From Clostridia bacterium (GTDB lineage Bacteria > Bacillota > Clostridia > Oscillospirales > CAG-272): a stretch of 64,000 nt of DNA. The position numbers were made by a program, and so were the translations under genes. Under the pieces are notes generated by a model. The model had not been told where the DNA came from. It ran no database searches and saw only the letters and a list, made by a program, of their open reading frames with translations. The stretch lies in the NCBI GenBank assembly GCA_017412045.1, contig JAFQOX010000017.1, positions 6,183 to 70,182 of the forward strand, in the 5' to 3' direction. Every line of letters begins with the position of its first letter. The first letter of the stretch is position 1. This document shows positions 1 through 64,000 of the stretch, piece by piece.

Positions 1-390
1 AAACCACGTATATTCCTACAATAAACAGCAGCGCATAAATGATACCGCTCGGACCGTCGTCTGCAAAAGTAAGAGGTTTGCCGAGATATAAAACGATAGG
101 TATATCAAAAGCAAAAGCACCCAAAGCTATTTTTATCAGCACAGATGCGGCTTTGCTGTAAAAAACGCCCTGTTCCGCCTCGGTCCGTTCGTCCCCGGAT
201 TTTGCAATACGGCGAACGAAGCCGATGATCAACGTGATCATTAAGCTGAAATAAATAACCGCATCGGGAAACGCAAACCAATAATAGCGAATCGGGGCGT
301 TTCGCAATAAATTCATCGCATGAATTTGTGCAAGTACGAAGGTTACGGCAAACGCAATCAAGATCGCTCTTTTTGCTATTTTCCCTTTCA
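1..390 (-). CDS. Integral membrane protein, partial (C-terminus lies beyond the left window edge), co-directional with and about 32 nt downstream of the XRE regulator
   Basis: My own minus-strand translation from GTG at ~388-390 gives VKGKIAKRAILIAFAVTFVLAQIHAMNLL...GIIYALLFIVGIYVV with no stop before position 1. It has several hydrophobic spans. It is absent from the ORF track because it has no in-window stop. The start codon is uncertain. Confidence 0.45.
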
Positions 391-422
391 CACTTTCAAT
401 TCTTTCATCATAAAACACAAGA

Positions 423-611
423 TCACCTCCAAAACAAATCATTCAGCGTAACGCCCAGCTCTTTGCATATACGGATGCAAAGCTCGATCGTGGGATTATA
501 CGATCCGTTTTCGATCATATTGATCGTCTGACGGGAAACCCCGATGCGTTTGGCAAGCTCGGCTTGAGATAGCTTCTTTTCCAGCCGCGCCTGTTTCATT
601 TTTTCATTCAT
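423..611 (-). CDS. XRE-family helix-turn-helix transcriptional regulator (62 aa)
   Basis: LSQAELAKRIGVSRQTINMIENGSYNPTIELCIRICKELGVTLNDLF is a textbook Cro/C1-type HTH. GGAGGAAGCC RBS lies just upstream on the minus strand. Confidence 0.9.
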   Translation of the reverse strand: MNEKMKQARLEKKLSQAELAKRIGVSRQTINMIENGSYNPTIELCIRICKELGVTLNDLFWR

Positions 612-620
612 GGCTTCCTC

Positions 621-684
621 CTGTCAATTATATTTGACAATTCTATGATAGCATACGTTTTTCGATTTGTCAATTATATTTGAC
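621..684. promoter_or_regulatory. Two identical copies of the 18-mer TGTCAATTATATTTGACA (inverted arms TGTCAA/TTGACA), a probable operator pair for the adjacent XRE repressor
   Basis: The exact 18-mer occurs at ~621-638 and ~667-684 in the XRE upstream region. The palindromic arms are separated by 6 nt. Confidence 0.55.
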
Positions 685-974
685 AAATTTGCATTTATTT
701 TTTAGGGCTTGTTGTAAAATGCTATTGCAATTTGCGAATTTGTTTTACAAACATATTCCTAAAACAATTGATATTTGCAAATATTTATGGTAAAATATAT
801 ACAGGAAAAGAATATTCTGATCGAAGTGCCGGGCACGATCGCGGAGCAGGAACGCGAAATGATTCGAAATCGTCAGGCAGGCGATGTCGTTGAGCGGCAC
901 AAAAAGAACGAGCTTTTATAAACCGGTTGGTAAAACAATTTAAGAGAAGATATCATAAGAAAGAAGGGAAAAAA

Positions 975-2666
975 ATGAAAGTTGTAATCGTTGGAGGCGT
1001 GGCTGTCGGAGCTACGGCGGCGGCAAGAATTCGCAGATTGGATGAACAAGCGGAAATCGCAGTATTTGAACGAACGGGGTATATTTCCTATGCAAACTGC
1101 GGTTTGCCGTATTATATTGGCGATGTGATCACCGATCCGGAAGATCTGACACTTCAGACACCGGAAAGCTTTTTTACCAGATTCCGGGTTCATATAAAGA
1201 CTTTTCATGAAGTGATTGCAATCAATACGGAGCGCAAAACGGTCTCCGTGAAGAATTTGGAAAACGGAACGGTATTTGAAGAAAGTTACGATAAACTGAT
1301 TCTGTCTCCGGGCGCAAAGCCTGCACAGCCTCGTTTGCCGGGAGTGGAAATGGATAAGCTGTTCACACTTCGCACCGTAGAGGACACGCTGCGCATCAAG
1401 AACTATATTCAGAAGTATAAGCCCAAATCAGCGGTATTGGCGGGCGGTGGCTTTATCGGATTGGAGCTCGCGGAAAATTTGCGGGAATCGGGTATGGACG
1501 TTACCATCGTTCAGCGTCCGAAACAATTGATGAAGCCTTTCGATGCAGATATGGCGGCGCTGATTCATAACGAGATGAGAAAACACGGTGTCAAGCTTGC
1601 GCTCGGTTACACGGTGGAAGGCTTTGAGGAAAGCGGAGATGGCGTAGACGTACTGCTGAAGGATCATGCGCCGCTTCATGCCGATATGGTGGTGCTGGCG
1701 ATCGGCGTGGTCCCCGATACCGCTCTCGCCAAGGAAGCAGGGCTGAAGCTGGGACTCAAGGGCAGCATCGTCGTCAACGACCGTATGGAAACTTCCGAGC
1801 CCGATATATATGCGGGAGGAGATGCAGTTCAGGTAAAGCATTACGTTACGGGTGAGGATACGCTGATTTCTTTGGCAGGTCCCGCCAATAAGCAAGGACG
1901 AATCATCGCGGATAATATCTGCGGTGGGGATAGCCGATATTCAGGCAGTCAGGGAAGCTGTGTAATTAAGGTTTTTGATATGACCGCGGCTGCTACGGGA
2001 ATCAACGAAACCAATGCCAAAGATCTTGGATTGGATGTGGATACCGTAATCCTCTCTCCCATGAGCCATGCAGGTTATTATCCGGGCGGTAAGGTCATGA
2101 CGGTAAAAATTGTTTTTGAAAAAGAAACGTACCGATTGCTCGGCGCGCAGATCGTGGGTTATGATGGCGTGGACAAGCGGATCGACGTATTGGCTACAGC
2201 CATCCATGCGGGTATGAAGGCAACGGAGTTGAAGGATCTGGATCTTGCGTATGCGCCTCCGTATTCCTCTGCCAAGGATCCTGTGAATATGGCAGGGTTT
2301 ATGATCGACAATATTGCCAACGGCACGCTGAAGCAGTGGCATTTGGCAGATGCGAATCAACTCCCGGCAGACGGCAGCGTAACGCTTCTGGATACCAGAA
2401 CGGTTGGTGAATATAGCCGTGGACATATTGAGGGCTTCAGAAATATACCCGTGGATGAACTGCGCGAACGGCTTGATGAAATTGAAAAGGGTAAGCCCGT
2501 TTATGTGATTTGTCAGAGCGGTCTGCGCAGTTACATTGCCTGCCGTATTCTGGAGGGAAACGGTTTTGAAGCATATAATTTTTCCGGAGGCTTTCGTTTT
2601 TACGATGCCGTGATCAACGACCGCGCTCTGATCGAAAGAGCATATTCCTGCGGAATGGACAAATAA
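975..2666 (+). CDS. CoA-disulfide reductase / NADH oxidase-family flavoprotein with C-terminal rhodanese domain
   Basis: MKVVIVGGVAVGATAAARI (FAD Rossmann fold), redox Cys motif SYANCGLPYY, second GGGFIGLE nucleotide-binding site, C-terminal rhodanese loop VICQSGLRS. AAGAAGGGA RBS precedes ATG 975. The track ORF starts at 927 but 975 is preferred. Confidence 0.85.
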   Translation: MKVVIVGGVAVGATAAARIRRLDEQAEIAVFERTGYISYANCGLPYYIGDVITDPEDLTLQTPESFFTRFRVHIKTFHEVIAINTERKTVSVKNLENGTVFEESYDKLILSPGAKPAQPRLPGVEMDKLFTLRTVEDTLRIKNYIQKYKPKSAVLAGGGFIGLELAENLRESGMDVTIVQRPKQLMKPFDADMAALIHNEMRKHGVKLALGYTVEGFEESGDGVDVLLKDHAPLHADMVVLAIGVVPDTALAKEAGLKLGLKGSIVVNDRMETSEPDIYAGGDAVQVKHYVTGEDTLISLAGPANKQGRIIADNICGGDSRYSGSQGSCVIKVFDMTAAATGINETNAKDLGLDVDTVILSPMSHAGYYPGGKVMTVKIVFEKETYRLLGAQIVGYDGVDKRIDVLATAIHAGMKATELKDLDLAYAPPYSSAKDPVNMAGFMIDNIANGTLKQWHLADANQLPADGSVTLLDTRTVGEYSRGHIEGFRNIPVDELRERLDEIEKGKPVYVICQSGLRSYIACRILEGNGFEAYNFSGGFRFYDAVINDRALIERAYSCGMDK

Positions 2667-2952
2667 TATTACGATCATTTTTATAGGAAAAAGGCACAAT
2701 CGGCTATACCGGGTGTCTTTTTCCTATTCTTTTTTCCTTGATTTTTCATGAGATCATGAAAAAATGAGAATGGGAAAAAATTCTTTTCATCTTCTGAATC
2801 GGTAAATTTTTTATGTATGCGCAATCAAAAACGAAAGCTTTATTAAAAAACTGAAAATAAATCAAAAACCCTGTATCATTTTTCCTCTCATTTGAGAGTA
2901 ACAGTATAGACAGGATGCTTGCCTAACAAAATTTGACGGTACATTTCCTTCG

Positions 2953-2977
2953 TGATATCATCCATTGGATGATATCA
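2953..2977. promoter_or_regulatory. Perfect 12+12 bp palindrome TGATATCATCCA-T-TGGATGATATCA about 34 nt upstream of the sigma factor start codon
   Basis: Read directly from the sequence. A TTGACG -35-like hexamer sits ~17 nt upstream (about 2931). Confidence 0.5.
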
Positions 2978-3010
2978 TTTCGTGAATGAATGTGATAAAG
3001 GAGTGTGTAA

Positions 3011-3575
3011 GATGTCGCCATTGTGTTTGGTGTTGATTGATGACGAATATGACAGGATCAATTTTAAGAAAATATACGAGCGGTATGCGGATGATGTGTT
3101 TAAGCGGATATATAAATTGGTAAACAACCGTCAGGATGCAGAGGATATTATGCAGGAGACATGGCTTGCCGTTGCCGAAAATATACAATTTTACCGTTCC
3201 AAGGACGACGCATCTATGCGGGCGTATATATTGAGGATCGCAAAAAACAGAGCGATTACCTTTTATCATACGAGCGAGAAGGAAAAAAGCCGTCGGTGTG
3301 ACACCGAGCTGATGGATTTGGCTGAAAGCAGTGATGACGAAACGCTTCTTTTTGATATGTGTAACAAAATGGACGTCGCCGTGATTTGTGAATGTATCCG
3401 TTCTCTTGATGAAATTTACAGCGACGTTTTGAATTATTATTATTTACACGATCATACCGTAAAAGAAATTGCAAAATTATTCAAATTGAAGGAAGTGACC
3501 GTGAGGGCGAGATTGGCACGCGGCCGCAAAAAATTGTTACAATTGCTCGAAGGGAGGAATCTGAATGAACGATAA
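3011..3575 (+). CDS. Sigma-70 family RNA polymerase sigma factor, ECF-like (regions 2 and 4 only)
   Basis: Region 2: RQDAEDIMQETWLAVAENIQFY...YILRIAKNRAITFYH. Region 4 HTH: YYLHDHTVKEIAKLFKLKEVTVRARLARGRKKL. AAAGGAG RBS lies 7 nt before ATG 3011. The track ORF starts at GTG 2982. Confidence 0.85.
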
Positions 3576-4065
3576 AGAATTATCGGGAAAAAGCCGCTTG
3601 AAGGAAGCTCTGCAATTCAGCGATCAAGCGTACGTTGACAAGCATCCGCCGATGGAGACCGATGTCCGATATTCAAAAAAGCATTTGAAATATATGGCGC
3701 GCCTGACGAGGCAAACGGTATCTCCTATTGGAATTTACGCAAGAAAATACGTTGCGGCGCTGATGGCGGCAGTATTTCTTCTCGTTTGCGGTTCCGTCAC
3801 GATATCCGCAGTCAGAGCGCCTTTAACCGAATTTTTGGAAACGGTTTCTTCCTCCATTTTTAAGGATCCGAATCCCTCTCAATCCGATGATCCGCATACA
3901 GAGCACGATTTTTCCGTTTTGGCAACGGATGATCCCAACAAGCATTATTACCGCTGTGCAGATGAGCGTTGCAAAGAAAGATCGAAAGAGGAATTTCATA
4001 CTTACGTTCCCAATGAAGAAAAACGGCGGTTGGAGTGTTCGGTTTGCGGCAGAGTCGCCAATTGA
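3565..4065 (+). CDS. Putative anti-sigma factor: single-pass membrane protein with a Cys/His-rich C-terminal ectodomain
   Basis: Overlaps the sigma gene by 11 nt (translational coupling). Has one TM (YVAALMAAVFLLVCGSVTISAV). The C-terminus reads KHYYRCADERCKERSKEEFHTYVPNEEKRRLECSVCGRV. The call rests on position and topology only. Confidence 0.55.
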   Translation: MNDKELSGKSRLKEALQFSDQAYVDKHPPMETDVRYSKKHLKYMARLTRQTVSPIGIYARKYVAALMAAVFLLVCGSVTISAVRAPLTEFLETVSSSIFKDPNPSQSDDPHTEHDFSVLATDDPNKHYYRCADERCKERSKEEFHTYVPNEEKRRLECSVCGRVAN

Positions 4066-4087
4066 CGTTGAAAAAGGAGAAGATTTT

Positions 4088-5635
4088 ATGATGAAAAAAA
4101 TCATCGCCGGCATTCTTACAATCATGATGATGCTGTCTTTTACTGCGTGCAACACGGATCCTATTTCCGAAGATCCCATGACGTATGATACCCAAGACAA
4201 AACGAGCCGTACGGAAGCCTCCGCTTCCACAGACAGAAGCCCGTCAACAACCAATCCGTCCGCGCAACCGATTTGGGAAAAGCCTGTCGCGCCGAGCGGG
4301 TGGGAATATCCCGAAATTGATCTTTCCGAGGGCAAATATACGCCGTCGGCGCTCGATCCCGCTGCGCTTGCAAGGAAGCTCGGCTATAAGGACGGAACTT
4401 ATGAATACGAATATTTCCGCGCGCTTTCGGGTCTCTCCTTTTACGCGCGGATCGCAAGCAACAAGGTTTCTTCCGCAACGAAAAATACTGCGGTCAGTTC
4501 TCTTGCAAAGGGATTTTTTGAAGTGATCAGCCGTGATACCTTCCTTGCTCCTTATGAAGATATTCTTTATCATACGTTTTCTCTTTTAAAGAAGTCGGAC
4601 TTTACGCTTTTTGCCGATAACGAAGCGCTGATTGCAGAGTATCAAAATACGCTTTCCTATCAATGGGATAAGCCCACGGAAATTTGGTATACGGCGGCAC
4701 TTTCGTTCACGGATATGGATACGAAGCTGACGGAATACGCGCTTGCGCTGCTAACGCTAAAAGAAAAATATCCCGATTACGCGGGTGAATTCACACTTTC
4801 CGAGGAAGCGATCTCCCAAGCGCAGGCAATCGTTGATTCCTGTAAGGCCGTTGCCGACAGCCGAGATGAGCAATGGGCAGCATGGGAGGAATATTTCAAG
4901 GAATCGACTCCAAAGGTGACGGTAACGTCGGAGATCATTCCCGAAAAAGATGCTGTGAAGCTTATTTTTACGAGCGACCACCCGCTTTCCGTTCAGATCG
5001 ACCCGAAATATATCGCGGATTTCAAGGGCGAGGTGACGCAAAACGGAAACGCTGTCGGTTATCACTATGAACCGATGGAATCTCCCGTCGTTTGCTACGT
5101 TCCGATCGGTCTTTTTTATTCCACGCACGGGGAATTTTCGGTGACGAAATATGTAACCAATGATTTGACGCACACTTATAAAGAAACGGTCACGGCTTCT
5201 GCCGATTTCCATTCGTGCTTTTCCGATGAAGCGATTACGGTTTCCGATCCGTTTTTGGATGCCGTTTTAAAGGCAGAATTCGGCGGCTCCTACAACGAGA
5301 GAGCGCTTTCACGAATCAGAAGCATTTCGGTTTCCTATCGACGAACAGATCGGGAAAACGTGGGCGGAGCGGCATTCAAAAAAGAGCCCTCCGTTCTGAT
5401 CACATATTACGACAAAACGCTCGGCGACGGCGGATCCTCCTATCATACGTATTCCGATTATTATACGGTGGGTTGGACGGGGGACTTTCCCCCGTGCGTC
5501 TGGGAGGATATGGAATATTTTCCGCTTCTGGAAAGCGTTTCGTTCCACCAAGACGGCTCATCCAAAATTCCGCTTCCCGAGGAATATCTCGACCGTATTC
5601 TCATAAAGGAATATACGGCTGACGATTTTTCATGA
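4088..5635 (+). CDS. Lipoprotein of unknown function (~515 aa)
   Basis: MMKKIIAGILTIMMMLSFTAC is a signal peptide plus lipobox (LSFTAC), followed by a Ser/Thr/Pro/Asp-rich linker. GGAGAAG RBS precedes ATG 4088. The track ORF 3887.. overlaps the anti-sigma gene, so the later start is preferred. Confidence 0.7.
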   Translation: MMKKIIAGILTIMMMLSFTACNTDPISEDPMTYDTQDKTSRTEASASTDRSPSTTNPSAQPIWEKPVAPSGWEYPEIDLSEGKYTPSALDPAALARKLGYKDGTYEYEYFRALSGLSFYARIASNKVSSATKNTAVSSLAKGFFEVISRDTFLAPYEDILYHTFSLLKKSDFTLFADNEALIAEYQNTLSYQWDKPTEIWYTAALSFTDMDTKLTEYALALLTLKEKYPDYAGEFTLSEEAISQAQAIVDSCKAVADSRDEQWAAWEEYFKESTPKVTVTSEIIPEKDAVKLIFTSDHPLSVQIDPKYIADFKGEVTQNGNAVGYHYEPMESPVVCYVPIGLFYSTHGEFSVTKYVTNDLTHTYKETVTASADFHSCFSDEAITVSDPFLDAVLKAEFGGSYNERALSRIRSISVSYRRTDRENVGGAAFKKEPSVLITYYDKTLGDGGSSYHTYSDYYTVGWTGDFPPCVWEDMEYFPLLESVSFHQDGSSKIPLPEEYLDRILIKEYTADDFS

Positions 5636-5653
5636 TCCCGCTGAGAGGTGCTT

Positions 5654-6151
5654 ATGAAAAAACTTCTTATCTTGTTTTGTCTTTTTTCCATACTTCTTTG
5701 TTCGTGCGGCAAGGCGGACGAGGTTCTCGACCTCTCCGCCTTTCATGAAAATTTCCGCACGGAGCACGGTGCGCTTTTTGATAACGCAAGCTGTGAACAC
5801 GATCTGCGGTATCGGAATATGCCCGATCCGCTTTCGGATGACGACGTGACCGTTTATCATGAGGTTTCATGCTATTACGGCAATTGCGATTTTGAAACGC
5901 ATTTGGAACCGCATACGGTCTCTTATTCAAACATTCAAGTTCAAAACGGAAATCCCAAATTGAAAGAAAACGGCTGTCTGTATCACCGTTTGGTCGTTCA
6001 ATGCGAATATTGCCGCGTTTATCCGTATTTTTATATCTACGTTTTATGCCCGAACCAAGATACTGCTTGTAAGGGCGGAAAAGAGTGCCTTGCCGGTGCG
6101 GATTGGGAGGAGATCTTATGCGATACGCCTTACGTAATATCGTACGATTAA
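5654..6151 (+). CDS. Cys/His-rich small lipoprotein, copy 1
   Basis: MKKLLILFCLFSILLCSCG is a signal peptide plus lipobox. The mature part has >=12 Cys. It is a paralog of 9459..9977, with shared blocks CEH.L.Y, YH..SC..G.CD.E.H.EPH, KENG.LYH, C.EC, DW.EI...TPY.I. Confidence 0.7.
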   Translation: MKKLLILFCLFSILLCSCGKADEVLDLSAFHENFRTEHGALFDNASCEHDLRYRNMPDPLSDDDVTVYHEVSCYYGNCDFETHLEPHTVSYSNIQVQNGNPKLKENGCLYHRLVVQCEYCRVYPYFYIYVLCPNQDTACKGGKECLAGADWEEILCDTPYVISYD

Positions 6152-7593
6152 AAACGCGGAGCTTTCTGAGCTTTGCCATCGCGTTTGCCATTCTTTTTCT
6201 TTCCATGCTCGGCGTTTTGACCGTTCGGCTCTGCGAGGATAACCGAGAACGCTTTTTCGGTCCGCTCGACGGCGCCTATCACGTAACGGACAGTGCCTAT
6301 ACGCCCTTCCTTTCCTATGAGGCGGCGGAATATCTGGAGAAATATTCCGAAGCGATCACGAAGACCTCCGCCGTGATGGAGCGGACGGTTTCTTTTCCCG
6401 ATATGGAGTATATCGGGAAAAACGATTATGCGAGAGAAACCTTCGGCTGGGAAAGGGCTTACCTTCCCATTGGAACGGCACAAACGGCGTATCACGAGGG
6501 CTTTCTTCTTTGCGCGGTGACCTCTATGGATATTTTGAAGGAGGTCTACGGCGGTGATCTCGTCATGACGGAAGGCACGGCGATCAGTGAAAAAAACAAC
6601 GCCGACGGTGCAAACAAGATCGTGATTTCCTTCTCGGTCGCAGAGAAAAACGGATTGAAGCTTGGAGACCGCGTGCATCTCGATCCGTTTTCCGTTTTCA
6701 GTGAAGAAGAAGGCGCAGTTTCCGCTTACCTTGGATTCTCCGAAGAGTATTCGGCGTATGAATACATCGTCGGCGGTATTTATGAAAACCGTGAGAATAA
6801 CGGAGTTTCCGCTTCGCTTCCGAGTGAGATCAATGAAAATAAGGTTTATATCCCCATCTCGACTCTGACGGAAATGGCGAGAGATCCCTATCTTCTTGAT
6901 TTTGGCATTCGTAACGAAACGGGGCTTTCCGAGGAACCGCCGTCCGTGATTCCCGACAGACTCTATTTTCAGGTAAACAATACGGGAAGCGTAAAAATTT
7001 TAGAGAAAAAAATAAATGAGATCGGTTTTTCGGAGGCGCTTCTGCTTTCGCCCTATATATCCGATGCGGCTTCTTCACCATCCGCAAGACTTTCCGAGAT
7101 CGTTTCCTTGCTTCTTGTCGGTGTGATCGGAATGGGCTTTGCCGTTTTTGCGCTTACGGTGTTTTTTAATATGAAAGCAAGGAACAGAGAGCTTGCCGTG
7201 CTGACGGCACTCGGACAAAAGCGAAGCTGTGTCGTTCTCTCGTTTTTTGCTGAAATCTGTATTCTGACCTTTTTAGCCTTCCTGTGCGGTATTTTTCTTT
7301 TGATGGGAGCGGTCGTGCTTTTGGCTGTTCCGATCTCAAATTACTTGTATGAAGCTGAATTTTCGGCAAAGATTACGCATGAAAGCGCGGATCTCTTTTT
7401 GATCGGAAGCGGAGCGCAATCTGCCGCAACTGAAAAATTGGAGGATTTCGATTTTCTTTTTACTCGATATATCATACCGAGCACCGCGCTTTCCGCATTG
7501 GCGGCGGTCTTGATCCTGCTTCTTATTTTCGGTATCGTAGCTTTTTATGTCCGTAAGATCAACGCATTGTCGGGAGTGGGAGGAAAAGAATGA
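6118..7593 (+). CDS. ABC transporter permease, MacB/FtsX type, 4 TM with large extracytoplasmic domain, copy 1
   Basis: MRYALRNIVRLKTRSFLSFAIAFAILFL (typical FtsX-family N-terminus plus TM1), ~300 aa ectodomain, then TM2-loop-TM3-loop-TM4 (IVSLLLVGVIGMGFAVFALTVFFNMKARNRELAVLTALG...ALAAVLILLLIFGIVAFYV). Overlaps both the upstream and downstream genes. Confidence 0.85.
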   Translation: MRYALRNIVRLKTRSFLSFAIAFAILFLSMLGVLTVRLCEDNRERFFGPLDGAYHVTDSAYTPFLSYEAAEYLEKYSEAITKTSAVMERTVSFPDMEYIGKNDYARETFGWERAYLPIGTAQTAYHEGFLLCAVTSMDILKEVYGGDLVMTEGTAISEKNNADGANKIVISFSVAEKNGLKLGDRVHLDPFSVFSEEEGAVSAYLGFSEEYSAYEYIVGGIYENRENNGVSASLPSEINENKVYIPISTLTEMARDPYLLDFGIRNETGLSEEPPSVIPDRLYFQVNNTGSVKILEKKINEIGFSEALLLSPYISDAASSPSARLSEIVSLLLVGVIGMGFAVFALTVFFNMKARNRELAVLTALGQKRSCVVLSFFAEICILTFLAFLCGIFLLMGAVVLLAVPISNYLYEAEFSAKITHESADLFLIGSGAQSAATEKLEDFDFLFTRYIIPSTALSALAAVLILLLIFGIVAFYVRKINALSGVGGKE

Positions 7594-9350
7594 CGGTTTT
7601 AAAATTTGCTTTTCGGAATTTGATTCGCCTGCCTTGGCGAACTCTTTTATATTTTGCCATCGTATTTTTCATCGTCCTATCCGTCTCGGCTTCTCTTTTC
7701 GTATACGTTGCGTGTGAAAACGCGGGAGAGGCGCTGGATGAAAATTATGTGTTCGTTGCTTCGCTCGTTCCGAGGAAAAAGGATTCCCTCGCCCTTCGGG
7801 ATATCGGATACTGCGCAGACGGAACGGAAATTCTTTCTTTTCACGTGTCCATGTCGGAAAATAACGGCGTGATTCTCGGCGGCGCGTATATGCAAAGGCT
7901 TCCCGAAAAAACGGAGATCGCAAACGCGCCTTCGGCATGGGTGGACGAAATCGGCGCAAGGCTCGTTGCCGTGGAAAATCTGCATCTCGTCCCCTCCTTC
8001 TTTTCGGGAGAATGTACGTTGCAAAGCGGCACGGGTATTACCGAAAAAGGCTATGCGGGCGAACGTGCCGAGCTTGTGATCCCGTGGCGGCTTGCAGAGA
8101 AATACGGTGTTTCCGTCGGTGATACGCTCATCAGACGGTATTACCGCGACGACTACGAAACGTATATTTATTTGGAAAGCGAGATCGTCGGTATTTATAA
8201 AACGAGCGCGATTTCGCCCGATGAAAACGATGATCCCGTATATATTCCTCTTGCCGTTGCGGAATTGGATTATGCCACGCTCATTTCGGAGCGGCAAACG
8301 CCAACCTCCGAGCTGATCATCGAACGCGCGGATTTCGTTTTGAAGGATAGAAACGCATTTGAACCGCTCGTTTTGCAGGCTGGGGCAAACGGACTGGATT
8401 TCCGTAGAGCCGATCTCGTATTCAATAACGGCGCTTACGATACGCTTTCGGGCGAGCTTCGGAGCATTACGTCGATTGCTATGCTCGTTCTGTTCGGTGT
8501 TTTGGCTGTCGGTGTAAGCGTTCTCGTCTTTTTTACGCTCTATCTCTGCCATGCAAGAGACCGCGAAAAAACGTTGCTTTCTGCACTCGGGATGAGCCGC
8601 GGAGGCATCCGCGCCATGCTCACCCTTGAATTGCTCACAGTTGCTGTTTGTGCTTTTCTGATCGGAGGTGTGGCAGGTTATTTTACGGCAGATGCCGTTT
8701 GCGGCTACGTGAACGATTCGGTATTGACCGATGAAGAAATTTCAAGCAAAATCGAAGGCACGGGGCGCGGAAGTCAAACGGATATCACGGCACCCCTTGA
8801 GCAAAACATCAAAATAGAGATTTCCGTGCGCTCCGTTCACGTTTGTGCATCCGGACTCACGGTCAACGAAACGAAAATGCCGAGAGAGGACGAAATCGGT
8901 GTCAGCAGGCATTTGTATTATCGCATCGGCAACGATCTGACGGATATGATGCAGGGAAAGGCTCGCGTGCCGACCTCGGTCGTGGGCATTACGGATATGA
9001 GCGCCGTCAAAACGACCGTTTGGGACGAGTCCTTTTCCGGTATCCGTGTTTTTGTCAGCGAGGATTTTAATATGGGAGCAATGGAGAGTAACCGTATTTT
9101 TCTGACACCTTACGATCAAAACGGGTACGTATCGCTCAAAAAGGATTCTTCTTCGCTCGGCGATGCAAGCTTGCCGAAAAATACGTCTGTGCGAATCGTG
9201 GGAGTCTATGAAGAAAACGAATATTGCTCGGGAAACGATCTGCTCGTCTGCATGGAGGATTATCACAGGCTTTATTCCGAATTTTCCATCACGGACGAAA
9301 GCTTTTTCTTTGAGCGCATCGGCACGGTTTATACAAAAAATGAGCCGTAA
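7590..9350 (+). CDS. FtsX-family permease-like protein, atypical: TM1, ectodomain, TM2, TM3, then ~215 aa hydrophilic C-terminal domain and no TM4, copy 1
   Basis: MTVLKFAFRNLIRLPWRTLLYFAIVFFIVLSV..., FtsX core ITSIAMLVLFGVLAVGVSVLVFFTLYLCHARDREKTLLSALGMSRGGIRAMLTLELLTVAVCAFLIGGVAGYF. No further hydrophobic span is present up to the C-terminus (...VGVYEENEYCSGNDLLVCMEDYHRLYSEF...). ATGA overlap with the upstream gene. Confidence 0.75.
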   Translation: MTVLKFAFRNLIRLPWRTLLYFAIVFFIVLSVSASLFVYVACENAGEALDENYVFVASLVPRKKDSLALRDIGYCADGTEILSFHVSMSENNGVILGGAYMQRLPEKTEIANAPSAWVDEIGARLVAVENLHLVPSFFSGECTLQSGTGITEKGYAGERAELVIPWRLAEKYGVSVGDTLIRRYYRDDYETYIYLESEIVGIYKTSAISPDENDDPVYIPLAVAELDYATLISERQTPTSELIIERADFVLKDRNAFEPLVLQAGANGLDFRRADLVFNNGAYDTLSGELRSITSIAMLVLFGVLAVGVSVLVFFTLYLCHARDREKTLLSALGMSRGGIRAMLTLELLTVAVCAFLIGGVAGYFTADAVCGYVNDSVLTDEEISSKIEGTGRGSQTDITAPLEQNIKIEISVRSVHVCASGLTVNETKMPREDEIGVSRHLYYRIGNDLTDMMQGKARVPTSVVGITDMSAVKTTVWDESFSGIRVFVSEDFNMGAMESNRIFLTPYDQNGYVSLKKDSSSLGDASLPKNTSVRIVGVYEENEYCSGNDLLVCMEDYHRLYSEFSITDESFFFERIGTVYTKNEP

Positions 9351-9382
9351 GACGAAAGCTTCGACAAAGTTTCAAAAATCTC

Positions 9383-9411
9383 TTGACAAGAGCGCCCTCG
9401 GCACTTATAAT
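9383..9411 (+). promoter_or_regulatory. Consensus sigma-A type promoter (TTGACA-17 nt-TATAAT) between the two cassette copies
   Basis: tctTTGACAagagcgccctcggcactTATAATataac, read directly from the only sizeable intergenic gap of the locus (9351-9458). Confidence 0.6.
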
Positions 9412-9458
9412 ATAACTGTACTATTGATGATAATACAGTTGGGCGAAAAGGAGATTTT

Positions 9459-9977
9459 ATGAAAAGATATATTCTGCTTTGCTTGCTTGCGTTTTGCGTT
9501 TTGCTGTTTTCCTCTTGTCACGCGGTTTCCGAAACGCATTTGGATCCATCCCATTACGGTGAGGATTTCAGAATCAAAAACGAAATGCTTTTTCCGAACA
9601 CGGAATGTGAGCATTCCTTGGTTTATACGCCGACGGACGGTACGGAGGCGGATATGTATCACAAGACCTCCTGCAAATGGGGCGGATGTGATTACGAGGC
9701 GCACGGAGAACCGCACGTATTTCTGTTTAAGCAGGGGTATTTGCCGAGCGCGAGAGCGCATTATAAGGAAAACGGATATCTGTATCATTCCTTCCGGATG
9801 GCTTGCGAGGAATGTCACGGAGCGGTCACGCTCCACGTTCTTTGCCGTACGCAGAATGCCGAATGCGGCGCGGGCGAAGGGGCGATCCACGCGCCTGCCG
9901 TATGCTTTGCAGGCTGTGATTGGCAAGAAATCTTTCGGGGAACGCCGTATCGGATCACGGTGCGCTCCGATGCGTGA
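9459..9977 (+). CDS. Cys/His-rich small lipoprotein, copy 2
   Basis: MKRYILLCLLAFCVLLFSSC is a signal peptide plus lipobox. Paralog of 5654..6151. AAGGAG RBS is present. Confidence 0.7.
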   Translation: MKRYILLCLLAFCVLLFSSCHAVSETHLDPSHYGEDFRIKNEMLFPNTECEHSLVYTPTDGTEADMYHKTSCKWGGCDYEAHGEPHVFLFKQGYLPSARAHYKENGYLYHSFRMACEECHGAVTLHVLCRTQNAECGAGEGAIHAPAVCFAGCDWQEIFRGTPYRITVRSDA

Positions 9978-9994
9978 CGGAAGGCGGTGGCGCT

Positions 9995-11467
9995 TTGTAT
10001 TACGCGATTCGAAATATAGGCAGACAGAAGGCAAAAAGCCTTCTTGTTCTTCTGATGGCGTTTGCCGTCCTGTTTCTTTCTCAATTCGGATTTTTTATGC
10101 GCTGTATATCCGAACACGTGAGAGAACGCTTTTGGGGACCGCTTGACGGCTCCGTTCACGTGACGGATGACGATCTTGAGGCGTATCTTACCTACGATGC
10201 CGCCGTTACGCTTGCGAACGATGCGGAGGTGATCACCCGTCTCTCTGCCGTGAAAACCTATACGGGCTTTTTCCGTAACGCCGTTTACGTGGGCTACGGT
10301 AGCTATCAGCGTCCGCAATATGCGGGAGAAACACCGACCGCGGACAGAAAAAGCAATTATCTTACGGGTGTTTGCGTGAAAGCCGTGACCTCCATGGAGA
10401 TTCTTGAGGAGACGTACGGCGGTGTTCTGGCGGTGGTGCAAGGCTCGGCGATCACCGACGAAGACACGGATCTGCGGAAAAACAAGATCGTTGTCTCGGA
10501 AAAATTCGCTGAAGCCAACAACCTGCGGATTGGAGATTCTCTCGTATTGGATACCTTGTCCCTTTATCAGACAGAGGCGGAAGCGGTACGCTTCGGTATG
10601 ACGGATCTGTATGACAAAAATAAATTTACGTATGCATATACCGTGGGCGGTATCTACCGTTTGCATACGGACAATGCGGCGGCAGCTTCTGTTCCGTGGG
10701 AATTGTATGACAATATCGTTTACGTGCCAATGACGACGGCGGAGAATATCTCCGTTTCCGAAGGCGTACGGACGATGTTTGAGAGCGAGGATGTTTTCGC
10801 CTTGAGGACCAATCCCGTTTTGGTTCCCGATGCGCTGTATTTTCATCTTTCGGATATCGGCTGTGCGCAAGCGCTTGCCGAAGAAATGAACGGAATCGGT
10901 TTTTCCGAGCGAATCAGGCTGACGCCGTACGTTTCCGATCTTTCGTCCTCTCCTTCTGCGCGGCTTTCGGAGGTCGTATCGGGGACGCTTGTCGGTGTGA
11001 TCGCGGCGGGTTTTGCCGTATTGCTGTTGACCGCGCTTTTGAATATGAGGGCAAGACGGCGCGAATTTGCCGCCCTGATCGCCATGGGTAAAAAAAGAGA
11101 GTCCGTTGCTTTGTCCTACGCTCTTGAGCTTGGGCTTCTGATCGTCTCGGCGTTTCTTTTGTCCGCCGTAGCGATGACGGTCATCGCCTATCTGTGCGCG
11201 GCACCACTCTCCCGGTATTTGTACGCCGCAGAGGAAGCGGCTTTGTTTCACACCGAAAGCGCGGATCACTATCTTTTTGGCGATTGGAGCGATCCGCTTG
11301 CCGTGCAGGTGCAAGCGTCCATTCCCGCGCTTTTCCGTGAATATATGATGCCGAACATCGTATTTACGGGAGCGGTGACGGCAGTTTTGATGCTGTTGCT
11401 TTGCGGTATGATTTCAGTCTATGTAAAAAACGTACACCCAATGTACGATGCGGGGGGGAAGGAGTAA
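9995..11467 (+). CDS. ABC transporter permease, MacB/FtsX type, 4 TM, copy 2
   Basis: Paralog of 6118..7593 (WGPLDGSVHVTDDD / FGPLDGAYHVTDSA; SPSARLSEVVS / SPSARLSEIVS; NMRARRREFAALIAMG). A TTG start at ~9995 (LYYAIRNIGRQKAK) preceded by GGAAGG aligns with the copy 1 N-terminus. The track ORF begins at 9920 inside the upstream gene. Confidence 0.8.
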   Translation: MYYAIRNIGRQKAKSLLVLLMAFAVLFLSQFGFFMRCISEHVRERFWGPLDGSVHVTDDDLEAYLTYDAAVTLANDAEVITRLSAVKTYTGFFRNAVYVGYGSYQRPQYAGETPTADRKSNYLTGVCVKAVTSMEILEETYGGVLAVVQGSAITDEDTDLRKNKIVVSEKFAEANNLRIGDSLVLDTLSLYQTEAEAVRFGMTDLYDKNKFTYAYTVGGIYRLHTDNAAAASVPWELYDNIVYVPMTTAENISVSEGVRTMFESEDVFALRTNPVLVPDALYFHLSDIGCAQALAEEMNGIGFSERIRLTPYVSDLSSSPSARLSEVVSGTLVGVIAAGFAVLLLTALLNMRARRREFAALIAMGKKRESVALSYALELGLLIVSAFLLSAVAMTVIAYLCAAPLSRYLYAAEEAALFHTESADHYLFGDWSDPLAVQVQASIPALFREYMMPNIVFTGAVTAVLMLLLCGMISVYVKNVHPMYDAGGKE

Positions 11468-11468
11468 T

Positions 11469-13256
11469 ATGACGGTCATCAGAATGGCTTTTCGGAATCT
11501 CGTCCGTTTTCCGAAAAGAACGGTTTTATACGGACTTACGGTTTTTCTTCTCGTCTTTTCCATCACCGTCTCTCTTTTCGTATACCGTGCGTGCGGTCTG
11601 GCGGAAAGCACGCTGGAGGAGCATTATGTTTTCGTCGCTTCTCTGGTCAAAAGAACACAAGGACGCAATATTCCGCTTTCTGAGATCTTCAAATGCACGC
11701 CTTATAAAAAATTGTTGGCATTCAACGTCACCGTTTCGGAGGGAGAGGGCGTATTTCCCGCAGGCTCTGCGCTGACGGAGCTTCCTTCTGCCGATAGGGA
11801 CGAAAATCCGACGGACGTTTGGCTTGAAGGACCGGGCTGTCCCATATACGGCGTAGAAAATCTGGGGCTCGTTTATCCGTTTTTCTCGGGAGAATGTCAT
11901 ATCACGCAGGGAACGGCGCTGACGGAAAAGGGATACTGCGGCGAAGCCGACGAGACGGTGATCCCCTGGTGGATGGCGGAGCGCTACGGACTCAAGGTCG
12001 GCGATACCGTGAACCGCCGTTATCTCCGACAGACGGGAGAATTTGCCTATATTTATATCCCGACGGAGATCGTGGGTATTTATGCGACGTCCTCTCCCTC
12101 GCCGAATATTGAAAATTATCCTGCGTATATTCCGCTTGCCCTGGCGGAGACGGACTACGGCAAAATCTTGCCGAGCGCAACGGATGCCGGGGATATCCGC
12201 GTGGAAAGAGCCGATTTCGTGCTGAAAAACAGGGAGGATTTTGCGGATTTCGTCGCGTTCGCGCAAGCGCAGGGCTTGGATTTCACGTCTGCCAATCTTG
12301 TTTTCAATAACAGCACCTATGACGTGCTGTGCGCCGAGCTTCAAAATATCGGTCATATTGCGCTCCTCGTATTTGCCGCCGCTACTCTCGCAGGTGTCGG
12401 CACGCTGATTTTTCTGACGGTCTATCTTTGCAGAGCGAGAGAAAAAGAAACGGCGATTCTTCGCGCTCTGGGAATGAAAAAAACGAAGATCTACGCTTTG
12501 CGTGCGTTGGAATTTGCTTTGCTCATCGCCGTTTTTTCTTCGGTAGGATTTTTGGGAGGTCGTTTTGCGGCAGGGGCGGTTTGCGATTTCGTCAACGGTA
12601 CGGTTCTGGCGCGTGCCTCCGCATCCGAGGAAATACAAGATCTGAATGCATCGGAAAGTTTTGTCATTACCATGCCGCTCGAAAAAGATTTCAACATGAA
12701 AATATCCCTTTCTCCGTCTCAAATTGCCGATGCCGCCGTTGCGGTGCATTCGTTGCCGAAGCTTTCCGTAAACGAGCTTGGGATCTCGCGCCATCCATTT
12801 TACTTGTTTATGACGGACTCGGAGAATCTGACCGCTACGCCCGAAGCGATGAAGGCGTTTGAAACGAGGGAAAAGCTCCGGATGGATATCGTCGGCGTAA
12901 CGGATCTTTCCGTTTTTGAACTGACGGAAACGAAGGAATTTCCCGAAAATTTCGTCAGGATCTACGTGAATGAAACTTCTCCGTATGCCAATGAAGAGAG
13001 CCTGTTTTTGTCGGCGGACGATTTCGGAGATTACGTTTCGGTTCTTCTGTATGAAGCGGGGATCTCGCCGGACGGAGGCAGATTGGGACAAGTGAAAAGA
13101 TATTATATTGCCGGTACTTATCAGGAAAATGAATATTGCTCGGGCGATGACATCCTTGTTTCCATGGAGGACTATCATAAAATATATTCCGATATATCCG
13201 TCACGGATCACATCAATCATTTTCAGCGCATCGGCGCAGTTTGGGAAAAGGAGTGA
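11469..13256 (+). CDS. FtsX-family permease-like protein, atypical (3 TM plus C-terminal ectodomain), copy 2
   Basis: MTVIRMAFRNLVRFPKRTVLYGLTVFLLVF... Paralog of 7590..9350 with the same architecture and the conserved C-terminal block GTYQENEYCSGDDILVSMEDYHKIYS. The start follows the upstream stop by 1 nt. Confidence 0.75.
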   Translation: MTVIRMAFRNLVRFPKRTVLYGLTVFLLVFSITVSLFVYRACGLAESTLEEHYVFVASLVKRTQGRNIPLSEIFKCTPYKKLLAFNVTVSEGEGVFPAGSALTELPSADRDENPTDVWLEGPGCPIYGVENLGLVYPFFSGECHITQGTALTEKGYCGEADETVIPWWMAERYGLKVGDTVNRRYLRQTGEFAYIYIPTEIVGIYATSSPSPNIENYPAYIPLALAETDYGKILPSATDAGDIRVERADFVLKNREDFADFVAFAQAQGLDFTSANLVFNNSTYDVLCAELQNIGHIALLVFAAATLAGVGTLIFLTVYLCRAREKETAILRALGMKKTKIYALRALEFALLIAVFSSVGFLGGRFAAGAVCDFVNGTVLARASASEEIQDLNASESFVITMPLEKDFNMKISLSPSQIADAAVAVHSLPKLSVNELGISRHPFYLFMTDSENLTATPEAMKAFETREKLRMDIVGVTDLSVFELTETKEFPENFVRIYVNETSPYANEESLFLSADDFGDYVSVLLYEAGISPDGGRLGQVKRYYIAGTYQENEYCSGDDILVSMEDYHKIYSDISVTDHINHFQRIGAVWEKE

Positions 13257-13260
13257 AGAT

Positions 13261-13944
13261 ATGGAAACTTTGCATTTGAAAAACGTATCCTACGATTATA
13301 CGACCAAAGCGGGAAAGGTCCACGCTTTGAGGGATGCGACCGCCGTCTTTGAAGCGGGCGCGGTTTACGCGATCGTCGGACGCTCGGGAAGCGGAAAGTC
13401 CACCTTGATGTCCCTCATGGCAGGGCTGGACATCCCCAAAGACGGTGATATTTTTTATCACGGCGAAAATTTGAGAAATATGGATCGCGATAAGTTCCGC
13501 CGCGAGCATATCGGCATGATCTTCCAGAGCTATTACTTGCTCCCCCAGCTGACCGCCGTGGAAAACGTGGAGCTTTCGCTCGAGCTTGCAAAATACAAGG
13601 GAAACAAGCGTGCCCGCGCCGAGGAAATGCTCTCGCTCGTCGGCATCAAAAGGGAGCAATTCAAAAAGCGCAGTACGCAGTTTTCGGGCGGCGAACAGCA
13701 AAGGATCGCCATCGCCCGCGCCATTGCGGCAGATCCCGAGATCATTCTCGCGGATGAACCGACGGGAAACTTGGATAACGATAACAGCATGAACATCGTC
13801 GGGATTCTCGTCGATCTGGCGCATAAATACGATAAATGCGTGATTGTCATTACCCACGCCGCCGAGATTGCGGAAAGAGCAGACGTCGCGCTGAAGATGG
13901 ACGACGGCGTGCTGAAATGTGATTTCGGGAAAGAAATGGTGTAA
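13261..13944 (+). CDS. ABC transporter ATP-binding protein, MacB/LolD-like (227 aa)
   Basis: Walker A GRSGSGKST, Q-loop, signature FSGGEQQRIAIARA, Walker B ILADEPTGNLD, H-loop VIVITHA. It is the only ATPase in the locus. Confidence 0.9.
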   Translation: METLHLKNVSYDYTTKAGKVHALRDATAVFEAGAVYAIVGRSGSGKSTLMSLMAGLDIPKDGDIFYHGENLRNMDRDKFRREHIGMIFQSYYLLPQLTAVENVELSLELAKYKGNKRARAEEMLSLVGIKREQFKKRSTQFSGGEQQRIAIARAIAADPEIILADEPTGNLDNDNSMNIVGILVDLAHKYDKCVIVITHAAEIAERADVALKMDDGVLKCDFGKEMV

Positions 13945-14023
13945 ATGATTGCAAGTCTATTGATTCTCTTTTATGTTTCCGATATAATAAAATTGTATTC
14001 GTAAGACCCACTGTAGGGCACAA

Positions 14024-14054
14024 GTCGGGAAGATTTTCCCGGCTTTTCTTTTTT
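14024..14054 (+). terminator. Rho-independent terminator closing the ABC locus
   Basis: GTCGGGA-agattt-TCCCGGC hairpin followed by TTTTCTTTTTT. Confidence 0.6.
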
Positions 14055-14108
14055 CCCCATTTCTTCCTCGTCAGAACGAAAGGAAAACGGAAGCGCTTTC
14101 AAGGTCGG

Positions 14109-14150
14109 AGAAAGAAAAAGACCTTGTCTGCCAAAATGGTAAACAAGGTC
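14109..14150 (-). terminator. Rho-independent terminator downstream of the guaA-like gene
   Basis: GACCTTGT...ACAAGGTC hairpin. A T-rich run follows on the minus strand. Confidence 0.5.
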
Positions 14151-14234
14151 TGAAACTATGCGGTTTTATTTTGAACGAAACGATAAACGTTTTTGTTCAA
14201 ATGAGAGTAAAATTGTTTTGCTGTAACAGGTTTA

Positions 14235-15242
14235 TTATTCCCACTCAATCGTGCCGGTAGGCTTGGGAGTGAGATCGTAGAGAACGCGGTTGATGCCTGC
14301 GACCTCGGTGACGATTCTGTTGGTGATTTTGTGAAGAACGGCGTAGGGAATTTCTTCGATGGTTGCGGTCATTGCGTCTTTGGTATTGACGGCGCGGATG
14401 ATGGCGGGCCAGCCTTCGTAGCGGCTTTCATCCTTTACGCCGACGCTCTTGATGTCGGGAATGGCGATGAAATACTGCCATACGGTTTTAGCAAGACCGG
14501 AATTGTCGAATTCTTCGCGGAGGATCGCGTCTGCTTCGCGGAGTGCGTGGAGTCTGTCGCGAGTGATGGCGCCGAGGCAACGAACACCGAGACCGGGGCC
14601 GGGGAAGGGTTGACGGTCAACCATGGAAGAGGGGAGTCCGAGGGTTCTGCCGACAACACGGACTTCGTCTTTGAAAAGGAACTTCAAGGGCTCAACGAGC
14701 TGGAATTTTTCAGCGAGGTCGTCGGGAAGACCGCCGACGTTATGATGGGATTTGACTGCTTTTTTGCCTTCGCCCTGCTTGACGCTTTCCAGAATGTCGG
14801 GATAGATGGTACCCTGCGCGAGGAAGGACACGCCGTCGAGCTTGCGCGCTTCGTCAGCGAATACGTTGATGAATTCTTCGCCGATGATTTTACGCTTGCG
14901 TTCGGGATCCGCAACGTTTGCGAGAAGGTTCAGAAAACGGTCTGTAGCATCGATATAGATGAGATTGGCATCGAGCTGATTGCGGAAAAGTTCGATCACC
15001 GCTTCGCTCTCGTTTTTGCGCATAAGTCCGTGGTTGACGTGTACGCAAATGAGCTGTTTGCCGATTGCCTTCAGAAGAAGTGCGGCAACTACGGAAGAGT
15101 CAACACCGCCAGAGAGTGCGAGCAGGACCTTTTTGTCGCCGACCTGGGCGCGGACCTCTGCGATCTTTTCTGCGATGAAAGCCTCTGCGAGTTCAGGGGT
15201 GGAAATACGAGTCATGGAATCCGGTCTGAGATTGGTATTCAT
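14235..15242 (-). CDS. guaA: GMP synthase ATP-pyrophosphatase (synthetase) domain protein, with no glutamine amidotransferase domain
   Basis: KKVLLALSGGVDSSVVAALL (PP-loop), HHNVGGLP, PFPGPGLGVRCLG and the canonical C-terminus KPTGTIEWE. It is 335 aa, starting where the synthetase domain of fused GuaA begins. Confidence 0.85.
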   Translation of the reverse strand: MNTNLRPDSMTRISTPELAEAFIAEKIAEVRAQVGDKKVLLALSGGVDSSVVAALLLKAIGKQLICVHVNHGLMRKNESEAVIELFRNQLDANLIYIDATDRFLNLLANVADPERKRKIIGEEFINVFADEARKLDGVSFLAQGTIYPDILESVKQGEGKKAVKSHHNVGGLPDDLAEKFQLVEPLKFLFKDEVRVVGRTLGLPSSMVDRQPFPGPGLGVRCLGAITRDRLHALREADAILREEFDNSGLAKTVWQYFIAIPDIKSVGVKDESRYEGWPAIIRAVNTKDAMTATIEEIPYAVLHKITNRIVTEVAGINRVLYDLTPKPTGTIEWE

Positions 15243-15581
15243 ATAGCATTCCTCCTAAAAATAAAAATCAATCATCTTTTTCGTTTTGCGGATTTTTGAG
15301 AAAATCAAACGTGATTCTTCGAAATTGTTGAGTCCAAAAGCGATTTAATGAAAATATTATACAGCGAAAATGTGTGATTTGTCAATAGGATTTTCAAAAA
15401 AACAGAAAAAAATCTCTAAAAATAAACATGAAATATTCATCAAAAAACAATGAATCCTTTTCACGCGTTTTGTTGACAAGTAAAAAGGAAAATGCTATAA
15501 TAATAAAGTATCGAATTGTAATATCATCGGTAAAATATAATATGATCGAAACGGATATAGGACAGAAAGGAACAATGGATT

Positions 15582-17321
15582 ATGACGAAACGAATTCCCA
15601 AAATATCGCTCCGTGCGATGTCGCTTGCCAAGCAATGCGGAATCAGCAGTAAAGATTTGTATTTAATTACGCCGACAGGCGCTGACGGCAGAATCACCGA
15701 AGAGGACGTTTTGCTCGCAGCCAAGGCGAAAATGGATATGGCTTCCGTGGCAGCGCAAAAGCCCGCAGCGGAAAAAGCACCCGTTGCGGAAGAAGTACCT
15801 GTAACGGAAAAAGCGCCCGTTGCAGAAAAAGCACCCGTTGCGGAAGAAGTACCTGTAACGGAAAAAGCGCCCGTTGCAGAAAAAGCACCCGTTGCGGAAG
15901 AAGCGCCCGTGGCGAAAGAAGCGCCCGTGGCAGAAAAAGCACCCGTAGCGGGAGAAGCGCCCGTTGCGGAAGAAGCACCCGTTGCAGAAAAAGCGCCCGT
16001 TGCGGAAGAAGCGCCCGTTGCGGAAGAAGCGCCCGTTGCAGAAAACGCACCCGTAACGGAAGAAGCGCCCGTAGCGGAAGAAGCGTCCGCAGCAGAAGAA
16101 GCGCCCGTAACGGAAGAAGCACCCGTTGCGGAAGAAGTACCCGTTGCAGAAGAAGCGCCCGTAACGGAAGAAGCACCCGTTGCGGAAGAAGTACCCGTTG
16201 CAGAAGAAGCGCCCGTTGCAGAAGAAGCGCCCGTTGCGGAAGAAGTGCCCGTAACGAAAGAAGCGCCCGTTGCGGAAGAAGCGCCCGTTACGGAAGAAGC
16301 ACCCGTAACGGAAGAAGCACCCGTTGCGGAAGAAGTACCCGTTGCAGAAGAAGCACCCGTTGCAGAAGAAGCGCCCGTAGCGGAAGAAGCACCCGTAGCG
16401 GAAGAAGCACCTGTGGCAGAAGAAACTCCCGTAGCGGAAGAAGCCCCCGTGACGGAAGAAGCACCTGTGACAGAAGAAACTCCCGTGGAAGCGCCGGACA
16501 GCGTTGCCATTGAAAAAATCGAGACGGAAAAACAGGAACAAACCGCAATCATTGCCAAACCCGTGATGAACGAAGAAACGATCGGCGATCAGAGCGCAGA
16601 AGGAGAGATCCCGAAGCATGAGACGGTTCATTCCTTTGATTCGGAGGCATACCTTCATACGGACGTCATCATTCCGAGAACGGAAACCGCGCCGGACGGA
16701 ACGCCGATGACGGTCAGTATGTCCTTCGATGCTTCTTCTATCGTGAGATTACATACGATGATCAAGGAGAACGGCGAAGCGATGGGAATTCCTCACGTTA
16801 CGATCAACGATATGATTCTCTTTGCGGCGGCAAAGCTTCTGAAGAAAAACAAAGCGCTGAACGCGCATTTTCTCGGAGACAAGATCCGTTATTTCGACGG
16901 CGTGCATCTCGGATTCGCCGTAGATACCGATCACGGTATGGAGCTTCCCGTGGTATTCGATGCGGATAAGCTTTCCCTCTACGCGCTCACGCAGGTTACG
17001 GATGCTTTGATCAGAGGCGCAAGAGCGGGCAAAATCGCTTCCGGCAAAACGAAGCCCTGCGCTTCCTTCACGGTATCCAATCTCGGCACGCTCGGCGTGG
17101 AATATTTCATGCCGACGCTGAAGGCACCGCAGACCGGAATCCTCGGCGTTTGCGCGTTGCAGAAGAGAGTGAAGGAGGTTGGCGGAAAGGACGTATTCTA
17201 CTCCTGCATCCCGCTCTCCCTGACCTTCGATCCCCGCGCGCTGGATACCACGAGCGCCGCGAAATTCCTGCGCGATCTTTGCGTATCGCTGGAAAATTTT
17301 GAATTGTTGCTGTTGAAATAA
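15582..17321 (+). CDS. 2-oxoacid dehydrogenase E2 (dihydrolipoamide acyltransferase)-like protein with no lipoyl domain, a long Pro/Ala/Glu repeat linker and a degenerate catalytic motif
   Basis: N-terminal E3/E1-binding-like segment ([29 protein letters not shown]), ~240 aa of [AV]PV[AT]E[EK] repeats, and a C-terminal catalytic-domain pattern ([39 protein letters not shown]). Confidence 0.75.
15760..16490 (+). repeat. About 40 tandem copies of an 18-bp coding repeat (GAAGAAGCNCCCGTTGCG-like, hexapeptide APVAEE) with 54-bp higher-order units
   Basis: Read directly. For example, the 54-mer gaagaagtacctgtaacggaaaaagcgcccgttgcagaaaaagcacccgttgcg occurs twice back to back near 15788-15895. Confidence 0.9.
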
Positions 17322-17416
17322 AAGCACGGCACGTTGTAAAAGATGAAATCAAGGCGTCCCGTTTGAAAGGAAAATGCTTTTTGAACGGGGCGCTGACAGA
17401 AAGGCACGGTTATAAC

Positions 17417-19219
17417 ATGGCACAAGAAAGAAAAGATATTGAAGCGCGCTATAAATGGGACCTTACCGTTATTTATCCGAGCGAAACGGAATTTTACGCG
17501 GATTATGACAAGGCGGAAAAAGCGATTGAAGCTTTTTCCAAATATCAGGACGTTATGTGCAACAGCGCGAAGGATCTTTATAATACGTTGAAGAGTCTGA
17601 CGGACATCGAAGCGTTGATCGAAAAGCTTTTCCATTACGCTTCCCTGAACTTTTCCGTGGAGACCTCCAACAATTCCTTCCAATCCCTGAACGCCAAGGT
17701 GCGCAATCTGATGATCAAGGCAGGCACCGCGACGTGGTTCGTCGAGCCCTACGTGCTCCGCATTCCCGAGGAAACGGTGACGGAATGGCTGACGGACTAT
17801 AAGAGACTCGCGACCTTCCGCCGTATGATCGAGAAGATCCTGCGCAGAAAGGACCATACGCTTTCCGACGAATGTGAAAAGCTGATGGCGAAAATGGAGA
17901 ACTGCATCGGCGCGCCGAACGAGGTCCGCAATATTTTCGTCAATTCCGATATGCGCTTCGGTAAGATCAAGGATGAAAACGGCGTTTCCGTCGAGCTGAC
18001 GGATGCAAGCTACGCAAGCTATCTGATGAGCGGCGACCGTAAGGTCCGTAAGTCGGCGTTCACCACGCTCTACAAAACCTACGAGCAGTTCGGCAATACC
18101 TTCGGCACGATGATGAACGCAATGGTGAAGGAAAACGCTACGCTTGCCAAGGTGCAGAATTTTGAGGATGCGCTGACGGCCTCCACCTTCAAGGACGAGG
18201 TCACGCCCGAAATTTATAACAATCTGATCCATTCCGTCAATTGCTCGCTTTCCGTTCTTTACGATTATTACGCCTTGAAAAAGGAAGTGCTCGGACTCAA
18301 GGAGCTGCATCTGTATGATATTTACGCTTCTCTCGTCGGAGAATTGGATCGGAAATATCCTTATGAGGAAGCGGTGGCGGAGGTTCTGGAGACCGTCAAG
18401 GTTTACGGTCAGGAATATTACGAAACCCTGCGCGAGGGTCTGACGGAAAAGGGCTGGGTGGACGTATATCCCTGCCGGGGCAAGAGGGGCGGCGCCTTCA
18501 GCTCCGGCGGTCCTGCTACGGAGCCCTATATTCTGATGAACTATACGGGCACCTTTGACAACGTGGCTACGCTTGCGCACGAGGCGGGACATTCTATGCA
18601 TACTTGGTTCTCCACGCATTACAACAAGCCGTATAACGCCTCCTATACCATCTTCGTCGCCGAGGTTGCTTCCACGGTCAACGAGCTCCTGCTCATGCAC
18701 CGCAAGCTGAAGGCATCCGAAAACGATGACGAAAAGCTCTATATTCTCGATCAGATCATGGAAACCTATAAGGGCACGCTCTACCGTCAGACGATGTTCG
18801 CGGAATTTGAGAAGGATATTCACACGCTGTGCGAGCAGGGCGAGCCTTTGACCGCCGAGCTTCTGAATACGAAATACTACGAGCTCGTTTGCCGCTATTT
18901 CGGAAACGACGTCGTTTGCGATCCGCAGATCGCTTTCGAATGGATGAGAATCCCCCATTTCTATATGAATTTCTACGTTTACAAATACGCGACCTGCATT
19001 TCCGCCGCTTCCGCGATCGTGAAGCGTATTGAAACCGAAGGCGCGTCCTACGTCAAGAAATATATCGACTTTTTGAAATGCGGCGGCTCCAGATCTCCTC
19101 TCGAAAGCCTCCGCGTGGCGGGTATTGATATGACGGATCCTCATATCGTATCGGATGCCATCGAGGATTTCTCTGCCGCTATCGAGCAGTTCAGAGAGAT
19201 TTATCATAATAAAAAATAA
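17417..19219 (+). CDS. pepF: Oligoendopeptidase F (M3B family)
   Basis: MAQERKDIEARYKWDLT N-terminus, zinc motif HEAGHSMH, length ~600 aa. The track ORF starts upstream at 17363. Confidence 0.9.
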   Translation: MAQERKDIEARYKWDLTVIYPSETEFYADYDKAEKAIEAFSKYQDVMCNSAKDLYNTLKSLTDIEALIEKLFHYASLNFSVETSNNSFQSLNAKVRNLMIKAGTATWFVEPYVLRIPEETVTEWLTDYKRLATFRRMIEKILRRKDHTLSDECEKLMAKMENCIGAPNEVRNIFVNSDMRFGKIKDENGVSVELTDASYASYLMSGDRKVRKSAFTTLYKTYEQFGNTFGTMMNAMVKENATLAKVQNFEDALTASTFKDEVTPEIYNNLIHSVNCSLSVLYDYYALKKEVLGLKELHLYDIYASLVGELDRKYPYEEAVAEVLETVKVYGQEYYETLREGLTEKGWVDVYPCRGKRGGAFSSGGPATEPYILMNYTGTFDNVATLAHEAGHSMHTWFSTHYNKPYNASYTIFVAEVASTVNELLLMHRKLKASENDDEKLYILDQIMETYKGTLYRQTMFAEFEKDIHTLCEQGEPLTAELLNTKYYELVCRYFGNDVVCDPQIAFEWMRIPHFYMNFYVYKYATCISAASAIVKRIETEGASYVKKYIDFLKCGGSRSPLESLRVAGIDMTDPHIVSDAIEDFSAAIEQFREIYHNKK

Positions 19220-19246
19220 ACGGAAAAGCATTCTTTTTCGGACGGA

Positions 19247-19297
19247 AACGAGATTTTTTTGATTTTTTACGATCAGAGAAATCTCGTTTTTCTGATC
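19247..19297 (+). terminator. Hairpin cluster / terminator after pepF
   Basis: AACGAGATT...AATCTCGTT and GATCAGA...TCTGATC overlapping hairpins with T runs. Confidence 0.45.
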
Positions 19298-19415
19298 ATT
19301 CGGAGCTTTCTTTTTCGTATTTGACGAAAATATGGAATTATTTTTACGACAGTGAAATAATTTCCGCAGAAAAACGACTATATTATATGAAGAATAATAT
19401 ATAAGGAGGCACGTT

Positions 19416-20669
19416 ATGAAAAAAATAAGTTTGACTTTCATCAGCTTTCTGCTTCTGTGCGCGGTCCTGCTTCATGCTTCGGGTTGCTCGGCGAATATCC
19501 ATGCCGCCGATCTGATGGACGGCGTTACGCCTCGCAAATGGGAAACCGGAACGGATCCCGGTGAGAAAAGCGCCGAGGTGACCGATTTTGCGATCCGTCT
19601 TTTCAGGGCGGTAAACGAGGACGGAAAGAATACGTTGATTTCACCTTTGTCGGTTCTTTGCGCATTGGCGATGACGGCAAACGGTGCGCAGGGAGAAACG
19701 AGAGCGCAGATGGAATCCGTTCTCGGTATGCGTACGGAGGATCTGAATGCGTATCTTTGCGCGTATGTGAACGCCTTGCCGCAGGGGGATCGCTACAAGC
19801 TTCATCTCGCAAACTCCATTTGGTTTTCCGATGAAGACGGTTTTGCCGTCAACCGCGATTTTTTGCAGACGAACGCGGATTACTACGGAGCAGATATTTA
19901 TCAAGCACCGTTTGATAACAGAACGCTCCGCGACGTCAATCGCTGGGTAAGGAACGAAACCGACGGCATGATCCCCGAGGTTCTCGATCGGATCCCTTCC
20001 GAGGCGGTGATGTATCTCGTGAACGCGCTCGCGTTTGAAGCGGAATGGAAAAAGATCTATGAGAAAAAGCAAATCAAGGACGGCACGTTCACAAAAGAGG
20101 ACGGAACGGAGCTGACAGCCAAGATGATGTACGCCACCGAGCACGTCAAATATCTCAAAGATAAAAACGCGACGGGCTTTTTCAAATATTATAACGGGGA
20201 AAAATACGCTTTTGTTGCGCTTCTTCCCGACGAGGGCGTTTCGCTGTCCGATTACGTGAACAGCCTTGACGGGGCGGCTCTGCACACGCTTTTGTCGGAA
20301 GCGGAAACGGCTTCGGTCAGCACGGCGATTCCGAAATTTGAATCCGAATACAGCGCGGAGCTTTCCGAAATTCTGCAATCCATGGGAATGACGCTCGCCT
20401 TTGACGAAAATAACGCGGATTTTTCGGGGATCGGCACCGTAGCGAGCGGGAATCTCTTTATGAGCAGGGTTTTGCACAAGACTTGTATCCGTGTCGATGA
20501 AAAGGGCACGAAGGCGGGCGCCGTAACGGTGATCGAAATGAGCAAAAATTCTGCCGATGCGGGAGGAATCAAGCAGGTTTACCTGGACAGACCGTTCGTC
20601 TATATGCTCGTTGACTGCGAAAACAATATTCCCTTCTTCATCGGTACGGTGACGGACGTGAATGCATAA
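19416..20669 (+). CDS. Serpin-family protease inhibitor, predicted lipoprotein
   Basis: Signal peptide plus lipobox LLHASGC. Serpin blocks NTLISPLSVLCALAMTANGAQGET, VNALAFEAEWK, and hinge/RCL DEKGTKAGAVTVIEMSKNSADAGG followed by DRPFVYML. Confidence 0.85.
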   Translation: MKKISLTFISFLLLCAVLLHASGCSANIHAADLMDGVTPRKWETGTDPGEKSAEVTDFAIRLFRAVNEDGKNTLISPLSVLCALAMTANGAQGETRAQMESVLGMRTEDLNAYLCAYVNALPQGDRYKLHLANSIWFSDEDGFAVNRDFLQTNADYYGADIYQAPFDNRTLRDVNRWVRNETDGMIPEVLDRIPSEAVMYLVNALAFEAEWKKIYEKKQIKDGTFTKEDGTELTAKMMYATEHVKYLKDKNATGFFKYYNGEKYAFVALLPDEGVSLSDYVNSLDGAALHTLLSEAETASVSTAIPKFESEYSAELSEILQSMGMTLAFDENNADFSGIGTVASGNLFMSRVLHKTCIRVDEKGTKAGAVTVIEMSKNSADAGGIKQVYLDRPFVYMLVDCENNIPFFIGTVTDVNA

Positions 20670-20677
20670 AGCCCAAG

Positions 20678-20708
20678 CCCCTGTTCCGCAAGGAACGGGG
20701 GCGTTTTG
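20678..20708 (+). terminator. Rho-independent terminator after the serpin gene
   Basis: CCCCTGTTCC-gcaa-GGAACGGGGG followed by CGTTTTG. Confidence 0.65.
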
Positions 20709-20758
20709 CGTCTAAATGATTGTTTACGGTTCTTTAAGCAAGTGATACCAAAAGGCTC

Positions 20759-20861
20759 GCCCTTTGGGAGAGCTCCGCCGTAGGCGGTGAGAGGGCGTAA
20801 ACTTGCTCAAAAAGCCCTCTCCGTCAGGCTAACGCCTGCCACCTCTCCCGGAGTGAGAGGC
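20759..20861. repeat. Pair of GC-rich REP-like palindromic units in convergent orientation
   Basis: GGGAGAGCT-CCGCC-gta-GGCGG-TGAGAGGGC, and on the opposite strand GGGAGAGGTGG-CAGGC-gtta-GCCTG-ACGGAGAGGGC. Related units occur at 46998-47122. Confidence 0.5.
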
Positions 20862-20939
20862 TTGGGGTTAGACTCGTAAATTTCCGTTTATCGGATCAAA
20901 AAGAAAACGCGGTCGCCCTGAAAAAAGACGTAATTTCCC

Positions 20940-20968
20940 TTGACAAATACCCCTTGGGGGTATATAAT
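20940..20968 (+). promoter_or_regulatory. csoR-copA promoter with an embedded CsoR-type operator
   Basis: TTGACA (20940) -17 nt- TATAAT (20963). The spacer contains the palindrome ATACCCC-TT-GGGGGTAT, the G/C-tract inverted repeat typical of CsoR boxes. Confidence 0.7.
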
Positions 20969-20991
20969 AAAAAAAGAAAGGGTGTGATCCA

Positions 20992-21291
20992 ATGGATAAG
21001 CAATGCTGTTCTCACAAAACGAAAGCCCGTACGGACGACGAATATAAAAAGCTGATTCACCGTCTGAACCGTATCGAGGGACAGATCCGCGGAATCCGCG
21101 GTATGGTGGAAAACGATGCGTACTGTACGGATATTCTGATCCAGGTCAGCGCGGTCAACGCCGCTCTGAACGCGTTCAATAAGGAATTGTTGGCAAATCA
21201 TATCCGCACCTGCGTGACGGACGATATCCGGAACGGGAAGGACGAGGTCGTGGACGAATTGGTCAACACCCTGCAAAAATTGATGAAATGA
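20992..21291 (+). CDS. csoR: CsoR/RcnR-family metal-sensing transcriptional repressor
   Basis: LIHRLNRIEGQIRGIRGMVENDAYCTDILIQVSAVNAALNAF is the classic DUF156 pattern with the Cys/His ligand set. It lies directly upstream of copA. Confidence 0.9.
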   Translation: MDKQCCSHKTKARTDDEYKKLIHRLNRIEGQIRGIRGMVENDAYCTDILIQVSAVNAALNAFNKELLANHIRTCVTDDIRNGKDEVVDELVNTLQKLMK

Positions 21292-21308
21292 AAGGCACGG
21301 TATGACAA

Positions 21309-23807
21309 ATGGAACGGTATAACGTGACGGGTATGAGCTGCGCGGCTTGCAGCGCCCGTGTGGAAAAGGCGGTCTCTGCCGTGGAAGGCGTGAAAAGCTG
21401 CTCCGTCAATCTGCTGACGAACTCCATGGCGGTGGAAGGGACGGCGGCGAAGGAAGCCATTGTCGCGGCGGTGGAAGCCGCAGGCTACGGCGCATCGCCA
21501 AAAACGGAATCCGCAGAACAAGCGCCCGCGTCGAAAAGAGAGGAATTGCGCGACGTGCAAACACCTCTGATGAAAAAGCGATTGATTGCGTCGCTCGGCT
21601 TTCTGGCGCTTCTGATGTATATTTCGATGGGACACGTGATGTGGGGCTTTCCCCTGCCCGCGGTTCTCGCGGAAAATCCGCTTGCCATCGGACTTCTGGA
21701 GCTTTTGCTCTGCGCGATCGTGATGGTGATCAATCAGAAATTCTTTATCAACGGCACAAAGGGCGTTTTGCACGGCGCGCCGAATATGGATACGCTCGTG
21801 GCGTTGGGCTCGGGCGCATCGTTCGTATACAGCGTGTACGTCGTTTTTGCGATGACGGCGGCGCAGATGGACGGAGATCCTTCGGCTGTCATGCACGGCT
21901 TGCATGATCTGTATTTTGAATCGGCGGCAATGATCCTGACGCTGATCACCGTCGGCAAAATGCTGGAGGCGAGAGCCAAGGGCAAAACGACGGATGCACT
22001 CGCAGGTCTGATGGCGCTTGCGCCCAAGACGGCAACGGTCTTGCGCGACGGAGAAGAAACGGTCGTTGCGATCGAAGCCGTAAAAAAGGGTGATATTTTC
22101 ATCGTTCGCCCCGGCGAGCATATTCCCGTGGACGGCATCGTCGTCGAGGGCGGAAGCGCCGTGAACGAATCGGCGCTGACGGGAGAAAGCATTCCCGTCG
22201 ATAAGGCGGTCGGTGATTCCGTTTCTTCGGGAACGACCAACGAATCGGGATTTCTCAAATGCGAGGCGACAAGAGTCGGTGAAGATACCGCGCTGGCACA
22301 GATCGTCCGCATGGTCAGCGACGCGGCGGCAACGAAAGCGCCGATCGCAAAGATCGCAGATAAGGTTTCGGGTGTTTTCGTTCCCGTCGTCATCTCCATT
22401 GCGGCGATCGCCTTCGCGATTTGGATGATCGCGGGAGGATCCGTCGGTTTTGCGCTTTCGATGGGCATTTCCGTGCTCGTTATCAGCTGTCCCTGCGCGC
22501 TCGGTCTGGCAACGCCCGTGGCGATCATGGTCGGAACGGGAAAGGGCGCGAAAAACGGCATTCTTTTCAAAACGGCGACGGCGCTGGAGGAAACGGGCAA
22601 GGTGAAAACCGTCGTTCTCGATAAAACGGGAACGGTGACGAGCGGCGCGCCCAAGGTCGTTTCCGTGCTTCCCGCGTCGGGCGTTTCGGAGGAGACGCTT
22701 CTTTCTCTTGCCTATACGCTGGAGAAAAACAGCGAGCACCCGCTGGCAAGAGCGATCCGCGAACGCGCGGAGGATCTCGGCATGAAGGCAGGGGCGGTTT
22801 CGGATTTTACCGTATTTCCGGGAAACGGTCTTTCCGCAACATACGGAAGCGATACGCTTTTCGGCGGAAATCTCGCCTTCATTGCATCCCGAGCGTCTGT
22901 GACGGAGGATATGCAAGCGCAGGCAAGCGCGCTTGCCGATGAAGGAAAAACGCCGCTTTTCTTTGCAAAAAACGGCAGTATGCTCGGCATCGTCGCCGTT
23001 GCGGACGTGATCCGTGAGGACAGCCCCGCGGCGATCCGCGAACTGCGAGAGATGGGCATCCGCGTCGTTATGCTGACGGGGGACAACGAGCGCACTGCCG
23101 CCGCGATCGCAAGAGAGGTCGGCGCGGACGAGGTCATCGCGGGCGTACTCCCCGACGGCAAGGAAGAGGTGATCCGCAAGCTTTGCGAGCAGGGCAAGGT
23201 CGCCATGGTCGGCGACGGTATCAACGATGCCCCCGCTCTGACGCGCGCGGATATCGGCATCGCCATCGGCGCGGGCACGGATATCGCCATTGATGCGGCA
23301 GACGTCGTGCTGATGAACAGCAGACTTTCCGACGTTCCCGCCGCGATCCGTCTCAGCAGAGCGACGCTGAGAAATATTCATCAGAATCTTTTCTGGGCGT
23401 TCTTCTATAACGCGGTCGGCATTCCGCTGGCGGCGGGCGCGTGGTATCCGCTGTGGCAAATCAAGCTCAGCCCCATGTTCGGCGCGGCGGCGATGAGTCT
23501 TTCCAGCTTCTGTGTGGTCAGCAACGCGCTGCGGCTCAATCTCACGAAGATCCGCAGTACGAAACATAAAAACAAACAACAAACGGAGGAAACCAAAATG
23601 GAAAAAACGATGAAAATCAAAGGTATGATGTGCAAGCATTGCGAAGCGAGAGTTAAAAACTGTCTCGAAGCGTTGCCCGAAGTCAGCGAAGCCGTCGTCA
23701 GCCACAAAAAGGGCACGGCAAAGCTCACGCTCACCGCGGAAATCGCAAACGAAACGCTCAAAAAGACCGTTGAGGATCAGGGCTATCCCGTCATTGACAT
23801 CAAATAA
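21309..23807 (+). CDS. copA: Copper-translocating P1B-type ATPase with an N-terminal and an additional C-terminal heavy-metal-associated domain
   Basis: N-terminal GMSCAACSARVE, TGES, CPCALGLATP, DKTGTVT, GDGINDAP. The last 69 aa form a second HMA domain (KIKGMMCKHCEARV). Confidence 0.92.
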   Translation: MERYNVTGMSCAACSARVEKAVSAVEGVKSCSVNLLTNSMAVEGTAAKEAIVAAVEAAGYGASPKTESAEQAPASKREELRDVQTPLMKKRLIASLGFLALLMYISMGHVMWGFPLPAVLAENPLAIGLLELLLCAIVMVINQKFFINGTKGVLHGAPNMDTLVALGSGASFVYSVYVVFAMTAAQMDGDPSAVMHGLHDLYFESAAMILTLITVGKMLEARAKGKTTDALAGLMALAPKTATVLRDGEETVVAIEAVKKGDIFIVRPGEHIPVDGIVVEGGSAVNESALTGESIPVDKAVGDSVSSGTTNESGFLKCEATRVGEDTALAQIVRMVSDAAATKAPIAKIADKVSGVFVPVVISIAAIAFAIWMIAGGSVGFALSMGISVLVISCPCALGLATPVAIMVGTGKGAKNGILFKTATALEETGKVKTVVLDKTGTVTSGAPKVVSVLPASGVSEETLLSLAYTLEKNSEHPLARAIRERAEDLGMKAGAVSDFTVFPGNGLSATYGSDTLFGGNLAFIASRASVTEDMQAQASALADEGKTPLFFAKNGSMLGIVAVADVIREDSPAAIRELREMGIRVVMLTGDNERTAAAIAREVGADEVIAGVLPDGKEEVIRKLCEQGKVAMVGDGINDAPALTRADIGIAIGAGTDIAIDAADVVLMNSRLSDVPAAIRLSRATLRNIHQNLFWAFFYNAVGIPLAAGAWYPLWQIKLSPMFGAAAMSLSSFCVVSNALRLNLTKIRSTKHKNKQQTEETKMEKTMKIKGMMCKHCEARVKNCLEALPEVSEAVVSHKKGTAKLTLTAEIANETLKKTVEDQGYPVIDIK

Positions 23808-23815
23808 GCCGAAAA

Positions 23816-23845
23816 AGCCGATGCAGAAATTGCATCGGCTTTTTG
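23816..23845 (+). terminator. Rho-independent terminator after copA
   Basis: AGCCGATGCA-gaaat-TGCATCGGCT followed by TTTT. Confidence 0.8.
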
Positions 23846-23920
23846 CTTACTTTTTAGGACTTGTTAAAAAAATGACCGTTTGGGGGTGTGTTGTCATTTT
23901 TCAAACGAGCCCTAATCATG

Positions 23921-24136
23921 TTACCAATATTTATCTTTATTGTCCGTTAAGCCTAACAGATAGTCCGTTGAAACGTCGTAGTATCGAGCCAAAGTGATAA
24001 TATGACGGCACGGAATCTCTTGTATGTCATTTTCATATTTGCTAATCTGTTGTTGCGTTGTATAAAGTAATTCTGCGATTTCCAATTGGCTTGCCTTGCC
24101 TGTTCTTGCTTCTTTCAATCGTGCACCAAGTTTCAC
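23921..24136 (-). CDS. XRE-family HTH transcriptional regulator (71 aa), low-GC gene
   Basis: SQLEIAELLYTTQQQISKYENDIQEIPCRHIITLARYYDVSTDYLLG. GTG start. Visibly AT-richer than its neighbours. Confidence 0.85.
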   Translation of the reverse strand: MKLGARLKEARTGKASQLEIAELLYTTQQQISKYENDIQEIPCRHIITLARYYDVSTDYLLGLTDNKDKYW

Positions 24137-24196
24137 AAATCCTCACCACACTCTCTATATAATCTCTATAAAAAATTATATACCTAATAATTGTTC

Positions 24197-24240
24197 TTGA
24201 CAAACGCCTAAAAAGGTGTATAATATGTAATATACACCTT
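24197..24240 (+). promoter_or_regulatory. Promoter (TTGACA-16 nt-TATAAT) overlapped by the inverted repeat AAGGTGTATA...TATACACCTT
   Basis: Read directly from the divergent intergenic region between the XRE gene and the zinc-ribbon gene. A third half-site, AAGGTGT, follows at ~24243. Confidence 0.6.
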
Positions 24241-24279
24241 ATAAGGTGTTATCAACATTTAAGAAAGAAGGTATTTTCT

Positions 24280-24786
24280 ATGTTTTGTCCTCACTGTATG
24301 AAAAAAATTCCTCAAACCGCCGACACTTGTCCATTCTGCGGTCAGCCTGCTCATGTCCCGATTGCAGGTATGGCGACTCTCAGAATCAGCTGTCGTCCGC
24401 ATCTTCCTGTTTGGATGATGATTATGTACCCCATCAATTATTTTGCCGGATATAATGTATATATTTCCGTAGACGATCAGAATTACATTTTGAAGAGCAA
24501 AAAGTTGCAACTGGACGTGCCCGTTTCCGTCGGCACGCACAAGATCCGCATTTCCTCGATGAGCAAAAAGTCTGCCAAGGCTATGAAATTTGCCGGAGCT
24601 GCCATGATGTTCGCCGGACAGGTTGCGGGCGACACCTCGACCGTATACGCGGGATCTGCTCTGGAGGATTGGGGCAGGGCGTTCTCCGGTGACGGCATTT
24701 CCGTTACCTTTGCTCCCAATGAATTGTATCCCATCGCTGTCAAACTTGGCTGGAACGGTGCGCTGGCAGAGGATAAGCAGAAATGA
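24280..24786 (+). CDS. Zinc-ribbon domain protein of unknown function (168 aa)
   Basis: N-terminal CPHC-x11-CPFC zinc ribbon, followed by a beta-rich region (YISVDDQNYILKSKKLQLDVPVSVGTHKIRIS). Confidence 0.6.
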   Translation: MFCPHCMKKIPQTADTCPFCGQPAHVPIAGMATLRISCRPHLPVWMMIMYPINYFAGYNVYISVDDQNYILKSKKLQLDVPVSVGTHKIRISSMSKKSAKAMKFAGAAMMFAGQVAGDTSTVYAGSALEDWGRAFSGDGISVTFAPNELYPIAVKLGWNGALAEDKQK

Positions 24787-25451
24787 GCTTGAAAGGCGAT
24801 TTGGAGCTCTGTCTGGAGTATGCGGAATCATTGGAAGATAAGCAGGCGCAGCGAGTACAGGCGCAGAATGGTATCATTTTTATACAAAATGAAAGCGAAC
24901 GCTTGAAAAATAAGCTGAAATTCTGCATGACACTGACGGTTCTTGCTGTTATCGGTATCGTGATTCTGGCGCTTGCCATAGTTGCCTGTCGCGACATCCG
25001 AATTGAGCTTTCTATCTTTACGGTCTCTCTGGGGGTCGTGGGCGGCGTTGCTCTTTTCAATTATCTCAAGACGAAGAAGGAATCGGACGAGCTGGAAACC
25101 CGAAAGCCCGTCCTGCTTCAGCAGTATACCGCAGAAGCCGAAACCTGCGAGCGGGATATGGTTGAGCTGCTGAGAGAAATCTATCAAGAGGGCTTGTTTG
25201 ACATCGTCCCGGCAGACTATTTTTCTGTAGCGGCAATTGAATTTTGTCTGAACCAGGTGCGCAAAAAAGTGGCGACTACAGCTCCCGAAGCATTCCGACA
25301 GTTGGATGCCGAGATCAGACGTCTGGAGCATATGGAGCATCTGGAGCAGATGAACAATGCGCAAATGGAAAAATTGGAGGATATTGAGCGGGCGATCAAC
25401 CTCAATACCATTATTACTGCTATGAAAGAGGAAGAGAAGAACAGACAGTGA
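24783..25451 (+). CDS. Membrane protein with two TM helices flanked by coiled-coil-like segments (222 aa), unknown function
   Basis: ATGA overlap with the upstream gene. TMs are MTLTVLAVIGIVILALAIVAC and LSIFTVSLGVVGGVALFNYL. The C-terminus is charged and heptad-like (RRLEHMEHLEQMNNAQMEKLEDIERA). Confidence 0.55.
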   Translation: MSLKGDLELCLEYAESLEDKQAQRVQAQNGIIFIQNESERLKNKLKFCMTLTVLAVIGIVILALAIVACRDIRIELSIFTVSLGVVGGVALFNYLKTKKESDELETRKPVLLQQYTAEAETCERDMVELLREIYQEGLFDIVPADYFSVAAIEFCLNQVRKKVATTAPEAFRQLDAEIRRLEHMEHLEQMNNAQMEKLEDIERAINLNTIITAMKEEEKNRQ

Positions 25452-25469
25452 ATTCGTAGCATGACAAAA

Positions 25470-25508
25470 AACCACACAACAGACTTAAATGTCGTTGTGT
25501 GGTTTTTG
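25470..25508 (+). terminator. Rho-independent terminator
   Basis: AACCACACAAC...GTTGTGTGGTT followed by TTTGTG. Confidence 0.7.
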
Positions 25509-25535
25509 TGCATCCGATGGTAGAATACAGAAAAC

Positions 25536-26300
25536 TCAATTTTTCGGAAACCTCTTTCCGCAGAACATACAGAACAGCGTTTCGGGCGGCGAAAATTCTC
25601 CGCAGGCCTCGCATTTTTTCATGCTCTTGATCCGATTATCGTGAAATTCGCGGATGAGGGTAAGCACGCCCTCGTCCAGAACGCCGTCGATGACGGCGGC
25701 TTCGATGACGGTATCGGAAACGCGGATGTACTTCATCAGAACGGAGAGAAAATGCCAGTCGATCTCTCCGCGGATGATCTTATCAAAGATAGAAAGCTTC
25801 GCGGAGAAATTCATGAAGGGCAGGGTTTTTTCCAGAAGCGCCGTATCGATGCTTTGGAAATCCGAGGATTCGAGCAGCTCCCAGAAGCCTCTGTCGCTCA
25901 TATAGGAAAAGAGCGATGCGAGATTGGAAATGTCAATGCCCTGTGAGGCAAAGCCCTGAATGGCGCGGTCAAGCGCGCTGGGCTTCAGCAGGGGCGCGAT
26001 ATTCTCCAGCTCGTGAATGTTGCAGCGGCAGGTCCCGAGGTCCTTGCCGAGCGCGGCGTTTTTCAGAAGCTCCTGCTCGCCGTCGGTCGGGGCGCCCGCG
26101 CCGATCAGCTCGTCGATGGAAATTTTGAAGATCTCGGCAATTTTGACGAGAATGGAAATATCGGGGAAGCTGTCTCCCTTTTCGTAACGGGAAACCGCCT
26201 GACGCGTGAGATTCAGCTTGTCGGCAAGCTCGGACTGCGTCATATCGGCATTGCGGCGAAGCGTGGAAAGATTCGCACAGAAAAGATCGGCATCAAACAT
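25536..26300 (-). CDS. XRE-family HTH regulator with a C-terminal zinc ribbon (254 aa)
   Basis: MTQSELADKLNLTRQAVSRYEKGDSFPDISILVKIAEIFKISIDELIG. The C-terminus reads CEACGEFSPPETLFCMFCG. Confidence 0.8.
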   Translation of the reverse strand: MFDADLFCANLSTLRRNADMTQSELADKLNLTRQAVSRYEKGDSFPDISILVKIAEIFKISIDELIGAGAPTDGEQELLKNAALGKDLGTCRCNIHELENIAPLLKPSALDRAIQGFASQGIDISNLASLFSYMSDRGFWELLESSDFQSIDTALLEKTLPFMNFSAKLSIFDKIIRGEIDWHFLSVLMKYIRVSDTVIEAAVIDGVLDEGVLTLIREFHDNRIKSMKKCEACGEFSPPETLFCMFCGKRFPKN

Positions 26301-26336
26301 AGAAAAGTCCTTTCGGGCAATGATAATGAACGGTTG

Positions 26337-29300
26337 TTATTTGTAGATCACGGCATCCGATCCGAGGATCGTTTGCAGAAGCTTATACATATTGGGCAGA
26401 AGCTGGGTTTCCCTGCCGACCGCCTTGACGTACTTTTTCGTCGTGCTGTCATAGAAAATCACGGGCGTCGTTCCCTCGAAGATTTCGAGCAGGCTGCAAG
26501 CGCGTCGGCATTCCTCGCTCTGCATACCGGGAACCTTCAGATAGAGCGTTTTGGGCTTCTGCGGAGCGGACGGAGCGGGCGCTTGCACAGGCGCGGATGG
26601 GATCGGCTGCGCATTGCTGTCGGAACGGCGCTTGGCGGCAGCTACGCTGTCGGGGATCTCTCTTTTCTGATAAACGGGCTTTTGCAGGGGTGTTGCTTCT
26701 CCCGTGAAATGCTCCTGTAGGATCTCGACGGCGGAGACGAGGAGCTTGGGTGCGCCGTCCTCCGTGACGGAAAGCTCGCCGATCGCCGCGATCGGCGTAT
26801 CGGGAGAAAGCAGATGCGTGTACTTTTCCAGCACCTTGGGGAAAACGACGAGCTCCATTTCTCCGAATCGGTCCTCGATCGCAATGAAAGCCATCGGCGC
26901 GCCCGTTCTGGTCTGCTTGTTGGTCCTGGAGGTGATCATGCCTCCGACGGTCACGGTCTCGCGATCCCGATAACGGCACGGCTCGTCCTCGGACTCGGAC
27001 GCAAAGCCGCCGAGCGATTCTACGGCGCCGAGCGCGCTTGCGTGCGCCTTATAATCGTCGAACGGATGTCCGGAAAAATACATTCCCATGCTTTCTTTTT
27101 CCTGATAGAGCCTTTCCTTTGTGGAAAGCTCGGGCAGGTCCGGGTAGGCGTAATCGGGCTCGGGATAATCCTCCTCCGCGGTGAAGTTGCCGATGGTGAA
27201 AAGATCGAGCTGACCTTCGACTCTTCCGCGATTCTTTTTGACGTAGATGTCAATGATCCTTTCATATTCCGAGAGGAGCGCCGCGCGTTTGGTTCCGAGG
27301 GAATCGAAGGCGCCGCTTTTGATCAGACCTTCTACCTGCCGTTTGTTCAGCTCGCGGCTGCTCATACGGGAAATGAAGTTTTCAAACGAGGTGAAGCGTC
27401 CGGAGGCGCGCTCGTTCATGACCTCGAGCAGGAAGCTCCTGCCGACGTTTTTGACACCGAGCAGACCGAAGCGGATCGCGCGTTTCCCCTCGTGATCGAT
27501 CACGCTGTAAAGCTCGCGGCTTTCGTTGATGTCGGGGCCGAGAACGTGGATCTTCATTTTTTGCGCCTGATCAATATAGACGGCGGTTTTCGTCATATTG
27601 CCCAGCACGGAGGTGAGCAGGGAGGCGAGATATTCGCAGGGGTAATGCGCCTTCAGATACGCGGTGCGATAGGAGGTATAGGCGTAGGCGGTCGCGTGGC
27701 TCTTATTGAAGGCATAGGCGGCGAAGGACGACATCGTATCGAAAATTTCGTTGGCGACGGCTTCGGAAATGCCCGCGGCGATCGCGCCGTGACAGATCTC
27801 CTTGCCGTTTTCGTCCTTTTCACCAAAGATGAAGGCGTGTCGTTCGTTCTCCATTTCCTGCGCCTTCTTTTTGGACATGGCGCGGCGGATGATGTCGGCT
27901 CTGCCGTAGGAGAAGCCCGCGATATCGCGGCAGATATTCATGACCTGCTCCTGATACAGGATACATCCGGAGGTTTCGTCGAGGATCCTTTTGAGCTGAG
28001 GCGCACTGTATTTGATCTTTTCGGGGTGCGCACGGTATTCGAGAAATTTCGGGATGGAATCCATCGGACCGGGGCGGTAGATGGAGATGGCGAGGATGAT
28101 ATCCTCCAGACAAACGGGGCGCATGGCGGTGAGCATTTTTCGCATACCGCCCGATTCCAGCTGGAAAACGCCGTCGGTCCTGCCCGAGGAGATCAGCTCG
28201 TAGGTCAGCCTGTCGTCAAAGGGTACGCGCCGCAGATCGAAATCGGGCTCGCGCAGACGGATCTGCTTCTCCGTATCGGACATGATCGTGAGATAGCGGA
28301 GCCCGAGGAAGTCGAATTTCAACAGACCGACCCGCGCGACGGTATCCATGGGGAATTGCGTGAGGATCATTTCGTCGTTGACGGCGACGGGGACGTATTC
28401 GTGCACGGGCTTGTCCGTGATGACGATGCCCGCGGCGTGCGCGGAGGGATGGCGCGGCATACCCTCCAGAGCTTGGGAGATATCGACCAGACGGCGGACG
28501 TTCTCGCTCGTTTCGTACATATCGCCGAGCGCGCCCGACATGGCATCCGCGATCGTGACGTGCAGGTCGTTGGGAATGGCTTTGGCAACGACGTCGACCT
28601 CGGCGTAGCTCATACCGAGCACCCTGCCGACGTCGCGGATGACGGCTTTGGCGGCAAGCGTTCCGAAGGTGGAGATGCCGCAGACGTGATCCCTGCCGTA
28701 TTTTTCGGAAACGTATTCGATGACCTCCTGGCGTCGGTCGTAGCAGAAGTCCGTATCAAAGTCGGGCATACTGACGCGCTCGGGGTTCAGAAAACGCTCG
28801 AACATCAGATGGAAGCGGATGGAATCGACGTCGGTGATCCCGACGAGATAGGCGACGAGGCTTCCCGCACCCGAGCCTCGTCCGGGACCCGTGGGGATGG
28901 ACGCGCTCTTGGCGTAGCGGATGAAGTCGGAGACGATCAGATAGTATTCCGCGTAGCCCATGCCCGTGATGACGGACAGCTCATATTCGATGCGCTCGCG
29001 GTAGACGGCTTCGGTGTGCTCCCCGTGAAAGACGATCTCTCCGTCTGACACCTTCTTTTCAAAGCCCTCCATCGTCAGACGGCGCAGATAATCCTCGGGC
29101 GTTTCTCCCGTGGAGGGGCGGAAGCGGGGCAGATAGAGCTTCGTGAAATCAAAATCAAATTGGCAGAGATCGGCGATCCTCTGCGTATTTTCGACGGCGT
29201 TCGGATAATCGCGGAAGAGCGCGGTCATTTCCTCCTCGCTCTTCATATAAAATTCATCCGTCTCAAAGCCGAAGGGTCTGCCGTCGGCAATTTTATTGCC

Positions 29301-29975
29301 CGTCTGTATGCACATCAGGACCGCCTGCGTGTCGGCATCGTTTCTGCGGAGATAATGCACGTCGTTGGTCGCCACGAGCGGGATTCCCGTTTCCCGTGAG
29401 AGACGGAGAAGATCCCGGTTGAGCGCCTTCTGCTCCGCGATGCCGTGATCCTGAAGCTCCAGATAATAGCCGTCCTTGCCGAACAGCTTTTGCATGGAGA
29501 GCGCGTGCGCCTTCGCCTTCTCGTATTCGCCGTTGGAAAGCAGACGGGGAACGTAGCCCGCCAGACAGGCGGAGAGGCAGATCAGACCCTCGCAACGCTC
29601 CTCCAGAAGTTCAAGGTCGATGCGGGGCTTGGAATAGAAGCCCTCCGTATACGCCTTGGAGACCATATAGATCAGATTTTTGTATCCGGTTTCGTTTTTG
29701 GCGAGCAAAACCAGATGGTAACGCGCGCTGTCCGTTTCATGCCGCTTGTCAAAGCGGGAGCCCGCGGCAACGTAGACCTCGCATCCGATGATCGGCTTGA
29801 CACCGTATTCCAGGCAGGCGCGGTAAAAATCCACGACGCCGTACATCGCGCCGTGGTCGGTGATGGCGACCGCCTTCTGACCGAGCTCCGCGGCGCGGCG
29901 GGGAATGTCGCGGACACGGCAGGCGCCGTCAAGCAGACTGTATTCGCTGTGCAGATGAAGATGAACGAACGGCAT
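26337..29975 (-). CDS. dnaE: DNA polymerase III alpha subunit
   Basis: MPFVHLHLHSEYSLLDGA PHP N-terminus, 1212 aa, typical DnaE blocks (PDFDTDF, GLLKFDFLGL). Confidence 0.95.
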   Translation of the reverse strand: MPFVHLHLHSEYSLLDGACRVRDIPRRAAELGQKAVAITDHGAMYGVVDFYRACLEYGVKPIIGCEVYVAAGSRFDKRHETDSARYHLVLLAKNETGYKNLIYMVSKAYTEGFYSKPRIDLELLEERCEGLICLSACLAGYVPRLLSNGEYEKAKAHALSMQKLFGKDGYYLELQDHGIAEQKALNRDLLRLSRETGIPLVATNDVHYLRRNDADTQAVLMCIQTGNKIADGRPFGFETDEFYMKSEEEMTALFRDYPNAVENTQRIADLCQFDFDFTKLYLPRFRPSTGETPEDYLRRLTMEGFEKKVSDGEIVFHGEHTEAVYRERIEYELSVITGMGYAEYYLIVSDFIRYAKSASIPTGPGRGSGAGSLVAYLVGITDVDSIRFHLMFERFLNPERVSMPDFDTDFCYDRRQEVIEYVSEKYGRDHVCGISTFGTLAAKAVIRDVGRVLGMSYAEVDVVAKAIPNDLHVTIADAMSGALGDMYETSENVRRLVDISQALEGMPRHPSAHAAGIVITDKPVHEYVPVAVNDEMILTQFPMDTVARVGLLKFDFLGLRYLTIMSDTEKQIRLREPDFDLRRVPFDDRLTYELISSGRTDGVFQLESGGMRKMLTAMRPVCLEDIILAISIYRPGPMDSIPKFLEYRAHPEKIKYSAPQLKRILDETSGCILYQEQVMNICRDIAGFSYGRADIIRRAMSKKKAQEMENERHAFIFGEKDENGKEICHGAIAAGISEAVANEIFDTMSSFAAYAFNKSHATAYAYTSYRTAYLKAHYPCEYLASLLTSVLGNMTKTAVYIDQAQKMKIHVLGPDINESRELYSVIDHEGKRAIRFGLLGVKNVGRSFLLEVMNERASGRFTSFENFISRMSSRELNKRQVEGLIKSGAFDSLGTKRAALLSEYERIIDIYVKKNRGRVEGQLDLFTIGNFTAEEDYPEPDYAYPDLPELSTKERLYQEKESMGMYFSGHPFDDYKAHASALGAVESLGGFASESEDEPCRYRDRETVTVGGMITSRTNKQTRTGAPMAFIAIEDRFGEMELVVFPKVLEKYTHLLSPDTPIAAIGELSVTEDGAPKLLVSAVEILQEHFTGEATPLQKPVYQKREIPDSVAAAKRRSDSNAQPIPSAPVQAPAPSAPQKPKTLYLKVPGMQSEECRRACSLLEIFEGTTPVIFYDSTTKKYVKAVGRETQLLPNMYKLLQTILGSDAVIYK

Positions 29976-30002
29976 AAGATTTCCTTTCTTTTGACGGCGG
30001 AA

Positions 30003-30890
30003 TCATTCCGCCTGTCGGAGAGATTGATAAAGAGAATAGATTTTTTGCAGGCGCTTGCTGACCTGCGATTTCGAGATGGGGGGATTTTCGAGCGCGGCAA
30101 GCTCTGCGAGCGTGAGCGTATCGTTTTCCATGCGGAGCTTTGCCGTTTGCTTGAGCTCGGGCGGAAGCTTGTCGAAATCGCCGCTTTCCATCAGGCACTG
30201 AATGGCTTCGATATAGATGCCCGAGGCAGTGATGCTTTTTGTGATATTGGCGATGTCGCAATTTTTCTTGCGGTTGACCTCGTTGGTCTTTTCCTTGAGC
30301 ATCTGCGCGTTGATGATGGCGAACGCCGCCTTGTTCGCGCCGATATAGGAAAGAAAATATTCGATGCTTTCCGTATCGCGGTAGTAAATGATCTGATTGC
30401 CGCGGCGGACGGAGAGCTTGGGCAGTCGGAAGTGCCGCGTGAGCGCGGTCGCGCTGTCGCAGGCGACGTCGGCATCGACGGTGGACAGCTCGATGCGTCC
30501 CGGCTTGTCGGGAGGATTGACGAAGCCCGAGGCTAAAAACGCGCCGCGGAAGAACATATTGTCGCATTTTCTGCACGAGAAAAAGCGTGTGATCGTTTCG
30601 TCGCCGTCGGCTTTGACGGTCAGATGGCGGATGCGCTCAAAATTTTCGCCCGAAAGCTCGGTTTTGTAAGCGGCGCCTGCTCTCTTCATTTCCGCTTGCA
30701 CGTCCGCGACGGCGGAAAGCGCGTGAGAGAACATATCGAAAACCTCGCGGGAATCCGTTTTGAAGGTCAGCACGTTTTCCGCCGAGATGGGGGAAAAGTG
30801 GAGCATACCCGCCAGACAGGCGGTCAGACAGCAGCTTTTTTGTATGGATTCCTGCGCGAGAGCGGATTTTGTATCGCCGGAAAAAGACAT
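30003..30890 (-). CDS. whiA: DNA-binding protein WhiA
   Basis: MSFSGDTKSALAQ...CCLTACLAGMLHF N-terminus and C-terminal HTH (LTLAELAALENPPISKSQVSKRLQKI). Confidence 0.85.
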   Translation of the reverse strand: MSFSGDTKSALAQESIQKSCCLTACLAGMLHFSPISAENVLTFKTDSREVFDMFSHALSAVADVQAEMKRAGAAYKTELSGENFERIRHLTVKADGDETITRFFSCRKCDNMFFRGAFLASGFVNPPDKPGRIELSTVDADVACDSATALTRHFRLPKLSVRRGNQIIYYRDTESIEYFLSYIGANKAAFAIINAQMLKEKTNEVNRKKNCDIANITKSITASGIYIEAIQCLMESGDFDKLPPELKQTAKLRMENDTLTLAELAALENPPISKSQVSKRLQKIYSLYQSLRQAE

Positions 30891-30924
30891 TTTACAACTC
30901 CTGATTCTACCGTATTGCTGTATA

Positions 30925-31806
30925 TTACTGTATGTGAATGATTTCGGTCTCCAGAAGGATGCCGAATTGACTGTAAACCCTTTTTTGCGCGGTTTCCGTC
31001 AGACGGAGAATATCGTCTGCGGTTGCGTTTCCGCGGTTGATGATGAAATTGGCGTGCTTTTCGGAAATTTCCGCGCCGCCGATGCGGAGACCCTTGAGTC
31101 CTGCCTGCTCGATCAGCGCGCCGGGGAAGGCGCCCTCGGGACGTTTGAAAACGCTGCCCGCGTTGGGATATTCGAGCGGCTGCTTGGAACGGCGGGATTC
31201 CATGTTCTGCTTTGCCTTCGCGGCGATCGCTTCGGGATCGCCCGGCGTCAGGGTGAATTCTGCCGAAAGAATGACGTCGTCGGTCGAGCGGTAAACGCTG
31301 GTGCGGTAGCCGAAGGCGTGATCCGCCGCCTCTCTGCGGTGAATGACGCCGTCCCGCAGATATTCGCTCGCCGTCAGAACGGCGGAGATCTGTGAGCCGT
31401 AAGCGCCCGCGTTCATATAGACGGCGCCGCCGACCGTTCCCGGAATGCCGAAGGCGAATTCCAGACCGGAAAGCCCCTTTTTGGTTGCTGCGGCGGCAAG
31501 CCCCGTCAGAGAAGCGCCGCATTCGGCGGTGACCGCAGAGCCATTCCAGCTTACGCGGCGCATCGCCGTCGTGAAGATCGCAAGTCCGTCGAAGCCTCTG
31601 TCGGAGAAAAGGATATTGGAGGCGTTACCGACGATGATATAGCGAACGCCGCCCTCCCCCGCTCTTGCGATCAGCGCGGAAAGCTCGTCTGCGCACGTCG
31701 GAAAAGCGGCGAGCGCGGCGGGACCGCCCACGCGCATGGTGCTGTGAGAAGAAAGCGGTTCGTTCTCACGGATGATACGTTGAAAATCTTGAAAAAGCGT
31801 TGTCAT
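30925..31806 (-). CDS. murB: UDP-N-acetylenolpyruvoylglucosamine reductase
   Basis: MRVGGPA, IIVGNASNILFSD, NAGSVFKRP, GGAEISEKHANFIIN. AGGAGG RBS precedes the ATG at 31806. The track ORF extends to 31866. Confidence 0.9.
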   Translation of the reverse strand: MTTLFQDFQRIIRENEPLSSHSTMRVGGPAALAAFPTCADELSALIARAGEGGVRYIIVGNASNILFSDRGFDGLAIFTTAMRRVSWNGSAVTAECGASLTGLAAAATKKGLSGLEFAFGIPGTVGGAVYMNAGAYGSQISAVLTASEYLRDGVIHRREAADHAFGYRTSVYRSTDDVILSAEFTLTPGDPEAIAAKAKQNMESRRSKQPLEYPNAGSVFKRPEGAFPGALIEQAGLKGLRIGGAEISEKHANFIINRGNATADDILRLTETAQKRVYSQFGILLETEIIHIQ

Positions 31807-31996
31807 AGAGCCTCCTGATTCGTACTGACGGAAAAACGTCCTTTTATAAATATATTTCCAATTCATTATATCAAATTATTCAAAAAAAAGATATAGTTTT
31901 TCAAAGATTTTTCAAACTTTTTCTTGACAAAAGCAAAACACCGTGATAGAATGAAAGTGTTCCAAACAGAACAGTTCTGTGAAGGTTGGTGATCGG

Positions 31997-32689
31997 ATGT
32001 TATCAAAAAAGGAAAGAGAATGCAGGGAGAGGGTTCTTCGCGGAACCGCCGTCTTTGCGGAGATGTCTGCGGAAACGGAAGCCGTTCTCGGCGCGCTGGA
32101 GGAGACCGACTTTTCTGCGGGCGAGACGATCGTCGATGCGGAGAACTACGGTTCGTTCCGCGGACTCGGCGTTTTGCTTTCGGGCAAGGCGTGCGTATAC
32201 GGGAAGGGGAGCGATAAGCACATTCTGCTCAACCGTCTCGGCGCATCGGACGTTTTCGGCGCGGCAACGGTGTTCTTTTCCGAGCGCGAGGCGGTCAGCA
32301 CCGTCTGCGCGCAGACGAAATGCCGGATCCTTTTCATAGAACGGAACGTATTGGAAACAATCATCAGAAACGATTTTGCCGTTGCCTCGGCATATATCGC
32401 GTTTCTTTCCGAAAGGATCTTCTTCCTGAACCGAAAGATCACCGGCTTTACGGCAAAACGCGCGGATGCCGCCCTTGCGGGCTATCTTCTGCGCGCGGCG
32501 GACGAAAACGGCGAGCTTTCCGTCAATATGTCGAGGATCGCTTCTTCTCTCGATATCGGCAGAACGACGCTCTACCGCGCGGTCGATATGCTGAAGCTGG
32601 AGGGCGCGATCGCCCACGACGGAAAGAAAATGCGGATTCTGGACAGATCGCTTCTGGAAAGAAAGATCAAGCCGAGAAACGCAAAATAA
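31997..32689 (+). CDS. Crp/Fnr-family transcriptional regulator
   Basis: cNMP-binding-like N-terminal domain and C-terminal HTH (SRIASSLDIGRTTLYRAVDMLKLEGAI). The start could be 31979. Confidence 0.75.
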   Translation: MLSKKERECRERVLRGTAVFAEMSAETEAVLGALEETDFSAGETIVDAENYGSFRGLGVLLSGKACVYGKGSDKHILLNRLGASDVFGAATVFFSEREAVSTVCAQTKCRILFIERNVLETIIRNDFAVASAYIAFLSERIFFLNRKITGFTAKRADAALAGYLLRAADENGELSVNMSRIASSLDIGRTTLYRAVDMLKLEGAIAHDGKKMRILDRSLLERKIKPRNAK

Positions 32690-32716
32690 TGAAAAAATGA
32701 AAGAAAGGTGTATCAC

Positions 32717-33706
32717 ATGAAAAAATTTTTGGCTTTGTTGCTGGCGGCAGTCATGGTGCTTGCTCCGGTATCCTGCAACAACAATAAAGGCGGCGAGGAC
32801 GACGACGTCACGGTCCGCGTACTTGCTCTGAAGGGGCCCACCGGTATGGGTATGGTTCAGCTGATGGAAAACAGCGAGAACGGAACGGCGAAAAACAAAT
32901 ACGAGATCAATCTCGCGGCGGCTCCCGAGGAGGTTTCCGCGGCAGTGATCGCGGGTACGGTCGACATCGCGGCAGTTCCCGTCAACCTCGCTTCCGTGCT
33001 CTTCAATAAGCCCGACGTGGATATCAGCTTTGCGGCGATCAACACGCTCGGCGTTCTCTATATTCTCGAAAACGGTAATACCGTGAACAGCCTTGCCGAT
33101 ATCAAGGGCAAGAAGATCTACGCGACCGGACAGGGCGCGACGCCCCAGTATATCCTCGAGCATCTGCTCAAGGAAAACGGCATCGATCCCGCAACCGACG
33201 TGGAGATCGAATATATCGCGGAGCACGCTGAGCTTGCAACCAAGCTTGCGGCAAACGACGCGGCGATCGGTCTGCTTCCCGAGCCTCAGGTCACGAGCGC
33301 GCTGATGACTGCCAAGAAAAACGGCAACAACGATCTCCGCATTGCGCTCAACGTCACGGAGGAATGGCAGAAGCTGGGCGACGGCGAGCTCGTTCAGGGC
33401 TGCATCATCGTTTCCGACAAATTCAAGAAAGAGCATCCCGAAGCTTTTGCAAAGTTCATGGAAGAATATAAGGCATCCGTCGCTTACGTCGTCGGCAATC
33501 CCAAGGACGCTTCCCTTCTGATCGAAAAGCACGGCATCGTTCCGAAGGCGGCGCTCGCGGAAAAGGCGATCCCGAACTGCAATATCTGCTGCATCGACGG
33601 TGAAAACGGCATTGCGTATATGAAGAACATCCTGAACGTCCTCTATACCGCAAACCCCAAATCCGTCGGCGGTAAGCTTCCCACGGACGAATTTTATGGC
33701 GAGTAA
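32717..33706 (+). CDS. ABC transporter substrate-binding lipoprotein (NMT1/Ssu-like, aliphatic sulfonate/nitrate/taurine class)
   Basis: MKKFLALLLAAVMVLAPVSC lipobox. It sits in the SBP position ahead of an SsuC-like permease and an ATPase. Confidence 0.7.
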   Translation: MKKFLALLLAAVMVLAPVSCNNNKGGEDDDVTVRVLALKGPTGMGMVQLMENSENGTAKNKYEINLAAAPEEVSAAVIAGTVDIAAVPVNLASVLFNKPDVDISFAAINTLGVLYILENGNTVNSLADIKGKKIYATGQGATPQYILEHLLKENGIDPATDVEIEYIAEHAELATKLAANDAAIGLLPEPQVTSALMTAKKNGNNDLRIALNVTEEWQKLGDGELVQGCIIVSDKFKKEHPEAFAKFMEEYKASVAYVVGNPKDASLLIEKHGIVPKAALAEKAIPNCNICCIDGENGIAYMKNILNVLYTANPKSVGGKLPTDEFYGE

Positions 33707-34478
33707 TATTCTGAAAAAGGTTTTGCGCGCGGCGTTCTGCTTTGTTTTCTGGATATTGCTGTGGCAAGCTTTTTCGGCGGTGTTGGCGCGCCCCACGGTG
33801 TTGCCGACGCCGCTTGCCGTTTTTCGGAAGCTGTGCGAGCTGATGGGAACGAGCCGCTTTTATCTGGACTGTCTGTATTCGCTGGGCAGAATTTTCGCGG
33901 GGCTGATCCTCGGTATCCTCGGCGGTGCGCTGATCGCCTCGCTCTGCGCATGGCTCGGCATATTTGACGGCGTGCTTTCGCCCGCCGTTTCCGTGATCAA
34001 GGCGACGCCTATCGCTTCGATCATCATTCTCATGCTCTTCGTGATGGAGAAAAGCTACGTTCCGATGGTATCCGCCATGCTCATGGCGCTCCCGATCGTC
34101 TTTTCCAACGTCAGAAAGGGCATCTCCTCCGTTCCGATGGAACTGCGGGAGGTGGCGGACACCTTCGGCTTCGGCTTCGGAAAGCGGCTCCGATACTGTC
34201 TGCTTCCGTCCGTGATCCCCTATTTCTCGGCATCCTGCCGTTCCTCCCTCGGTCTGGCGTGGAAGGCGGGCATTGCGGCGGAGGTCATCTGTACGCCGAA
34301 ATATTCCATCGGGCTCAATCTCAACAGCGCGAAGGTCTATCTGGAATCGGAGGAGCTGTACGCGTGGACGATCGTGGTCGTGATCATGAGCGTTCTGATC
34401 GAAAAGGGCGTGATCCGCCTGTTGGATTGCATGGTGAAGAACGGAGGGATGAAAAATGTTAAAGCTCTTGAAGATTGA
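33696..34478 (+). CDS. ABC transporter permease (SsuC/TauC-like)
   Basis: Six hydrophobic spans and a BPD-transport EAA-like loop (ELREVADTFGFGFGKRLRY). Overlaps its neighbours. Confidence 0.8.
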   Translation: MASNILKKVLRAAFCFVFWILLWQAFSAVLARPTVLPTPLAVFRKLCELMGTSRFYLDCLYSLGRIFAGLILGILGGALIASLCAWLGIFDGVLSPAVSVIKATPIASIIILMLFVMEKSYVPMVSAMLMALPIVFSNVRKGISSVPMELREVADTFGFGFGKRLRYCLLPSVIPYFSASCRSSLGLAWKAGIAAEVICTPKYSIGLNLNSAKVYLESEELYAWTIVVVIMSVLIEKGVIRLLDCMVKNGGMKNVKALED

Positions 34479-35067
34479 GAAATCCTTCGGAGAGAAAAAG
34501 GTGCTTTCCGACGTTTCTCTCACCGTGGAAAAAGGTGAGTGCGTCATGCTCTTCGGCGCATCGGGATGCGGAAAAACGACGCTTCTCCGCATTGCCGCCG
34601 GGCTTGAAGGGCAGGACGGCGGAGCCGTTGAGAAAAGCGGAAAAACGGCGGTCGTGTTCGCGGAGCCCCGTCTGTTTCCGACCGCGACGGTGCTGGAAAA
34701 CGTGACGGCGGTCATGCGCCGCGGCAAAAAGGAGCGGAAGGATGCAGAGAGAAGGGCGGCGGAGATCCTGGCGGCGTTCGGACTCGGCGGCGCGGAGGCG
34801 CTCTATCCGGCGGAGCTTTCCACGGGCATGGCGGCGAGAGTCTCTCTGGCGCGCGCGGTGGCGTACGATGCGGACGTTTATCTGATGGACGAGCCCTTCA
34901 AAAGCCTCGATGCCGGGATCAAGCAGACGGTCGTATCGTACCTGCGCGGATTCCTGTCGGATAAGACGGCTCTGATCATCAGCCACGACAGCGCGGAGGC
35001 GGCGCTCATGGGCGCGGACGTGTATCGGATGGAAAACGGTATGCTCGTAAAACCGGAAAATGCGTAA
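34456..35067 (+). CDS. ABC transporter ATP-binding protein (short, 203 aa)
   Basis: Walker A GASGCGKTT, Walker B VYLMDEPF. The signature loop is degenerate (LSTGMAARV). Confidence 0.8.
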   Translation: MLKLLKIEKSFGEKKVLSDVSLTVEKGECVMLFGASGCGKTTLLRIAAGLEGQDGGAVEKSGKTAVVFAEPRLFPTATVLENVTAVMRRGKKERKDAERRAAEILAAFGLGGAEALYPAELSTGMAARVSLARAVAYDADVYLMDEPFKSLDAGIKQTVVSYLRGFLSDKTALIISHDSAEAALMGADVYRMENGMLVKPENA

Positions 35068-35092
35068 AATACGAAAAAATTGTCGTTTTGCG

Positions 35093-35126
35093 GCGAGATG
35101 TGAACTACATCTCGCTTTTTCTTTTT
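35093..35126 (+). terminator. Rho-independent terminator
   Basis: GCGAGATG-tgaacta-CATCTCGC followed by TTTTTCTTTTT. Confidence 0.75.
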
Positions 35127-35360
35127 CAAATATAGCGGTATTATAGTGATTTTGAACAAAAATATGGGGGCGTGTGCTGAATTTCTTTAATCAACCTTGC
35201 TTTTTTTGATAAATTCATATATAATTATTTTAGTCTAACTATGCCGTATGGGCGGCGTGCGCCCGTGCGTATTGTCTGATTCGCTTTTTGCGTGTTTTTC
35301 CGCAGATAAAAAGCGCGCAAACGAGCATTTTTATCATAAAACGAAAGGCAGGAAATTCTC

Positions 35361-36563
35361 ATGTTCCAGAAAAAAGAATGTATCGCAATGCTTCTTGCGG
35401 GCGGTCAGGGAAGCCGTCTCTACACGCTGACGGAAAAAACGGCGAAGCCGGCGGTTCCTTTTGGAGGTAAATACCGTATCATTGACTTCCCGATGTCAAA
35501 CTGCGTGAATTCCGGCATTGATACCGTCGGCGTTCTGACGCAGTACCAGCCTCTTGTTCTGAACGAATATATCGGTAACGGTGAACCTTGGGATCTCGAC
35601 CGCACCCGCGGCGGCGTTACGGTCCTCTCTCCCTACGAAGCGAAGGGCGGTAAGGATTGGTATCGCGGCACCGCGAACGCGATCTATCAGAACCTGACGT
35701 TCATCGAGCGCTACGACCCCGAATATACTTTGATTTTGTCCGGCGACCATATCTACAAAATGGACTACAGCAAAATGCTTGACGAGCACAAGAAAAACGG
35801 TGCGGATTGCACGATCGCCGTGCTTGAGGTTCCGATGGAGGAGGCAAGCCGCTTCGGTATCCTCAATACCGACGAAAATAACAAGATCGTGGAATTTGAA
35901 GAAAAGCCCAAGCAGCCCAAGAGCAACAAGGCCTCCATGGGCATCTACATATTCACGACCAAGGTCCTGAAAAAATACCTGATCGAGGACGAAGCCAATC
36001 CCGCATCCTCCAACGACTTCGGTAAAAATATCATCCCCAATATGCTGAATGACGGCTGCCCGATGTATACCTACGCGTTCCAGGGCTATTGGAAGGACGT
36101 CGGTACGCTGACCAGCCTCTGGGAAGCCAATATGGATCTGCTCGGCAATCCTCCTGCCTTTGACCTTTACGATCGCAATTTCCGCATCTTCTACCGCCAC
36201 GAGGCGTATCCGCCGCACAGGATCGGCGCGGATTCCTCGATCAGAAATTCGATGATCACCGAGGGCTGTGTGATCGACGGTACCGTGGAAAACTCCGTCC
36301 TGGCAAACGGCGTCGTCGTGGAAAAGGGCGCGGTCGTCCGCGATTCCGTGATCATGAGCGACGTGCGTATTTGCGCGGGCGCAAAGGTGGAATACGCGAT
36401 CGTTGACAGCGATACCGTGATCGGTGAGAACAGCGTGATCGGAGAAAGCAAGGAAAGCGAAAAGCTCCTGCTCGTCGGCGCGGGTCTGAAATTCCCCGTA
36501 AACAGCGAGATCGGCGGCGGCGCCATGATCGATGCCGCCAACATCAAAGATTATATTGCTTGA
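35361..36563 (+). CDS. glgC: Glucose-1-phosphate adenylyltransferase
   Basis: [45 protein letters not shown]. 400 aa. Confidence 0.95.
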
Positions 36564-36576
36564 GGAGGTAACGAAA

Positions 36577-37710
36577 ATGTCTGTAACAGGTATTATTTTT
36601 TCCAATCTTCACGATAACGAGATTTCGGAGCTGACGAGAGTCCGCACCCTCGCATCCGTTCCCTTCGGATGCCGCTACCGTCTGATCGACTTCCCGCTCT
36701 CCAATATGGTGAACTCCAATATCAGCAATATCAACGTCATCACGCAGTACAATTACCACTCCCTGATGGACCACATCGGAACCGGTAAGGACTGGGATCT
36801 CGCGCGCCGCTCCGGCGGTGTCAAGATCCTTCCGCCCTACATCAATTTCGACGGAAGCACGAGAAACAATCTTTCCAACACCCGATTGGAGGCGCTCAAG
36901 AGCGTGGGCTATTCCATCGCCCAGATGACCTCCGATTACGTCGTGATGGCGGACTGCAACGTGATCTGCAATATTGACTTCAACGACGTGCTCAACGATC
37001 ATATCGAAAGCGGCGCGGACGTGACCATCGCCGTCAAGCGCATGGAGCTTGACCGCGCGACCGCGAAGGCCAATACGCTCGTTTTCTCCAGCAAGGACGG
37101 CAGGATCACCGACCTGCTCCCGAATCCCACCAATTTCGACGGCTATGCGGACGTCAGCCTGAACATCATCGTTCTGAACCGTAAATATCTCCAGGATTTC
37201 GTTCTGGACTCCATCGCGCACGGCTATACCAGCATTACGCGCGACGTATTCCTCAAGAGCCTGTATACGAGAAACTTCCGTATCTACAGATACGACGGCT
37301 ATTTCGCTTGCATTTCCTCCTTCGAGGATTATTTTGCCTGCAATATGCAGCTGATCGAAAATCAGGAAATGTTCGATTCTCTCTTCGGCGTGGAGGAAAG
37401 ACCGATCTTCACGAAGGTCCGCAACTCCGCCCCCGCATACTACAGCGAGGACTCCCGGGTGAAGAATTCCCTGATCGCCGACGGCTGTGTGATCGAGGGT
37501 ACCGTTGAAAACAGCATTCTCTTCCGCGGTGTCAGAGTCGGCAAGGGCGCCGTCGTGAAGAACAGCATTCTTTTCCAGGATACCATCATTTCCGATACGG
37601 CATCCGTCGCGTATACGGTCTGCGACAAGAACGTCGTGATCCGCAACAACGTGAACATTTCCGGACATTCCACTCTGCCGCTCTATATCGACAGAGGTAA
37701 GATGGTCTGA
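36577..37710 (+). CDS. glgD: Glucose-1-phosphate adenylyltransferase regulatory subunit GlgD
   Basis: GIIFSNLHDNEISELTRVRTLASVPFGCRYRLIDFPLSNMVNS is the Firmicutes-type GlgD, and the gene follows glgC. Confidence 0.9.
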   Translation: MSVTGIIFSNLHDNEISELTRVRTLASVPFGCRYRLIDFPLSNMVNSNISNINVITQYNYHSLMDHIGTGKDWDLARRSGGVKILPPYINFDGSTRNNLSNTRLEALKSVGYSIAQMTSDYVVMADCNVICNIDFNDVLNDHIESGADVTIAVKRMELDRATAKANTLVFSSKDGRITDLLPNPTNFDGYADVSLNIIVLNRKYLQDFVLDSIAHGYTSITRDVFLKSLYTRNFRIYRYDGYFACISSFEDYFACNMQLIENQEMFDSLFGVEERPIFTKVRNSAPAYYSEDSRVKNSLIADGCVIEGTVENSILFRGVRVGKGAVVKNSILFQDTIISDTASVAYTVCDKNVVIRNNVNISGHSTLPLYIDRGKMV

Positions 37711-37733
37711 TTCCCGATCCATATCCCCGAACA

Positions 37734-37819
37734 CCGATACGGGCGTCCGCGCCCGTATCGGAATGGAAGTAAGACGTAAGGGGGAATGCGGATTTCCTTT
37801 TACCTCTTGCTTCCATTCC
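37734..37819 (+). other. Two strong inverted repeats between glgD and glgA
   Basis: A perfect 12-bp stem CCGATACGGGCG-tccg-CGCCCGTATCGG (37734-37761) without a T tract, then a 10-bp inverted repeat GGAATGGAAG...CTTCCATTCC (37760-37819). Confidence 0.4.
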
Positions 37820-37896
37820 GAAAGCCCGGATGCATATACAAGGATTGACGTTTTAACGTGTTTTTGAATGAACCCAGAAAGGAAAGGTCATTATAT

Positions 37897-39348
37897 ATGA
37901 ATATGAAAAAGATTTTGTATGCAGGCAGCGAAGTTATGCCCTTTGCGGCAACGGGAGGCTTGGGAGACGTTCTCGGCTCTCTTCCCGCCGCAGTCAAACA
38001 GAAAAATCCGGAATGCGACGTTCGCGTGGTTATGCCGTATTACGGACAGATCAAGGCGGAATGGCGCAGACAGATGACGTACGTCAAGCATATGATGGTG
38101 CCGCTCGCATGGCGCAAGCTGTACTGCGGTATCTACTCGCTGGAAAAGGACGGCGTGACCTACTATTTCCTCGACAACGAATATTACTTCAGAAGAAGCA
38201 GCCTTTACGGAAGCTTTGACGATGCGGAACGCTTCGCGTTCTTCTCCGTCGCCGTTCTCGAGCTGATGAGCGCGGTGGATTTCTATCCCGACGTCTTCCA
38301 CGCAAACGACTGGCAGACCGCTCTCGCCGTCATCAAGCTCAAGAGAAGCTACACCCTGATCCCCGAATATTTCCGCATCCGCGCCGTATACACCATTCAC
38401 AACATCGAATACCAGGGCGTATACGATATGAATATGATGGAAGATATCTTCGATCTCGCGGGCTCGGATAATCTGATCGTGGAATATAACGGTATGCTCA
38501 ACCTCACCAAGGGCGCTGTCGTCTGCGCGGATTACGTCACGACGGTAAGCCCGAATTATTCCAAGGAGATCCAGACGGATGCTTACGGCTGCGGCTTGCA
38601 GAACATTCTCCGTCAGTACAACGATAAGATCGGCGGTATCGTCAACGGCATCGATACGGCTTACAACAATCCCGCCTCGGATCCCGAGCTGCCCTTCGCT
38701 TACAGCGCGGACGATCTGACGGGCAAGCAGAAAAACAAGGAAGCGCTCCAGAAGAGATTCGGTCTGGACATCAATCCCGACGTTCCCGTGATCGCCATGG
38801 TTTCCAGATTGGCTTCCCACAAGGGCTTTGACCTCGTGCTCGCGATCTTCAACGAGCTGATGAAGGACAACGTACAGTTCGTTCTTCTCGGAACGGGCGA
38901 AAAGGGCTACGAAAACTTCTTCTCCTCCATGTCGGCGCGTTATCCCGGCAAGGCTTCCATCAATCTGATCTACGACCGCGCGCTGTCCAAGCTGATCTAC
39001 GCGGGCGCAGATATGTTCCTCATGCCCTCCAAGAGTGAGGCGTGCGGACTTTCCCAGATGATCGCTTCCCGCTACGGCACCGTGCCGATCGTTCGTGAAA
39101 CGGGCGGTCTTTACGATACCATCAAGCCCTACGGCTTTGACGGAAGCGGTAACGGATTTACGTTTTCCACATATAATGCTCACGATATGCTCCACGTCAT
39201 CCGCGAAGCGGAAGCGCTTTATGAAAACGGCGAAAAATGGACGGAGCTTGTCAAAAAGGTCATGCGCGTAGACTTCTCTTGGGATGCGTCTGCCGCAGAC
39301 TATATTTCTTGCTACGAGAACCTGCTTGCTGTCAAAAGAGGCAGATGA
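37897..39348 (+). CDS. glgA: Glycogen synthase
   Basis: KKILYAGSEVMPFAATGGLGDVLGSLP. 480+ aa GT5 pattern. Confidence 0.95.
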   Translation: MNMKKILYAGSEVMPFAATGGLGDVLGSLPAAVKQKNPECDVRVVMPYYGQIKAEWRRQMTYVKHMMVPLAWRKLYCGIYSLEKDGVTYYFLDNEYYFRRSSLYGSFDDAERFAFFSVAVLELMSAVDFYPDVFHANDWQTALAVIKLKRSYTLIPEYFRIRAVYTIHNIEYQGVYDMNMMEDIFDLAGSDNLIVEYNGMLNLTKGAVVCADYVTTVSPNYSKEIQTDAYGCGLQNILRQYNDKIGGIVNGIDTAYNNPASDPELPFAYSADDLTGKQKNKEALQKRFGLDINPDVPVIAMVSRLASHKGFDLVLAIFNELMKDNVQFVLLGTGEKGYENFFSSMSARYPGKASINLIYDRALSKLIYAGADMFLMPSKSEACGLSQMIASRYGTVPIVRETGGLYDTIKPYGFDGSGNGFTFSTYNAHDMLHVIREAEALYENGEKWTELVKKVMRVDFSWDASAADYISCYENLLAVKRGR

Positions 39349-39399
39349 TACGGGTAACGTAGCGGCGCATACACTTTTACTCAGAAGGAGATCAAAACA

Positions 39400-41844
39400 A
39401 TGGATCAGTTTAACGTAAACGGAAATTATACGGAGCAGGATATCAAGGACATTCTTGAGAGTAAAATTTCCAGATATTTCGGCGTTCGTCCCGAAGAAGC
39501 GACGAAATCGCAGGTTTATAAGGCGGTGATTCTTACCGTAAAGGATATGCTGACGGAGAAGCGCTCCGCATATCGCCGGCTTGTGAAAAGAGACGGCGCG
39601 AAGCGCGTCTACTATATGTGCATGGAGTTCCTGATCGGACCCTCTCTCAAAAATAACCTGCGCAATCTCGGCATTGAGGACGCGTACGCCTCGGCAGTGA
39701 AGGCACTCGGCTACGATATCCGCGATCTTTACGAAGCCGAGCCCAACCCCGGACTCGGCAACGGCGGTCTCGGCAGACTCGCCGCGTGCTTCATGGATTC
39801 TCTCACGACCCTGGATTACCCTGCGACGGGATTTTCCCTGTGCTACGAATACGGCCTTTTCAAGCAGAAGATCATCGAAGGCAGTCAGGTGGAGCTTCCC
39901 GATATCTGGATGCCCGATTCCGAAGGCTGGCTCGTCCCCAGAACGGACAAATCGTTCTCCGTCCGCTTCGGCGGCAGAGTCTGCGAGGAATGGGAAAACG
40001 GAAAGCTCAATATCAATCACGTGGATTACGACGAGGTACAGGCGATTCCCTACGATATCATGATTTCCGGTTACAACAATACCGCGGTCAACAACCTCCG
40101 TCTCTGGAAGGCGCAGGACATCAAAAACTTCAACATGAAGCTTTTCACCCAGGGACAGTATATGCAGGCTGTCGAGCATAACACCAACGCGGAAGCGCTG
40201 ACGAAGATTCTGTATCCCTCCGACGACCATATGGAAGGTAAGATCCTCCGCCTCAGCCAGCAGTACTTCCTCGTTTCCGCATCCCTTCAGAATATCATCG
40301 CGGATCACCTCGGTCAGTACGGCACGCTTGCCAACTTCGCCGAGAAGAACTGTATCCATATCAACGATACGCACCCCGCGCTCTGTATCCCCGAGCTGAT
40401 GAGAATCTTCATGGATACCTATTCCTTCTCGTGGGAAACCGCGTGGGAAATGATCACGAGAGTCGTTTCTTACACCAATCACACCGTTATGCCCGAGGCG
40501 CTGGAATGCTGGAACGAGGACATCTTCCGCCTGCGTCTGCCCCGTATCCACAATATCGTTTGCGAGATCAACCGCCGCTTCTGCGCTGACCTCTGGAATC
40601 TCTATCCCGGAGATTGGGACCGCATCTCCCGTATGTCCATCATGGGCAACGGTCAGGTTCGTATGGCGAACCTCAGCGTCGTCGGCTCTCATACCGTCAA
40701 CGGCGTTTCCAAATTGCACTCCGATATTCTCAAGGCGACCGTATTCCACGACTTTTATAAGGCGACGCCCGAAAAGTTCACCAACGTGACCAACGGCATC
40801 GCGCACAGACGCTGGCTCTGCTATTCCAACCCCGGCCTTGCCGCCCTCCTCGATCAGACGATCGGCGACGGTTACCGCAAGAATCCCGAAACGCTCTCTG
40901 AATTTGCGAAATACGCAGGCGATGCCGGCGTGATCGAGGAGGTTCGCTCGATCAAGCACAAAAATAAGGAAAGCTTCGCGGAATGGTTCTGCGGCCGTAC
41001 GGGTGAAAAGCTCGATACGCACTCCGTTTTCGACGTACAGGTCAAGCGTATTCACGAATACAAGCGTCAGCTTCTCAACGTTCTGAAGATCGTCGCTCTC
41101 TACGACGAGATCAAGACCAATCCGAATGCCGATATTACGCCCCAGACCTTTATTTTCGGCGGTAAGGCGGCAGCAGGCTACTATATGGCGAAGGATATCA
41201 TCCGTCTGATCTGGAAGCTCGGCCGCGAGATCGATGCCGATCCCATCGCCAGAGAAAAGATCCGCGTGGTATTCCTCGAGGATTACAACGTCAGCACGGC
41301 GGAGATCCTCATGCCCGCGACGGATATTTCCGAGCAGATCTCTCTTGCCGGCAAGGAGGCCAGCGGTACGGGCTGTATGAAGTTCATGATCAACGGTGCG
41401 ATGACCGTCGGTACGCTGGACGGCGCGAACGTGGAGATGGCGGAAGCCGTCGGCAAGGACAATATCTACATCTTCGGTCTGAACGCCAAAGAGGTAGAGG
41501 AGCTCTGGAGAAACGGATATTCCGCGATCGAGTACTATGCGAACGATCCCAGACTCAGAGCGGTGATCGACCGCATTTCCAAGGGCTTCGCGGGCGAAAG
41601 CTTCTCGAATATCGCAAGCTATTTCATTACGGGTAACTACAACATTGCCGATCCGTATATGTGTCTTGCAGATTTCGAATCCTATTACAGAATGTATCAC
41701 ACTGCGCTGGATGATTACAAGGACAGATCCGCATGGACGTCCAAGGCGATCCTCAATATTGCGGGAGCGGGTCACTTCGCATCCGACCGCAGTATCCGCG
41801 AGTATGCGGAAAATATCTGGAACCTCAGAAGCGTAACGGAATAA
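39400..41844 (+). CDS. glgP: Glycogen/alpha-glucan phosphorylase
   Basis: 814 aa. GLGNGGLGRLAACF, and the PLP-lysine block EASGTGCMKFMINGA. Confidence 0.95.
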   Translation: MDQFNVNGNYTEQDIKDILESKISRYFGVRPEEATKSQVYKAVILTVKDMLTEKRSAYRRLVKRDGAKRVYYMCMEFLIGPSLKNNLRNLGIEDAYASAVKALGYDIRDLYEAEPNPGLGNGGLGRLAACFMDSLTTLDYPATGFSLCYEYGLFKQKIIEGSQVELPDIWMPDSEGWLVPRTDKSFSVRFGGRVCEEWENGKLNINHVDYDEVQAIPYDIMISGYNNTAVNNLRLWKAQDIKNFNMKLFTQGQYMQAVEHNTNAEALTKILYPSDDHMEGKILRLSQQYFLVSASLQNIIADHLGQYGTLANFAEKNCIHINDTHPALCIPELMRIFMDTYSFSWETAWEMITRVVSYTNHTVMPEALECWNEDIFRLRLPRIHNIVCEINRRFCADLWNLYPGDWDRISRMSIMGNGQVRMANLSVVGSHTVNGVSKLHSDILKATVFHDFYKATPEKFTNVTNGIAHRRWLCYSNPGLAALLDQTIGDGYRKNPETLSEFAKYAGDAGVIEEVRSIKHKNKESFAEWFCGRTGEKLDTHSVFDVQVKRIHEYKRQLLNVLKIVALYDEIKTNPNADITPQTFIFGGKAAAGYYMAKDIIRLIWKLGREIDADPIAREKIRVVFLEDYNVSTAEILMPATDISEQISLAGKEASGTGCMKFMINGAMTVGTLDGANVEMAEAVGKDNIYIFGLNAKEVEELWRNGYSAIEYYANDPRLRAVIDRISKGFAGESFSNIASYFITGNYNIADPYMCLADFESYYRMYHTALDDYKDRSAWTSKAILNIAGAGHFASDRSIREYAENIWNLRSVTE

Positions 41845-41942
41845 GAAAAAATCGGATTCCGCGCGTTTTCTGATCGGTTAAAAAGCTTTTTCTTCGAGGC
41901 AATGCCGCGGAAGCTCCGCGGTATTGCCAAAAATAAAAGGGA

Positions 41943-43889
41943 ATGGTCACTATTATGGCGGGTTTTTCAAGATTCGGCGCCGTTGCCAAACGGCTGGAGC
42001 AAAAATTCATAAAAGGAAATCCTGTTACGGAGCGGAGCGCGTTTTCAACTGCGGATGCCGTTGAATTCCGTATCAGAGTTCCCGAATCCACCGTCCGTGT
42101 GACGATGGAGATCTTTTCGGATGCGACGGGAAAGCGGAAGCGTTATCCCATGACACAGGAGAAAGGAAGATATTCCCTGACGCTGGATATGTCCAAGCTG
42201 GGCGGCGACAGAAAAACGGGGCTCTTCTATTATAAATACCGCGTTCAAACGGAAATGGGCGTCTTTGATATGAAAAAGAAGGAGCGCGATTTCACGGAGA
42301 CTTACGAGGCGGCGGACGAAGCGTGCGGTGATTTTCAGCTTCTGGTATATGAAAAGAGAAAACATCCGCCGACGTGGCTGTACGGCGGCGTTTTTTATCA
42401 GATTTTCCCCGATCGCTTCTTTTCCGCGGGCAACCTGCCGCCGAAGGAGGACGCCGTTTTATGCAGGGATATCAAAGCGTTTCCCGAGCATTTGCGCGAA
42501 AAGGCGGTCAATAACAAAAACAACGTGTTTTTCGGCGGCGATCTTGCGGGCATTACGGCGAAGCTGGATTATCTGGAATCGCTCGGCGTGACCTGTCTGT
42601 ATCTGAATCCGATCTTCGAGTCGTCGTCCAATCACCGATACAATACGGCGGATTACAGCCGCGTGGATTCCATGCTCGGTACCCGCGAGGATCTGCAAAC
42701 GCTGATCGACGAGGCGAAAAAGAGAGGAATCGGCATCATCCTGGACGGCGTTTTCAACCATACGGGCAGCGACAGTATTTATTTCAACAAAGACGCGAAT
42801 TATCCCTGCATCGGTGCGGCACAATCGGAGAAATCCCAATATTCCTCCTGGTATACCTTCACGAAATATCCCACCAAGTACGAGTCCTGGTGGGGCATAG
42901 AGACCCTCCCGCGCGTGAAATCCGACGATCCGACCTACCGTCATTTCCTGTTCGGCAGAAACGGCATCGTCCGCCGTTATACGCGTATGGGCATTGCGGG
43001 ATGGCGCCTTGACGTGGCAGACGAGCTTTCCGATGCCTTTCTGGCGGAGCTTTCCTCCACCGTAAGGCAGGAAAAGGCGGATGCCGTCGTGGTCGGCGAG
43101 GTCTGGGAGGACGCGACGAATAAAATATCCTACGGTCTGCGAAAGCAGTATTTCAACGGAAGAGAATTGGATTCCGTGATGAATTATCCCGTGCAGAAGG
43201 CGGTCATCGCGTATCTTTCCAAGGGCGATTTCGCATTTCTGCGGAGCACGCTGGAATCCATCTATTCCCACTATCCGCCCGAGGCGGCGAACGCGCTCAT
43301 GAATCTGCTCGGCTCTCACGATACCGAGCGCATCCTGACCATGCTCGGCGATCAGGAGGTGGAGAAGCTTCCTTATGAAAAGAGGGCGGGCTATCGGATG
43401 TCCGCGGCTTCCCGTAAGCGCGCGCTTGCGAGATTGCGACTGGCGGTTTGCATTCAGATGAGCGTTCCCGGCATTCCGATGATCTATTACGGAGACGAGG
43501 CGGGCATGGAGGGGCATAAGGACCCGTTCTGCCGTCTGCCGTTCCCATGGGGATCGGAGGACCGCGCTCTGACGGAATTTTACCGCAAGGTCGTGAAGGC
43601 AAGAAGGAGCGAGACGGTATTCCGCGAGGGCTCGTTTTCCTTCGTATACGCGGATGCGGACGTTCTCTGCTACGAGCGCCGAGACGGCGGTGAAAAGGTC
43701 GTCGTCGTGCTGAACCGCGGAAGTGACGAATACGAGATCAAGACCGCAGAGGTCGGAAAAGACGTGATCACGGGCGCGCAGGGAAAGACCTTCTCTCTGA
43801 AGGGACAGTCCTTCATCTGGATCCACCTGCCCGATGCATCCGATTATAACGCGTTCGTCAAAATACCGAAATCACGCGATCGGAAATAA
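41943..43889 (+). CDS. GH13 alpha-amylase-family glycosidase (neopullulanase/cyclomaltodextrinase-like)
   Basis: Conserved regions DGVFNHTG, GWRLDVADEL, VVGEVWED, LLGSHDTERI. The start codon is uncertain. Confidence 0.85.
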   Translation: MVTIMAGFSRFGAVAKRLEQKFIKGNPVTERSAFSTADAVEFRIRVPESTVRVTMEIFSDATGKRKRYPMTQEKGRYSLTLDMSKLGGDRKTGLFYYKYRVQTEMGVFDMKKKERDFTETYEAADEACGDFQLLVYEKRKHPPTWLYGGVFYQIFPDRFFSAGNLPPKEDAVLCRDIKAFPEHLREKAVNNKNNVFFGGDLAGITAKLDYLESLGVTCLYLNPIFESSSNHRYNTADYSRVDSMLGTREDLQTLIDEAKKRGIGIILDGVFNHTGSDSIYFNKDANYPCIGAAQSEKSQYSSWYTFTKYPTKYESWWGIETLPRVKSDDPTYRHFLFGRNGIVRRYTRMGIAGWRLDVADELSDAFLAELSSTVRQEKADAVVVGEVWEDATNKISYGLRKQYFNGRELDSVMNYPVQKAVIAYLSKGDFAFLRSTLESIYSHYPPEAANALMNLLGSHDTERILTMLGDQEVEKLPYEKRAGYRMSAASRKRALARLRLAVCIQMSVPGIPMIYYGDEAGMEGHKDPFCRLPFPWGSEDRALTEFYRKVVKARRSETVFREGSFSFVYADADVLCYERRDGGEKVVVVLNRGSDEYEIKTAEVGKDVITGAQGKTFSLKGQSFIWIHLPDASDYNAFVKIPKSRDRK

Positions 43890-44002
43890 GCGTATGCCGC
43901 AAGCGCGGCAAAAAATAAAGGGTGAGGAGCGTTTGCACGGCGTTCCTCCCGATCATCAAACCATCAAAACAAACGAATTTGGAAAGGAAGGCTTTGGAAG
44001 CG

Positions 44003-46225
44003 ATGAAAAAGGAATTTGCCTTTGGAGAAAAAAGAATGGAGATCGTCGCGTATGCCGACAATATGATCCGCGTTCGCTGCGCGGCGGAGGGAAGCGAATC
44101 GCTTTTCGACCGTTACAATCTTCTGCTCAAGCCGGAGGAGAACTGCGGAACGGACATTGAAAACGGCGTTGCGGCGGGCGATCTCAGCGTGACCTACGAA
44201 AACGGTGTGATCACCTTCAGAACGGGCCGCGCAGAACGCACGATTGATTTCAACAATCCCGAAACGGAAGCCGTCAAGGCGTATTTCAACGAAGCGCTCG
44301 GCGGTATGCGCCCCGAGCCCAAGCAGATCATCGGCGAGGATGCGAAACGTAGCTACGGCACCGTGGATTTCCAGCAGAATCCCAAGTATTTTACCGTCAG
44401 AGGAATCGAGGACGAGCTTTTCTACGGCGGCGGCGCGGCGAATACCGACAGACTCGTGCTCAACGGCAAGGCTTATCTCCAGCGCGTCGTATATCAGAGC
44501 AACGAGATGCCCGTCCCCTTCGTCATGACGAAGGCGGGATACGGTATCCTTTGCAACACGACCTGGTGGCACGGCATTGACGTCTGCGCGAAAAACGCAA
44601 ACGAGATCGTATGGTATCTGCCCGATGGTGATATTGACGTAACGATCTTTGCGGGCGACACGCTTGCGGATCTTCTGGAGCGCTTTACATATTTCACGGG
44701 CCGTCCCGCGCTTCTTCCCAAATGGGCGCACGGTCTGGCTTTCCTCGATCAGTACACCGCCGATCAGTACGAGGTTATGAGAAACGCGGCGCAGTTCCGC
44801 TCCTCCGGCTTGCCCTGTGACTCCATCAGTCTGGAGCCCGGCTGGATGGAAAAGCGCTACGACTTCTCCGTCAATAAGAAATGGAGCAACGGTCCTCGCG
44901 GCAAGTTCCTGATCGAAGAATGGGCGAGAAGCAAGGAATACGGCAAGATCAATCCCAACTTCTTCACGGCGGCGCTCGCGCGCTACGGCTTCAAGCTTCA
45001 CCTCTGGCTCTGCTGTCAGCACGACTTCACCGCAGAGGAGGAACGCCGCATCGGCAACGAGGTCGCTCCCGAGATCCCCGATTGGTTCGACCACCTGAAG
45101 CAGTTCATGAACGACGGTGCATCCTCCTTCAAGCTCGACCCCTGCCATACCGTTGACAATGCCGACGAGGGAAGAATCTACGCAAACGGCAAGGGCGATC
45201 CCGAAATGCACAACCTCATTCAGACGATCTTCATGCGCGATATGGCGAGAGGCTCCTCCGAATATACGGGCAAGCGCGCGATGCACCACTATTGCGGCGG
45301 CTATACCGGTACGGGCGCGTACGGCGCTTCCAATACGGGTGACAACGGCGGCGGTCTTTCCACCCTCGCATGGACGCTTAGCTGCGGTATGTCCGGTATC
45401 TCCAACCTGACCTGCGATATGGATATTTTCAAGAAGGACGGTCTGCATTACTGCTTCTTCACCGCATGGTGTCAGCTCAACAGCTGGTACGGCTTCTCTC
45501 ATCCCTGGTGGGCGGGCGAAGAAATGGAGGGAATCTTCGAATATTACGATAAGCTCCGTTACCGTTTGCTTCCTTACATTTACTCCACTGCGATCACGGC
45601 GAATATGACGGGTATGCCCGTTTGCCGCTCCATGCCTCTCGTATACGATGAGGAAAGATTGCAGAACGCCATCACGCAGTATATGTTCGGTGAAAACTTC
45701 CTCGTCGGCGCGTTCTCCGATGAGATCACGCTTCCCGAGGGCTATACCTGGATCGACTACTGGACCGGCAAGGTCTACGAGGGCGGTCAGGTCATCAAGG
45801 GTCAGATCCCCGAAAACCGCGGCGGTTATCTCTTCGTTCGCGGCGGCGCGATCATTCCGACCGACGAGCCCAGACAGCATACAGTCCCCGGCGATACCAA
45901 GCACATCATCCTTGAAATGTATCCCAAGGGAGCTTCCTACTACGACTTCTACGAGGACGACGGCGAAACGCTCGAATATAAGGACGGCAAGCGCGCGGTG
46001 ACCAGAATCTCCATGGTGGAAGCAGACGGCATCTGCAATATCGGCATCGGTGACCGCGAGGGTGAATTCAAGGGCATTGGCGAACGCGTTTATACCGCTC
46101 GCGTATTCGCGGCGACAGCGCCGAAGTCCGTCACCGTCGGCGAAAACGAAGTGGAATTCACCTATGACGGTCAGTTCATTACGTTTGCGCTCGGCGCGGA
46201 AAAGGAAGCCGCAATCGTATTTTAA
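44003..46225 (+). CDS. GH31-family alpha-glucosidase/alpha-xylosidase
   Basis: About 740 aa. Has the SFKLDPC acid/nucleophile-region pattern and an NTGDNGG block (GH31 signature-like). The start MKKEFAFGEK is preferred over the track start 43922. Confidence 0.75.
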   Translation: MKKEFAFGEKRMEIVAYADNMIRVRCAAEGSESLFDRYNLLLKPEENCGTDIENGVAAGDLSVTYENGVITFRTGRAERTIDFNNPETEAVKAYFNEALGGMRPEPKQIIGEDAKRSYGTVDFQQNPKYFTVRGIEDELFYGGGAANTDRLVLNGKAYLQRVVYQSNEMPVPFVMTKAGYGILCNTTWWHGIDVCAKNANEIVWYLPDGDIDVTIFAGDTLADLLERFTYFTGRPALLPKWAHGLAFLDQYTADQYEVMRNAAQFRSSGLPCDSISLEPGWMEKRYDFSVNKKWSNGPRGKFLIEEWARSKEYGKINPNFFTAALARYGFKLHLWLCCQHDFTAEEERRIGNEVAPEIPDWFDHLKQFMNDGASSFKLDPCHTVDNADEGRIYANGKGDPEMHNLIQTIFMRDMARGSSEYTGKRAMHHYCGGYTGTGAYGASNTGDNGGGLSTLAWTLSCGMSGISNLTCDMDIFKKDGLHYCFFTAWCQLNSWYGFSHPWWAGEEMEGIFEYYDKLRYRLLPYIYSTAITANMTGMPVCRSMPLVYDEERLQNAITQYMFGENFLVGAFSDEITLPEGYTWIDYWTGKVYEGGQVIKGQIPENRGGYLFVRGGAIIPTDEPRQHTVPGDTKHIILEMYPKGASYYDFYEDDGETLEYKDGKRAVTRISMVEADGICNIGIGDREGEFKGIGERVYTARVFAATAPKSVTVGENEVEFTYDGQFITFALGAEKEAAIVF

Positions 46226-46248
46226 TATTTGATATAAGGTAATTATAT

Positions 46249-46872
46249 ATGTTGGAAATTTCAAAAACGAGCGTCATGAATATTGATAACGCGATTCGCG
46301 GCGCGAGAAATCCGATGAACAGCTGGGCGAAGAGCGACAGCTATTACGACGAAAACGGAGAATTTCATCTCGGAGAAGCGGATATCAGTCTGGGCGCAAG
46401 GCTTTGCCATGCGGGCTCCGATCACAGAAAATTCATCCGACAGATCTTCGTCAGCGTGGATATTCTGGCTCCTCTGTATTGGTGGAAGGAATTCGATACC
46501 TATAAGGTCGGCACGGTTGCCAATTCCACGAGCACCATGCACAAGATCCAGGCAAAGGCGTTTTCGAGAGATGATTTTTCTCACGATCATATGAGCGACG
46601 TTGCGCTTTCCTGTCTGGACGCGACGATTGCCTGCCTGGAGGAGCGCAGACTGAAATTCCTGGAAACGAAGGACAAATCGTATTGGTACGACATGATTCA
46701 GCTTTTGCCGTCGAGCTACAATCAGCTTCGCACGGTGACCATGAATTATGAAAACCTGATGAATATTTATTACGCGAGACGCTTCCACAAGCTGGACGAA
46801 TGGCACGTCGTCTGCGATTGGATCGAATCGCTTCCTTACGCAAAGGAATTTATTCTTGACGTAAAAGAATAA
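46249..46872 (+). CDS. ThyX-fold-like protein lacking the ThyX signature motif, function unknown
   Basis: GSDHRKFIRQIFVSVDILAPLYWWKEFDTYKV and LPSSYNQLRTVTMNYENLMNIYYARR resemble the ThyX (Thy1) core layout, but there is no RHR...S..R(Y) motif. This is recognised from memory only. Confidence 0.4.
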   Translation: MLEISKTSVMNIDNAIRGARNPMNSWAKSDSYYDENGEFHLGEADISLGARLCHAGSDHRKFIRQIFVSVDILAPLYWWKEFDTYKVGTVANSTSTMHKIQAKAFSRDDFSHDHMSDVALSCLDATIACLEERRLKFLETKDKSYWYDMIQLLPSSYNQLRTVTMNYENLMNIYYARRFHKLDEWHVVCDWIESLPYAKEFILDVKE

Positions 46873-46883
46873 GGAACAGCGAA

Positions 46884-46933
46884 AAATCGAAATTCATATT
46901 GCGGTTTTCCGCTTTGTGAATTTCGATTTTTTT
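46884..46933 (+). terminator. Rho-independent terminator
   Basis: AAATCGAAATTCA...TGAATTTCGATTT followed by TTTTT. Confidence 0.7.
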
Positions 46934-46997
46934 ATAAGGATCGTTTGAAAAAAGATAAATTTTTGTTTATCGCTCTGTTGGCGCATAAGCCGGCAAG

Positions 46998-47122
46998 CCT
47001 CCCTTGTTGTACAGGCAGTAGCACGCTTTGGCGTGACGGAGGGAGTGTTTCAAAAAAGATAGAAAATGCAAGAACAATCCCCCACCCGGCTTTGCCGGGA
47101 GCCCCCTTTGCACAAAGGGGCC
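46998..47122. repeat. Two GC-rich REP-like palindromic units, related to 20759-20861
   Basis: CCTCCC...CACGC-tttg-GCGTG-ACGGAGGGAG, and CCCCCAC-CCGGC-ttt-GCCGG-GAGCCCCC followed by the CCCCTTTG-caca-AAGGGG hairpin. Confidence 0.45.
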
Positions 47123-47219
47123 TTTCAGAATCTTATCTTTGTCAATCTCTTTGCATCGCTAAACAAGGATTTATCAAACAAATCTATCCCGGGATGATTG
47201 AAAATAAGAGGAATTAAAA

Positions 47220-48542
47220 ATGGAAAAGAGAATCACACCCCAAGAATATAAGGAATTTACCATGGCGACGAAGGAGCGTCGCATCGAATGGTTCCGTGAC
47301 GCGCGTTTCGGAATGTTCATCCATTACGGACTGTATTCTTCCCACGGACTCGGCGAATGGGCGCAGGTCTGGGAGGACATCAAGATTTCGGATTATGAGA
47401 AATTCGCAGAAGATTTTTGTCCGAAGGAGGGCTGCACGGACGACTGGTGCAGGCTTGCCAAGGAAGCGGGCGCGAAGTACGCGGTTCTGACCACGCGCCA
47501 TCACGAGGGTTTTTCGCTCTGGGACTCCAAGGTCAATCCCTTCAACTCCGTCAATTACGGTCCCCATCGCGACATCGTGAGAGAATTTACGGATTCCTGC
47601 CGTAAATACGGACTGAAAATCGGTCTGTATTCCTCCCTGATGGATTGGCGACATCCCGATGCATGGAAGTGCATGACGGACGAGGATGCACGCCTCCGTT
47701 TCACGAAATATATTGAGGATCTCAATACGGAGCTTCTGACCAATTACGGAAAGATCGACATTCTCTGGTACGATATGCCCTGGCCGCGCATGAGCACAAG
47801 AGATTGGGATTCCGTTGGCAGAAACTACAGACTCCGTCAGCTTCAGCCCGATCTGCTGATCAATAACCGAAGCCGCATGGCGGAGGACTTCTTTACGCCC
47901 GAGGACGCGCTGAACGCGGAGGAGGATGCGGACTGGGAGGCTTGCATGACCTTCAACGGCATTTCCTGGGGATACATTGACGAAGAGCAGGTCAAGCCCT
48001 ATTCCTATACCGAAAACGAGATCGTCCGTATGATCCGTAAATGCTCGGCGCTCGGCGGCAATCTTCTTCTCAATATCGGTCCGAAGGCGGACGGCTCGAT
48101 TCCCGCAGAAGCAATTGAGCCTCTGAAAAAGGTCGGCGCGTGGCTCGCGCAGAACGGGGAAGCGGCGTACGGTAAGAAGAGAAAGCTCAGAGGAGATGCG
48201 AACTGCGGCGCGAATAACGTCAGCCACTGTACCGCCTCCGCCGACGGAAAGACCGTCTACGTCTGGAATTACATCTGGCCGTCCAAGGGAACGATGGTCT
48301 ACGGCGGTTATCGCAATGCGCCCCGCAGGATCACGCTGATGGCGACGGGTGAAGCCGTTGATTTCGAGCATAACGGACACCGTCTGATCCTCAAGAATCT
48401 TCCGAAGGAAAACCCGGATAAGATCATGGGAATTCCCGTTGTGAAAATGGAATTTGACGAGCCCTACAGCTATTGCTACGGAAGCTATTATCCGCAGGTA
48501 CACGAGGGCGTAGACAAATCGGAAGGTCTCGGCAATCCCTGA
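47220..48542 (+). CDS. GH29 alpha-L-fucosidase
   Basis: RIEWFRDARFGMFIHYGLYS, AKYAVLTTRHHEGFSLWDS, LWYDMPW. Confidence 0.9.
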   Translation: MEKRITPQEYKEFTMATKERRIEWFRDARFGMFIHYGLYSSHGLGEWAQVWEDIKISDYEKFAEDFCPKEGCTDDWCRLAKEAGAKYAVLTTRHHEGFSLWDSKVNPFNSVNYGPHRDIVREFTDSCRKYGLKIGLYSSLMDWRHPDAWKCMTDEDARLRFTKYIEDLNTELLTNYGKIDILWYDMPWPRMSTRDWDSVGRNYRLRQLQPDLLINNRSRMAEDFFTPEDALNAEEDADWEACMTFNGISWGYIDEEQVKPYSYTENEIVRMIRKCSALGGNLLLNIGPKADGSIPAEAIEPLKKVGAWLAQNGEAAYGKKRKLRGDANCGANNVSHCTASADGKTVYVWNYIWPSKGTMVYGGYRNAPRRITLMATGEAVDFEHNGHRLILKNLPKENPDKIMGIPVVKMEFDEPYSYCYGSYYPQVHEGVDKSEGLGNP

Positions 48543-48568
48543 GTCGGAAAGAAAGGTACGGTCTTATC

Positions 48569-49741
48569 ATGAAATACGATTTTGATACTCTGGTAAAAAG
48601 AAACGGCGTGGGCGCTTACAAATGGGACGCGATGAAAAGACAGAATCCCGCGCTTCCCGAGGATATCGTCCCCTTTTCCGTTGCCGATATGGAATTTAAA
48701 AACGCGCCCGAGATCGTGGAAGGGCTGAAGGAATATCTGGATACCGCCATTCTCGGCTATACGGGACCAACGGAGGCTTATTTCCGGGCGGTCATCGGCT
48801 TTATGGAGAGAAATCACGGATTTTCTCCCAAAAAAGAATGGTTCATGGAGTTTGCGGGCATCGTTCCCGCTCTCCGTCAGATCATCGGCGCGTTGACCGA
48901 GCCCGGCGACGGCGTCATGATCCAGACACCCGTCTACCATCAGTTCCGCAACGTCATCGAGTTCAACAAATGCGTTGTCGTGGAAAACGAGCTGATCGAA
49001 AAGGATGGCGTATATACGATCGACTTTGAGGATTTCGAGCGGAAAGCCGCAAGAGAGGACGTAAAGCTCTTCGTTCTTTGCAGTCCGCACAATCCCGTCG
49101 GACGTGTCTGGACGCAAGAAGAGCTGACGAGGATGGCGGAGATCTGCATGAAGCATAACGTCTATATTCTGGATGATGAGATCCATTTCGACCTGATCAT
49201 GCCCGGATACAAGCACGTTTCCATGCTTGCCATGGATGAAAAATATTGGCAGAACTGCCTCGTTTGCACCTCTCCCGGAAAGACCTTCAATCTGGCGGGC
49301 TTGCAGGCATCGAATATCTTCATTCCCGACGAAACCGTGTATAAGAAGATCCAGAAATACAGAGGCGGCGGTGGCTTGAATGCGCTGAGCTACAAGGCGG
49401 TGGAATTCGCGTACGACCGCTCTGAGGGCTGGATGAAGGAAATGGTCGCTTACGTCAATGAAAACAAAAACTTCGTTTGCAATTTTCTCGCAGAGCATCT
49501 CCCGATGATTACGGCTTCCGAAATGGAAGGCACGTATCTGATCTGGCTGGATCTCCGCCGTCTCGGTCTGACGGCAGAGGCGCAGGAGGAGCTGCTTCAG
49601 AAAAAGGCGTATATTTTCTCGGATGCGGGCTATATCTTCGGCAAGGGCGGAGAAGGCTTTGAGCGAATCAATCTCGCTTGCCCCCGTCACGTTCTGAAGG
49701 CGGCAATGGAGCGTCTGGAGCAGGCGGTCAAGGAAATGTGA
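48569..49741 (+). CDS. MalY/PatB-family PLP-dependent C-S lyase (cystathionine beta-lyase-like aminotransferase)
   Basis: MKYDFDTLVKRNGVGAYKWD N-terminus, LCSPHNPVGRVW, PLP-Lys block TSPGKTFNLAGL. Confidence 0.85.
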   Translation: MKYDFDTLVKRNGVGAYKWDAMKRQNPALPEDIVPFSVADMEFKNAPEIVEGLKEYLDTAILGYTGPTEAYFRAVIGFMERNHGFSPKKEWFMEFAGIVPALRQIIGALTEPGDGVMIQTPVYHQFRNVIEFNKCVVVENELIEKDGVYTIDFEDFERKAAREDVKLFVLCSPHNPVGRVWTQEELTRMAEICMKHNVYILDDEIHFDLIMPGYKHVSMLAMDEKYWQNCLVCTSPGKTFNLAGLQASNIFIPDETVYKKIQKYRGGGGLNALSYKAVEFAYDRSEGWMKEMVAYVNENKNFVCNFLAEHLPMITASEMEGTYLIWLDLRRLGLTAEAQEELLQKKAYIFSDAGYIFGKGGEGFERINLACPRHVLKAAMERLEQAVKEM

Positions 49742-49748
49742 AATTCCG

Positions 49749-50111
49749 ATGAGCCGTCATGATAAAACGTACGATCGGATCATTGCGCTGGCGTATTTTC
49801 ATCGGTACGGATTGAGCTTGTTTCTGCTTTTGATGGTGCTGATTGCCGGTAAGATTAACGGTGAGATTGGCGCTAAGATCTTTGCATTTGCCTGGACGGG
49901 CGGATTTATTTCATATGACGTATGGACGCTCGTCGGATATCGGCGCAGATGGAGACATATTTTCTGCTCGTTTCAAAACGCTCACCGTGAAAGAATGACG
50001 CCCTATAACACCGCGTGGGGACGGATCAAAAAATCGGAGATCTACGGAACTGTTTGCGGTTCTGTGATTTTGGGTCTGTTGTTCCTGTTTTGTTTGATCG
50101 CGTTTTTATAA
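49749..50111 (+). CDS. Small membrane protein, unknown function
   Basis: Three hydrophobic spans. No recognisable motif. Confidence 0.5.
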   Translation: MSRHDKTYDRIIALAYFHRYGLSLFLLLMVLIAGKINGEIGAKIFAFAWTGGFISYDVWTLVGYRRRWRHIFCSFQNAHRERMTPYNTAWGRIKKSEIYGTVCGSVILGLLFLFCLIAFL

Positions 50112-50116
50112 TGTAA

Positions 50117-50160
50117 AAACAGCAAGAATGAGAGGAAATCTCTTGTCCTTGCTGTTTTAT
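50117..50160 (+). terminator. Rho-independent terminator
   Basis: AAACAGCAAG...CTTGCTGTTT followed by TATTT. Confidence 0.65.
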
Positions 50161-50178
50161 TTATCTTTCCAACCCACA

Positions 50179-50257
50179 AAAAAGTAAATGCTGAGACCGG
50201 AGAGTTAACCGAGGCAACAGGAAATTTCTTGACAAAAGAAATTTCCCGTGATATAAT
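50179..50257 (+). promoter_or_regulatory. 15-mer AAAAAGTAAATGCTG, then a consensus promoter TTGACA-17-TATAAT whose -35 sits inside a perfect 11-bp inverted repeat
   Basis: Motif 50179-50193. GGAAATTTCTT-gacaa-AAGAAATTTCC at 50220-50246. -35 at 50229, -10 at 50252. Confidence 0.6.
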
Positions 50258-50291
50258 AAATTTATCTTATATAGAATGAAAGGTTTTTTCT

Positions 50292-50945
50292 ATGTCGAAA
50301 TTTTTGAAATGGCTTGATAATTATTGGTACCATTATAAATGGCACACGATCATCGTTTCCTTTTTTCTGCTCATCGGTACCATTTCGATGGTTCAGATCT
50401 TCAACAGAGAAACGTATGATGCCTACGTGATGTACGTGGGAGATGCGGTAATTCCCGATACGCAATATTACGATATCATGCAGTCGCTCAAAGAGGTTTC
50501 CTCAGATTACGACGAAAACAAGGAGCATAATATCAATTTTTCGAAAACCGCGTTTATTACCGATCCCGAAAACAAGATGGCTTCCAGCATCAACGCTTCG
50601 GCGATCCAATATCTCTCCAATCTCGTCGTCCAACCGTATTATATCTATCTGATGGACGAAGAGGTTTATAAGCTCTATAAGGATAGCGATATTTTCGTCC
50701 CGATCTCCGAGATCGTTTCCGATCTGCCTGCCGATTGGTATTACGACGACACAGCGGTCTACTTTGACAGAACGGATTACGCGAACAGCTTCCCGGGCGT
50801 GGATAATCTCGGCGAAAACACCCTGCTCGTGATCAAGATCATGCCGTATTCCTCCTCCAAACGCGTAATGGAACGGGAGCGCGGTTATTACGACGACCAT
50901 CTGGATATGTTGAAAAATATTCTTTCCTACAGAAAGAACGGATAA
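50292..50945 (+). CDS. N-terminally membrane-anchored protein, unknown function
   Basis: One TM (WHTIIVSFFLLIGTISMVQIF) and then an acidic, Tyr-rich ectodomain. Confidence 0.5.
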   Translation: MSKFLKWLDNYWYHYKWHTIIVSFFLLIGTISMVQIFNRETYDAYVMYVGDAVIPDTQYYDIMQSLKEVSSDYDENKEHNINFSKTAFITDPENKMASSINASAIQYLSNLVVQPYYIYLMDEEVYKLYKDSDIFVPISEIVSDLPADWYYDDTAVYFDRTDYANSFPGVDNLGENTLLVIKIMPYSSSKRVMERERGYYDDHLDMLKNILSYRKNG

Positions 50946-50965
50946 TACAGAAAGGAATCATCATT

Positions 50966-51706
50966 ATGAAAATTCTTGCAATCGGTAACAGCTTTTCCCA
51001 GGATGCGACGACCTATATCGAAGACATCGCCAATTCCATGGGCATCGAGGACATCACGGCGGCAAACCTCTACATTCCCGGCTGTCCCCTGACCAAGCAC
51101 GCGGAAAACCTGAAAACGGATGAACTCGAGTACGAATATCAGCTCCGCGGCAAGGGAATCTACAAAACCTCCATCCACGCGGCGCTCGCAAGCGACGATT
51201 GGGACGTGATCACCATGCAGCAGGTCAGCGGCGACTCCGGTCTCTACGAAACCTTCCACCCCTATATCGACGAGCTTTATGCAGAAGTCAAGCGCCTCTG
51301 CCCCAACGCCAAGGTCCTCCTGCACCGCACCTGGGCGTATGAAGAAAAAAGCGGACACAACCGTTTCATCGACTACGGCAGAAGTCACGACACCATGAAC
51401 GCCGCGATCGAGGAGACCTCTCAGAAGATCGCTTCCGAGCTCGGCATCGATATCATCCCCTCCGGCAAGGTCGTTCACGAGATCAAAAAGAATATTCCGG
51501 AATTCGACGTTCTCAACGGCGGCGCTTCCCTGTACCGCGACCGCTTCCATATGGGCAATTGCTACGGCAGATATATCGTCGCCTGCGTATGGCTGAAGAA
51601 GGTTTGCGGCATCCGCGATATTTCTTCTGCGAGATTCATTCCCAACGAAGCGTACCCTCCTCTCATCAAAAAACTCAACGAATATATCAATCAGATTCAA
51701 TTTTGA
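50966..51706 (+). CDS. SGNH/GDSL-like hydrolase (DUF4886-like)
   Basis: MKILAIGNSFSQDAT (block I GNSFS) and C-terminal DRFHMGN (Asp-x-x-His block). Confidence 0.65.
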   Translation: MKILAIGNSFSQDATTYIEDIANSMGIEDITAANLYIPGCPLTKHAENLKTDELEYEYQLRGKGIYKTSIHAALASDDWDVITMQQVSGDSGLYETFHPYIDELYAEVKRLCPNAKVLLHRTWAYEEKSGHNRFIDYGRSHDTMNAAIEETSQKIASELGIDIIPSGKVVHEIKKNIPEFDVLNGGASLYRDRFHMGNCYGRYIVACVWLKKVCGIRDISSARFIPNEAYPPLIKKLNEYINQIQF

Positions 51707-51753
51707 GAGGTTGAAAGAATTTAAATTTTTTTGAAAAAATTTCAAAAAAACTA

Positions 51754-51782
51754 TTGACATTTCAAAAGTAATGTGATATTAT
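51754..51782 (+). promoter_or_regulatory. Promoter of the tRNA cluster (TTGACA-17-TATTAT with TG extension)
   Basis: ctaTTGACAtttcaaaagtaatgtgaTATTATat, about 35 nt upstream of the first tRNA. Confidence 0.6.
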
Positions 51783-51815
51783 ATATGAGCGGTCAACGAG
51801 AGAACCGCTCACAAC

Positions 51816-51889
51816 GCGGGTGTAGTTCAATGGTAGAACTCCAGCCTTCCAAGCTGGTCGCGTGGGTTCGATTCCCATCATCCGCTCCA
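51816..51889 (+). tRNA. tRNA-Gly (anticodon UCC), CCA encoded
   Basis: Acceptor GCGGGTG/CATCCGC, anticodon arm CCAGC-CTTCCAA-GCTGG, T arm GTGGGTTCGATTCCCAT. Confidence 0.9.
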
Positions 51890-51966
51890 GTGCCTTTAGC
51901 TCAGCAGGATAGAGCAACTGCCTTCTAAGCAGTAGGTCGAGGGTTCGAATCCCCCAAGGCACGCCA
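51890..51966 (+). tRNA. tRNA-Arg (anticodon UCU), CCA encoded
   Basis: Acceptor GTGCCTT/AAGGCAC, anticodon arm ACTGC-CTTCTAA-GCAGT, T loop GGTTCGAATCC. Confidence 0.9.
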
Positions 51967-51971
51967 GTTAT

Positions 51972-52049
51972 GGTGGATATGGCTCAGTTGGTTAGAGCGC
52001 CAGGTTGTGGCCCTGGAGGCCGTCGGTTCGAATCCGATTATCCACCCCA
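51972..52049 (+). tRNA. tRNA-His (anticodon GUG) with encoded G-1, CCA encoded
   Basis: G-1 plus GTGGATA/TATCCAC-C, anticodon arm CCAGG-TTGTGGC-CCTGG, T loop GGTTCGAATCC. Confidence 0.9.
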
Positions 52050-52056
52050 CAGAAAA

Positions 52057-52087
52057 AAGCAAGTCGATTTTCGACTTGCTTTTTTGT
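52057..52087 (+). terminator. Rho-independent terminator of the tRNA operon
   Basis: AAGCAAGTCGA-ttt-TCGACTTGCTT followed by TTTTG. Confidence 0.8.
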
Positions 52088-52148
52088 TTTATATCCGTGA
52101 ATCTATTTCAAAAAACAGAATAATTCGATAAAAAATCTTATTAAAATA

Positions 52149-52275
52149 AAAAAGCGGGCAACGCCCGCTGGAAAACTGCTTGCTCTGCAAGCTGTGTGCT
52201 CGCCTACCGCAGTTTAGCCTGTATTCAAACAATACAAAACGGCGAGGTCGAATTTGCGCAATTTCCTATGGTATA
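52149..52275 (-). repeat. Structured ~125-nt intergenic repeat, copy A (reverse orientation), ending in a terminator-like hairpin GCGGGCAACGCCCGC
   Basis: The reverse complement aligns with copy B (53216-53347). The hairpin-proximal ~45 nt are identical and the remainder is roughly 85 percent identical by eye. Confidence 0.75.
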
Positions 52276-52346
52276 AAAAAGTAAATGCTGTCGATCTATC
52301 AATTTACCGCACGGGTCTTGACGAAACGTTTTTTCGAGGCTATAAT
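52276..52346 (+). promoter_or_regulatory. 15-mer AAAAAGTAAATGCTG followed by the promoter TTGACG-17-TATAAT of the PHP gene
   Basis: Motif 52276-52290, -35 at 52318, -10 at 52341. Confidence 0.6.
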
Positions 52347-52444
52347 GACATTATAGGCTATGCTGTTATCATGCGAAATAATTTTTGAAGTAAACGAACG
52401 GCATATATAGAATCAACCTCGGAAAAGCAATGAAAGGAAGGCTC

Positions 52445-53146
52445 ATGACCATGGTAAAAAAAGATTTTTATTGCTATGAAACGCATTTACATACCTCCCC
52501 CGTCAGCAAATGCGCCCACGCGACGGTCAGGGAAACGCTGGAAGCTTACGCGCGATTGGGTTATGACGGTGTTTTTATCACCAATCATTTTTTAGGGGGC
52601 AATATTCTGCGCGATCCGTCCTGGTCCTACGAGGAAACGGTGCACTTCTATTTTTCGGATTACGAAGAAGGCGTCCGCATCGGTAAAAGCTTGGGGCTCG
52701 CGGTTTTTTGCGGCATTGAATTGTCTTATCACGGAACGGATTTTCTGGTTTACGGGCTCGGAAAAGATTGGTATCTGGCGCACCCCGAGATCGAATCCAT
52801 GAAAATTTCCTCGTTGCTCACGTTTCTTGCGGAGGCAGGCGCGCTGATCATTCACGCCCATCCCTTCCGTGAGGCGTCGTATATCGACCATATCCGACTG
52901 TTCCCCCGTCATATTCACGGAATCGAGACTTATAACGCTTGCCGTACTCCCTTTGAAAACGGCATGGCGGAAATGTACGCGCAATATTACGGTATGCCCA
53001 CGTTTTCGGGATCCGATAATCATAACGCCGGTATGCAGAAGAAATTCGGCGGTATGCAATCGGATACGCCGCTCCGCGACGAGGCGGATTTCATCGGACG
53101 CTACAGAAGGGGCGAATTGCGTTTGATCCGCATGGAGCTTGCATAA
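52445..53146 (+). CDS. PHP-domain metal-dependent phosphoesterase (histidinol-phosphatase-like)
   Basis: YETHLHTSPVSKCA, GVFITNHF and IIHAHPFRE His/Asp motifs. AAAGGAAGG RBS favours ATG 52445 over the track start 52430. Confidence 0.75.
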   Translation: MTMVKKDFYCYETHLHTSPVSKCAHATVRETLEAYARLGYDGVFITNHFLGGNILRDPSWSYEETVHFYFSDYEEGVRIGKSLGLAVFCGIELSYHGTDFLVYGLGKDWYLAHPEIESMKISSLLTFLAEAGALIIHAHPFREASYIDHIRLFPRHIHGIETYNACRTPFENGMAEMYAQYYGMPTFSGSDNHNAGMQKKFGGMQSDTPLRDEADFIGRYRRGELRLIRMELA

Positions 53147-53174
53147 GAATGACGGTTTTCGGCTTTACCGAAAA

Positions 53175-53221
53175 AAGAGTAAGAATGAAAGGGTTTCCGC
53201 CCTTGATTCTTACTCTTTTTT
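53175..53221 (+). terminator. Bidirectional-looking terminator after the PHP gene
   Basis: AAGAGTAAGAAT...ATTCTTACTCTT flanked by A and T runs. Confidence 0.65.
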
Positions 53222-53347
53222 ATCGCATAGGAAATTGCGCAAATAGAACCTCGCCGTTTATATCGTTTGGATACAGTCTTAACTGCGATAGGCGAGCACA
53301 CAGCTTGCAGAGCAAGCAGTTTTCCAGCGGGCGTTGCCCGCTTTTTT
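53216..53347 (+). repeat. Structured ~125-nt intergenic repeat, copy B
   Basis: TTATCGCATAGGAAATTGCGCAAATAGAACCTCGCCGTTTATATCGTTTGGATACAGTCTTAACTGCGATAGGCGAGCA..., then GCTTGC-aga-GCAAGC, then GCGGGCGTTGCCCGC followed by TTTTTT. Confidence 0.75.
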
Positions 53348-53360
53348 CGTAATGGGAATT

Positions 53361-53936
53361 TTACAGAAGCATTTCCGAAAGATCGATAAATTCAGAAAGC
53401 TTTCCCGTAAATTTGTGATCGGTATCGGGAACGCTGACGATCTTCATGCGCGCGCTTTTCCCTTCCAGAAAAACGGCATAGCGGAATGAAATATCTCTTT
53501 CTCCGAATACGGCGATCACCTCGGTTTCGGGAATGGCGGAAAGGAATTGCTTCGTTTTGTGAAAATTGATGGTCAGAGGCATATTGACGAGAACCATCCG
53601 ACGGAATGGAATTTCAGCCGCCAGCGCAAGTCCCTTCTGACAGCCGTTGGAATTGCCGAAAAGATACAGCTCGGGATTTTCGATGCCGCATTTCCGAAGC
53701 GCTTCCGAAAGAACGGCGCGGTCGTCCTTTACGCCGAACCGATTGTCGTTCGGGTTGGAAACGCTGATCACCGTACAGCCGTGCTTTTCATGCAGATTGC
53801 GGGCGATCCGCAGATATTTATTTTCATATCCCGTATAATTTCCGCCGAGTCCCGCCTTGATGAAAACGACCTTTTCGTTGCCGGGGAGATAGCCGTATTC
53901 CAAATCGCCTGCGACGCGGATAAAATCAACGTTCAT
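53361..53936 (-). CDS. Alpha/beta-hydrolase-fold protein, unknown substrate
   Basis: Nucleophile elbow LFGNSNGC (GxSxG) and C-terminal PDTDHKF. GGAGG RBS lies 8 nt before the ATG at 53936. The track ORF extends to 53951. Confidence 0.6.
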   Translation of the reverse strand: MNVDFIRVAGDLEYGYLPGNEKVVFIKAGLGGNYTGYENKYLRIARNLHEKHGCTVISVSNPNDNRFGVKDDRAVLSEALRKCGIENPELYLFGNSNGCQKGLALAAEIPFRRMVLVNMPLTINFHKTKQFLSAIPETEVIAVFGERDISFRYAVFLEGKSARMKIVSVPDTDHKFTGKLSEFIDLSEMLL

Positions 53937-54643
53937 GTTTCCAGCCTCCATCCGCAGTCTCCGTGATAGATCATCTGTCTCGTCATGCCGCCGTCGACGC
54001 AGATGTTCTCGCCCGTGATGAAGCCCGCCATATCAGAGCAAAGAAAAAGCACCGTGTTGGCAATATCGGGCGGATTTCCCACCCGTCCAACGGGTTGCTG
54101 GACGGCATCCGCGCCATCGTAAACGGTATAGGCGTTGTCGATCCAGCCCGGCGAGACGGAATTGACTCTCGCCTTTCCCGCGAGACTGACGGCGAGCGCG
54201 TGAGTCAGCGCGGAAATTCCGCCTTTTGCCGCCGTATAGCTCTCCGTCTGCGGCTGGCTCATGCGATCGCGCGAGGAAGAGATATTAACGATAGCGGCAT
54301 CCTTTCCGAAATAAGGCGCGAGGAGCTTCGTCAGATAAAACGGTGCAGTCACGCCAACGCGCAGGGCGTTTTCAAAATCCTCGTAGCTTCCGTTTTCAAT
54401 GCCGCGTGAGAGAGGGGCGGCGTTGTGGATCAGATAATCCACTCTGCCGTATTCCGCAATGATCTTCGCGGCAAACGCCTCCAGAACGGCTTTCTCAGCC
54501 AGATCTCCAACGAAATAGTCGTTGGGAAGCAGGTCAATGACGAGCACCGTCGCGCCTGCTTTTTCAAATTCTTCGCGGATGCATTTTCCGATGCCCCGCG
54601 CACCGCCCGTTACGACGGCGATTTTATTTTTAAAATCAAACAT
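53933..54643 (-). CDS. SDR-family oxidoreductase
   Basis: VVTGGARGIGK cofactor motif, NISS, catalytic YTAAKGG. Confidence 0.9.
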   Translation of the reverse strand: MFDFKNKIAVVTGGARGIGKCIREEFEKAGATVLVIDLLPNDYFVGDLAEKAVLEAFAAKIIAEYGRVDYLIHNAAPLSRGIENGSYEDFENALRVGVTAPFYLTKLLAPYFGKDAAIVNISSSRDRMSQPQTESYTAAKGGISALTHALAVSLAGKARVNSVSPGWIDNAYTVYDGADAVQQPVGRVGNPPDIANTVLFLCSDMAGFITGENICVDGGMTRQMIYHGDCGWRLET

Positions 54644-57035
54644 TGTAATCTCCTGTCCGCAGAACGATAGTTCCGTCTACCGTGAATTTGACGAAGCGCA
54701 TACTGTCCGTGAGGGTGTAGGCGGGCGCGTCGGGATTATCGGTATAGCCGCCCCTGCCGAAAAAGGTGTCGGGCGAGGTCAGGCGGAAGTCGCCGAGATA
54801 GTAGCGATGCGGTCCGTAAGCGTTATAGGTGCTCGGCGCGGCTTCGACCGTGAGCAAATGCTCGCCAGCCGTCAGCGTGACGGCAAGCGTCCGATGCTTC
54901 CACCACCAGCCGATCGGCTTACCGTCCAGAATCACGCGCGCGGCTGTGACGGACAGCCCTTCAAAATCCAGCTCGCCGACGAAAGCATCCTTCAATACGA
55001 AATATTTTTGCGCCGTCAGAAGCCCCTCAAAGAACGGCAAGCCCTGCGAAACGAGTTCTCCCGCGCGAAGCTGCTTTCGTTCTCCCGAGCCGTCGAGGAT
55101 AAAGCGACCCTTACAGATCAGCTGATTCTCGTCAAACGCGCGCCATCCGTCCTCGGACAAAACGGAGAACGTACCCTTCAGCCATGCAAATGGGAGCGCT
55201 TCGGCGGGCGCGGGCATAACATCCAGAGTCAACTTTTCAGGCAAGCCAAAGAGCGAGAACCGCGTTTCCGATTCGCGCACCGTCCGCGCGGCGTTCGTCC
55301 GCAGATCCGCGATCGGGTCGGAAAAGGCGAGTGTGACGGAGGCGCCCATCCGTTTCATATCGACGGAAGCGCAGAGCTTGCCGTCGGGCATCGCGCGCCA
55401 TTCGATCAAAAATTGATTTTGCATCGGGAAGTTTGGCATCCAAGCACTCTGCTCGGGCAGTATGTGCGGTCTCGTCGGCTTTTCGGCTGCTTCTTCCGCC
55501 TTTTTGGGCGAGGGGAGCAACATCCCCTGCGCGCGCATTTCGTCGATCAGAGCTTGCTCCTCGTGCTCAAAACGGCAGCCTTCGGGGATCAGCACCTTTT
55601 CGTACGCCATCGCGCCCAGATGAAGCCTTCCGTCCCGCAGATACGCGCCCTTCAGCTCGCGCTCCTCCGTAAAATGATACCGCAGTCCCTGCGCGTAGCA
55701 GCTTTCCACCGTTTCCAGAAAATCGGCGTTGATGTTTGCGGACTTGCCTTCCGGGATACCGCTTCCGTCGTGCAGATTGACCGCGGATGCACCGTGCGGA
55801 CGGTAAGAAGCCATGATGCCTCGCGTCGGCGTGACGATGAGAAGCTTCGGCGCCTCCCAAGCGGCTTGCAGAATGGGCGAGGTCGTTTCTCGGATATCCG
55901 AGAGCAGATCTGCAAAAGCCCCGCTCCAGCTCAGATGCAACGGTACGGACGGCGGCCAGTCGCGAATGGCTCTCGCTTTCAAACGGAACTGACTCAAGTG
56001 CAGAACCACACGCTCCACACCCGCTTCCGCCAGCCAGATCATATATCGCTTGACGTCGTCGGGCGCAACGCCCCATCCCGCGCCTCCCATCGCCTCCGCC
56101 AGACAGCCGCTTCTGCCGTTCTGCGCCGCGACGGAGGAAAGCAGATAGGGGAAGAAATGATTGCCGTGATTACGCTCCAGCGTGTCGATGGCAGGCAGAG
56201 AGAGCCATTTCAGCTGAGTGAAGCAGGATCCGCTGAACATCAACTGAAAGTACGGACTTTCCTCTCCCTTGAGATGCCCCGTGAAAAGCTTTCCGTGTCT
56301 TTCGCACCAATCGAGATACGGTCGGTAAAAATTCCGCGCGATCAGATCGCCCGCCGTTTCCCAGAAACGGATTTTGTATTCTTCATGCTCCTCCGCGCGG
56401 TCAAAGAGCTTCCAAAGCCCGTCGCAGGGAGAAACGCCGTATTTTTCGATGTAAAATTCTTCAAATTCCTCGCACCACGGCACTGCGCCCTCGGAGAGCA
56501 GATGACCCGGAAAGTAGTCTACTTCGTCGCAGAAAAAGCCCGTTACGTAGTCGAACGCCTCCTTGGGAAGCTCTTTTGCGTACCGCTCATGCGTGAGTAA
56601 GAGAAAAGTGTCCGTCGTTGCGCGGCAGAGCGGACTGATTCCCGTTTCTCCGCGCGCGACGATCGCTTCTTCACCGTGAAGGCATAAAAGGCGGTCGTCC
56701 TTTTGCACGTCTTTTTCTTTGACGCAGGCAAGCCCCCAACGCTTGGAATCCGGATGGATCTTCAGGACCTGCCCGTCAGCGGAGCCCGAAGGCCAGCCGT
56801 TCTCGTCGTAGAGCCAGAATTCCATGCCGATCGACTTGGCGTGGAAAATGACCTCTGCCGTCACGCGGATAAATTCCTCCGTCATATATCCGGGATCGCC
56901 GGGATAAAAGCGCGGATGATAAACGACGCCCTCGATCCCGTGCGCGCGCATTTGGTCCATCTGATGGCATAGCGGCTCCGCGCGTACGCCGTCGTTGATC
57001 GACCAGAAGCTCAGAAATTTCATTTTTCGTTCCAT
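54636..57035 (-). CDS. Putative glycoside hydrolase, family not recognised (~800 aa)
   Basis: N-terminal FWSINDGV...MRAHGIEGVVYHPRFYPG...EFWLYDENGWPSGSADG resembles uncharacterised TIM-barrel glycosidases, and the C-terminal half is beta-rich. RBS AGAAAGGAA precedes the ATG at 57035. The track ORF extends to 57188. Confidence 0.5.
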   Translation of the reverse strand: MERKMKFLSFWSINDGVRAEPLCHQMDQMRAHGIEGVVYHPRFYPGDPGYMTEEFIRVTAEVIFHAKSIGMEFWLYDENGWPSGSADGQVLKIHPDSKRWGLACVKEKDVQKDDRLLCLHGEEAIVARGETGISPLCRATTDTFLLLTHERYAKELPKEAFDYVTGFFCDEVDYFPGHLLSEGAVPWCEEFEEFYIEKYGVSPCDGLWKLFDRAEEHEEYKIRFWETAGDLIARNFYRPYLDWCERHGKLFTGHLKGEESPYFQLMFSGSCFTQLKWLSLPAIDTLERNHGNHFFPYLLSSVAAQNGRSGCLAEAMGGAGWGVAPDDVKRYMIWLAEAGVERVVLHLSQFRLKARAIRDWPPSVPLHLSWSGAFADLLSDIRETTSPILQAAWEAPKLLIVTPTRGIMASYRPHGASAVNLHDGSGIPEGKSANINADFLETVESCYAQGLRYHFTEERELKGAYLRDGRLHLGAMAYEKVLIPEGCRFEHEEQALIDEMRAQGMLLPSPKKAEEAAEKPTRPHILPEQSAWMPNFPMQNQFLIEWRAMPDGKLCASVDMKRMGASVTLAFSDPIADLRTNAARTVRESETRFSLFGLPEKLTLDVMPAPAEALPFAWLKGTFSVLSEDGWRAFDENQLICKGRFILDGSGERKQLRAGELVSQGLPFFEGLLTAQKYFVLKDAFVGELDFEGLSVTAARVILDGKPIGWWWKHRTLAVTLTAGEHLLTVEAAPSTYNAYGPHRYYLGDFRLTSPDTFFGRGGYTDNPDAPAYTLTDSMRFVKFTVDGTIVLRTGDYNV

Positions 57036-57232
57036 CTGTGAAGATTCCTTTCTCATTTTTTCGTATCGAAAGATCGTTTCCTTGAAAACTTCTGCTTGTA
57101 TTATATCACAATCCGTTTTATTTGTAAAGATAAACGGAAATTTACGCAACAGACAGAGCTTTTTTATTTTAATATGATTTTTTATCAAATATGAAAAAGA
57201 TAAGATTTTTCATATTCAGAAAATCTTAAAGC

Positions 57233-57303
57233 AAAAAGTAAATGCTGTTGCCCCGGACGAAAAAATTGCTTTGCTTGACAAAAGGCGGATTTTGTGTTAT
57301 ATT
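57233..57303 (+). promoter_or_regulatory. 15-mer AAAAAGTAAATGCTG followed by the promoter TTGACA-17-TATATT of the LRR surface protein gene
   Basis: Motif 57233-57247, -35 at 57275, -10 at 57298. Confidence 0.6.
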
Positions 57304-57326
57304 AAAATCAGTTTTTTATCGGTTGC

Positions 57327-59222
57327 GTGGAGGATAGAATGAATTCAAATATATACAGTCACAAACGGAAAAAGCTTTTTCTGATCGGGGGAATCTCTTT
57401 GGCGGCGCTGATCGTCATATTGGCGCTTGCTTTTTTTCTGATGGGTAAATGCAGGCACAAGGAAGCGGTCGTTGAGGCAGTTGCGCCCACCTGCACGCAG
57501 GAGGGCAGAACGGAGTGGAAATATTGCGCGCTCTGCGAGGAGATTCTCGTTCCTGCCGAAATCATTCCCGCGCTTGGTCATACACCCAACGGAGAGATCA
57601 CCTGCGCAGGACCGCAAACGTGCGCCATTTGTCATACGGAGCTTGCGCCCGCGCTCAGCCATACGCCGGGACCGCCTGCCGACTGTAAGTCGGGACAGTT
57701 TTGTCTGGTCTGCAAGGAGGAGCTTGCGCCCGTGAGCCACGTTCCCGGATCTCCTGCCACCTGTACGGAGGCGCAAACCTGCGCTTTGTGCGGCTTTATT
57801 CTGAATCCTGCGGGACATCGGGCAGAGCCTGCCACCTGTACGGCCGGAAGCTACTGTACCTTGTGCTACGAGGAGCTTTCCGAGCCGTTGGGACATGAGC
57901 CCGGCGATCCGCCCACCTGTACGAAGGGGCAGTCCTGCAACCGTTGCGGACTGGAGCTGGCACCCGATAACGGACATACGCCGGACGGTGACGTCAGCTG
58001 TACGAAGGATTCCGTTTGTCTGACGTGCGAGGAGGTGCTGGAAAAGGCAACGGGGCATAAGATGAGCGCGTTTATCTCCTGCACGGAGGCGCAATACTGC
58101 CTGACTTGCTACGAAACCTTGGTTTTTGCGACGGAGCACACGCCCGGACCGCCCGCTACCTGCACGGAGGGGCAGGGGTGTCTTGCTTGCAATACGGAAT
58201 TGGAGAAGCCTCTCGGACACAGCATTCAGAAATGGACGGTCGAAAAAGAACCCTCTCTCGGCGTGGCGGGAAGCCGATACGGTGTTTGCTCCCGCTGTGA
58301 AGAAACCGTGCGCGAGGAGATCGAGGCGCTGTATTCCGAAGGGCTGGATTACTTGCTGAAGGATGACGGTACGTATGCCGTCGTCGGCGCGGGCGCTTGT
58401 ATGGACGAGTGGATCGTTCTGCCTGCCGTTTACGAAGAAATTCCCGTCACCTCAATCGCAGACAACGCCTTCTATAATTGCCCGACACTGAGAAAGCTAT
58501 CCGTTCCCGTCGGTGTGACGGATATTGGCAACCGTGCTTTTTATCTTTGTCAAAATCTGGAGACCGTTTCTTTGCCGACAGGCTTGAGAAGGATCGGAGA
58601 GTCCGCTTTTTACGGCTGCGCCGAGCTGAAGTCCGTGGACGTACCGCTTGGCGTGACAGCGATCGGAAATCAAGCGTTTTCGGGCTGCGGAAAGCTGGAG
58701 AGCGTTTCGCTTCCGTACGGACTCGTGAGTATGGGAAACGCGGTTTTTGCAAACTGTGTCAGTCTGACGGGCATTGACATTCCGCAGGGTGTGACCGTGA
58801 TTGGCGAACGGACTTTCTACTATTGCGTGAAGCTGAGCAAAGCCGTTCTGCCCGACAGCGTGAAGGAGATCGGCGCGCAGGCATTTTATTTTTGTAACGA
58901 TTTGCAAGCAATCACCCTTCCCGTCGCGTTGCAGACCGTCGGAGCATTCGCTTTTTACCGTTGCACCGCTCTGACGGCGCTCGCGCTTCCCGAAGCCGTA
59001 ACGGAGGTCGGCGATTGCGCATTTGCGCTTTGCATCGGTCTTGAAAGCGTTTCTCTTCCCGAAACGCTCGTCGGGATCGGCGAGCGGGCGTTTGCAGACT
59101 GTCGGAGTCTGAAGGAGATTTCCTTCGGCGGTACCGAAGCGCAATGGGAAGAGGTTCTGCTCGGCGAGGAATGGCGCGTGGGCGTTCCCGCGGAAAGGAT
59201 TGTTTGTTCCGATAAAGAATAA
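57327..59222 (+). CDS. Membrane-anchored surface protein: about nine Cys-rich ~33-aa repeats followed by BspA-type leucine-rich repeats
   Basis: TM LFLIGGISLAALIVILALAFFLM. Repeats have the form C-T-x2-Q-x-C-x2-C-x3-L-x-P-x2-GH-x-PG-x-P (e.g. ATCTEAQTCALCGFILNPAGH). The LRR part reads IGNRAFYLCQNLETVSLPTGLRRIGESAFYGCAELKSVDVP... The start may be ATG 57339. Confidence 0.75.
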   Translation: MEDRMNSNIYSHKRKKLFLIGGISLAALIVILALAFFLMGKCRHKEAVVEAVAPTCTQEGRTEWKYCALCEEILVPAEIIPALGHTPNGEITCAGPQTCAICHTELAPALSHTPGPPADCKSGQFCLVCKEELAPVSHVPGSPATCTEAQTCALCGFILNPAGHRAEPATCTAGSYCTLCYEELSEPLGHEPGDPPTCTKGQSCNRCGLELAPDNGHTPDGDVSCTKDSVCLTCEEVLEKATGHKMSAFISCTEAQYCLTCYETLVFATEHTPGPPATCTEGQGCLACNTELEKPLGHSIQKWTVEKEPSLGVAGSRYGVCSRCEETVREEIEALYSEGLDYLLKDDGTYAVVGAGACMDEWIVLPAVYEEIPVTSIADNAFYNCPTLRKLSVPVGVTDIGNRAFYLCQNLETVSLPTGLRRIGESAFYGCAELKSVDVPLGVTAIGNQAFSGCGKLESVSLPYGLVSMGNAVFANCVSLTGIDIPQGVTVIGERTFYYCVKLSKAVLPDSVKEIGAQAFYFCNDLQAITLPVALQTVGAFAFYRCTALTALALPEAVTEVGDCAFALCIGLESVSLPETLVGIGERAFADCRSLKEISFGGTEAQWEEVLLGEEWRVGVPAERIVCSDKE

Positions 59223-59254
59223 CATAAGACAGACATGAAAAAGAAAGGAGATGG

Positions 59255-60061
59255 ATGGAAACGATGAAGCATTACGTTGTTGCCGATCCGCACGGATATT
59301 ATACGCATTTGGAAAGAGCGCTCCGCGAAGCCGGTTTTTTCGATGAGACCGAGCCGTGTAAGGTGGTGGTTTGCGGCGATCTTGCGGACAGAGGAAAAGA
59401 AGCCAATGCAATGATTGATTTTATGCTTCGGCTGAAGGAGGAGGGGAAGCTCGTCTATATTCTCGGCAATCACGAGGATCTGCTCGTACAATGCCTGCAT
59501 AAGATCGCGGGCGGCGGCGTCCACGAGGTTGCCAGCGGGATGTCCCACCATTACCATAACGGGACTTGGGATACGCTTTTGCAAATCAGCGGTATGGATG
59601 AATTGAGCGCCTATAATAATCCGTACGCAATGGTCAAGGAGGTGCTGTATTCTCCGTTTTACAGAGAACTGCTCCCCTTCGGCGTGGATTACTACGAAAC
59701 GAAGCGTTATATTTTTACACACGGCTGGATCCCTTGCTTCGTCAGAGGGAACCGTCCGTATCTGCAATACGAATACAATCCCGATTGGCGTTCGGAGGAG
59801 ACCGTCATATGGCAGCGCGCCCGTTGGTTCAACGGTATGGAGCTTGCCTGCAAGCACGGTATCACCGTGCCCGAAAAAACGGTCGTTTGCGGACATTGGC
59901 ACACCTCCTACGGTCACGCGCTGATCGAAAATAAGGGAACGGAATTCGGAAGCGACGCGGATTTTTCCCCTTTTTATGCGGAGGGGATCATCGCGCTCGA
60001 TGCCTGTACGGCGCGCAGCAGAAAGGTCAACTGCATCGTGATCGAGGACGATCCGATCTGA
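59255..60061 (+). CDS. Metallophosphoesterase (PPP/ApaH-like Ser/Thr phosphatase family)
   Basis: VVADPHGYY, VVCGDLADRG, LGNHED, VCGHWHT motifs. Confidence 0.85.
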   Translation: METMKHYVVADPHGYYTHLERALREAGFFDETEPCKVVVCGDLADRGKEANAMIDFMLRLKEEGKLVYILGNHEDLLVQCLHKIAGGGVHEVASGMSHHYHNGTWDTLLQISGMDELSAYNNPYAMVKEVLYSPFYRELLPFGVDYYETKRYIFTHGWIPCFVRGNRPYLQYEYNPDWRSEETVIWQRARWFNGMELACKHGITVPEKTVVCGHWHTSYGHALIENKGTEFGSDADFSPFYAEGIIALDACTARSRKVNCIVIEDDPI

Positions 60062-60066
60062 AAAAT

Positions 60067-60101
60067 AACCGCCCCTGTCAGACGTGACAGGGGCGGTTTC
60101 T
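60067..60101 (+). terminator. Rho-independent terminator
   Basis: AACCGCCCCTGTCA-gacg-TGACAGGGGCGGTT followed by TCTT. Confidence 0.75.
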
Positions 60102-60207
60102 TATCGCATAGGAAATTGCGCAAATAGAACCTCGCCGTTTATATCGTTTGGATACAGTCTTAACTGCGATAGGCGAGCAACCTCCGGCGGGCGTTGCCCG
60201 CTTTCTT
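60100..60207 (+). repeat. Structured intergenic repeat, copy C (short form)
   Basis: The first ~79 nt are identical to copy B by eye. It lacks the internal GCTTGC-aga-GCAAGC hairpin and ends with the same GCGGGCGTTGCCCGC hairpin. Confidence 0.75.
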
Positions 60208-60209
60208 GA

Positions 60210-61394
60210 TCATACGTTTTTGGGTTTATCCTTTAAAAAGAAAAGACAGCAAAGCAAAATGACGGGGAAAATGACGGCACAAAGAATACCGTGCCGGAGG
60301 TTTCCGCCGAAAAGAGCTGCCATCCATCCTGCGACGGTCGGGCCGGAGGAGCATCCGAGGTCACCCGAAAGCGCAAGGAGCGCGAACATCGTCGTTCCGC
60401 CGAATTTGACGCTCTCCGTAGCAAGGGAGAACGTACCGGGCCAGAAAATACCGACGGAGAAGCCGCAGAGGATGCAGCCGATCAACGCCAATACGGGATA
60501 GGGAGAAAGACCAATGATCAGATAACTGACGATGCAGAGCACGGAGCAAGCCATCGTCGCGTATTTCATGGGGATCTTTTCGCTGAATCTGGCGTAAAGC
60601 ACGCGGGCGATGCCCATCGTGACGGCGAATCCGCAAGCGCCGAGAAGGTCGCCCGTCGTTTTGTCTACGGCAAGCGCGCTTTCCGCGAAGGAGGAAGCCC
60701 ACTGCGCGACGGCAAGCTCGGAAGCGCCCGAGCAGACCATCATGATCAGCATGAGCCAGAATATTTTCTGCGAGAACAGCTTTTTATAGTTGGGCGCATC
60801 GTTTTCTTCCTCCCCGATCGGATAGAGTGGGACGACGGAGAAGAAAAAGACGTTTAAAAAGGGAACGAGCGCAAACAGACAGGCGAGCAAACGCCAACGC
60901 TCGATTCCGACGAAAACGAAAAACGCCGTGCTGAGCAGAATGGTAGCCACGACGCCCCAGCAATAAAAGGAGTGCAGAAGGCTCATGATGCCCGCCTTAT
61001 TTTTGGAGGGACAGGACTCGACGATCGGGCTGACGAGAACCTCCAGCAGTCCGCCGCCGACCGCGTAGATCATCGTGGAGATCAAAAGTCCCGCGAAGCT
61101 GTTGATCACGTCGGGCAGAACCGCCATGCAGACCAGACCGAGCGCGCAACAGATATGCGCGAGCAGGATCGCCCTCCGATAGCCGATCTTCTGAACGTAT
61201 TCGGAAGCCAGCAGATCCGTCAGCAGCTGCGTAACGAAATTGATCGTAATGAGCAGTGTGATCTGCTCCAGGGGGATCTCGTACGTTTCACTGAACGTCA
61301 AGAAGAGGAGCGGAGCAAAATTGACGATGATCGCTTGCGAGATATAGCCGATGAAGCAAGCGAAAATCGTATGTTTATGGGTAAGCTTTTTCAT
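60210..61394 (-). CDS. MFS transporter
   Basis: About 12 hydrophobic spans. MKKLTHKHTIFACFIGYISQAIIVNFAPLLFLTF N-terminus. The track ORF extends to 61460. Confidence 0.8.
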   Translation of the reverse strand: MKKLTHKHTIFACFIGYISQAIIVNFAPLLFLTFSETYEIPLEQITLLITINFVTQLLTDLLASEYVQKIGYRRAILLAHICCALGLVCMAVLPDVINSFAGLLISTMIYAVGGGLLEVLVSPIVESCPSKNKAGIMSLLHSFYCWGVVATILLSTAFFVFVGIERWRLLACLFALVPFLNVFFFSVVPLYPIGEEENDAPNYKKLFSQKIFWLMLIMMVCSGASELAVAQWASSFAESALAVDKTTGDLLGACGFAVTMGIARVLYARFSEKIPMKYATMACSVLCIVSYLIIGLSPYPVLALIGCILCGFSVGIFWPGTFSLATESVKFGGTTMFALLALSGDLGCSSGPTVAGWMAALFGGNLRHGILCAVIFPVILLCCLFFLKDKPKNV

Positions 61395-61427
61395 TAAAAT
61401 ATACGACCTTTCTGAAGCGTTTTGTAT

Positions 61428-61497
61428 TTTATACCATAAACGAGAGAAAAAGTCAAGCATTTAACTGAGAATTCTTTGGCAATCGCATTTACTGTTT
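61428..61497 (-). promoter_or_regulatory. Promoter of the MFS gene (CTTGAC-18-TATAAA) preceded by a degenerate copy of the GTAAATGC motif
   Basis: The minus strand reads AAACAGTAAATGCGATTGCC, then ~25 nt, then CTTGACT. Compare AAAAAGTAAATGCTGTTGCC at 57233. Confidence 0.45.
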
Positions 61498-61509
61498 CAG
61501 AAATTTATT

Positions 61510-62004
61510 TTACAGCTCCCGCAGAGCCCTCTCTCTGTATTTTTCAATACGCGAAAGGAATTCGTATTCTGTCAGCACGGTTTTTCGCGTATCGTGCTTT
61601 CCGACGCCGTGCGTGAGCGTTCTGCCCTTTGCGCGGATCAGAGCCTTGACGAAATCTCCGTTGGTATACAGCGCGTCGTAAGCACGGTCCAGGAAATGCT
61701 GATACTCGTCGCTTCCGCGGCGCATCGCCTTGCCCTGCCAATAGAGAATGCCCGTCAGCTTCCATCTTACGTTCTGCCATTTTTTCTCAAACGAACGCTT
61801 CGCAGCCATACCGGATCGCAGGCAGATTTCCTTCTGCAATTTGATATTTTTCGTTTTCAGTGATTGGAGCAAGCCCTCCATCGAAGCGCAGGGAACGCCG
61901 TCCAGAACGAAAGCGTAATTTTTAAAATTGGAGAGCATCTGCCGCTCCTCTTTATCTTCGCCCTCGGCGGTTCCCTTGATATCAAGAACCTTTTGATTCT
62001 CCAT
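61510..62004 (-). CDS. Hypothetical protein with a NADAR (YbiA/DUF1768)-like N-terminal motif
   Basis: LSNFKNYAFVLDGVPCASMEGLLQSLK...SGMAAKR resembles the NADAR block SNF...DG....sEh..Qa.K. The C-terminal half diverges. GGAGGTG RBS precedes the ATG at 62004. Confidence 0.35.
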   Translation of the reverse strand: MENQKVLDIKGTAEGEDKEERQMLSNFKNYAFVLDGVPCASMEGLLQSLKTKNIKLQKEICLRSGMAAKRSFEKKWQNVRWKLTGILYWQGKAMRRGSDEYQHFLDRAYDALYTNGDFVKALIRAKGRTLTHGVGKHDTRKTVLTEYEFLSRIEKYRERALREL

Positions 62005-62108
62005 CTTTTCACACCTCCAAAAATACGGATATTGAAAACAGAAATCTTTCCCCTCGTAAGGAAGGGAAAGATTTTCGCATAGCATAATAAAATTGTTGAT
62101 CGCCGCGC

Positions 62109-63632
62109 TTATTGCGTAATAAAGCTCTGGAAAGGATAGGTCGCATTTTCAAGCGCCTTCAGAACCGGGATCAATGAAGCGCGCGTCGTATTCGCGTCCA
62201 CGGTCATTGCTTCCGCTTCTGCCGTGATCTGCCGCAGAGTCGCGACCGGTTGCGCGTATTCCGCGATCTTGAAATAATCGCTGTTGGCATCGATATAAGC
62301 GATTTCGTCCTGCGCCAGACGGAGCAATCGCGCAAACTCATTATTTGCGTTATTGTCCTTCGCCTGCACGAGCGTGTCGATATCTACGTTTGCCGCGACG
62401 TTATAGCTGTAATTTTCCGTTACGCGGTACGTTTTTGCTACGGATTTCCAGTTATCCGTAACGAACGAGCCTTTTCCGTTGCCGTCGCCTTCGTAGCTGA
62501 CGATATTGGCAATGCCCTCGTAAATATCGCCGATCTGATACCATTCGCCGAGAATCGTGTAATTTCCGGTCCTGTTATCAATCATACCGCTGTTCGTACA
62601 GGTAGAAACCGAAACGTAGACCTCCGCCCATTTCTGGGTGTCCCACCAATTGTTGGAATATTCACCCTCGTCATCCACTCTGTCCAGGTTGTTCGGCGTC
62701 ATATAGATCGTCATTTCACAGCCGCGCCCCTTAGTTGTGCTTCCTCCGTTCGTCGCCGTGTAAGCGTCGCCCGTTCTCTCGTTATTATCGAGATTTTCTC
62801 GCTTGATCATGACCGTTACTTTTTTCTCGACGCCGTCTACCGTCAGCGTCAGACCGCTGCCGATCAGACTTTCCACGATCACGGCATCCGCCTTTGCTTG
62901 CTCCGAGGCGGAGTTGTCGCCCGCCTGGCTAACGTTTCCGATATAGTTTGCCTGCCAATCCGCATTCGTATATTTATTATCAATATTAACGATCAGGGTA
63001 TTATAATTTTCCGGTGTATTCAAGGCTCCCAAAAATGAAGTCATCGTTTTCTCGACCGCCATTTCACCCATAGACTCTACGTGAACGCCGAATTTATAAT
63101 TCATCAGAAACGAAAGCTCGCGCGTTCTGTCTACAGCGTTTCCGAAGCTGTACGTCGCGTAAACCACGACCTCCTCCTGCGGACCGATCGAGGTACCGGC
63201 AGTAAAATTGGTCACGTTATTCGATTTTTTCAGCGAAATGGTAAATTTATCGCTTGCCGCTGTCGTGCTGTAAAGATCGTGATCGTAATCGCTGAACACC
63301 GTCATGCATTCAACCCCCTTAAAGGTATACGTATAACGGTAAGACATATTTTTGAAGGTAATTTTATATCTGACCGACGCGCCGTTTCCCGTGACGGTCA
63401 CGGCGTTTTCCAGATTCGTCGGAAATACGGCCTCATACGCGCCTGCGGTCAGATTGGAGGCGGAGCCGTCCACCATCGTCACGTCGCTGATACAAACGTA
63501 ATCGGTCGACTTCTGATAACTCAGATCGCCTGTCACCGTCAGCGTTTCAGCCAACTGGGCATATCCCGTACAGATAAACAAAAATAAAAAAGAGAATACG
63601 ACACACAGCACTCTCTGTCCCCGTTTTTGCAT
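62109..63632 (-). CDS. Secreted protein of unknown function (~507 aa)
   Basis: N-terminal signal peptide (RVLCVVFSFLFLFICTGYAQLA). The mature part is beta-rich and Asn/Thr/Tyr-rich, with no sorting motif seen. AAAGGAGGG RBS favours the ATG at 63632. Confidence 0.55.
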   Translation of the reverse strand: MQKRGQRVLCVVFSFLFLFICTGYAQLAETLTVTGDLSYQKSTDYVCISDVTMVDGSASNLTAGAYEAVFPTNLENAVTVTGNGASVRYKITFKNMSYRYTYTFKGVECMTVFSDYDHDLYSTTAASDKFTISLKKSNNVTNFTAGTSIGPQEEVVVYATYSFGNAVDRTRELSFLMNYKFGVHVESMGEMAVEKTMTSFLGALNTPENYNTLIVNIDNKYTNADWQANYIGNVSQAGDNSASEQAKADAVIVESLIGSGLTLTVDGVEKKVTVMIKRENLDNNERTGDAYTATNGGSTTKGRGCEMTIYMTPNNLDRVDDEGEYSNNWWDTQKWAEVYVSVSTCTNSGMIDNRTGNYTILGEWYQIGDIYEGIANIVSYEGDGNGKGSFVTDNWKSVAKTYRVTENYSYNVAANVDIDTLVQAKDNNANNEFARLLRLAQDEIAYIDANSDYFKIAEYAQPVATLRQITAEAEAMTVDANTTRASLIPVLKALENATYPFQSFITQ

Positions 63633-63673
63633 ACGCGATACCCTCCTTTTCTGCATATCATTTTAATAGAAAG

Positions 63674-63704
63674 AGAAGTCTCCGGTTTTTACCCGGAGAC
63701 TCCG
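63674..63704 (-). terminator. Rho-independent terminator between the partial upstream gene and the secreted-protein gene
   Basis: GGAGTCTCCGGG-taaaaa-CCGGAGACTTC on the minus strand, followed by a T-rich run. Confidence 0.6.
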
Positions 63705-63721
63705 TTTTATTGGATTTTGTC

Positions 63722-64000
63722 TCAGGATTCCCCGTCATCCTTAGGCATAAGAGCTTCTTCTGCCTTACGCTTGAAGATACCGATCACCTTTCTCAACGGG
63801 CTGTCAAGGCTTTCGGCGTTGACCTTATGGTTTGCGCGGGCAACCGTCGCTTTGCGGAGCACGTCTTTATCCAGCGCCTCATCCTTATCGGGAACCAGAA
63901 TAATATCACCCGTATCGGCAAATTCTCCGTTGGGATCATAACGGTAGAGCTTCTTGCGAAGCGGCCATGCAACGCCAACGGCTTCCACGCCGTCCTCGTC
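63722..64000 (-). CDS. C-terminal part of an unidentified protein (N-terminus beyond the right window edge)
   Basis: The reading frame is open to position 64000 (…DEDGVEAVGVAWPLRKKLYRYDPNGEFADTGDIILVPDKDE…). No family recognised. Confidence 0.4.
   Translation of the reverse strand, partial: DEDGVEAVGVAWPLRKKLYRYDPNGEFADTGDIILVPDKDEALDKDVLRKATVARANHKVNAESLDSPLRKVIGIFKRKAEEALMPKDDGES

Follow-up and report, generated by a model that had tools for sequence, protein, structure and literature searches.

A Clostridial clade of E2-like proteins with neither lipoyl domain nor catalytic histidine: candidate non-catalytic scaffolds from a dismantled dehydrogenase operon

What keeps an E2-like gene intact when its product has neither the lipoyl domain nor the catalytic histidine of an E2 (dihydrolipoyl acyltransferase), and when no E1 or E3 gene lies nearby? 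The question is raised by a single open reading frame (ORF) in a 64-kb stretch of DNA from a Clostridia bacterium; the whole of this stretch was analyzed and is referred to here as the window. The original prediction regarded the product as an inactive, scaffold-like or repurposed E2 homologue, and the comparisons reported here support that reading, with inactivity judged from sequence. We refer to the protein as the pseudo-E2 (E2*), and its features are collected in Table 1.

Table 1. Coordinates of the pseudo-E2 gene and associated features in the window.
Feature	Position	Strand	Evidence
σ70-type promoter (TTGACA, 17-nt spacer with TG, TATAAT)	15473..15501	+	Scan and sequence; predicted
Likely ribosome-binding site AAAGGAAC, 8 nt before ATG	15566..15573	+	Read from sequence; predicted
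Pseudo-E2 (E2*) ORF	15582..17321	+	ORF list, Pfam, PDB sequence matches
Peripheral-subunit-binding domain (PSBD), aa 14–44	15621..15713	+	Pfam PF02817, AF2 and Foldseek, alignments
Tandem 18-nt repeat, 38.8 copies	15768..16465	+	TRF, linker charge count
Hydrophobic motif TAIIAKPV (clade consensus TAIVAAPV), inner linker	16542..16565	+	Alignments
Clade-specific motif Y(R/L)HTDVIIP, start of core domain	16650..16676	+	Alignment, conservation analysis
CAT-fold E2 core (pseudo-catalytic) domain, aa 376–578	16707..17315	+	Pfam, PDB sequence matches, AF2/Foldseek, dN/dS
Degenerate active-site motif FDPRALDTT for FDHRALDGA	17226..17252	+	Alignments to solved E2s and orthologues
C-terminal tail ENFELLLLK	17292..17318	+	Conservation; gap-free alignment to 6zzn/1b5s

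Domain organization and upstream region

The ORF encodes 579 aa from an ATG start, its coordinates including the stop codon. The N-terminal segment, predicted to be subunit-binding-like, matches Pfam E3_binding (PF02817) at 27.1 bits (cut-off 23.7), and the 18 best PDB fold matches (Foldseek) of an AF2 model of aa 1–60 (pLDDT 79.8) are all PSBDs. The window PSBD keeps R11 and the G36-R37-I38 signature but differs from every orthologue in carrying 3 additional residues as an insertion. At the other end of the protein, the anticipated CAT-fold E2 domain is evident from a 144-bit match to 2-oxoacid_dh (PF00198) and from an AF2 model (pLDDT 85.6, pTM 0.82) that matches the cubic and icosahedral E2 cores 6zzn, 3l60, and 1b5s with Foldseek E values of ~1e-21 and TM scores of ~0.8. 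CAT-fold domains are trimer-forming in all solved E2s known to us. Corynebacterium AceF is active and lipoylated, and is trimeric owing to a C-terminal insertion. Its trimeric core (PDB 6zzi–6zzm), a non-textbook E2 assembly, is among the fold matches, but the window protein lacks the C-terminal insertion and can be aligned without gaps, as far as the C-terminus, with both 1b5s and the cubic 6zzn.

The predicted absence of a lipoyl domain is borne out, as there is no PF00364 match in the 579-aa protein, a sister-clade lipoyl domain used as a tblastn query has no match in the 64-kb window, and the start position agrees with those of the orthologues. The tblastn result rules out a lipoyl domain concealed upstream or encoded in a different frame, and the 340 nt upstream, correctly taken to be non-coding, hold two divergent predicted promoters that match the consensus perfectly. 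All nine NCBIfam E2 equivalog models (aceF, sucB, bkdB etc.) score far below their cut-offs, with NF008814 the best of them (101 bits; cut-off 722). In sum, the protein has the PSBD and CAT-fold core of an E2, and lacks the lipoyl domain, the catalytic His and Gly, an association with E1 and E3 genes in the 64 kb, and an equivalog-level score.

The predicted promoter that reads into the ORF matches the consensus at 12 of 12 positions, has an extended −10 element, and lies ~80 nt before the start codon. A resemblance, judged by eye, between the over-extended N-terminus of protein P0028 (…DVWLTSKTENAILN…) and the frame read across the promoter in the window (…RVLLTSKKENAIII…) hints at conservation of the promoter DNA. 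A search of the AT-rich upstream region for a riboswitch or leader RNA gave no Rfam match at the gathering threshold; the only Rfam matches in the window are three tRNAs, all far away.

Between the PSBD and the core is a linker of 304 aa with a net charge of −69. The repeat linker of about 240 aa noted originally corresponds to ~233 aa of APVAEE-type hexapeptide, (A/T)E(E/K)(A/V)PV, encoded by the 18-nt repeat (82% matches by TRF), whose length of 698 nt derives from metagenome assemblies, the repeat at one orthologous locus (L086) containing an N-gap. The window linker has been expanded by recent tandem duplication of the 18-nt unit. Linkers across the clade are long and acidic (a median of 117 aa and a charge of −26) compared to those of live E2s (49 aa, −6); that of P0030 is built from a pentapeptide (EEPVA), and those of P0001 and P0008 are irregular. 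Since repeat periods differ among species, it is the composition of the linker that is conserved and not its sequence. The window linker resembles the Ala-Pro-rich linkers of E2s in its low-complexity, P/E/V/A-rich composition but is far longer and more acidic than those of its live sisters; in the same composition it resembles the PEVK segment of titin, an entropic spring. The inner-linker motif TAIVAAPV is part of the pseudo-E2 clade consensus and is absent from the seven canonical sister sequences aligned alongside.

Several database matches to aa 64–300 (Pfam Cementoin, LED_rpt, and DUF963; PDB 8zxl; the NCBIfam models for LpxA, LpxD, NeuD, and IgA-binding BAC) are regarded as compositional, since scores fall under the family cut-offs where relevant and orthologues do not share one repeat period. 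The LpxA, LpxD, and NeuD hexapeptide-repeat models reach 12–20 bits against cut-offs of 160–231, and these scores, with the unconserved period, argue that the array is not a left-handed β-helix. Two long minus-strand ORFs (15524–16558 and 15663–16658) are low-complexity artefacts of the repeat.

Active-site motif and remodelled core

The reported change from DHR to DPR, and from Gly to Thr, is confirmed by HMMER alignments in which 'fDHRvvDG' or 'yDHRliDG' of solved E2s pairs without gaps with 'fDPRalDT'. Pro thus occupies the position of the catalytic His (aa 551), and Thr that of the Gly (aa 556); both changes are clade-wide, and neither HMM nor structure alignment places a His at the catalytic position. 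An error of sequencing or assembly is excluded, because each of the 55 lipoyl-less clusters found in the 120 best matches has an FDPRALDT-type motif, and an identical protein is found on two contigs. Across the wider CAT/E2 superfamily this His is the general base.

The remainder of the core has been remodelled. Conservation analysis of the pseudo-E2 and live clades shows ~19 positions newly conserved, 6 switched, and ~30 relaxed, the last including E2-invariant motifs such as GLxVP and INPPQ. A stretch corresponding to the canonical RKxIAxxM, which we take to be helix H1 of canonical E2s, follows the Y(R/L)HTDVIIP site but is shorter here and non-helical in the AF2 model. The C-terminal ENFxLLLxK tail is nearly invariant in both clades, and presumably forms the hydrophobic 'knob', the inter-trimer contact through which trimers join into cores of 24 or 60 subunits.

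One explanation for these changes is neo-functionalization, in which the pocket of the CAT fold binds CoA, acyl-CoA, or another metabolite, making the protein a sensor, or a transferase that uses another base. The newly conserved and switched positions would suit such a role, as they include the Y-x-H-T-D motif and a nearly invariant His at aa 359, just upstream of the core, and ω is as low as in live enzymes (see below). So would S499, which we equate, by its offset from the His, with the catalytic Ser558 of A. vinelandii E2p; this position is mostly Ser or Thr in the clade, but is Leu or Asn in some members. RKxIAxxM, GLxVP, and INPPQ, which we assume to line the substrate channels of E2s, are lost or relaxed, and the missing His is the residue that is catalytic in E2 alongside Ser558 and Asn614 (title of PDB 1dpb). 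We consider this explanation unlikely.

The pseudo-E2 clade, its loci, and selection

Among the 120 best matches (90%-identity clusters), 55 are lipoyl-less and read F(D/E)(P/T/S)R..(T/S) where E2s have FDHRxxDG. A further 64 are of the canonical class and all keep DHR; PF00364 is found in every full-length one, the canonical-class matches without it being short or truncated records. In a neighbor-joining tree, 61 of 62 non-His sequences fall in one pure clade, with an E1-less subclade nested inside it, and the lipoyl-less, His-less proteins (at least 55 clusters) are thus monophyletic. Their motif is kept as DPR, DTR, or DSR, and a lipoyl domain is missing from all members of the clade, whether as a fusion or encoded upstream. 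Hosts of the clade are uncultured gut or rumen Clostridia, Oscillospiraceae-like.

The sister clade (52–63% identity over the core) consists of canonical E2s with a lipoyl domain and DHRALDG, encoded in an E2-E3-fused-E1αβ operon. Its members (e.g. P0058 and L009) have the same PSBD, ENFxLLLxK tail, and fold as the window protein, but also a lipoyl domain, FDHRALDG, RKxIAxxM, a short linker, and an adjacent E3 and active-looking E1, none of which the window protein has; the PF00198 score is 223 bits for the sister and 144 for the window protein.

In the window, the pseudo-E2 gene is flanked, as originally noted, by guaA', encoding a stand-alone GMP-synthase ATP-PPase subunit, and by pepF, encoding oligoendopeptidase F. 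The prediction that E1 and E3 are missing nearby extends to the full 64 kb, in which there is no homologue of either and no E2 partner gene. Elsewhere, E3 is present at 70 of 75 canonical loci and a lipoyl domain at 74 of 75; both are absent from all 11 pseudo-E2 loci (tblastn with the sister lipoyl domain), none of which has an E2 or E3 partner within ~10 kb. The fused E1 lies ~1.4 kb downstream of E2 at most canonical loci, although the gap is missing at a few (e.g. L063 and L073); at L009 the gap is the E3 gene.

The pseudo-E2 loci can be arranged in a series. E1 motifs are nearly canonical at L008, and at L002, L003, and L007 the E1 keeps GDG…NN and HRxHG, with the β-subunit 'HSQ' His gone. 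L004, L005, and L086 share the syntenic order guaA'-E2*-E1*-pepF, and their E1* has lost GDG, NN, HRxHG, and YR..GHS.SD, with deletions included. The window, L084, and L085 have guaA'-E2*-pepF. Pfam E1_dh scores fall along the series from 163 to 120 to 38 bits. These arrangements point to a passage from E2*-E1 without E3, to E2* with a pseudo-E1 whose ThDP motifs are destroyed, to E2* alone; the window represents the last stage, in which E1 has apparently been deleted from between E2* and pepF. The gene is thus an orphan in its present state, as proposed, but historically it is not one: it is probably the last survivor of an E2-E3-E1αβ operon whose relatives still keep a dead E1 before pepF. 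Neither E2* nor the pseudo-E1 has a PADLOC match, so a role as a component of anti-phage defence was set aside.

Loss of one enzymatic subunit's activity has a precedent in E3BP (protein X) of mammalian and fungal pyruvate dehydrogenase (PDH), which keeps its lipoyl domain, co-assembles with active E2, and recruits E3. E3BP is the nearest analogue of the window protein, the common feature being a pseudo-catalytic core without the catalytic His, and human protein X (PDB 6h60) is matched at E = 9e-14. It is an inactive E2 paralogue whose pseudo-catalytic core and subunit-binding domain are kept for architecture (10.1126/sciadv.adn4582). E2* arose independently of E3BP, in bacteria and within the Clostridia. 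By this analogy, E2* could be an accessory subunit that joins a competent 2-oxoacid dehydrogenase complex encoded elsewhere, or brings E1 or E3 to it, and the retention of the C-terminal tail and of a PSBD that is predicted to fold would fit. Several observations make this improbable. Unlike E3BP, the window protein lacks a lipoyl domain, and its operon kept neither E3 nor an active E2 and, in the end, not even E1. The 64-kb window has no E1, E2, E3, or lipoyl gene that could supply a complex, and, as weaker evidence, none of the 75 canonical loci (from the best 80 of 433 matches) shares an assembly with the five pseudo-E2 GTDB genomes, which are metagenome-assembled. Moreover, the operon's own E1 lacks ThDP motifs in the nearest relatives, suggesting that the whole system is catalytically dead and not one subunit.

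The gene could instead be a functionless relic that is decaying and has yet to accumulate stop codons. The operon around it has decayed, with E3 lost, E1 dead and then deleted, and the PSBD in E1-less lineages evolves 2–3 times faster than the core. We strongly disfavor this explanation as very improbable. ORFs are intact in at least 55 clusters, down to ~56% identity, positions have become newly conserved, and the promoter is a perfect consensus. In the core domain of E1-less orthologues, that is, after the loss of E1, pN is 0.09–0.12 and pS 0.51–0.58, with ω of 0.09–0.12 compared to 0.03–0.16 in live sister E2s, these ω values being approximate since dS is near saturation (~0.9–1.1 and above). 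The pseudo-E2 core is thus under strong purifying selection (dN/dS ~0.1), about as strict as that on live E2s. The PSBD, given its faster evolution and its insertion in the window, may itself be in decay, in which case docking of any partner would be less likely.

Regulatory moonlighting that outlives catalysis was also considered, in which E2* would serve, as does Bacillus PdhC, in gene regulation, in sporulation, or in control of the nucleoid or of replication, this role alone being now under selection. PMC4113751, citing Gao 2002 and Walter & Aronson 1999, describes how the E2 of B. subtilis and B. thuringiensis functions in sporulation and binds promoters, functions for which independence from enzymatic activity has been proposed, and includes E1β for B. 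subtilis. Of three pseudo-E1 pairs, the closest (L005/L086) shows stronger conservation of its β half (ω of 0.11) than of its α half (0.25), but the other two show no such difference. Bacillus PdhC is fully active and has lipoyl domains, no sequence feature ties its moonlighting to this clade, and the analogy bridges distant Firmicutes. A linker with a net charge of about −69 makes DNA binding unlikely, Pfam detects no DNA-binding domain, and no conserved regulatory neighborhood is found across the pseudo-E2 loci. We regard moonlighting as less probable than either neo-functionalization or an E3BP-like role, and more probable than decay.

A proposed non-catalytic scaffold

Having lost its catalytic parts and partners, yet being conserved like a working enzyme, the protein most likely has a non-enzymatic role, probably a structural one. 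We propose that E2* is a non-catalytic, self-assembling E2-core scaffold with long polyanionic tethers, derived from a dismantled operon, and give this a probability of somewhat over one half (roughly 0.55). The protein would have originated as the E2 core subunit of a Clostridial E2-E3-E1αβ operon for a 2-oxoacid or acetoin-type dehydrogenase. The parts on which catalysis depends (the lipoyl domain, the His and Gly of DHRxxDG, RKxIAxxM, and motifs like GLxVP and INPPQ) would have been lost once, at the base of the clade. The operon would then have been dismantled stepwise, with E3 lost first, next the ThDP-binding and catalytic motifs of the fused E1, and finally, in the sub-lineage of the window, the E1 gene.

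What selection would keep is the architecture: the CAT-fold domain, its C-terminal tail, and a proline-punctuated polyanionic tether presumably directed outward, with the PSBD as a docking module at its tip. It is this preserved architecture that leads us to propose a non-catalytic, self-assembling particle or scaffold. In the relatives, E2* may still dock the dead E1; in the window lineage only the core with its acidic brush would be left, expressed from the consensus promoter. A more specific version, that E2* forms an exapted, PDH-derived cage of 24 or 60 subunits bearing hundreds of polyanionic tethers, which would be a non-enzymatic nanoparticle or a condensate organizer and would carry a shell of dead E1 in the relatives, is offered only tentatively.

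Full-text literature searches turned up no description of a bacterial E2 that lacks both lipoyl domain and His, nor of the Clostridial operon with a fused E1. Members of the clade carry source names such as '2-oxo acid dehydrogenase subunit E2' (P0052) and 'pyruvate dehydrogenase E2 component' (JGI records), and such annotations would wrongly assign PDH-type activity in metabolic reconstructions.

Eukaryotic dead E2s such as E3BP stay in an active complex, whereas in this clade catalysis appears to have been lost step by step from an entire bacterial E2-E3-E1 system, with the intermediates all preserved in living lineages. As the core remains as constrained as a working enzyme after its partner genes left the locus, it presumably has a selectable property besides acyl transfer, for which assembly, scaffolding, charge display, and binding are candidates. 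The clade could serve as a natural test of which properties, acyl transfer aside, maintain selection on an E2 core, and it may be relevant to the non-enzymatic functions reported for the Bacillus E2. For protein engineering, it may offer a naturally optimized, non-catalytic, self-assembling cage with long flexible display arms. If the cage reading is true, nature would have produced in these proteins an equivalent of the engineered E2 nanoparticles, with a new cellular role in uncultured gut Clostridia.

Architecture and setting of the pseudo-E2

The original prediction described an orphan protein resembling the E2 subunit of 2-oxoacid dehydrogenase complexes, with a start like a peripheral-subunit-binding domain (PSBD), a linker and a CAT-fold core. 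Pfam and Tandem Repeats Finder agree with this layout, and Pfam sets the boundaries of the E3_binding domain (PSBD) at residues 14–44 (27.1 bits, cut-off 23.7) and of the 2-oxoacid_dh core at residues 376–578 (144 bits). Pfam found no lipoyl domain in the protein, and tblastn with queries from related operons returned no E1, E3 or lipoyl domain within the 64-kb window, as had been claimed. The reported change of DHR to DPR also stands, as the DPRALDT segment aligns without gaps to DHRxxDG of solved E2 structures in HMMER alignments, with Pro in place of the catalytic His at residue 551 and Thr in place of Gly at residue 556. Matches to all nine NCBIfam E2 models are far under cut-off (top score 101 versus 722 bits). 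The protein thus shares the core fold and PSBD of E2 enzymes but fails their testable defining features (lipoyl domain, catalytic His, association with E1 and E3, and NCBIfam equivalog thresholds), and we class it as a pseudo-E2 that is presumably catalytically inactive.

Two σ70 promoters, each matching the consensus at 12/12 positions, lie back to back (15356–15501) inside the AT-rich (26% GC) 340-nt intergenic region upstream. There is no recognizable terminator-like site between the pseudo-E2 gene and pepF, such that co-transcription is possible. The neighbours, correctly named at the outset as guaA-like and pepF, encode a stand-alone GMP-synthase ATP-PPase subunit and oligoendopeptidase F, and a serpin gene directly follows pepF. 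Each point observed at the outset is thereby confirmed. The guaA-like gene encodes the ATP-pyrophosphatase and dimerisation part only, without a glutaminase domain, as a subunit of a split GMP synthase, and is syntenic with the pseudo-E2 at related loci L004, L005, L085 and L086. The serpin, also present at L084, has an N-terminal hydrophobic signal-like segment (end …LLHASGCSA). The permease array has two small interspersed ORFs, closes with a single ABC ATPase gene, and resembles a set of duplicated modules for efflux or peptide export; the CsoR/CopA-like genes form a copper-resistance pair that is syntenic in L005, L084 and L086.

Features of the window and of related loci (L numbers)
Feature	Position	Strand	Details
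MacB/FtsX-type permease array	3887-13944	+	four tandem genes, ~490-600 aa each
guaA-like gene	14235-15242	-	335 aa; NAD_synthase/PP-loop and GMP_synt_C
σ70 promoter toward guaA-like gene	15385-15356	-	12/12 consensus
σ70 promoter toward pseudo-E2	15473-15501	+	TTGACA, 17 nt with TG, TATAAT; 12/12, extended -10
Ribosome-binding site	upstream of pseudo-E2 ATG	+	AAAGGAAC
Pseudo-E2 ORF	15582-17321	+	579 aa
Tandem repeat	15768-16465	+	18-nt unit, 38.8 copies (Tandem Repeats Finder)
Serpin	19416-20669	+	PF00079, 299 bits
CsoR-type repressor and HMA-domain P-type ATPase	20992-23807	+	Trns_repr_metal, then CopA-like
Three-tRNA cluster	51816-52046	+	sole Rfam matches in window
DeoR-family regulator	L009:8308-9195		HTH_DeoR and DeoRC; immediately upstream of E2-E3-E1αβ
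Fused E1, intermediate stage (stage 2)	L002:11285-13741		
Fused E1, intermediate stage (stage 2)	L003:11219-13669		
Fused E1, intermediate stage (stage 2)	L007:5003-7453		
Fused pseudo-E1 (stage 3)	L004:10752-13040		
Fused pseudo-E1 (stage 3)	L005:10064-12508		
Fused pseudo-E1 (stage 3)	L086:2947-5382		

A single clade and the stepwise loss of its operon

With the core domain as query against 5.8 billion proteins, the 120 best matches fall into two groups. Lipoyl-less proteins (P0001–P0055; 56–88% core identity to the window protein) open directly with the PSBD in every record with a complete N-terminus, and all carry F(D/E)(P, rarely T or S)RA..(T/S), so that DPR, rarely DTR or DSR, is kept among orthologues. 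Canonical proteins (P0056–P0120; 52–67% identity) retain FDHRALDG in almost all cases, and every full-length member has PF00364, PF02817 and PF00198; the few without PF00364 are all short or truncated (e.g. P0057, P0068, P0075, P0087), and P0085, with a divergent C-terminus, was left unclassified. Of the 62 non-His sequences among 198 core domains, neighbour joining groups 61 in one pure clade, with DTR forms (L008 type) basal and the window's group nested inside. The lipoyl domain, catalytic His and Gly were thus lost together in a single event, and descendants inherited the loss. Sequencing error as the source of DPR is ruled out.

A scan of species-representative genomes, with encoding-contig look-ups, tblastn and ORF maps, places the loci in a dismantling series. 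At 75 canonical loci (stage 0, among the best 80 of 433 genome matches) the lipoyl domain is present in 74 and E3 in 70, and most have a fused E1αβ (~820 aa) ~1.4 kb downstream of E2. The intervening gene at L009 encodes E3, whose Pyr_redox_2/Pyr_redox_dim domains come with a CxxxxC motif, and the DeoR gene of this one operon hints that the ancestral complex was under sugar- or phosphosugar-linked signal control. At L008 (stage 1) a DTR pseudo-E2 is directly followed by an E1 with near-canonical motifs. The stage 2 loci (L002, L003, L007) have a DPR pseudo-E2 and a fused E1 ~20 nt after it that retains the ThDP motif GDG…NN and HRxHG, with GGSMH and YR..GHS.SD altered and the β-subunit 'HSQ' histidine gone. 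We take this residue to act in using the lipoyl acceptor, and its loss fits an E1 unable to do so; such E1s might have kept a decarboxylase or carboligase function, bound to a dead E2 scaffold in the absence of E3. At L006 the E1 α motifs are entirely absent. At stage 3 (L004, L005, L086; 74–76% core identity to the window), in syntenic guaA-like–pseudo-E2–E1–pepF order, E1 has lost GDG…NN for ThDP binding, HRxHG, GGSMH and YR..GHS.SD, and there are 4-aa and 16-aa deletions in an intact ORF of ~760–810 aa, which we read as a pseudoenzyme from these residues. Pfam E1_dh scores fall from 163 (L009) to 120 (L002) to 38 bits (L005). Stage 4 (window, L084, L085) is guaA-like–pseudo-E2–pepF with only 41–44 nt between the latter two, indicating that the E1 gene was excised.

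No E3 or lipoyl domain was found at any of 11 pseudo-E2 loci, searched up to 10 kb on each side. An adaptor like E3BP could serve a complex encoded elsewhere, although we consider this unlikely. E3BP retains its lipoyl domain. E3BP and the pseudo-E2 are alike as catalytically inactive E2 paralogues retained for architecture (10.1126/sciadv.adn4582), but the pseudo-E2 lacks a lipoyl domain and any active partner and is of independent origin.

Constraint, predicted fold and linker

By Nei-Gojobori estimates, the cores of three E1-less orthologues have pN 0.087–0.12, pS 0.51–0.58 and ω 0.09–0.12, values that are approximate with dS near saturation, although the contrast of pN with pS is unambiguous. 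Live sister cores give ω 0.03–0.16 by the same calculation, and this overlap indicates that the dead domain is roughly as constrained as the enzyme; a functionless relic is very improbable beside this purifying selection. The PSBD evolves 2–3 times faster than the core (pN 0.18–0.32), with a unique 3-aa insertion in the window protein. The pseudo-E1 is relaxed yet not neutral (ω 0.11–0.26, versus 0.01–0.02 for one canonical E1 pair), and its intact ORF despite motif loss suggests that two dead subunits of one complex were kept together.

Compared by column, 50 dead and 62 live sequences share 64 conserved positions. The dead clade shows relaxation at ~30 others (including the RKxIAxxM stretch and E2-typical GLxVP and INPPQ positions), a switch at 6 and new conservation at ~19. 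A neo-functional ligand-binding protein or enzyme might be built around the new positions; we regard this as improbable, about on a par with the E3BP-like adaptor.

The E2 fold is retained in the AF2 model of residues 329–579 with the clade alignment (pLDDT 85.6, pTM 0.82; initial 25 residues, the inner linker, disordered), whose Foldseek matches are cubic and icosahedral E2 cores (6zzn, 3l60, 1b5s, 9njt, 1scz; E ~1e-20 to 1e-21, TM ~0.8). RKxIAxxM, presumably helix H1 of canonical E2s, gives way to a shorter segment that is not helical, just after a clade-specific motif. The C-terminal LENFxLLLxK, which we take to be the hydrophobic knob joining trimers into 24- or 60-mers, is near-invariant in dead and live clades, and the window protein aligns with 6zzn, the cubic core of M. 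tuberculosis, as far as its C-terminus without insertion. The prediction for the N-terminal 60 residues is a small module of helices (pLDDT 79.8), and its 18 top structural matches are all PSBDs.

The PSBD-to-core linker of the window protein (304 aa, net charge -69) is the longest of 46 measured; dead-clade medians are 117 aa and -26, those of live relatives 49 aa and -6. Since all genomes are metagenome assemblies, repeat copy number is possibly imprecise, and linker lengths, including those of truncated entries P0003, P0005 and P0014–P0016, should be read with caution because acidic repeats are hard to assemble. A run of N interrupts the orthologous repeat at L086:~1850-1960. The 18-nt repeat encodes (A/T)E(E/K)(A/V)PV hexapeptides, and orthologues have pentapeptide (EEPVA) or irregular periods, such that selection acts on P/E/A/V composition instead of sequence or period; the linker is on these grounds probably a disordered polyanionic tether. 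A left-handed β-helix, suggested by weak LpxA/NeuD matches, is opposed by the non-conserved period. Within the linker, the clade consensus has a short hydrophobic TAIVAAPV motif (TAIIAKPV at residues 321–328 in the window).

Probably a dead, conserved E2

We conclude, at a probability of roughly 0.9, that the protein is a dead, conserved E2, the last survivor of its operon. A full-text literature search of limited coverage returned no paper describing a bacterial clade of this kind, which is no proof of novelty. A regulatory role has a precedent in Bacillus PdhC (PMC4113751), and we give it still less weight than the adaptor or neo-functional readings. Scaffolding or assembly has close to an even chance as the mechanism of this dead E2. 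The protein would still trimerise, with the conserved C-terminal tail driving assembly into an E2-type core from which every subunit would extend a ~300-aa acidic tether tipped by a PSBD. In stage 1–3 relatives this platform would dock the fused E1, which may at early stages retain decarboxylase activity and at later ones be a dead shell protein. In the window lineage the platform may persist as a bare particle carrying a polyanionic brush, and its PSBD may be drifting.

Follow-up and report, generated by a model that had tools for sequence, protein, structure and literature searches.

A horizontally acquired three-gene cassette with a divergent XRE gene in a Clostridia bacterium: a possible membrane-acting conflict module

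Background

Small XRE-type repressors that lie divergent from a silenced operon in acquired DNA are known from Escherichia coli, where RacR-YdaS/YdaT (Rac) and DicA-DicB (Qin) are arranged in this way and losing the repressor does harm through expression of the operon (PMC5700377, PMC5700373). RacR represses the adjacent ydaS-ydaT operon, the expression of which is toxic (PMC5700377, PMC5700373), and YdaS is a Cro-like helix-turn-helix (HTH) protein (critique, PMC5917428). In the lambda-type immunity switch (cI, OR, divergent PRM/PR), a repressor governs back-to-back promoters through palindromic operators. Two-component abortive infection of the RexA-RexB type joins a soluble partner to an inner-membrane protein in an accessory locus that is linked to a repressor of phage type, and in omega-epsilon-zeta a separate transcriptional regulator stands beside a toxin-antitoxin pair. 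Among membrane-acting proteins, toxins of the ClyA family (XaxA, MakA, AhlC, Nhe) are built of long antiparallel helices tipped by a hydrophobic helical hairpin, and SLATT-domain effectors are small proteins of accessory contexts in which a hairpin of two transmembrane (TM) helices is flanked by helices.

The cassette described here lies between copA and an HTH gene in the window, that is, the whole stretch of 64,000 nucleotides that was analysed. It comprises an XRE gene and two divergent genes, A and B, and had been described in an earlier note as an AT-rich islet which fitted a toxin-antitoxin, abortive-infection or other conflict module and which could not be matched to a named system.

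Locus organization and base composition

The coordinates of the features are collected in Table 1. The stop codon of A and the ATG of B overlap as ATGA, and the three-gene unit is bracketed by terminators. The genes, promoter, overlap and terminators named in the earlier note were all found where it had placed them, and both of its protein descriptions, a 168-aa CPHC...CPFC zinc-ribbon protein and a 222-aa protein with two TM helices, were confirmed. The islet itself also stood; its limits, given as 23850-25520, were redrawn to 23809-25538 from relatives without it, because in the closest relatives no more than 74 nt separate copA from the following gene.

Table 1 Features of the islet (positions refer to the window)
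Feature	Position	Strand	Description
Whole islet	23809..25538 (1730 nt)	.	Present in the window, missing from the closest relatives (blastn)
Bidirectional intrinsic terminator	23812..23844	.	Perfect 14-bp stem with an A-run on one side and a T-run on the other; detected on both strands
Imperfect AT-rich inverted repeat	23854..23915	.	Arms of 23 nt, 83% complementary; directly past the XRE stop codon
XRE gene	23921..24136	-	71 aa, GTG start, HTH domain only
XRE promoter	24175..24203	-	TTGTCA-17-TATAAT, 11/12 (promoter scan)
A-B promoter	24197..24224	+	TTGACA 24197-24202, 16-nt spacer, TATAAT 24219-24224; 12/12 (promoter scan)
Putative operator O1, ACGCCTAAAAAGGTGT	24204..24219	.	Direct repeat with O2; chance expectation 0.03 (pattern search)
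Putative operator O2, ACACCTTATAAGGTGT	24234..24249	.	Perfect palindrome; direct repeat with O1
Gene A	24280..24786	+	168-aa zinc-ribbon protein
Gene B	24783..25451	+	222-aa two-TM protein
Intrinsic terminator of the A-B operon	25467..25507	+	Perfect 14-bp stem followed by a T-run

The bidirectional terminator ends copA on the + strand and could also stop the XRE transcript on the - strand. The inverted repeat beside it is not kept in other cassettes, in which DNA similarity stops at the XRE stop codon. Terminators of the form AAAAACCACAC...GTGTGGTTTTT, similar to that of the A-B operon, are present 3' of B in two further loci (L004 and L009). An Rfam scan of the islet returned nothing near thresholds.

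Windowed GC content was 0.365-0.42 over positions 23800-24600 against 0.55-0.60 in the flanks. GC and third-position GC (GC3) were 0.38 and 0.36 for the XRE gene, 0.50 and 0.56 for A, and 0.48 and 0.57 for B; GC3 is 0.69 in copA and 0.745 in dnaE. The codon composition of the cassette (GC3 0.36-0.57 against 0.69-0.75 in the neighbours) is therefore atypical for the host, and the claim that the islet is AT-rich, the XRE gene most of all, was upheld, with the qualification that the dip is uneven.

Regulatory region and the XRE protein

The A-B promoter and the XRE promoter stand back to back with overlapping -35 boxes. Alignment of nine cassettes showed TTGACAAAC and AAAAGRTGTATAAT of the former to be essentially invariant and the region of the latter to be conserved. 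The inverted repeat AAGGTGTATA/TATACACCTT, which the earlier note had placed over the -10 box, is real, its extended pattern being expected 0.00 times by chance in shuffles, and is more accurately seen as a pair of 16-bp palindromes, O1 and O2, with the consensus ACRCCT-N4-AGGTGT. O1 is situated within the spacer of the A-B promoter, abutting the -35 box of the XRE promoter, and O2 just 3' of the A-B -10 box, 30 bp from O1. Every cassette retains O1, the divergent L047 among them; O2 is kept with minor changes across cassettes, and its L047 counterpart, at the same position, is ATGCCTAATCAGGTGT. The repressor-operator layout proposed earlier holds, with the putative operators and both promoters conserved in all cassettes examined.

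The XRE protein belongs to the XRE/Cro-C1 family by an HTH_3 domain above the Pfam gathering score (E 8e-9, residues 7-60 of 71; 35.8 bits against a cut-off of 23). A match to HTH_19 spans residues 4-64, with no further domain, and matches in PADLOC are to generic HTH models only (RmrA, capH). The protein is 43-65% identical to annotated phage repressors, the best PHROG being phrog_8 (E 5e-17). Pairwise amino acid identity among cassettes is 83-96% for XRE, with a mean of 0.91, against means of 0.70 for A and 0.58 for B at similar synonymous divergence. This far stronger constraint would fit a repressor whose failure is costly, and the arrangement of the sites suggests that XRE represses the A-B promoter via O1/O2.

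Such a layout is that of the lambda-type switch in its back-to-back promoters, its palindromic operators, which repeat at a distance of 30 bp on one face of the helix, and the abutment of one operator on the -35 box of the repressor promoter. The cassette differs from lambda in having one regulator, no Cro-like counterpart and two operators instead of three; RecA-dependent induction would not be expected, because XRE is a bare 71-aa HTH protein without a cleavable C-terminal domain. A search of IMG/VR with a 17-base operator pattern produced 7 matches, approximately the number estimated for chance. A single IMG/VR phage contig has two promoters of the design TTGACA / ACACCT-N4-AGGTG / TATAAT beside an XRE-plus-recombinase lysogeny module, and the phage XRE in L048 shares only 33% identity with that of the cassette.

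Empty site and distribution

Comparison of three loci from close relatives (L020, L021 and L024) with the window by blastn revealed homology of 84-89% at the nucleotide level up to 23808, the copA stop codon, and again from 25539, the stop codon of a 254-aa HTH gene. In L020 the 1730 nt are replaced by 74 nt that include one bidirectional terminator. The site is empty in relatives whose neighbouring HTH protein is 92% and 88% identical, and this protein has dozens of clusters at 79-97% identity; the nearest non-self A is only 76% identical and the nearest non-self B only 65%. The synteny comparison at this junction that had been suggested showed the islet to be missing from the closest relatives.

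The cassette was found in only 4 of 185,579 species representatives. XRE, A and B also occur together in nine or more further housekeeping contexts among metagenome-assembled genomes (MAGs) of gut Clostridia, and the housekeeping neighbours differ in every genome examined. Gene order, the A-B overlap and gene lengths are retained in all loci, including L047, the B of which is only about 27% identical to that of the window, and DNA similarity between cassettes stops at the stop codons of XRE and B. The 122-aa 'truncated A' of L018 is a gene-calling difference, the DNA of L018 being 100% identical to the window.

No gene for a recombinase or transposase lies in the islet, and its ends show neither terminal repeats nor a repeat that could mark a target-site duplication. 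A mobile genetic element (IS, transposon or integrative element) was rejected on these grounds; there is no tRNA gene near the islet. With an empty site in the closest relatives, another context in every genome and atypical codon composition, the cassette is a self-contained, accessory and horizontally acquired three-gene unit, which is what the earlier note had suspected from its appearance.

Protein A

The N-terminal CPHC...CPFC motif of A forms a C4 zinc ribbon (Zn_Ribbon_1, E 7e-5, below the Pfam cut-off). The AlphaFold2 model (mean pLDDT 82.0) predicts that the ribbon is followed by an eight-strand beta-rich domain, read as a beta-sandwich, into which residues 96-136 would be inserted as a glycine-rich helical hairpin; G106, G113, G125 and G132 are invariant. 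The protein has no TM segment (Kyte-Doolittle maximum 0.91, 19-residue window), and its homologues form 65 clusters, nearly all of 161-186 aa save a few fragments. Foldseek searches of the PDB with A yielded no significant fold, only fibronectin-like fragments, and one marginal match to a phage zinc-ribbon/DUF4352 protein in BFVD (E 9.8e-4, TM-score 0.39) was not taken as homology.

Protein B and its wider family

Two stretches of B are hydrophobic, residues 47-69 and 74-95 approximately (Kyte-Doolittle up to 3.08, 19-residue window), and AlphaFold2 (mean pLDDT 87.7) placed helices at 3-69, 74-135, 149-160 and 167-221. The model describes a long helical hairpin with a two-TM anchor at its tip and, at the C-terminus, a coiled-coil helix. 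Conservation lies in the soluble parts, with a cytoplasmic head marked by N-terminal CLEYAE and by IVPxDYFxxAIEFCL...EAFxxLxxEI, and the TM sequence varies. The TM helices are devoid of conserved polar residues, which would suit an anchor better than a defined channel. Foldseek of B against the PDB found nothing significant, generic coiled coils only, and sequence profiles against the PDB gave BRIL-fusion and TM artefacts only.

The relatives of B comprise 56 close clusters, and the wider family 112 representative clusters at E <= 0.001 in a 50%-identity library; the metagenome scan was run with the tighter-subgroup alignment A5. B belongs to an undescribed superfamily, for which neither Pfam nor NCBIfam has a model and which recurs beside or fused to zinc ribbons and near divergent XRE genes: an N-terminal zinc ribbon is fused to 11 of 91 distant B-like proteins, a zinc-ribbon ORF lies directly downstream of the B-like gene in four loci (L040, L038, L037 and L041), and divergent XRE genes adjoin distant B-like genes in two (L036 and L046). 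The distant homologue P0125 has directly upstream an A-like partner without the zinc ribbon (hhalign probability 95.8%, E 8e-9). A Phd-Doc pair, a resolvase and a SHOCT protein are neighbours of the distant relative L046, and an AAA_21 (AbiEii-type) ATPase is a neighbour of another, L043. The wider family is large and occurs in many unremarkable contexts, and many distant B-like proteins stand alone, with no A-like partner.

Searches against known families and elements

Scans of A and B with Pfam, NCBIfam, PADLOC and PHROGs returned just the sub-cut-off zinc ribbon of A and noise, which bears out the earlier statement that the cassette matches no named system. A catalogued defence system was accordingly rejected: A and B match none of the families of PADLOC-DB v2, and XRE has generic HTH matches only. 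Nor did A or B have a significant match to a housekeeping or other family in Pfam or NCBIfam. For the 91 distant B-like proteins the same four libraries gave no recurrent family, zinc ribbons being found on 11 members, and in PADLOC only scattered coiled-coil or TM noise. Compositional matches of these proteins were to DUF2207_C, MAG1210, the coiled coils of LeoBC/LmuB and phrog_2546. No relatives were found by tblastn of A and B against 50,697 phage genomes, by tblastn of B against plasmids, or by pattern and tblastn searches of 2.9 million IMG/VR contigs with A and B alignments.

A holin or phage lysis cassette was set aside, as no cassette locus has an endolysin or phage gene and there is no consistent PHROG holin match; the 222 aa and large cytoplasmic domains of B also contradict it. 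Membership of SLATT (NCBIfam NF033634) was rejected at 11.9 bits (E 0.16), the cut-off being 41; this model is not among the recurrent matches of the 91 relatives and no SMODS, reverse-transcriptase or other SLATT partner lies by B. A classical type II toxin-antitoxin system with an XRE/HTH antitoxin (HigBA, HipBA or MqsRA type) is likewise excluded, since XRE is on the opposite strand under its own promoter, its 71 aa include no neutralising region besides the HTH, and A and B fall in no recognised toxin family. Being divergently transcribed and having no domain beyond the HTH, XRE cannot be a classical protein antitoxin.

B shows a repeated, weak likeness to ClyA-type alpha-pore-forming toxin components in its succession of helix, hydrophobic hairpin and helix. 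Foldseek matched it to MakA (E 0.05) and AhlC (E 0.1) at TM-scores <= 0.33, and the PDB profile search to MakA (E 0.06) and Nhe L1 (E 0.08), all below significance; the NCBIfam XaxA model matches only 4 of the 91 B relatives. ClyA-family membership was rejected because every match is below significance, and the likeness could stem from a generic composition of coiled coil plus hydrophobic hairpin. The ClyA-family toxins are moreover secreted and attack from outside, whereas B is without a signal peptide, has an N-in/C-in topology and is half their size.

Discussion

The cassette resembles RacR-YdaS/YdaT and DicA-DicB in its small XRE-type repressor divergent from an operon in acquired DNA. The guarded genes are unrelated, a Cro-like protein in YdaS and a soluble division inhibitor in DicB as against a zinc-ribbon/beta-rich and a two-TM coiled-coil protein here; unlike those loci, the cassette has no prophage around it, and the toxicity of A-B is putative. 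With omega-epsilon-zeta it shares three genes and a dedicated repressor separate from a two-protein pair, but the folds are unrelated, omega is co-transcribed while XRE is divergent, and zeta is a soluble kinase. By analogy the RexA-RexB type would be the favoured functional model for its pairing of a soluble and an inner-membrane protein, although the two systems are not similar in sequence or fold. RexB has four TM helices and B two, and Rex is made in the lysogen from a transcript shared with cI, whereas A-B appear repressed.

The most plausible inference, as distinct from a finding, is that the cassette may be a conflict module that acts at the membrane and is guarded by a repressor, a reading which we prefer tentatively. 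As A and B come from uncharacterised families, the cassette is a candidate for a new conflict (toxin or phage-defence) module. In such a module the 71-aa XRE protein, presumably a dimer, would bind the two 16-bp operators and keep the strong, near-perfect promoter of sigma-70 type shut, while the back-to-back XRE promoter would stay usable and may be favoured for as long as the A-B promoter is blocked. When repression failed, A and B would be made together through translational coupling. B would insert in the cytoplasmic membrane so that its N- and C-termini lie on the inner side, its conserved helical head and coiled coil facing the cytoplasm, and soluble A would work with it at the inner membrane face. 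Derepressed A-B would then harm or arrest the cell via the membrane, either in phage infection (abortive-infection type) or upon repressor loss (addiction type).

The tight control, a 12/12 promoter with conserved operators in and after it, suggests a conflict module, as may the Phd-Doc, resolvase and SHOCT genes of L046 and the AAA_21 gene of L043 near distant relatives. The accessory, transferred nature of the cassette, its conservation as a unit, the recurrent link of zinc ribbons with B-like proteins and the weak likeness of B to ClyA-type components also speak for such a module. Against it stand the housekeeping contexts, with the roughly ten close cassettes, a small sample, lying in metabolic or housekeeping neighbourhoods free of recognisable defence islands or prophages. 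The absence of relatives from the phage, plasmid and IMG/VR collections, of a PADLOC model and of a known toxin fold, as well as the anchor-like TM region, also count against it, and no trigger or sensor was identifiable in the cassette. A bolder extension of the conflict reading, which we consider doubtful, would make the cassette the first representative of a new kind of abortive-infection or addiction system locked by a repressor. On the flip of a lambda-like single-repressor switch, B with A would depolarise or disrupt the cell's own membrane from inside. B would be the founding member of its undescribed superfamily, which is recognised by the cytoplasmic motif PxDY...A...RADTLKEAxNLYE, and the wider zinc-ribbon-associated B-like family of Firmicutes would amount to a large class of membrane effectors that has gone unrecognised.

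A and B might instead form an accessory complex at the cytoplasmic face that serves, for example, membrane or envelope stress, membrane organisation or signalling, is switched on when an environmental cue relieves XRE and moves between gut Clostridia as a help in the niche. This somewhat unlikely explanation agrees with cassettes sitting among ordinary metabolic genes outside defence islands, with a simple TM anchor and a conserved cytoplasmic head in B, with the size and unremarkable contexts of the wider B-like family, with clear purifying selection and constant lengths in A and B, and with weak Foldseek matches that include Vipp1/PspA-type helical hairpins (E 0.15-0.24). It has to contend with the lack of any match to Psp, Lia or another stress family, with an XRE that has no ligand-binding domain to sense a cue, and with a 12/12 promoter and highly constrained repressor that look like containment of something harmful; that one species has the cassette and well-sampled close relatives lack it is also unusual for a generally useful function. 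The cassette might also be a relic or derivative of the immunity or early region of a temperate phage, after the logic of RacR-YdaS/YdaT or DicA-DicB in the cryptic prophages of E. coli. A cI-like repressor would guard early genes with harmful or phage-excluding products, and the region would have shrunk to a minimal unit that is kept since repressor loss is lethal. The divergent, overlapping promoters with shared operators, the identity of XRE to phage repressors, the phage contig with the same promoter design near its lysogeny module and the precedent of RacR and the toxic ydaS-ydaT operon (PMC5700377, PMC5700373) point that way. Such an origin is nevertheless improbable, as the phage and IMG/VR collections contain no relative of A or B, no other phage gene flanks any cassette, the content is the same in every genome, unlike decaying prophage remnants, the identity of the L048 XRE is low, and the operator-pattern matches are about as many as estimated for chance.

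A strict three-component toxin-antitoxin system, with B as membrane toxin, A as an antitoxin made first and XRE as a separate regulator like omega, would explain why the soluble protein precedes the candidate effector with an ATGA overlap, the usual antitoxin-toxin arrangement, and why the A-B pairing is kept over large divergence; the separate regulator has its precedent in omega-epsilon-zeta. It is quite improbable in view of the divergent regulator, which is not co-transcribed, and of an A that is more conserved than B and well folded (pLDDT 82.0), typical antitoxins being labile and partly disordered. Neither protein matches a toxin-antitoxin family, and the many distant B-like proteins without an A-like partner are hard to square with an unconditional toxin. 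That the cassette might be an ordinary core-genome operon of the lineage is suggested by the housekeeping neighbours copA and dnaE and by the absence of a mobility gene, but is hardly credible: the empty site in the closest relatives already contradicts it, and the occurrence in only 4 of 185,579 species representatives, the atypical GC3 and a location that differs in every genome also speak against it.

Conclusions

If A-B is a membrane-acting effector under a phage-type switch, the cassette would be a new and very compact conflict module of three genes and 1.7 kb with no enzyme domain, and would give a first functional handle on the B superfamily, many members of which are fused to or next to zinc ribbons. 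If it is a physiological membrane module instead, its value would be more modest, as the annotation of a family of unknown function. The cassette is in addition a clean natural case of gene gain at a terminator-to-terminator junction without a recombinase, which bears on the spread of small accessory modules among uncultured gut Clostridia.

Gene layout and composition of the islet

The islet beside copA was found as the earlier note had described it, with its open reading frames (ORFs), the ATGA overlap, the zinc ribbon, the two transmembrane (TM) segments, the terminators and the dip in GC all present. Its ORFs encode a 71-aa HTH protein (XRE), a 168-aa zinc-ribbon protein (A) and a 222-aa two-TM protein (B), and are together referred to as the cassette. 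Windowed GC was 0.365-0.42 across 23800-24600 versus 0.55-0.60 in both flanks; elsewhere in the window it fell sharply to 0.297 at 15200-15600, the genome lying near 0.55. Judged by its flanking A- and T-runs, the copA terminator can work in both directions. The inverted repeat next to it, which was not conserved across the other cassettes compared, could serve as a weak terminator for XRE or be debris of the junction.

Features of the islet and its surroundings, with base composition of the genes
Feature	Position	Strand	Description	GC	GC3
Serpin gene	19416-20669	+	417 aa (Pfam Serpin)
CsoR-type repressor gene	20992-21291		upstream of copA
copA	21309-23807	+	stop codon 23805-23807	0.58	0.69
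CopA second HMA domain	~23599-23807		C-terminal
copA terminator	23812-23844	both	perfect 14-bp stem, A-run on one side, T-run on the other
Inverted repeat	23854-23915		AT-rich, imperfect; between copA terminator and XRE stop; 23-nt arms, 83% complementary
XRE ORF	23921-24136	-	71 aa, GTG start; ORF call	0.38	0.36
XRE promoter (predicted)	24203-24198, 24180-24175	-	TTGTCA, 17-nt spacer, TATAAT; 11/12 match
A-B promoter (predicted)	24197-24202, 24219-24224	+	TTGACA, 16-nt spacer, TATAAT; 12/12 match
O1, putative operator	24204-24219		in A-B promoter spacer; touches XRE promoter -35 box
O2, putative operator	24234-24249		perfect palindrome; just downstream of A-B -10 box
A ORF	24280-24786	+	168 aa; ORF call	0.50	0.56
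B ORF	24783-25451	+	222 aa; ATG overlaps TGA of A as ATGA	0.48	0.57
B residue C10	~24810-24812		in N-terminal CLEYAE motif
B residue C155	~25245-25247		in AIEFCL
Tandem 9-nt units	25322-25352	+	inside B gene
Terminator 3' of B	25467-25507	+	terminator scan
254-aa HTH gene	25536-26300	-	convergent with copA; far boundary of the three-ORF gap	0.54	0.70
dnaE				0.58	0.745

Control region

The predicted XRE and A-B promoters lie in a 143-nt intergenic region, where their -35 hexamers overlap back to back. The inverted repeat AAGGTGTATA...TATACACCTT, from which the earlier note had read an operator, is real, and repeat analysis with a pattern search gave a simpler layout: two 16-bp palindromes that match ACRCCT-N4-AGGTGT, spaced 30 bp or about three helical turns apart; 0.03 such matches are expected by chance in the window. 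When nine independent cassettes were aligned, conservation was concentrated in the -35 and -10 boxes, O1, most of O2, the ribosome binding site and the XRE promoter, and the same design (TTGAAA, ACGCCTGATAAGGTGT, TATAAT, ATGCCTAATCAGGTGT) recurred in L047, a much more divergent module whose B is about 27% identical to that of the window. An XRE dimer on each of O1 and O2 would occlude the A-B promoter and leave the XRE promoter usable.

Two promoters of the cassette design (TTGACA, ACACCTATATAGGTG, TATAAT; L048:480-533 and L054:3019-3073) were also seen in a 65.9-kb viral contig (IMGVR_UViG_3300035325_000364), which encodes a 137-aa XRE protein (33% identical) and, after it, a serine recombinase. 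Operator-in-spacer promoters with such half-sites may be a regulatory style common to phage and host in these bacteria; across IMG/VR the pattern occurred about as often as estimated for chance.

Distribution and mobility

Homologous clusters of A (n=65) and B (n=56), all unnamed or 'hypothetical', came from metagenomes and Clostridia/Oscillospiraceae MAGs of the guts of ruminants and other animals, with nearly constant lengths (A about 168 aa, B 215-234 aa), and the cassette was present in only 4 of 185,579 species-representative genomes. XRE (71 aa, minus strand) and the overlapping A and B genes occurred together in nearly all contigs examined, the exception, L011, being one in which the XRE ORF was simply uncalled. 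The neighbours differed in every contig: an acetyltransferase and unknown genes (L001), ArsP and GDPD (L004), DUF1292 and FakA/MutY (L005), UxuA and LRR proteins (L009), an ABC transporter and MscS (L011) and, in L014-L016, further housekeeping-looking ORFs, tentatively read from sequence as a phosphate-transporter/PhoU pair, a glycerate-kinase-like gene and a DNA-ligase-like gene.

DNA similarity between cassettes ran from the XRE stop codon to near the B stop codon. No terminal repeats were common to the cassettes in this comparison, no integrase, transposase or phage gene adjoined the cassette in the contigs examined, and no tRNA gene lay near the islet. The cassette is a compact, transferable unit. 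Its GC was below that of its flanks in every case yet partly followed the host (0.53-0.58 in L005, from a 62%-GC host), so some lineages have held it for a long time.

Probable acquisition in the window lineage

In L020 and L021, contigs of relatives whose 254-aa HTH protein is 92% identical, the gene order is dnaE, HTH gene, copA, and just 74 nt with one bidirectional terminator separate the convergent HTH gene and copA. The cassette was likewise missing beside the HTH gene in L024 (88% identical), and in L022 and L023 (83%) plsY occupies the gap. In blastn, nucleotide homology with relatives (84-89%) stopped exactly at 23808 and restarted at 25539; the islet therefore comprises 23809-25538 (1730 nt), both terminators included. 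The closest non-identical homologues in a collection of 5.8 billion clusters were 76% (A) and 65% (B) identical, in contrast to the unbroken series of relatives of the HTH gene (dozens of clusters at 79-97%). Taken together, the empty site, these distant homologues and the atypical GC3 point to gain of the islet from a donor of lower GC; loss in all relatives, instead of gain in the window lineage, is less likely. Three contigs with an identical HTH protein (L017-L019) had 99.9-100% nucleotide identity to the window and thus represent the same genome or species.

The 254-aa protein has an XRE HTH at its N-terminus (HTH_3, E 7.5e-15) and a CxxC...CxxC zinc ribbon at its C-terminus; its gene adjoins dnaE in every relative examined and is core-genome DNA outside the islet. 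L020 and L021 were without the CsoR-type repressor gene, and L022 and L023 additionally carried a stand-alone copZ-like gene and a further small XRE gene; genes are readily gained and lost in the copA/HTH neighbourhood. The second HMA domain of the CopA P-type ATPase follows a lysine/glutamine-rich linker and looks like a fused CopZ-like domain. The serpin, whose adjacency to copA is kept in relatives, seems to start with a signal peptide or a lipoprotein leader.

Protein features and constraint

Over seven or eight cassettes, mean amino-acid identity was 0.91 for XRE, 0.70 for A and 0.58 for B, and the fractions of identical codons at conserved residues were similar (0.58, 0.52 and 0.53), which indicates a shared history with much stronger purifying selection on XRE. 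This putative repressor, which is under exceptional constraint, consists of an XRE/HTH_3 domain alone (Pfam, 35.8 bits; cut-off 23).

A begins with CPHC-x10-CPFC (Pfam Zn_Ribbon_1, E 7e-5, just under the cut-off) and showed no TM-type hydrophobic stretch in the hydropathy check that was used for B. Its AlphaFold2 model (mean pLDDT 82.0, 61 sequences) has the zinc ribbon and then eight beta-strands, read as a beta-sandwich, broken by a helical hairpin at residues 96-136. The invariant or near-invariant parts are the ribbon cysteines, the strands and G106, G113, G125 and G132, the glycines being spaced i, i+7 with one pair (G106/G113, G125/G132) per hairpin helix.

B has two strongly hydrophobic stretches (residues ~47-69 and ~74-95). 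In its confident AlphaFold2 model (mean pLDDT 87.7, 52-sequence alignment) two very long helices (residues 3-69 and 74-135) make up a hairpin that has the two-TM segment at its tip; a short (149-160) and a long helix (167-221) follow. The TM hairpin varies in sequence and loop length, and conservation falls on the N-terminal helix (MSLQSDFELCLEYAE...), an IVPxDYFSVAAIEFCLxQVRKKLAxTxxEAFRQLDAEI segment and the C-terminal helix. Basic residues on both outer sides of the TM pair (RLKNKLK, KTKKES) and the short connecting loop suggest, by the positive-inside rule, an N-in/C-in topology that would place all conserved parts in the cytoplasm. C10 and C155 are invariant or near-invariant within the close family, and most intermediate relatives have both; speculatively, they might form a metal or redox site in the membrane-distal head of the predicted hairpin. 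Within the C-terminal coiled coil, the stretch LEHMEHLEQM corresponds to three 9-nt units (TCTGGAGCATATG-type) in tandem.

Foldseek against the PDB gave no significant match for A or B, and profile searches of PDB sequences gave artefacts only. Against BFVD, A had one marginal match, a phage zinc-ribbon/DUF4352 protein (E 9.8e-4, TM-score 0.39). B weakly resembled ClyA-type alpha-pore-forming toxin components by three routes, all below significance: Foldseek (MakA and AhlC, E 0.05-0.24), PDB profile search (MakA and Nhe L1, E 0.06-0.08) and the XaxA model (4 of 91 B relatives). The generic helix, hydrophobic hairpin, helix shape could account for all of these signals.

Wider B-like family

A B profile search of 1.84 billion representative proteins returned 112 proteins at E <= 0.001. 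Distant members (205-306 aa, one of 411 aa; 12-27% identical) kept the same plan and a common cytoplasmic motif, [IVL]PxDYxxxxA...N.RADTLKEAxNLYE, and the family has no counterpart in Pfam, NCBIfam, PADLOC or PHROGs. P0128, an intermediate relative about 27% identical to B, lies in a complete XRE/168-aa/230-aa module with the same putative operators. Upstream of another, P0125, lies a 146-aa protein that shares homology with the beta-rich domain of A (hhalign probability 95.8%, E 8e-9) and has no zinc ribbon. An N-terminal zinc ribbon is fused to the B-like body in 11 of 91 distant proteins, a zinc-ribbon ORF lies directly downstream of a distant B-like gene in four loci (L037, L038, L040 and L041), and a divergent XRE gene lies upstream in two (L036 and L046). 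Three recurrent associations, the full distant module, the ribbonless A-B pairing and the nearby zinc ribbons and XRE genes, tie the three genes of the window together.

Two distant members were in conflict or mobile company, L046 (Phd-Doc, resolvase, SHOCT protein) and L043 (AAA_21/AbiEii-type ATPase); most others were not. At L046:3589-7627 (IMGVR_UViG_3300011689_000023) the B-like gene and divergent XRE lie in an accessory cluster that also encodes a Fic/DOC-family protein, a resolvase and a 363-aa SHOCT-domain protein, together with putative Phd/YefM-like antitoxin and SbcD-like ORFs.

Possible function

The very strong predicted A-B promoter is overlaid by conserved putative operators, and the co-translated A and B co-evolve as a pair. 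XRE would hold A-B silent, and derepression would release a burst of both proteins. A may dock on the cytoplasmic head of B, their physical proximity being suggested by the zinc-ribbon fusions to B-like bodies, and the target of the complex would then be the membrane or something brought to it. By layout, the nearest known logic is that of RacR, a divergent XRE repressor that guards the harmful YdaS/YdaT operon (PMC5700377, PMC5700373; for a caveat see PMC5917428).

We tentatively regard the cassette as a conflict module, for abortive-infection-type defence or addiction, because its features in combination are typical of such modules: it is sporadically distributed and recently acquired, would be kept shut by a highly constrained repressor and encodes a membrane protein without an enzymatic domain. 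The cassette neighbourhoods examined do not look like defence islands, however, which limits our confidence in this role, and the main rival, a physiological membrane module, is only somewhat unlikely. A stripped-down phage immunity or early region would fit the 43-65% identity of XRE to phage repressors and the one phage contig with the same promoter/operator design, but A and B were absent from all phage collections searched, and we consider this origin improbable. A strict three-component toxin-antitoxin system is more improbable still, and a core housekeeping operon was excluded.

The regulatory logic of the cassette is of a known kind; A, B and the B-like superfamily are undescribed. That they represent a new family of membrane effectors that act from the inside and pair with zinc-ribbon proteins is a conjecture that we hold to be unlikely. 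The cassette is a solid candidate for experimental follow-up.

Follow-up and report, generated by a model that had tools for sequence, protein, structure and literature searches.

Orphan ISAs1-family transposon ends at a near-fixed distance upstream of promoters in a Clostridia genome

A short sequence which recurs upstream of promoters in a 64,000-nucleotide stretch of DNA from a Clostridia bacterium (contig JAFQOX010000017.1, of metagenomic origin, ENA ERZ28653896, scaffold_224; this whole stretch is referred to below as the window) is the inner part of the terminal inverted repeat (IR) of an insertion sequence of the ISAs1 family. The explanation that best accounts for its distribution, and which we consider very likely to be correct, is that the copies in the window are orphan ISAs1 ends that lie upstream of pre-existing promoters as a result of integration at a fixed position. 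The presence of orphan ISAs1-family ends is the ordinary part of this finding, the unusual part being their placement upstream of promoters, which is sharp to 1 bp and is observed across many hosts.

The repeat and the element to which it belongs

The 15-mer AAAAAGTAAATGCTG occurs in three exact copies on the plus strand of the window, at 50179-50193, 52276-52290 and 57233-57247, precisely where the first-pass annotation had located it, and no further exact copy is present in the window. It is among the very few non-tandem 15-mers found three times in the window, and the view that its recurrence cannot be due to chance was upheld, as 15 matches with at most 3 mismatches were found in the 64-kb window against 1.94 expected, a number reached in none of 100 shuffles. 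The list of repeated k-mers of the window is itself dominated by a coding tandem repeat at 15770-16460 (18-nt period, 54-nt units), which is located inside the ORF 15582-17321. The 15-mer represents the inner two-thirds of a 23-bp IR, AAAAAGTAAATGCTGTTGCC(C/G)TG, which when read from its tip is CAGGGCAACAGCATTTACTTTTT (20-23 bp). Searching the window with the full 23-mer at up to 7 mismatches returned 9 matches as compared to approximately 1.6 expected per shuffled window, and the top five of these, all promoter-adjacent (5/5), are listed in Table 1 together with the promoters that they precede. The fifth copy, absent from the earlier annotation, came from this search with the full 23-mer. The degenerate minus-strand copy which had been reported ahead of the MFS gene is indeed present, its distance to the -35 being 26 nt from the 15-mer and not the 25 nt originally given.

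Table 1. Solo copies of the repeat in the window and the promoters located next to them
Feature	Coordinates	Strand	Match	Sequence detail	Downstream gene
Solo repeat copy 1	50179..50201	+	18/23	inner 15 nt exact, outer 8 nt AGACCGGA diverged	
Solo repeat copy 2	52276..52298	+	19/23	inner 15 nt exact, outer 8 nt TCGATCTA	
Solo repeat copy 3	57233..57255	+	22/23	AAAAAGTAAATGCTGTTGCCCCG	
Solo repeat copy 4	61475..61497	-	17/23	degenerate AAACAGTAAATGCGATTGCCAAA	
Solo repeat copy 5	20898..20920	+	19/23	AAAAAGAAAACGCGGTCGCCCTG	
Promoter beside copy 1	50229..50257	+	12/12 consensus	TTGACA-17-TATAAT, TG extension	217-aa membrane-anchored protein gene (50292-50945)
Promoter beside copy 2	52318..52346	+	11/12	TTGACG-17-TATAAT	PHP phosphoesterase gene (52445-53146)
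Promoter beside copy 3	57275..57303	+	11/12	TTGACA-17-TATATT	Cys-repeat/BspA-type LRR protein gene (57339-59222)
Promoter beside copy 4	61428..61456	-		TTGACT-17-TATAAA, TG extension	MFS transporter gene (60210-61394, -)
Promoter beside copy 5	20940..20968	+		TTGACA-17-TATAAT	csoR (20992-21291) and copper P-type ATPase gene copA (21309-23807)

The five copies are of different apparent ages, copy 3 being the youngest-looking among them. The mismatches of copies 1 and 2 are confined to the outer 8 nt of the IR, an arrangement for which a combinatorial estimate under uniform decay gives P = 0.0017 and P = 0.008, respectively, and which hints at something non-neutral; it could reflect selection against transposition-competent tips, repair following nicking by a transposase, or selection on a putative binding site in the inner part. 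Other short sequences were observed close to the copies. At 50213-50220, 19 nt downstream of the 15-mer of copy 1, the sequence GGCAACAG is the reverse complement of the outer part of the IR, CTGTTGCC. An exact 18-mer, CGTAAATTTCCGTTTATC, occurs twice in the window (0.11 expected at up to 3 mismatches), at 20875-20892 (+), where it ends 5 nt ahead of copy 5, and at 57129-57146 (-), where it abuts the -35 (TTTACA) of the promoter of a gene for a 799-aa glycoside hydrolase. A GC-rich and highly self-complementary stretch of approximately 200 nt (20690-20892) lies between the terminator of a serpin gene and copy 5, and this stretch resembles the interiors of miniature elements with ISAs1 ends (L040, L061 and L144) in style but not in sequence.

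The element that owns the repeat was identified from related loci in public data. A scan of genome contigs with the 15-mer, with one genome per species, listed mostly chance matches, from which the genuine ones were told apart by a common 8-nt extension. Among the matches listed, those from Clostridia, Oscillospiraceae, Ruminococcus and one Synergistaceae assembly extend to AAAAAGTAAATGCTGTTGCC(C/G)TG or to a one-base variant thereof, and many of these, again among those listed, are located 36-220 nt from a contig end, which is a signature of a multi-copy repeat. An inverted partner IR is present 10 nt away at one locus, where the pair forms a terminator-like hairpin (L036), and approximately 170 nt away at another (L061), and at two loci (L010 and L119) the inner flank of the repeat encodes the N-terminus of a protein. 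Scanning metagenomes with a 20-mer added at least 120 loci, and a viral scan 8 more. At several loci two inverted IR copies approximately 1.14 kb apart surround a single ORF of 366-371 aa; the ORF of L133 matches the ISAs1 family transposase model NF033564 of NCBIfam with 366 bits (cut-off 70) and contains the Pfam domains DDE_Tnp_1_assoc (PF13808) and DDE_Tnp_1 (PF01609), while tblastn established that a transposase of this type adjoins the repeat in more than 30 loci. The full element has a length of about 1.18 kb (1163-1247 bp), and perfect 10-bp target duplications were found at L133 (CCTTACAGGC), L176 (CTTTACAGCC), L204 (GCAAAAGAAG) and L253, as well as around a 329-bp miniature inverted-repeat element (MITE) in L201. 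A coherent family of MITEs of 205-330 nt has the same ends as the 1.18-kb element. At the right end of the element the 15-mer supplies AAA AAG TAA, that is, the last two lysine codons and the stop codon of the transposase (...FFPKK*), and at the left end its complement provides TTTACT, the predicted -35 of the transposase promoter, which is followed after 17-18 nt by a putative -10, TAAAAT/TATAAT.

Members of the ISAs1 family have IRs of approximately 14-22 bp starting with CAGGG, generate target duplications of 8-10 bp and are 1.2-1.5 kb in length. The elements that own the repeat agree with this family in transposase model, IR, duplication and length, and the repeat belongs to an ISAs1-family insertion sequence and its miniature derivatives, which are frequently encountered in Clostridia of the gut and rumen and in Synergistaceae. 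The smallest elements observed, of 52 nt (L036, 7743-7794, and L209), comprise just two IRs approximately 10 nt apart, and form, immediately downstream of a gene, a hairpin of about 20 bp that leads into a T run, indicating that this transposon family also supplies terminator-like structures.

Within the 64-kb window no transposase homologue was detected (best tblastn E = 0.39), none of the five copies has an inverted partner IR with up to 7 mismatches on its inner side, and neither element sequence nor transposase remnants nor MITE interiors were found beside them, the similarity ending exactly at the IR boundary. The five copies are thus orphan, or solo, ends. The solo form is present in all strain variants (L001-L009), and no filled allele of the window loci, with either a full element or a MITE, was found. 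That these exact sites may once have been occupied draws indirect support from the ylxM-ffh series described below, with its empty, full-element and MITE states, and from the remnant known for IS1548 (PMC5005324).

A second repeat, designated R (134-152 nt), is present in the window at 52121-52272 (+), 53215-53347 (-) and 60097-60207 (-), and also at the start of L264, where tandem R-like copies occur. R contains the subterminal palindromes GCGGGCAACGCCCGC and AAATTGCGCAATTT and lacks terminal inverted repeats. Every copy adjoins the A/T run of a hairpin resembling a terminator, and two R copies in inverted orientation bracket the PHP gene. The copy at 52121 is missing from strain variant L003, and its junction, in which R stands between ...cagaATAA and ATAAaaaagtaaatg, indicates that the inner boundary of IR copy 2 was its insertion point. 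R was rejected as a part of the 15-mer motif, as its other copies are without the motif, and in L003 the motif is present but R is not. Its appearance is that of an independent small mobile element, which may be a miniature element of the IS200/IS605 type. Rfam searches of the window and 13 related loci returned tRNAs and a T-box only, and neither the motif nor R was matched.

Placement of the repeat relative to promoters

The first-pass annotation had described the three exact 15-mers as lying 27-35 nt upstream of near-consensus promoters with 17-nt spacers, and both these distances (35 nt for copy 1, and 27 nt for each of copies 2 and 3) and the three hexamer pairs that it named were confirmed (12/12, 11/12 and 11/12 matches to consensus). 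When the distance is instead taken from the tip of the repeat to the start of the -35 it is 19 nt for copies 2, 3 and 5 and 18 nt for copy 4, whereas for copy 1 the -35 starts 27 nt past the notional tip as compared to the usual 19 nt. The orientation of the repeat relative to the promoter is the same at all five copies, and the genes downstream have unrelated functions, namely copper efflux, PHP phosphoesterase, LRR surface protein and MFS transporter.

Several further features of promoters in the window were observed. A perfect inverted repeat, consisting of GGAAATTTC (50220-50228) and GAAATTTCC (50238-50246), flanks the -35 TTGACA of the copy 1 promoter and is a possible candidate operator. 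The spacer of the csoR-copA promoter (20947-20963) is a palindrome, ATACCCCTTGGGGGTAT, whose likeness to a CsoR-type operator suggests that copper efflux may be autoregulated. Three tRNA genes (51816-52046) are located behind a TTGACA-17-TATTAT promoter (51754-51782) without an IR copy upstream, and the promoter of the glycoside hydrolase gene (57128-57100, -), which is also strong, is without a clear IR copy, the match in register being at most 13/23.

The relationship between repeat and promoter was quantified on 122 independent repeat/flank junctions taken from public data, among the matches listed, with orthologous flanks clustered. Under a strict definition of a promoter (TTGACA-16/18-TATAAT, reading away from the element), 24 of the 122 unique outer flanks among the matches listed contain one; the -35 is offset from the tip by 18 nt in 8 of these flanks and by 19 nt in 16, and any other offset was observed at most once. 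A relaxed score places the -35 at offsets 17-19 in 36 of the 122 junctions among the matches listed, and at exactly 19 in 27 of them, where a chance background of 1.8e-4 per offset leads to an expectation of approximately 0.07 cases. The fixed position and orientation relative to promoters, which had been noticed on the window alone, are thus real and are found across the whole family of elements with this repeat. A good -35 is present at offsets 17-19 in 30 junctions, 29 of which also have a good -10 (a perfect TATAAT in 18 of these). Recognition of TTGACA alone was considered as a cause of the spacing and appears unlikely, as nearly all of the -35 matches are accompanied by a good -10 and represent whole promoters, the comparison not being a clean one owing to the purging of insertions inside genes.

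The spacing rule is common to full elements, MITEs and solo ends, the promoter-adjacent share being 2/21 for ends of full elements, 9/20 for partial or contig-cut elements, 5/17 for MITEs and 11/27 for solo ends. In approximately 70% of the junctions among the matches listed there is no promoter at offsets 17-19, which makes targeting a strong but not an absolute preference, and survivorship, through the purging of in-gene insertions, could inflate the promoter-adjacent share. No conserved sequence was found across loci in the 18-19 nt between tip and -35, and comparison of this segment, the promoter spacer and the leader between loci revealed no similarity, the consensus hexamers being all that they have in common. 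For full elements, a bias towards the left end (IRL) beside promoters was not detected (9/25 against 2/12; Fisher p = 0.28), this test being confounded by the 20-mer query, which favours the left end. For a distant ISAs1 member, carried in approximately 10 copies of 1266 bp (TIR CAGGACAAACGCATGAAAAA, 10-bp duplications; L267-L270) on the Bacillus mycoides plasmid NZ_CP132067.1, a Cry-toxin plasmid densely populated by IS6, IS66 and Tn3 elements, none of 18 junctions has a strong promoter at offsets 17-19. Weak hints were observed on this plasmid at offset 19, in the form of TTGACA without a -10 in one flank and TTTGTA-17-TATAAT in another, and the result suggests that the spacing rule may be specific to the clade of the repeat-owning elements.

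Comparison of filled and empty sites bears on the order in which promoter and repeat arrived. In Cloacibacillus-like Synergistaceae, the ylxM-ffh promoter of L176 is preceded by a full element whose duplication, GGCTGTAAAG, is followed by 9 nt and then by TTGACA-17-TATCAT, and the site is uninterrupted (...GGCTGTAAAGttattttacTTGACA...) in L271, the YlxM protein of which is 98% identical to that of L176. In L273 and L274 (YlxM 86%) the orthologous 10 bp are occupied by a 304-nt MITE with the duplication (G)CCTGTAAAG, and in L272 (YlxM 89%) the site is empty. The series shows that the same 10 bp, located 9 bp upstream of an existing -35, were the target of transposition on two independent occasions. 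At the PHP gene the promoter (CTTGACGAA...TATAAT) is retained among relatives at 73-83% protein identity, whether or not the repeat is there. The repeat is absent from L258 and L266 and is present as decayed in-register remnants in L260 (14/23), L262 (16/23, shifted by 1) and L257 (11/23). Conservation in relatives, which the earlier annotation had proposed as a check of its motif, turned out at the PHP gene to be a property of the promoter and not of the IR. At L265, which encodes a 75% orthologue of the 799-aa glycoside hydrolase whose gene adjoins copy 3, the orthologous intergenic region contains a 22/23 repeat copy 18 nt from the glycoside hydrolase gene's own divergent promoter, facing in the opposite direction to copy 3 of the window.

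The resulting geometry, in standard numbering, puts the 10-bp duplication at roughly -54 to -45 and the IR at roughly -77 to -55. As the IR tip is separated from the -35 by the target duplication, the element does not include the promoter. The junction statistics and the filled and empty sites together show that the promoters were there first and that the element integrates at approximately -54 to -45.

Interpretation and alternative explanations

An element of the ISAs1 family thus integrates upstream of pre-existing sigma-A-type promoters with its tip 18-19 bp from the -35, and the inner 15-mer would be the transposase-binding part of the IR, by analogy with other DDE transposons. The absence of a common local sequence, combined with the fact that the partner is a complete and usually very strong promoter, points most simply to the promoter complex as the landmark, and the landmark would then be the promoter itself, in the simplest case as bound by the RNA polymerase holoenzyme or through DNA bending at its upstream edge. 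Solo ends would have arisen when the remainder of the element was subsequently lost, for which the IS1548 remnant upstream of scl1 (PMC5005324) is a documented precedent, and they may now be mostly inert scars. A more far-reaching version of this proposal, which we put forward only tentatively, is that this ISAs1 clade and its MITEs use the promoter (RNA polymerase/sigma-A or the distortion of the DNA) as a landmark and cut at -54/-45 regardless of sequence, so that over time hundreds of promoters would each acquire the same transposase-binding site at -77 to -55, and these sites could be co-opted as a regulatory network.

An exapted role for the copies in the window appears unlikely, though several observations would be compatible with it. 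A protein would in that case bind the inner 15-mer (-77 to -63) and modulate the promoter, the five genes constituting a transposon-seeded regulon, and the binder could be an ISAs1 transposase encoded elsewhere in the genome, a domesticated derivative of such a transposase, or a host factor. The perfect inner 15 nt of copies 1 and 2, with mismatches in the outer 8 nt only, would be expected of such a site, as would the invariant orientation to the promoter, the higher promoter-adjacent share of solo ends (11/27) as compared to full-element ends (2/21), and a position like that of a class I activator site as known from CRP-type activation. Tip-only mutations, however, fit selection against transposition-competent ends equally well, and copy 5 holds three of its four mismatches to the repeat in the inner 15 nt. 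Furthermore, the IR is absent or freely decaying at orthologous PHP promoters, the downstream functions are unrelated, the 64-kb window is without a transposase gene, and fresh insertions with intact duplications already display the geometry, so that selection is not needed to explain the spacing.

The first-pass annotation had suggested an activator or UP-like site as one possibility. On this reading the motif would be an ancestral cis-regulatory element of the host to which the insertion sequence is merely similar, and this we regard as highly improbable. Three exact copies at a fixed distance to consensus promoters and the A-rich stretch with which the motif starts are in its favour, but 20-23 nt are identical to both ends of transposase-bearing, duplication-flanked elements in many unrelated hosts, including Synergistaceae, the motif is missing at orthologous promoters and at empty sites, and the 15-mer has neither dyad nor direct-repeat substructure. 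The UP-element region extends from -59 to -38, and the repeat, at -77 to -55 and ahead of genes of unrelated function, is located upstream of it. Class I activator sites and UP elements resemble the copies in being located upstream of the -35, on one face and at a fixed distance, and differ from them in that the repeat is a transposon end which is not kept at orthologous promoters. Known operators and alternative-sigma consensus sequences (Spo0A, CodY, cre, sigma-54, ECF and WalR-type repeats) were compared with the 15-mer by eye, and none fits. The suggestion of a mobile promoter cassette, in which motif and promoter travel as one unit, was correct as to the origin of the motif in mobile DNA and accommodates the occurrence of motif and near-consensus promoter at a fixed spacing in many genomes, but can be set aside almost entirely, as the target duplication between the IR tip and the -35 leaves the promoter outside the element, empty sites already have the promoter (the filled/empty pairs L176/L271 and L273/L272), and the tip-to--35 segment, spacer and leader are dissimilar between loci.

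Comparison with known systems and implications

The closest known systems among those compared are insertion sequences of the ISAs1 family, and especially IS1548 of streptococci, an element which, according to HMM searches, has a transposase of the same family as the repeat-owning elements, likewise a single DDE transposase of approximately 370 aa, and which shares with them terminal inverted repeats starting with CAGG and 10-bp target duplications. For IS1548, locations 9 bp ahead of the putative lmb promoter (PMC2875397) and in the promoter region of scl1 have been reported, the former distance being equal to the gap between duplication and -35 described here, with the reservation that the way of counting may differ. 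In one strain a 34-bp remnant, comprising the IR and a further 14 bp, is located upstream of scl1 (PMC5005324), and IS1548 also inserts inside genes (PMC5548910). As distinct from IS1548, the window contains orphan ends only and no element, the hosts of the repeat are gut and rumen Clostridia and Synergistaceae, and the repeat-owning elements show, in 30% of independent junctions among the matches listed, a sharply defined spacing of 18-19 bp from tip to -35. This spacing rule was not found in the literature searched, a body of work that does not include the IS1548 target-site study (FEMS Microbiol Lett 2013;340:65), and a literature search for promoter-targeted insertion sequences likewise gave nothing.

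The existence of MITE relatives with the same ends as the window copies is a point of likeness to other short repeats of bacterial genomes. Correia elements of Neisseria and the RUP and BOX elements of pneumococci are short, transposon-derived intergenic repeats which sometimes affect the expression of neighbouring genes. The window copies differ from these in being single and not paired ends, in having no promoter of their own aimed at a gene, and in a position relative to host promoters that is fixed to within 1 bp. Among eukaryotic retrotransposons, Ty3 and Ty1 integrate upstream of Pol III genes and Tf1 at Pol II promoters, in each case with known tethering factors. The resemblance to these elements is that integration takes place a short and constant distance ahead of a transcription unit regardless of the local sequence, which implies a bound complex as ruler, whereas the element described here is a DDE insertion sequence of bacteria, with an inferred tether.

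For the annotation of genomes, the apparent regulatory motif of uncultured gut and rumen Clostridia is a transposon scar and not the signal of a regulon, and the same 20-23-mer will turn up in many assemblies, often at contig ends. If the proposed integration mechanism is true, a bacterial DDE insertion sequence with landmark-guided integration that does not depend on a local motif would represent a rare prokaryotic case, and it would explain how such an element multiplies in compact genomes without killing genes. An identical, putatively protein-binding sequence beside many strong promoters would at the same time constitute raw material for regulatory rewiring.
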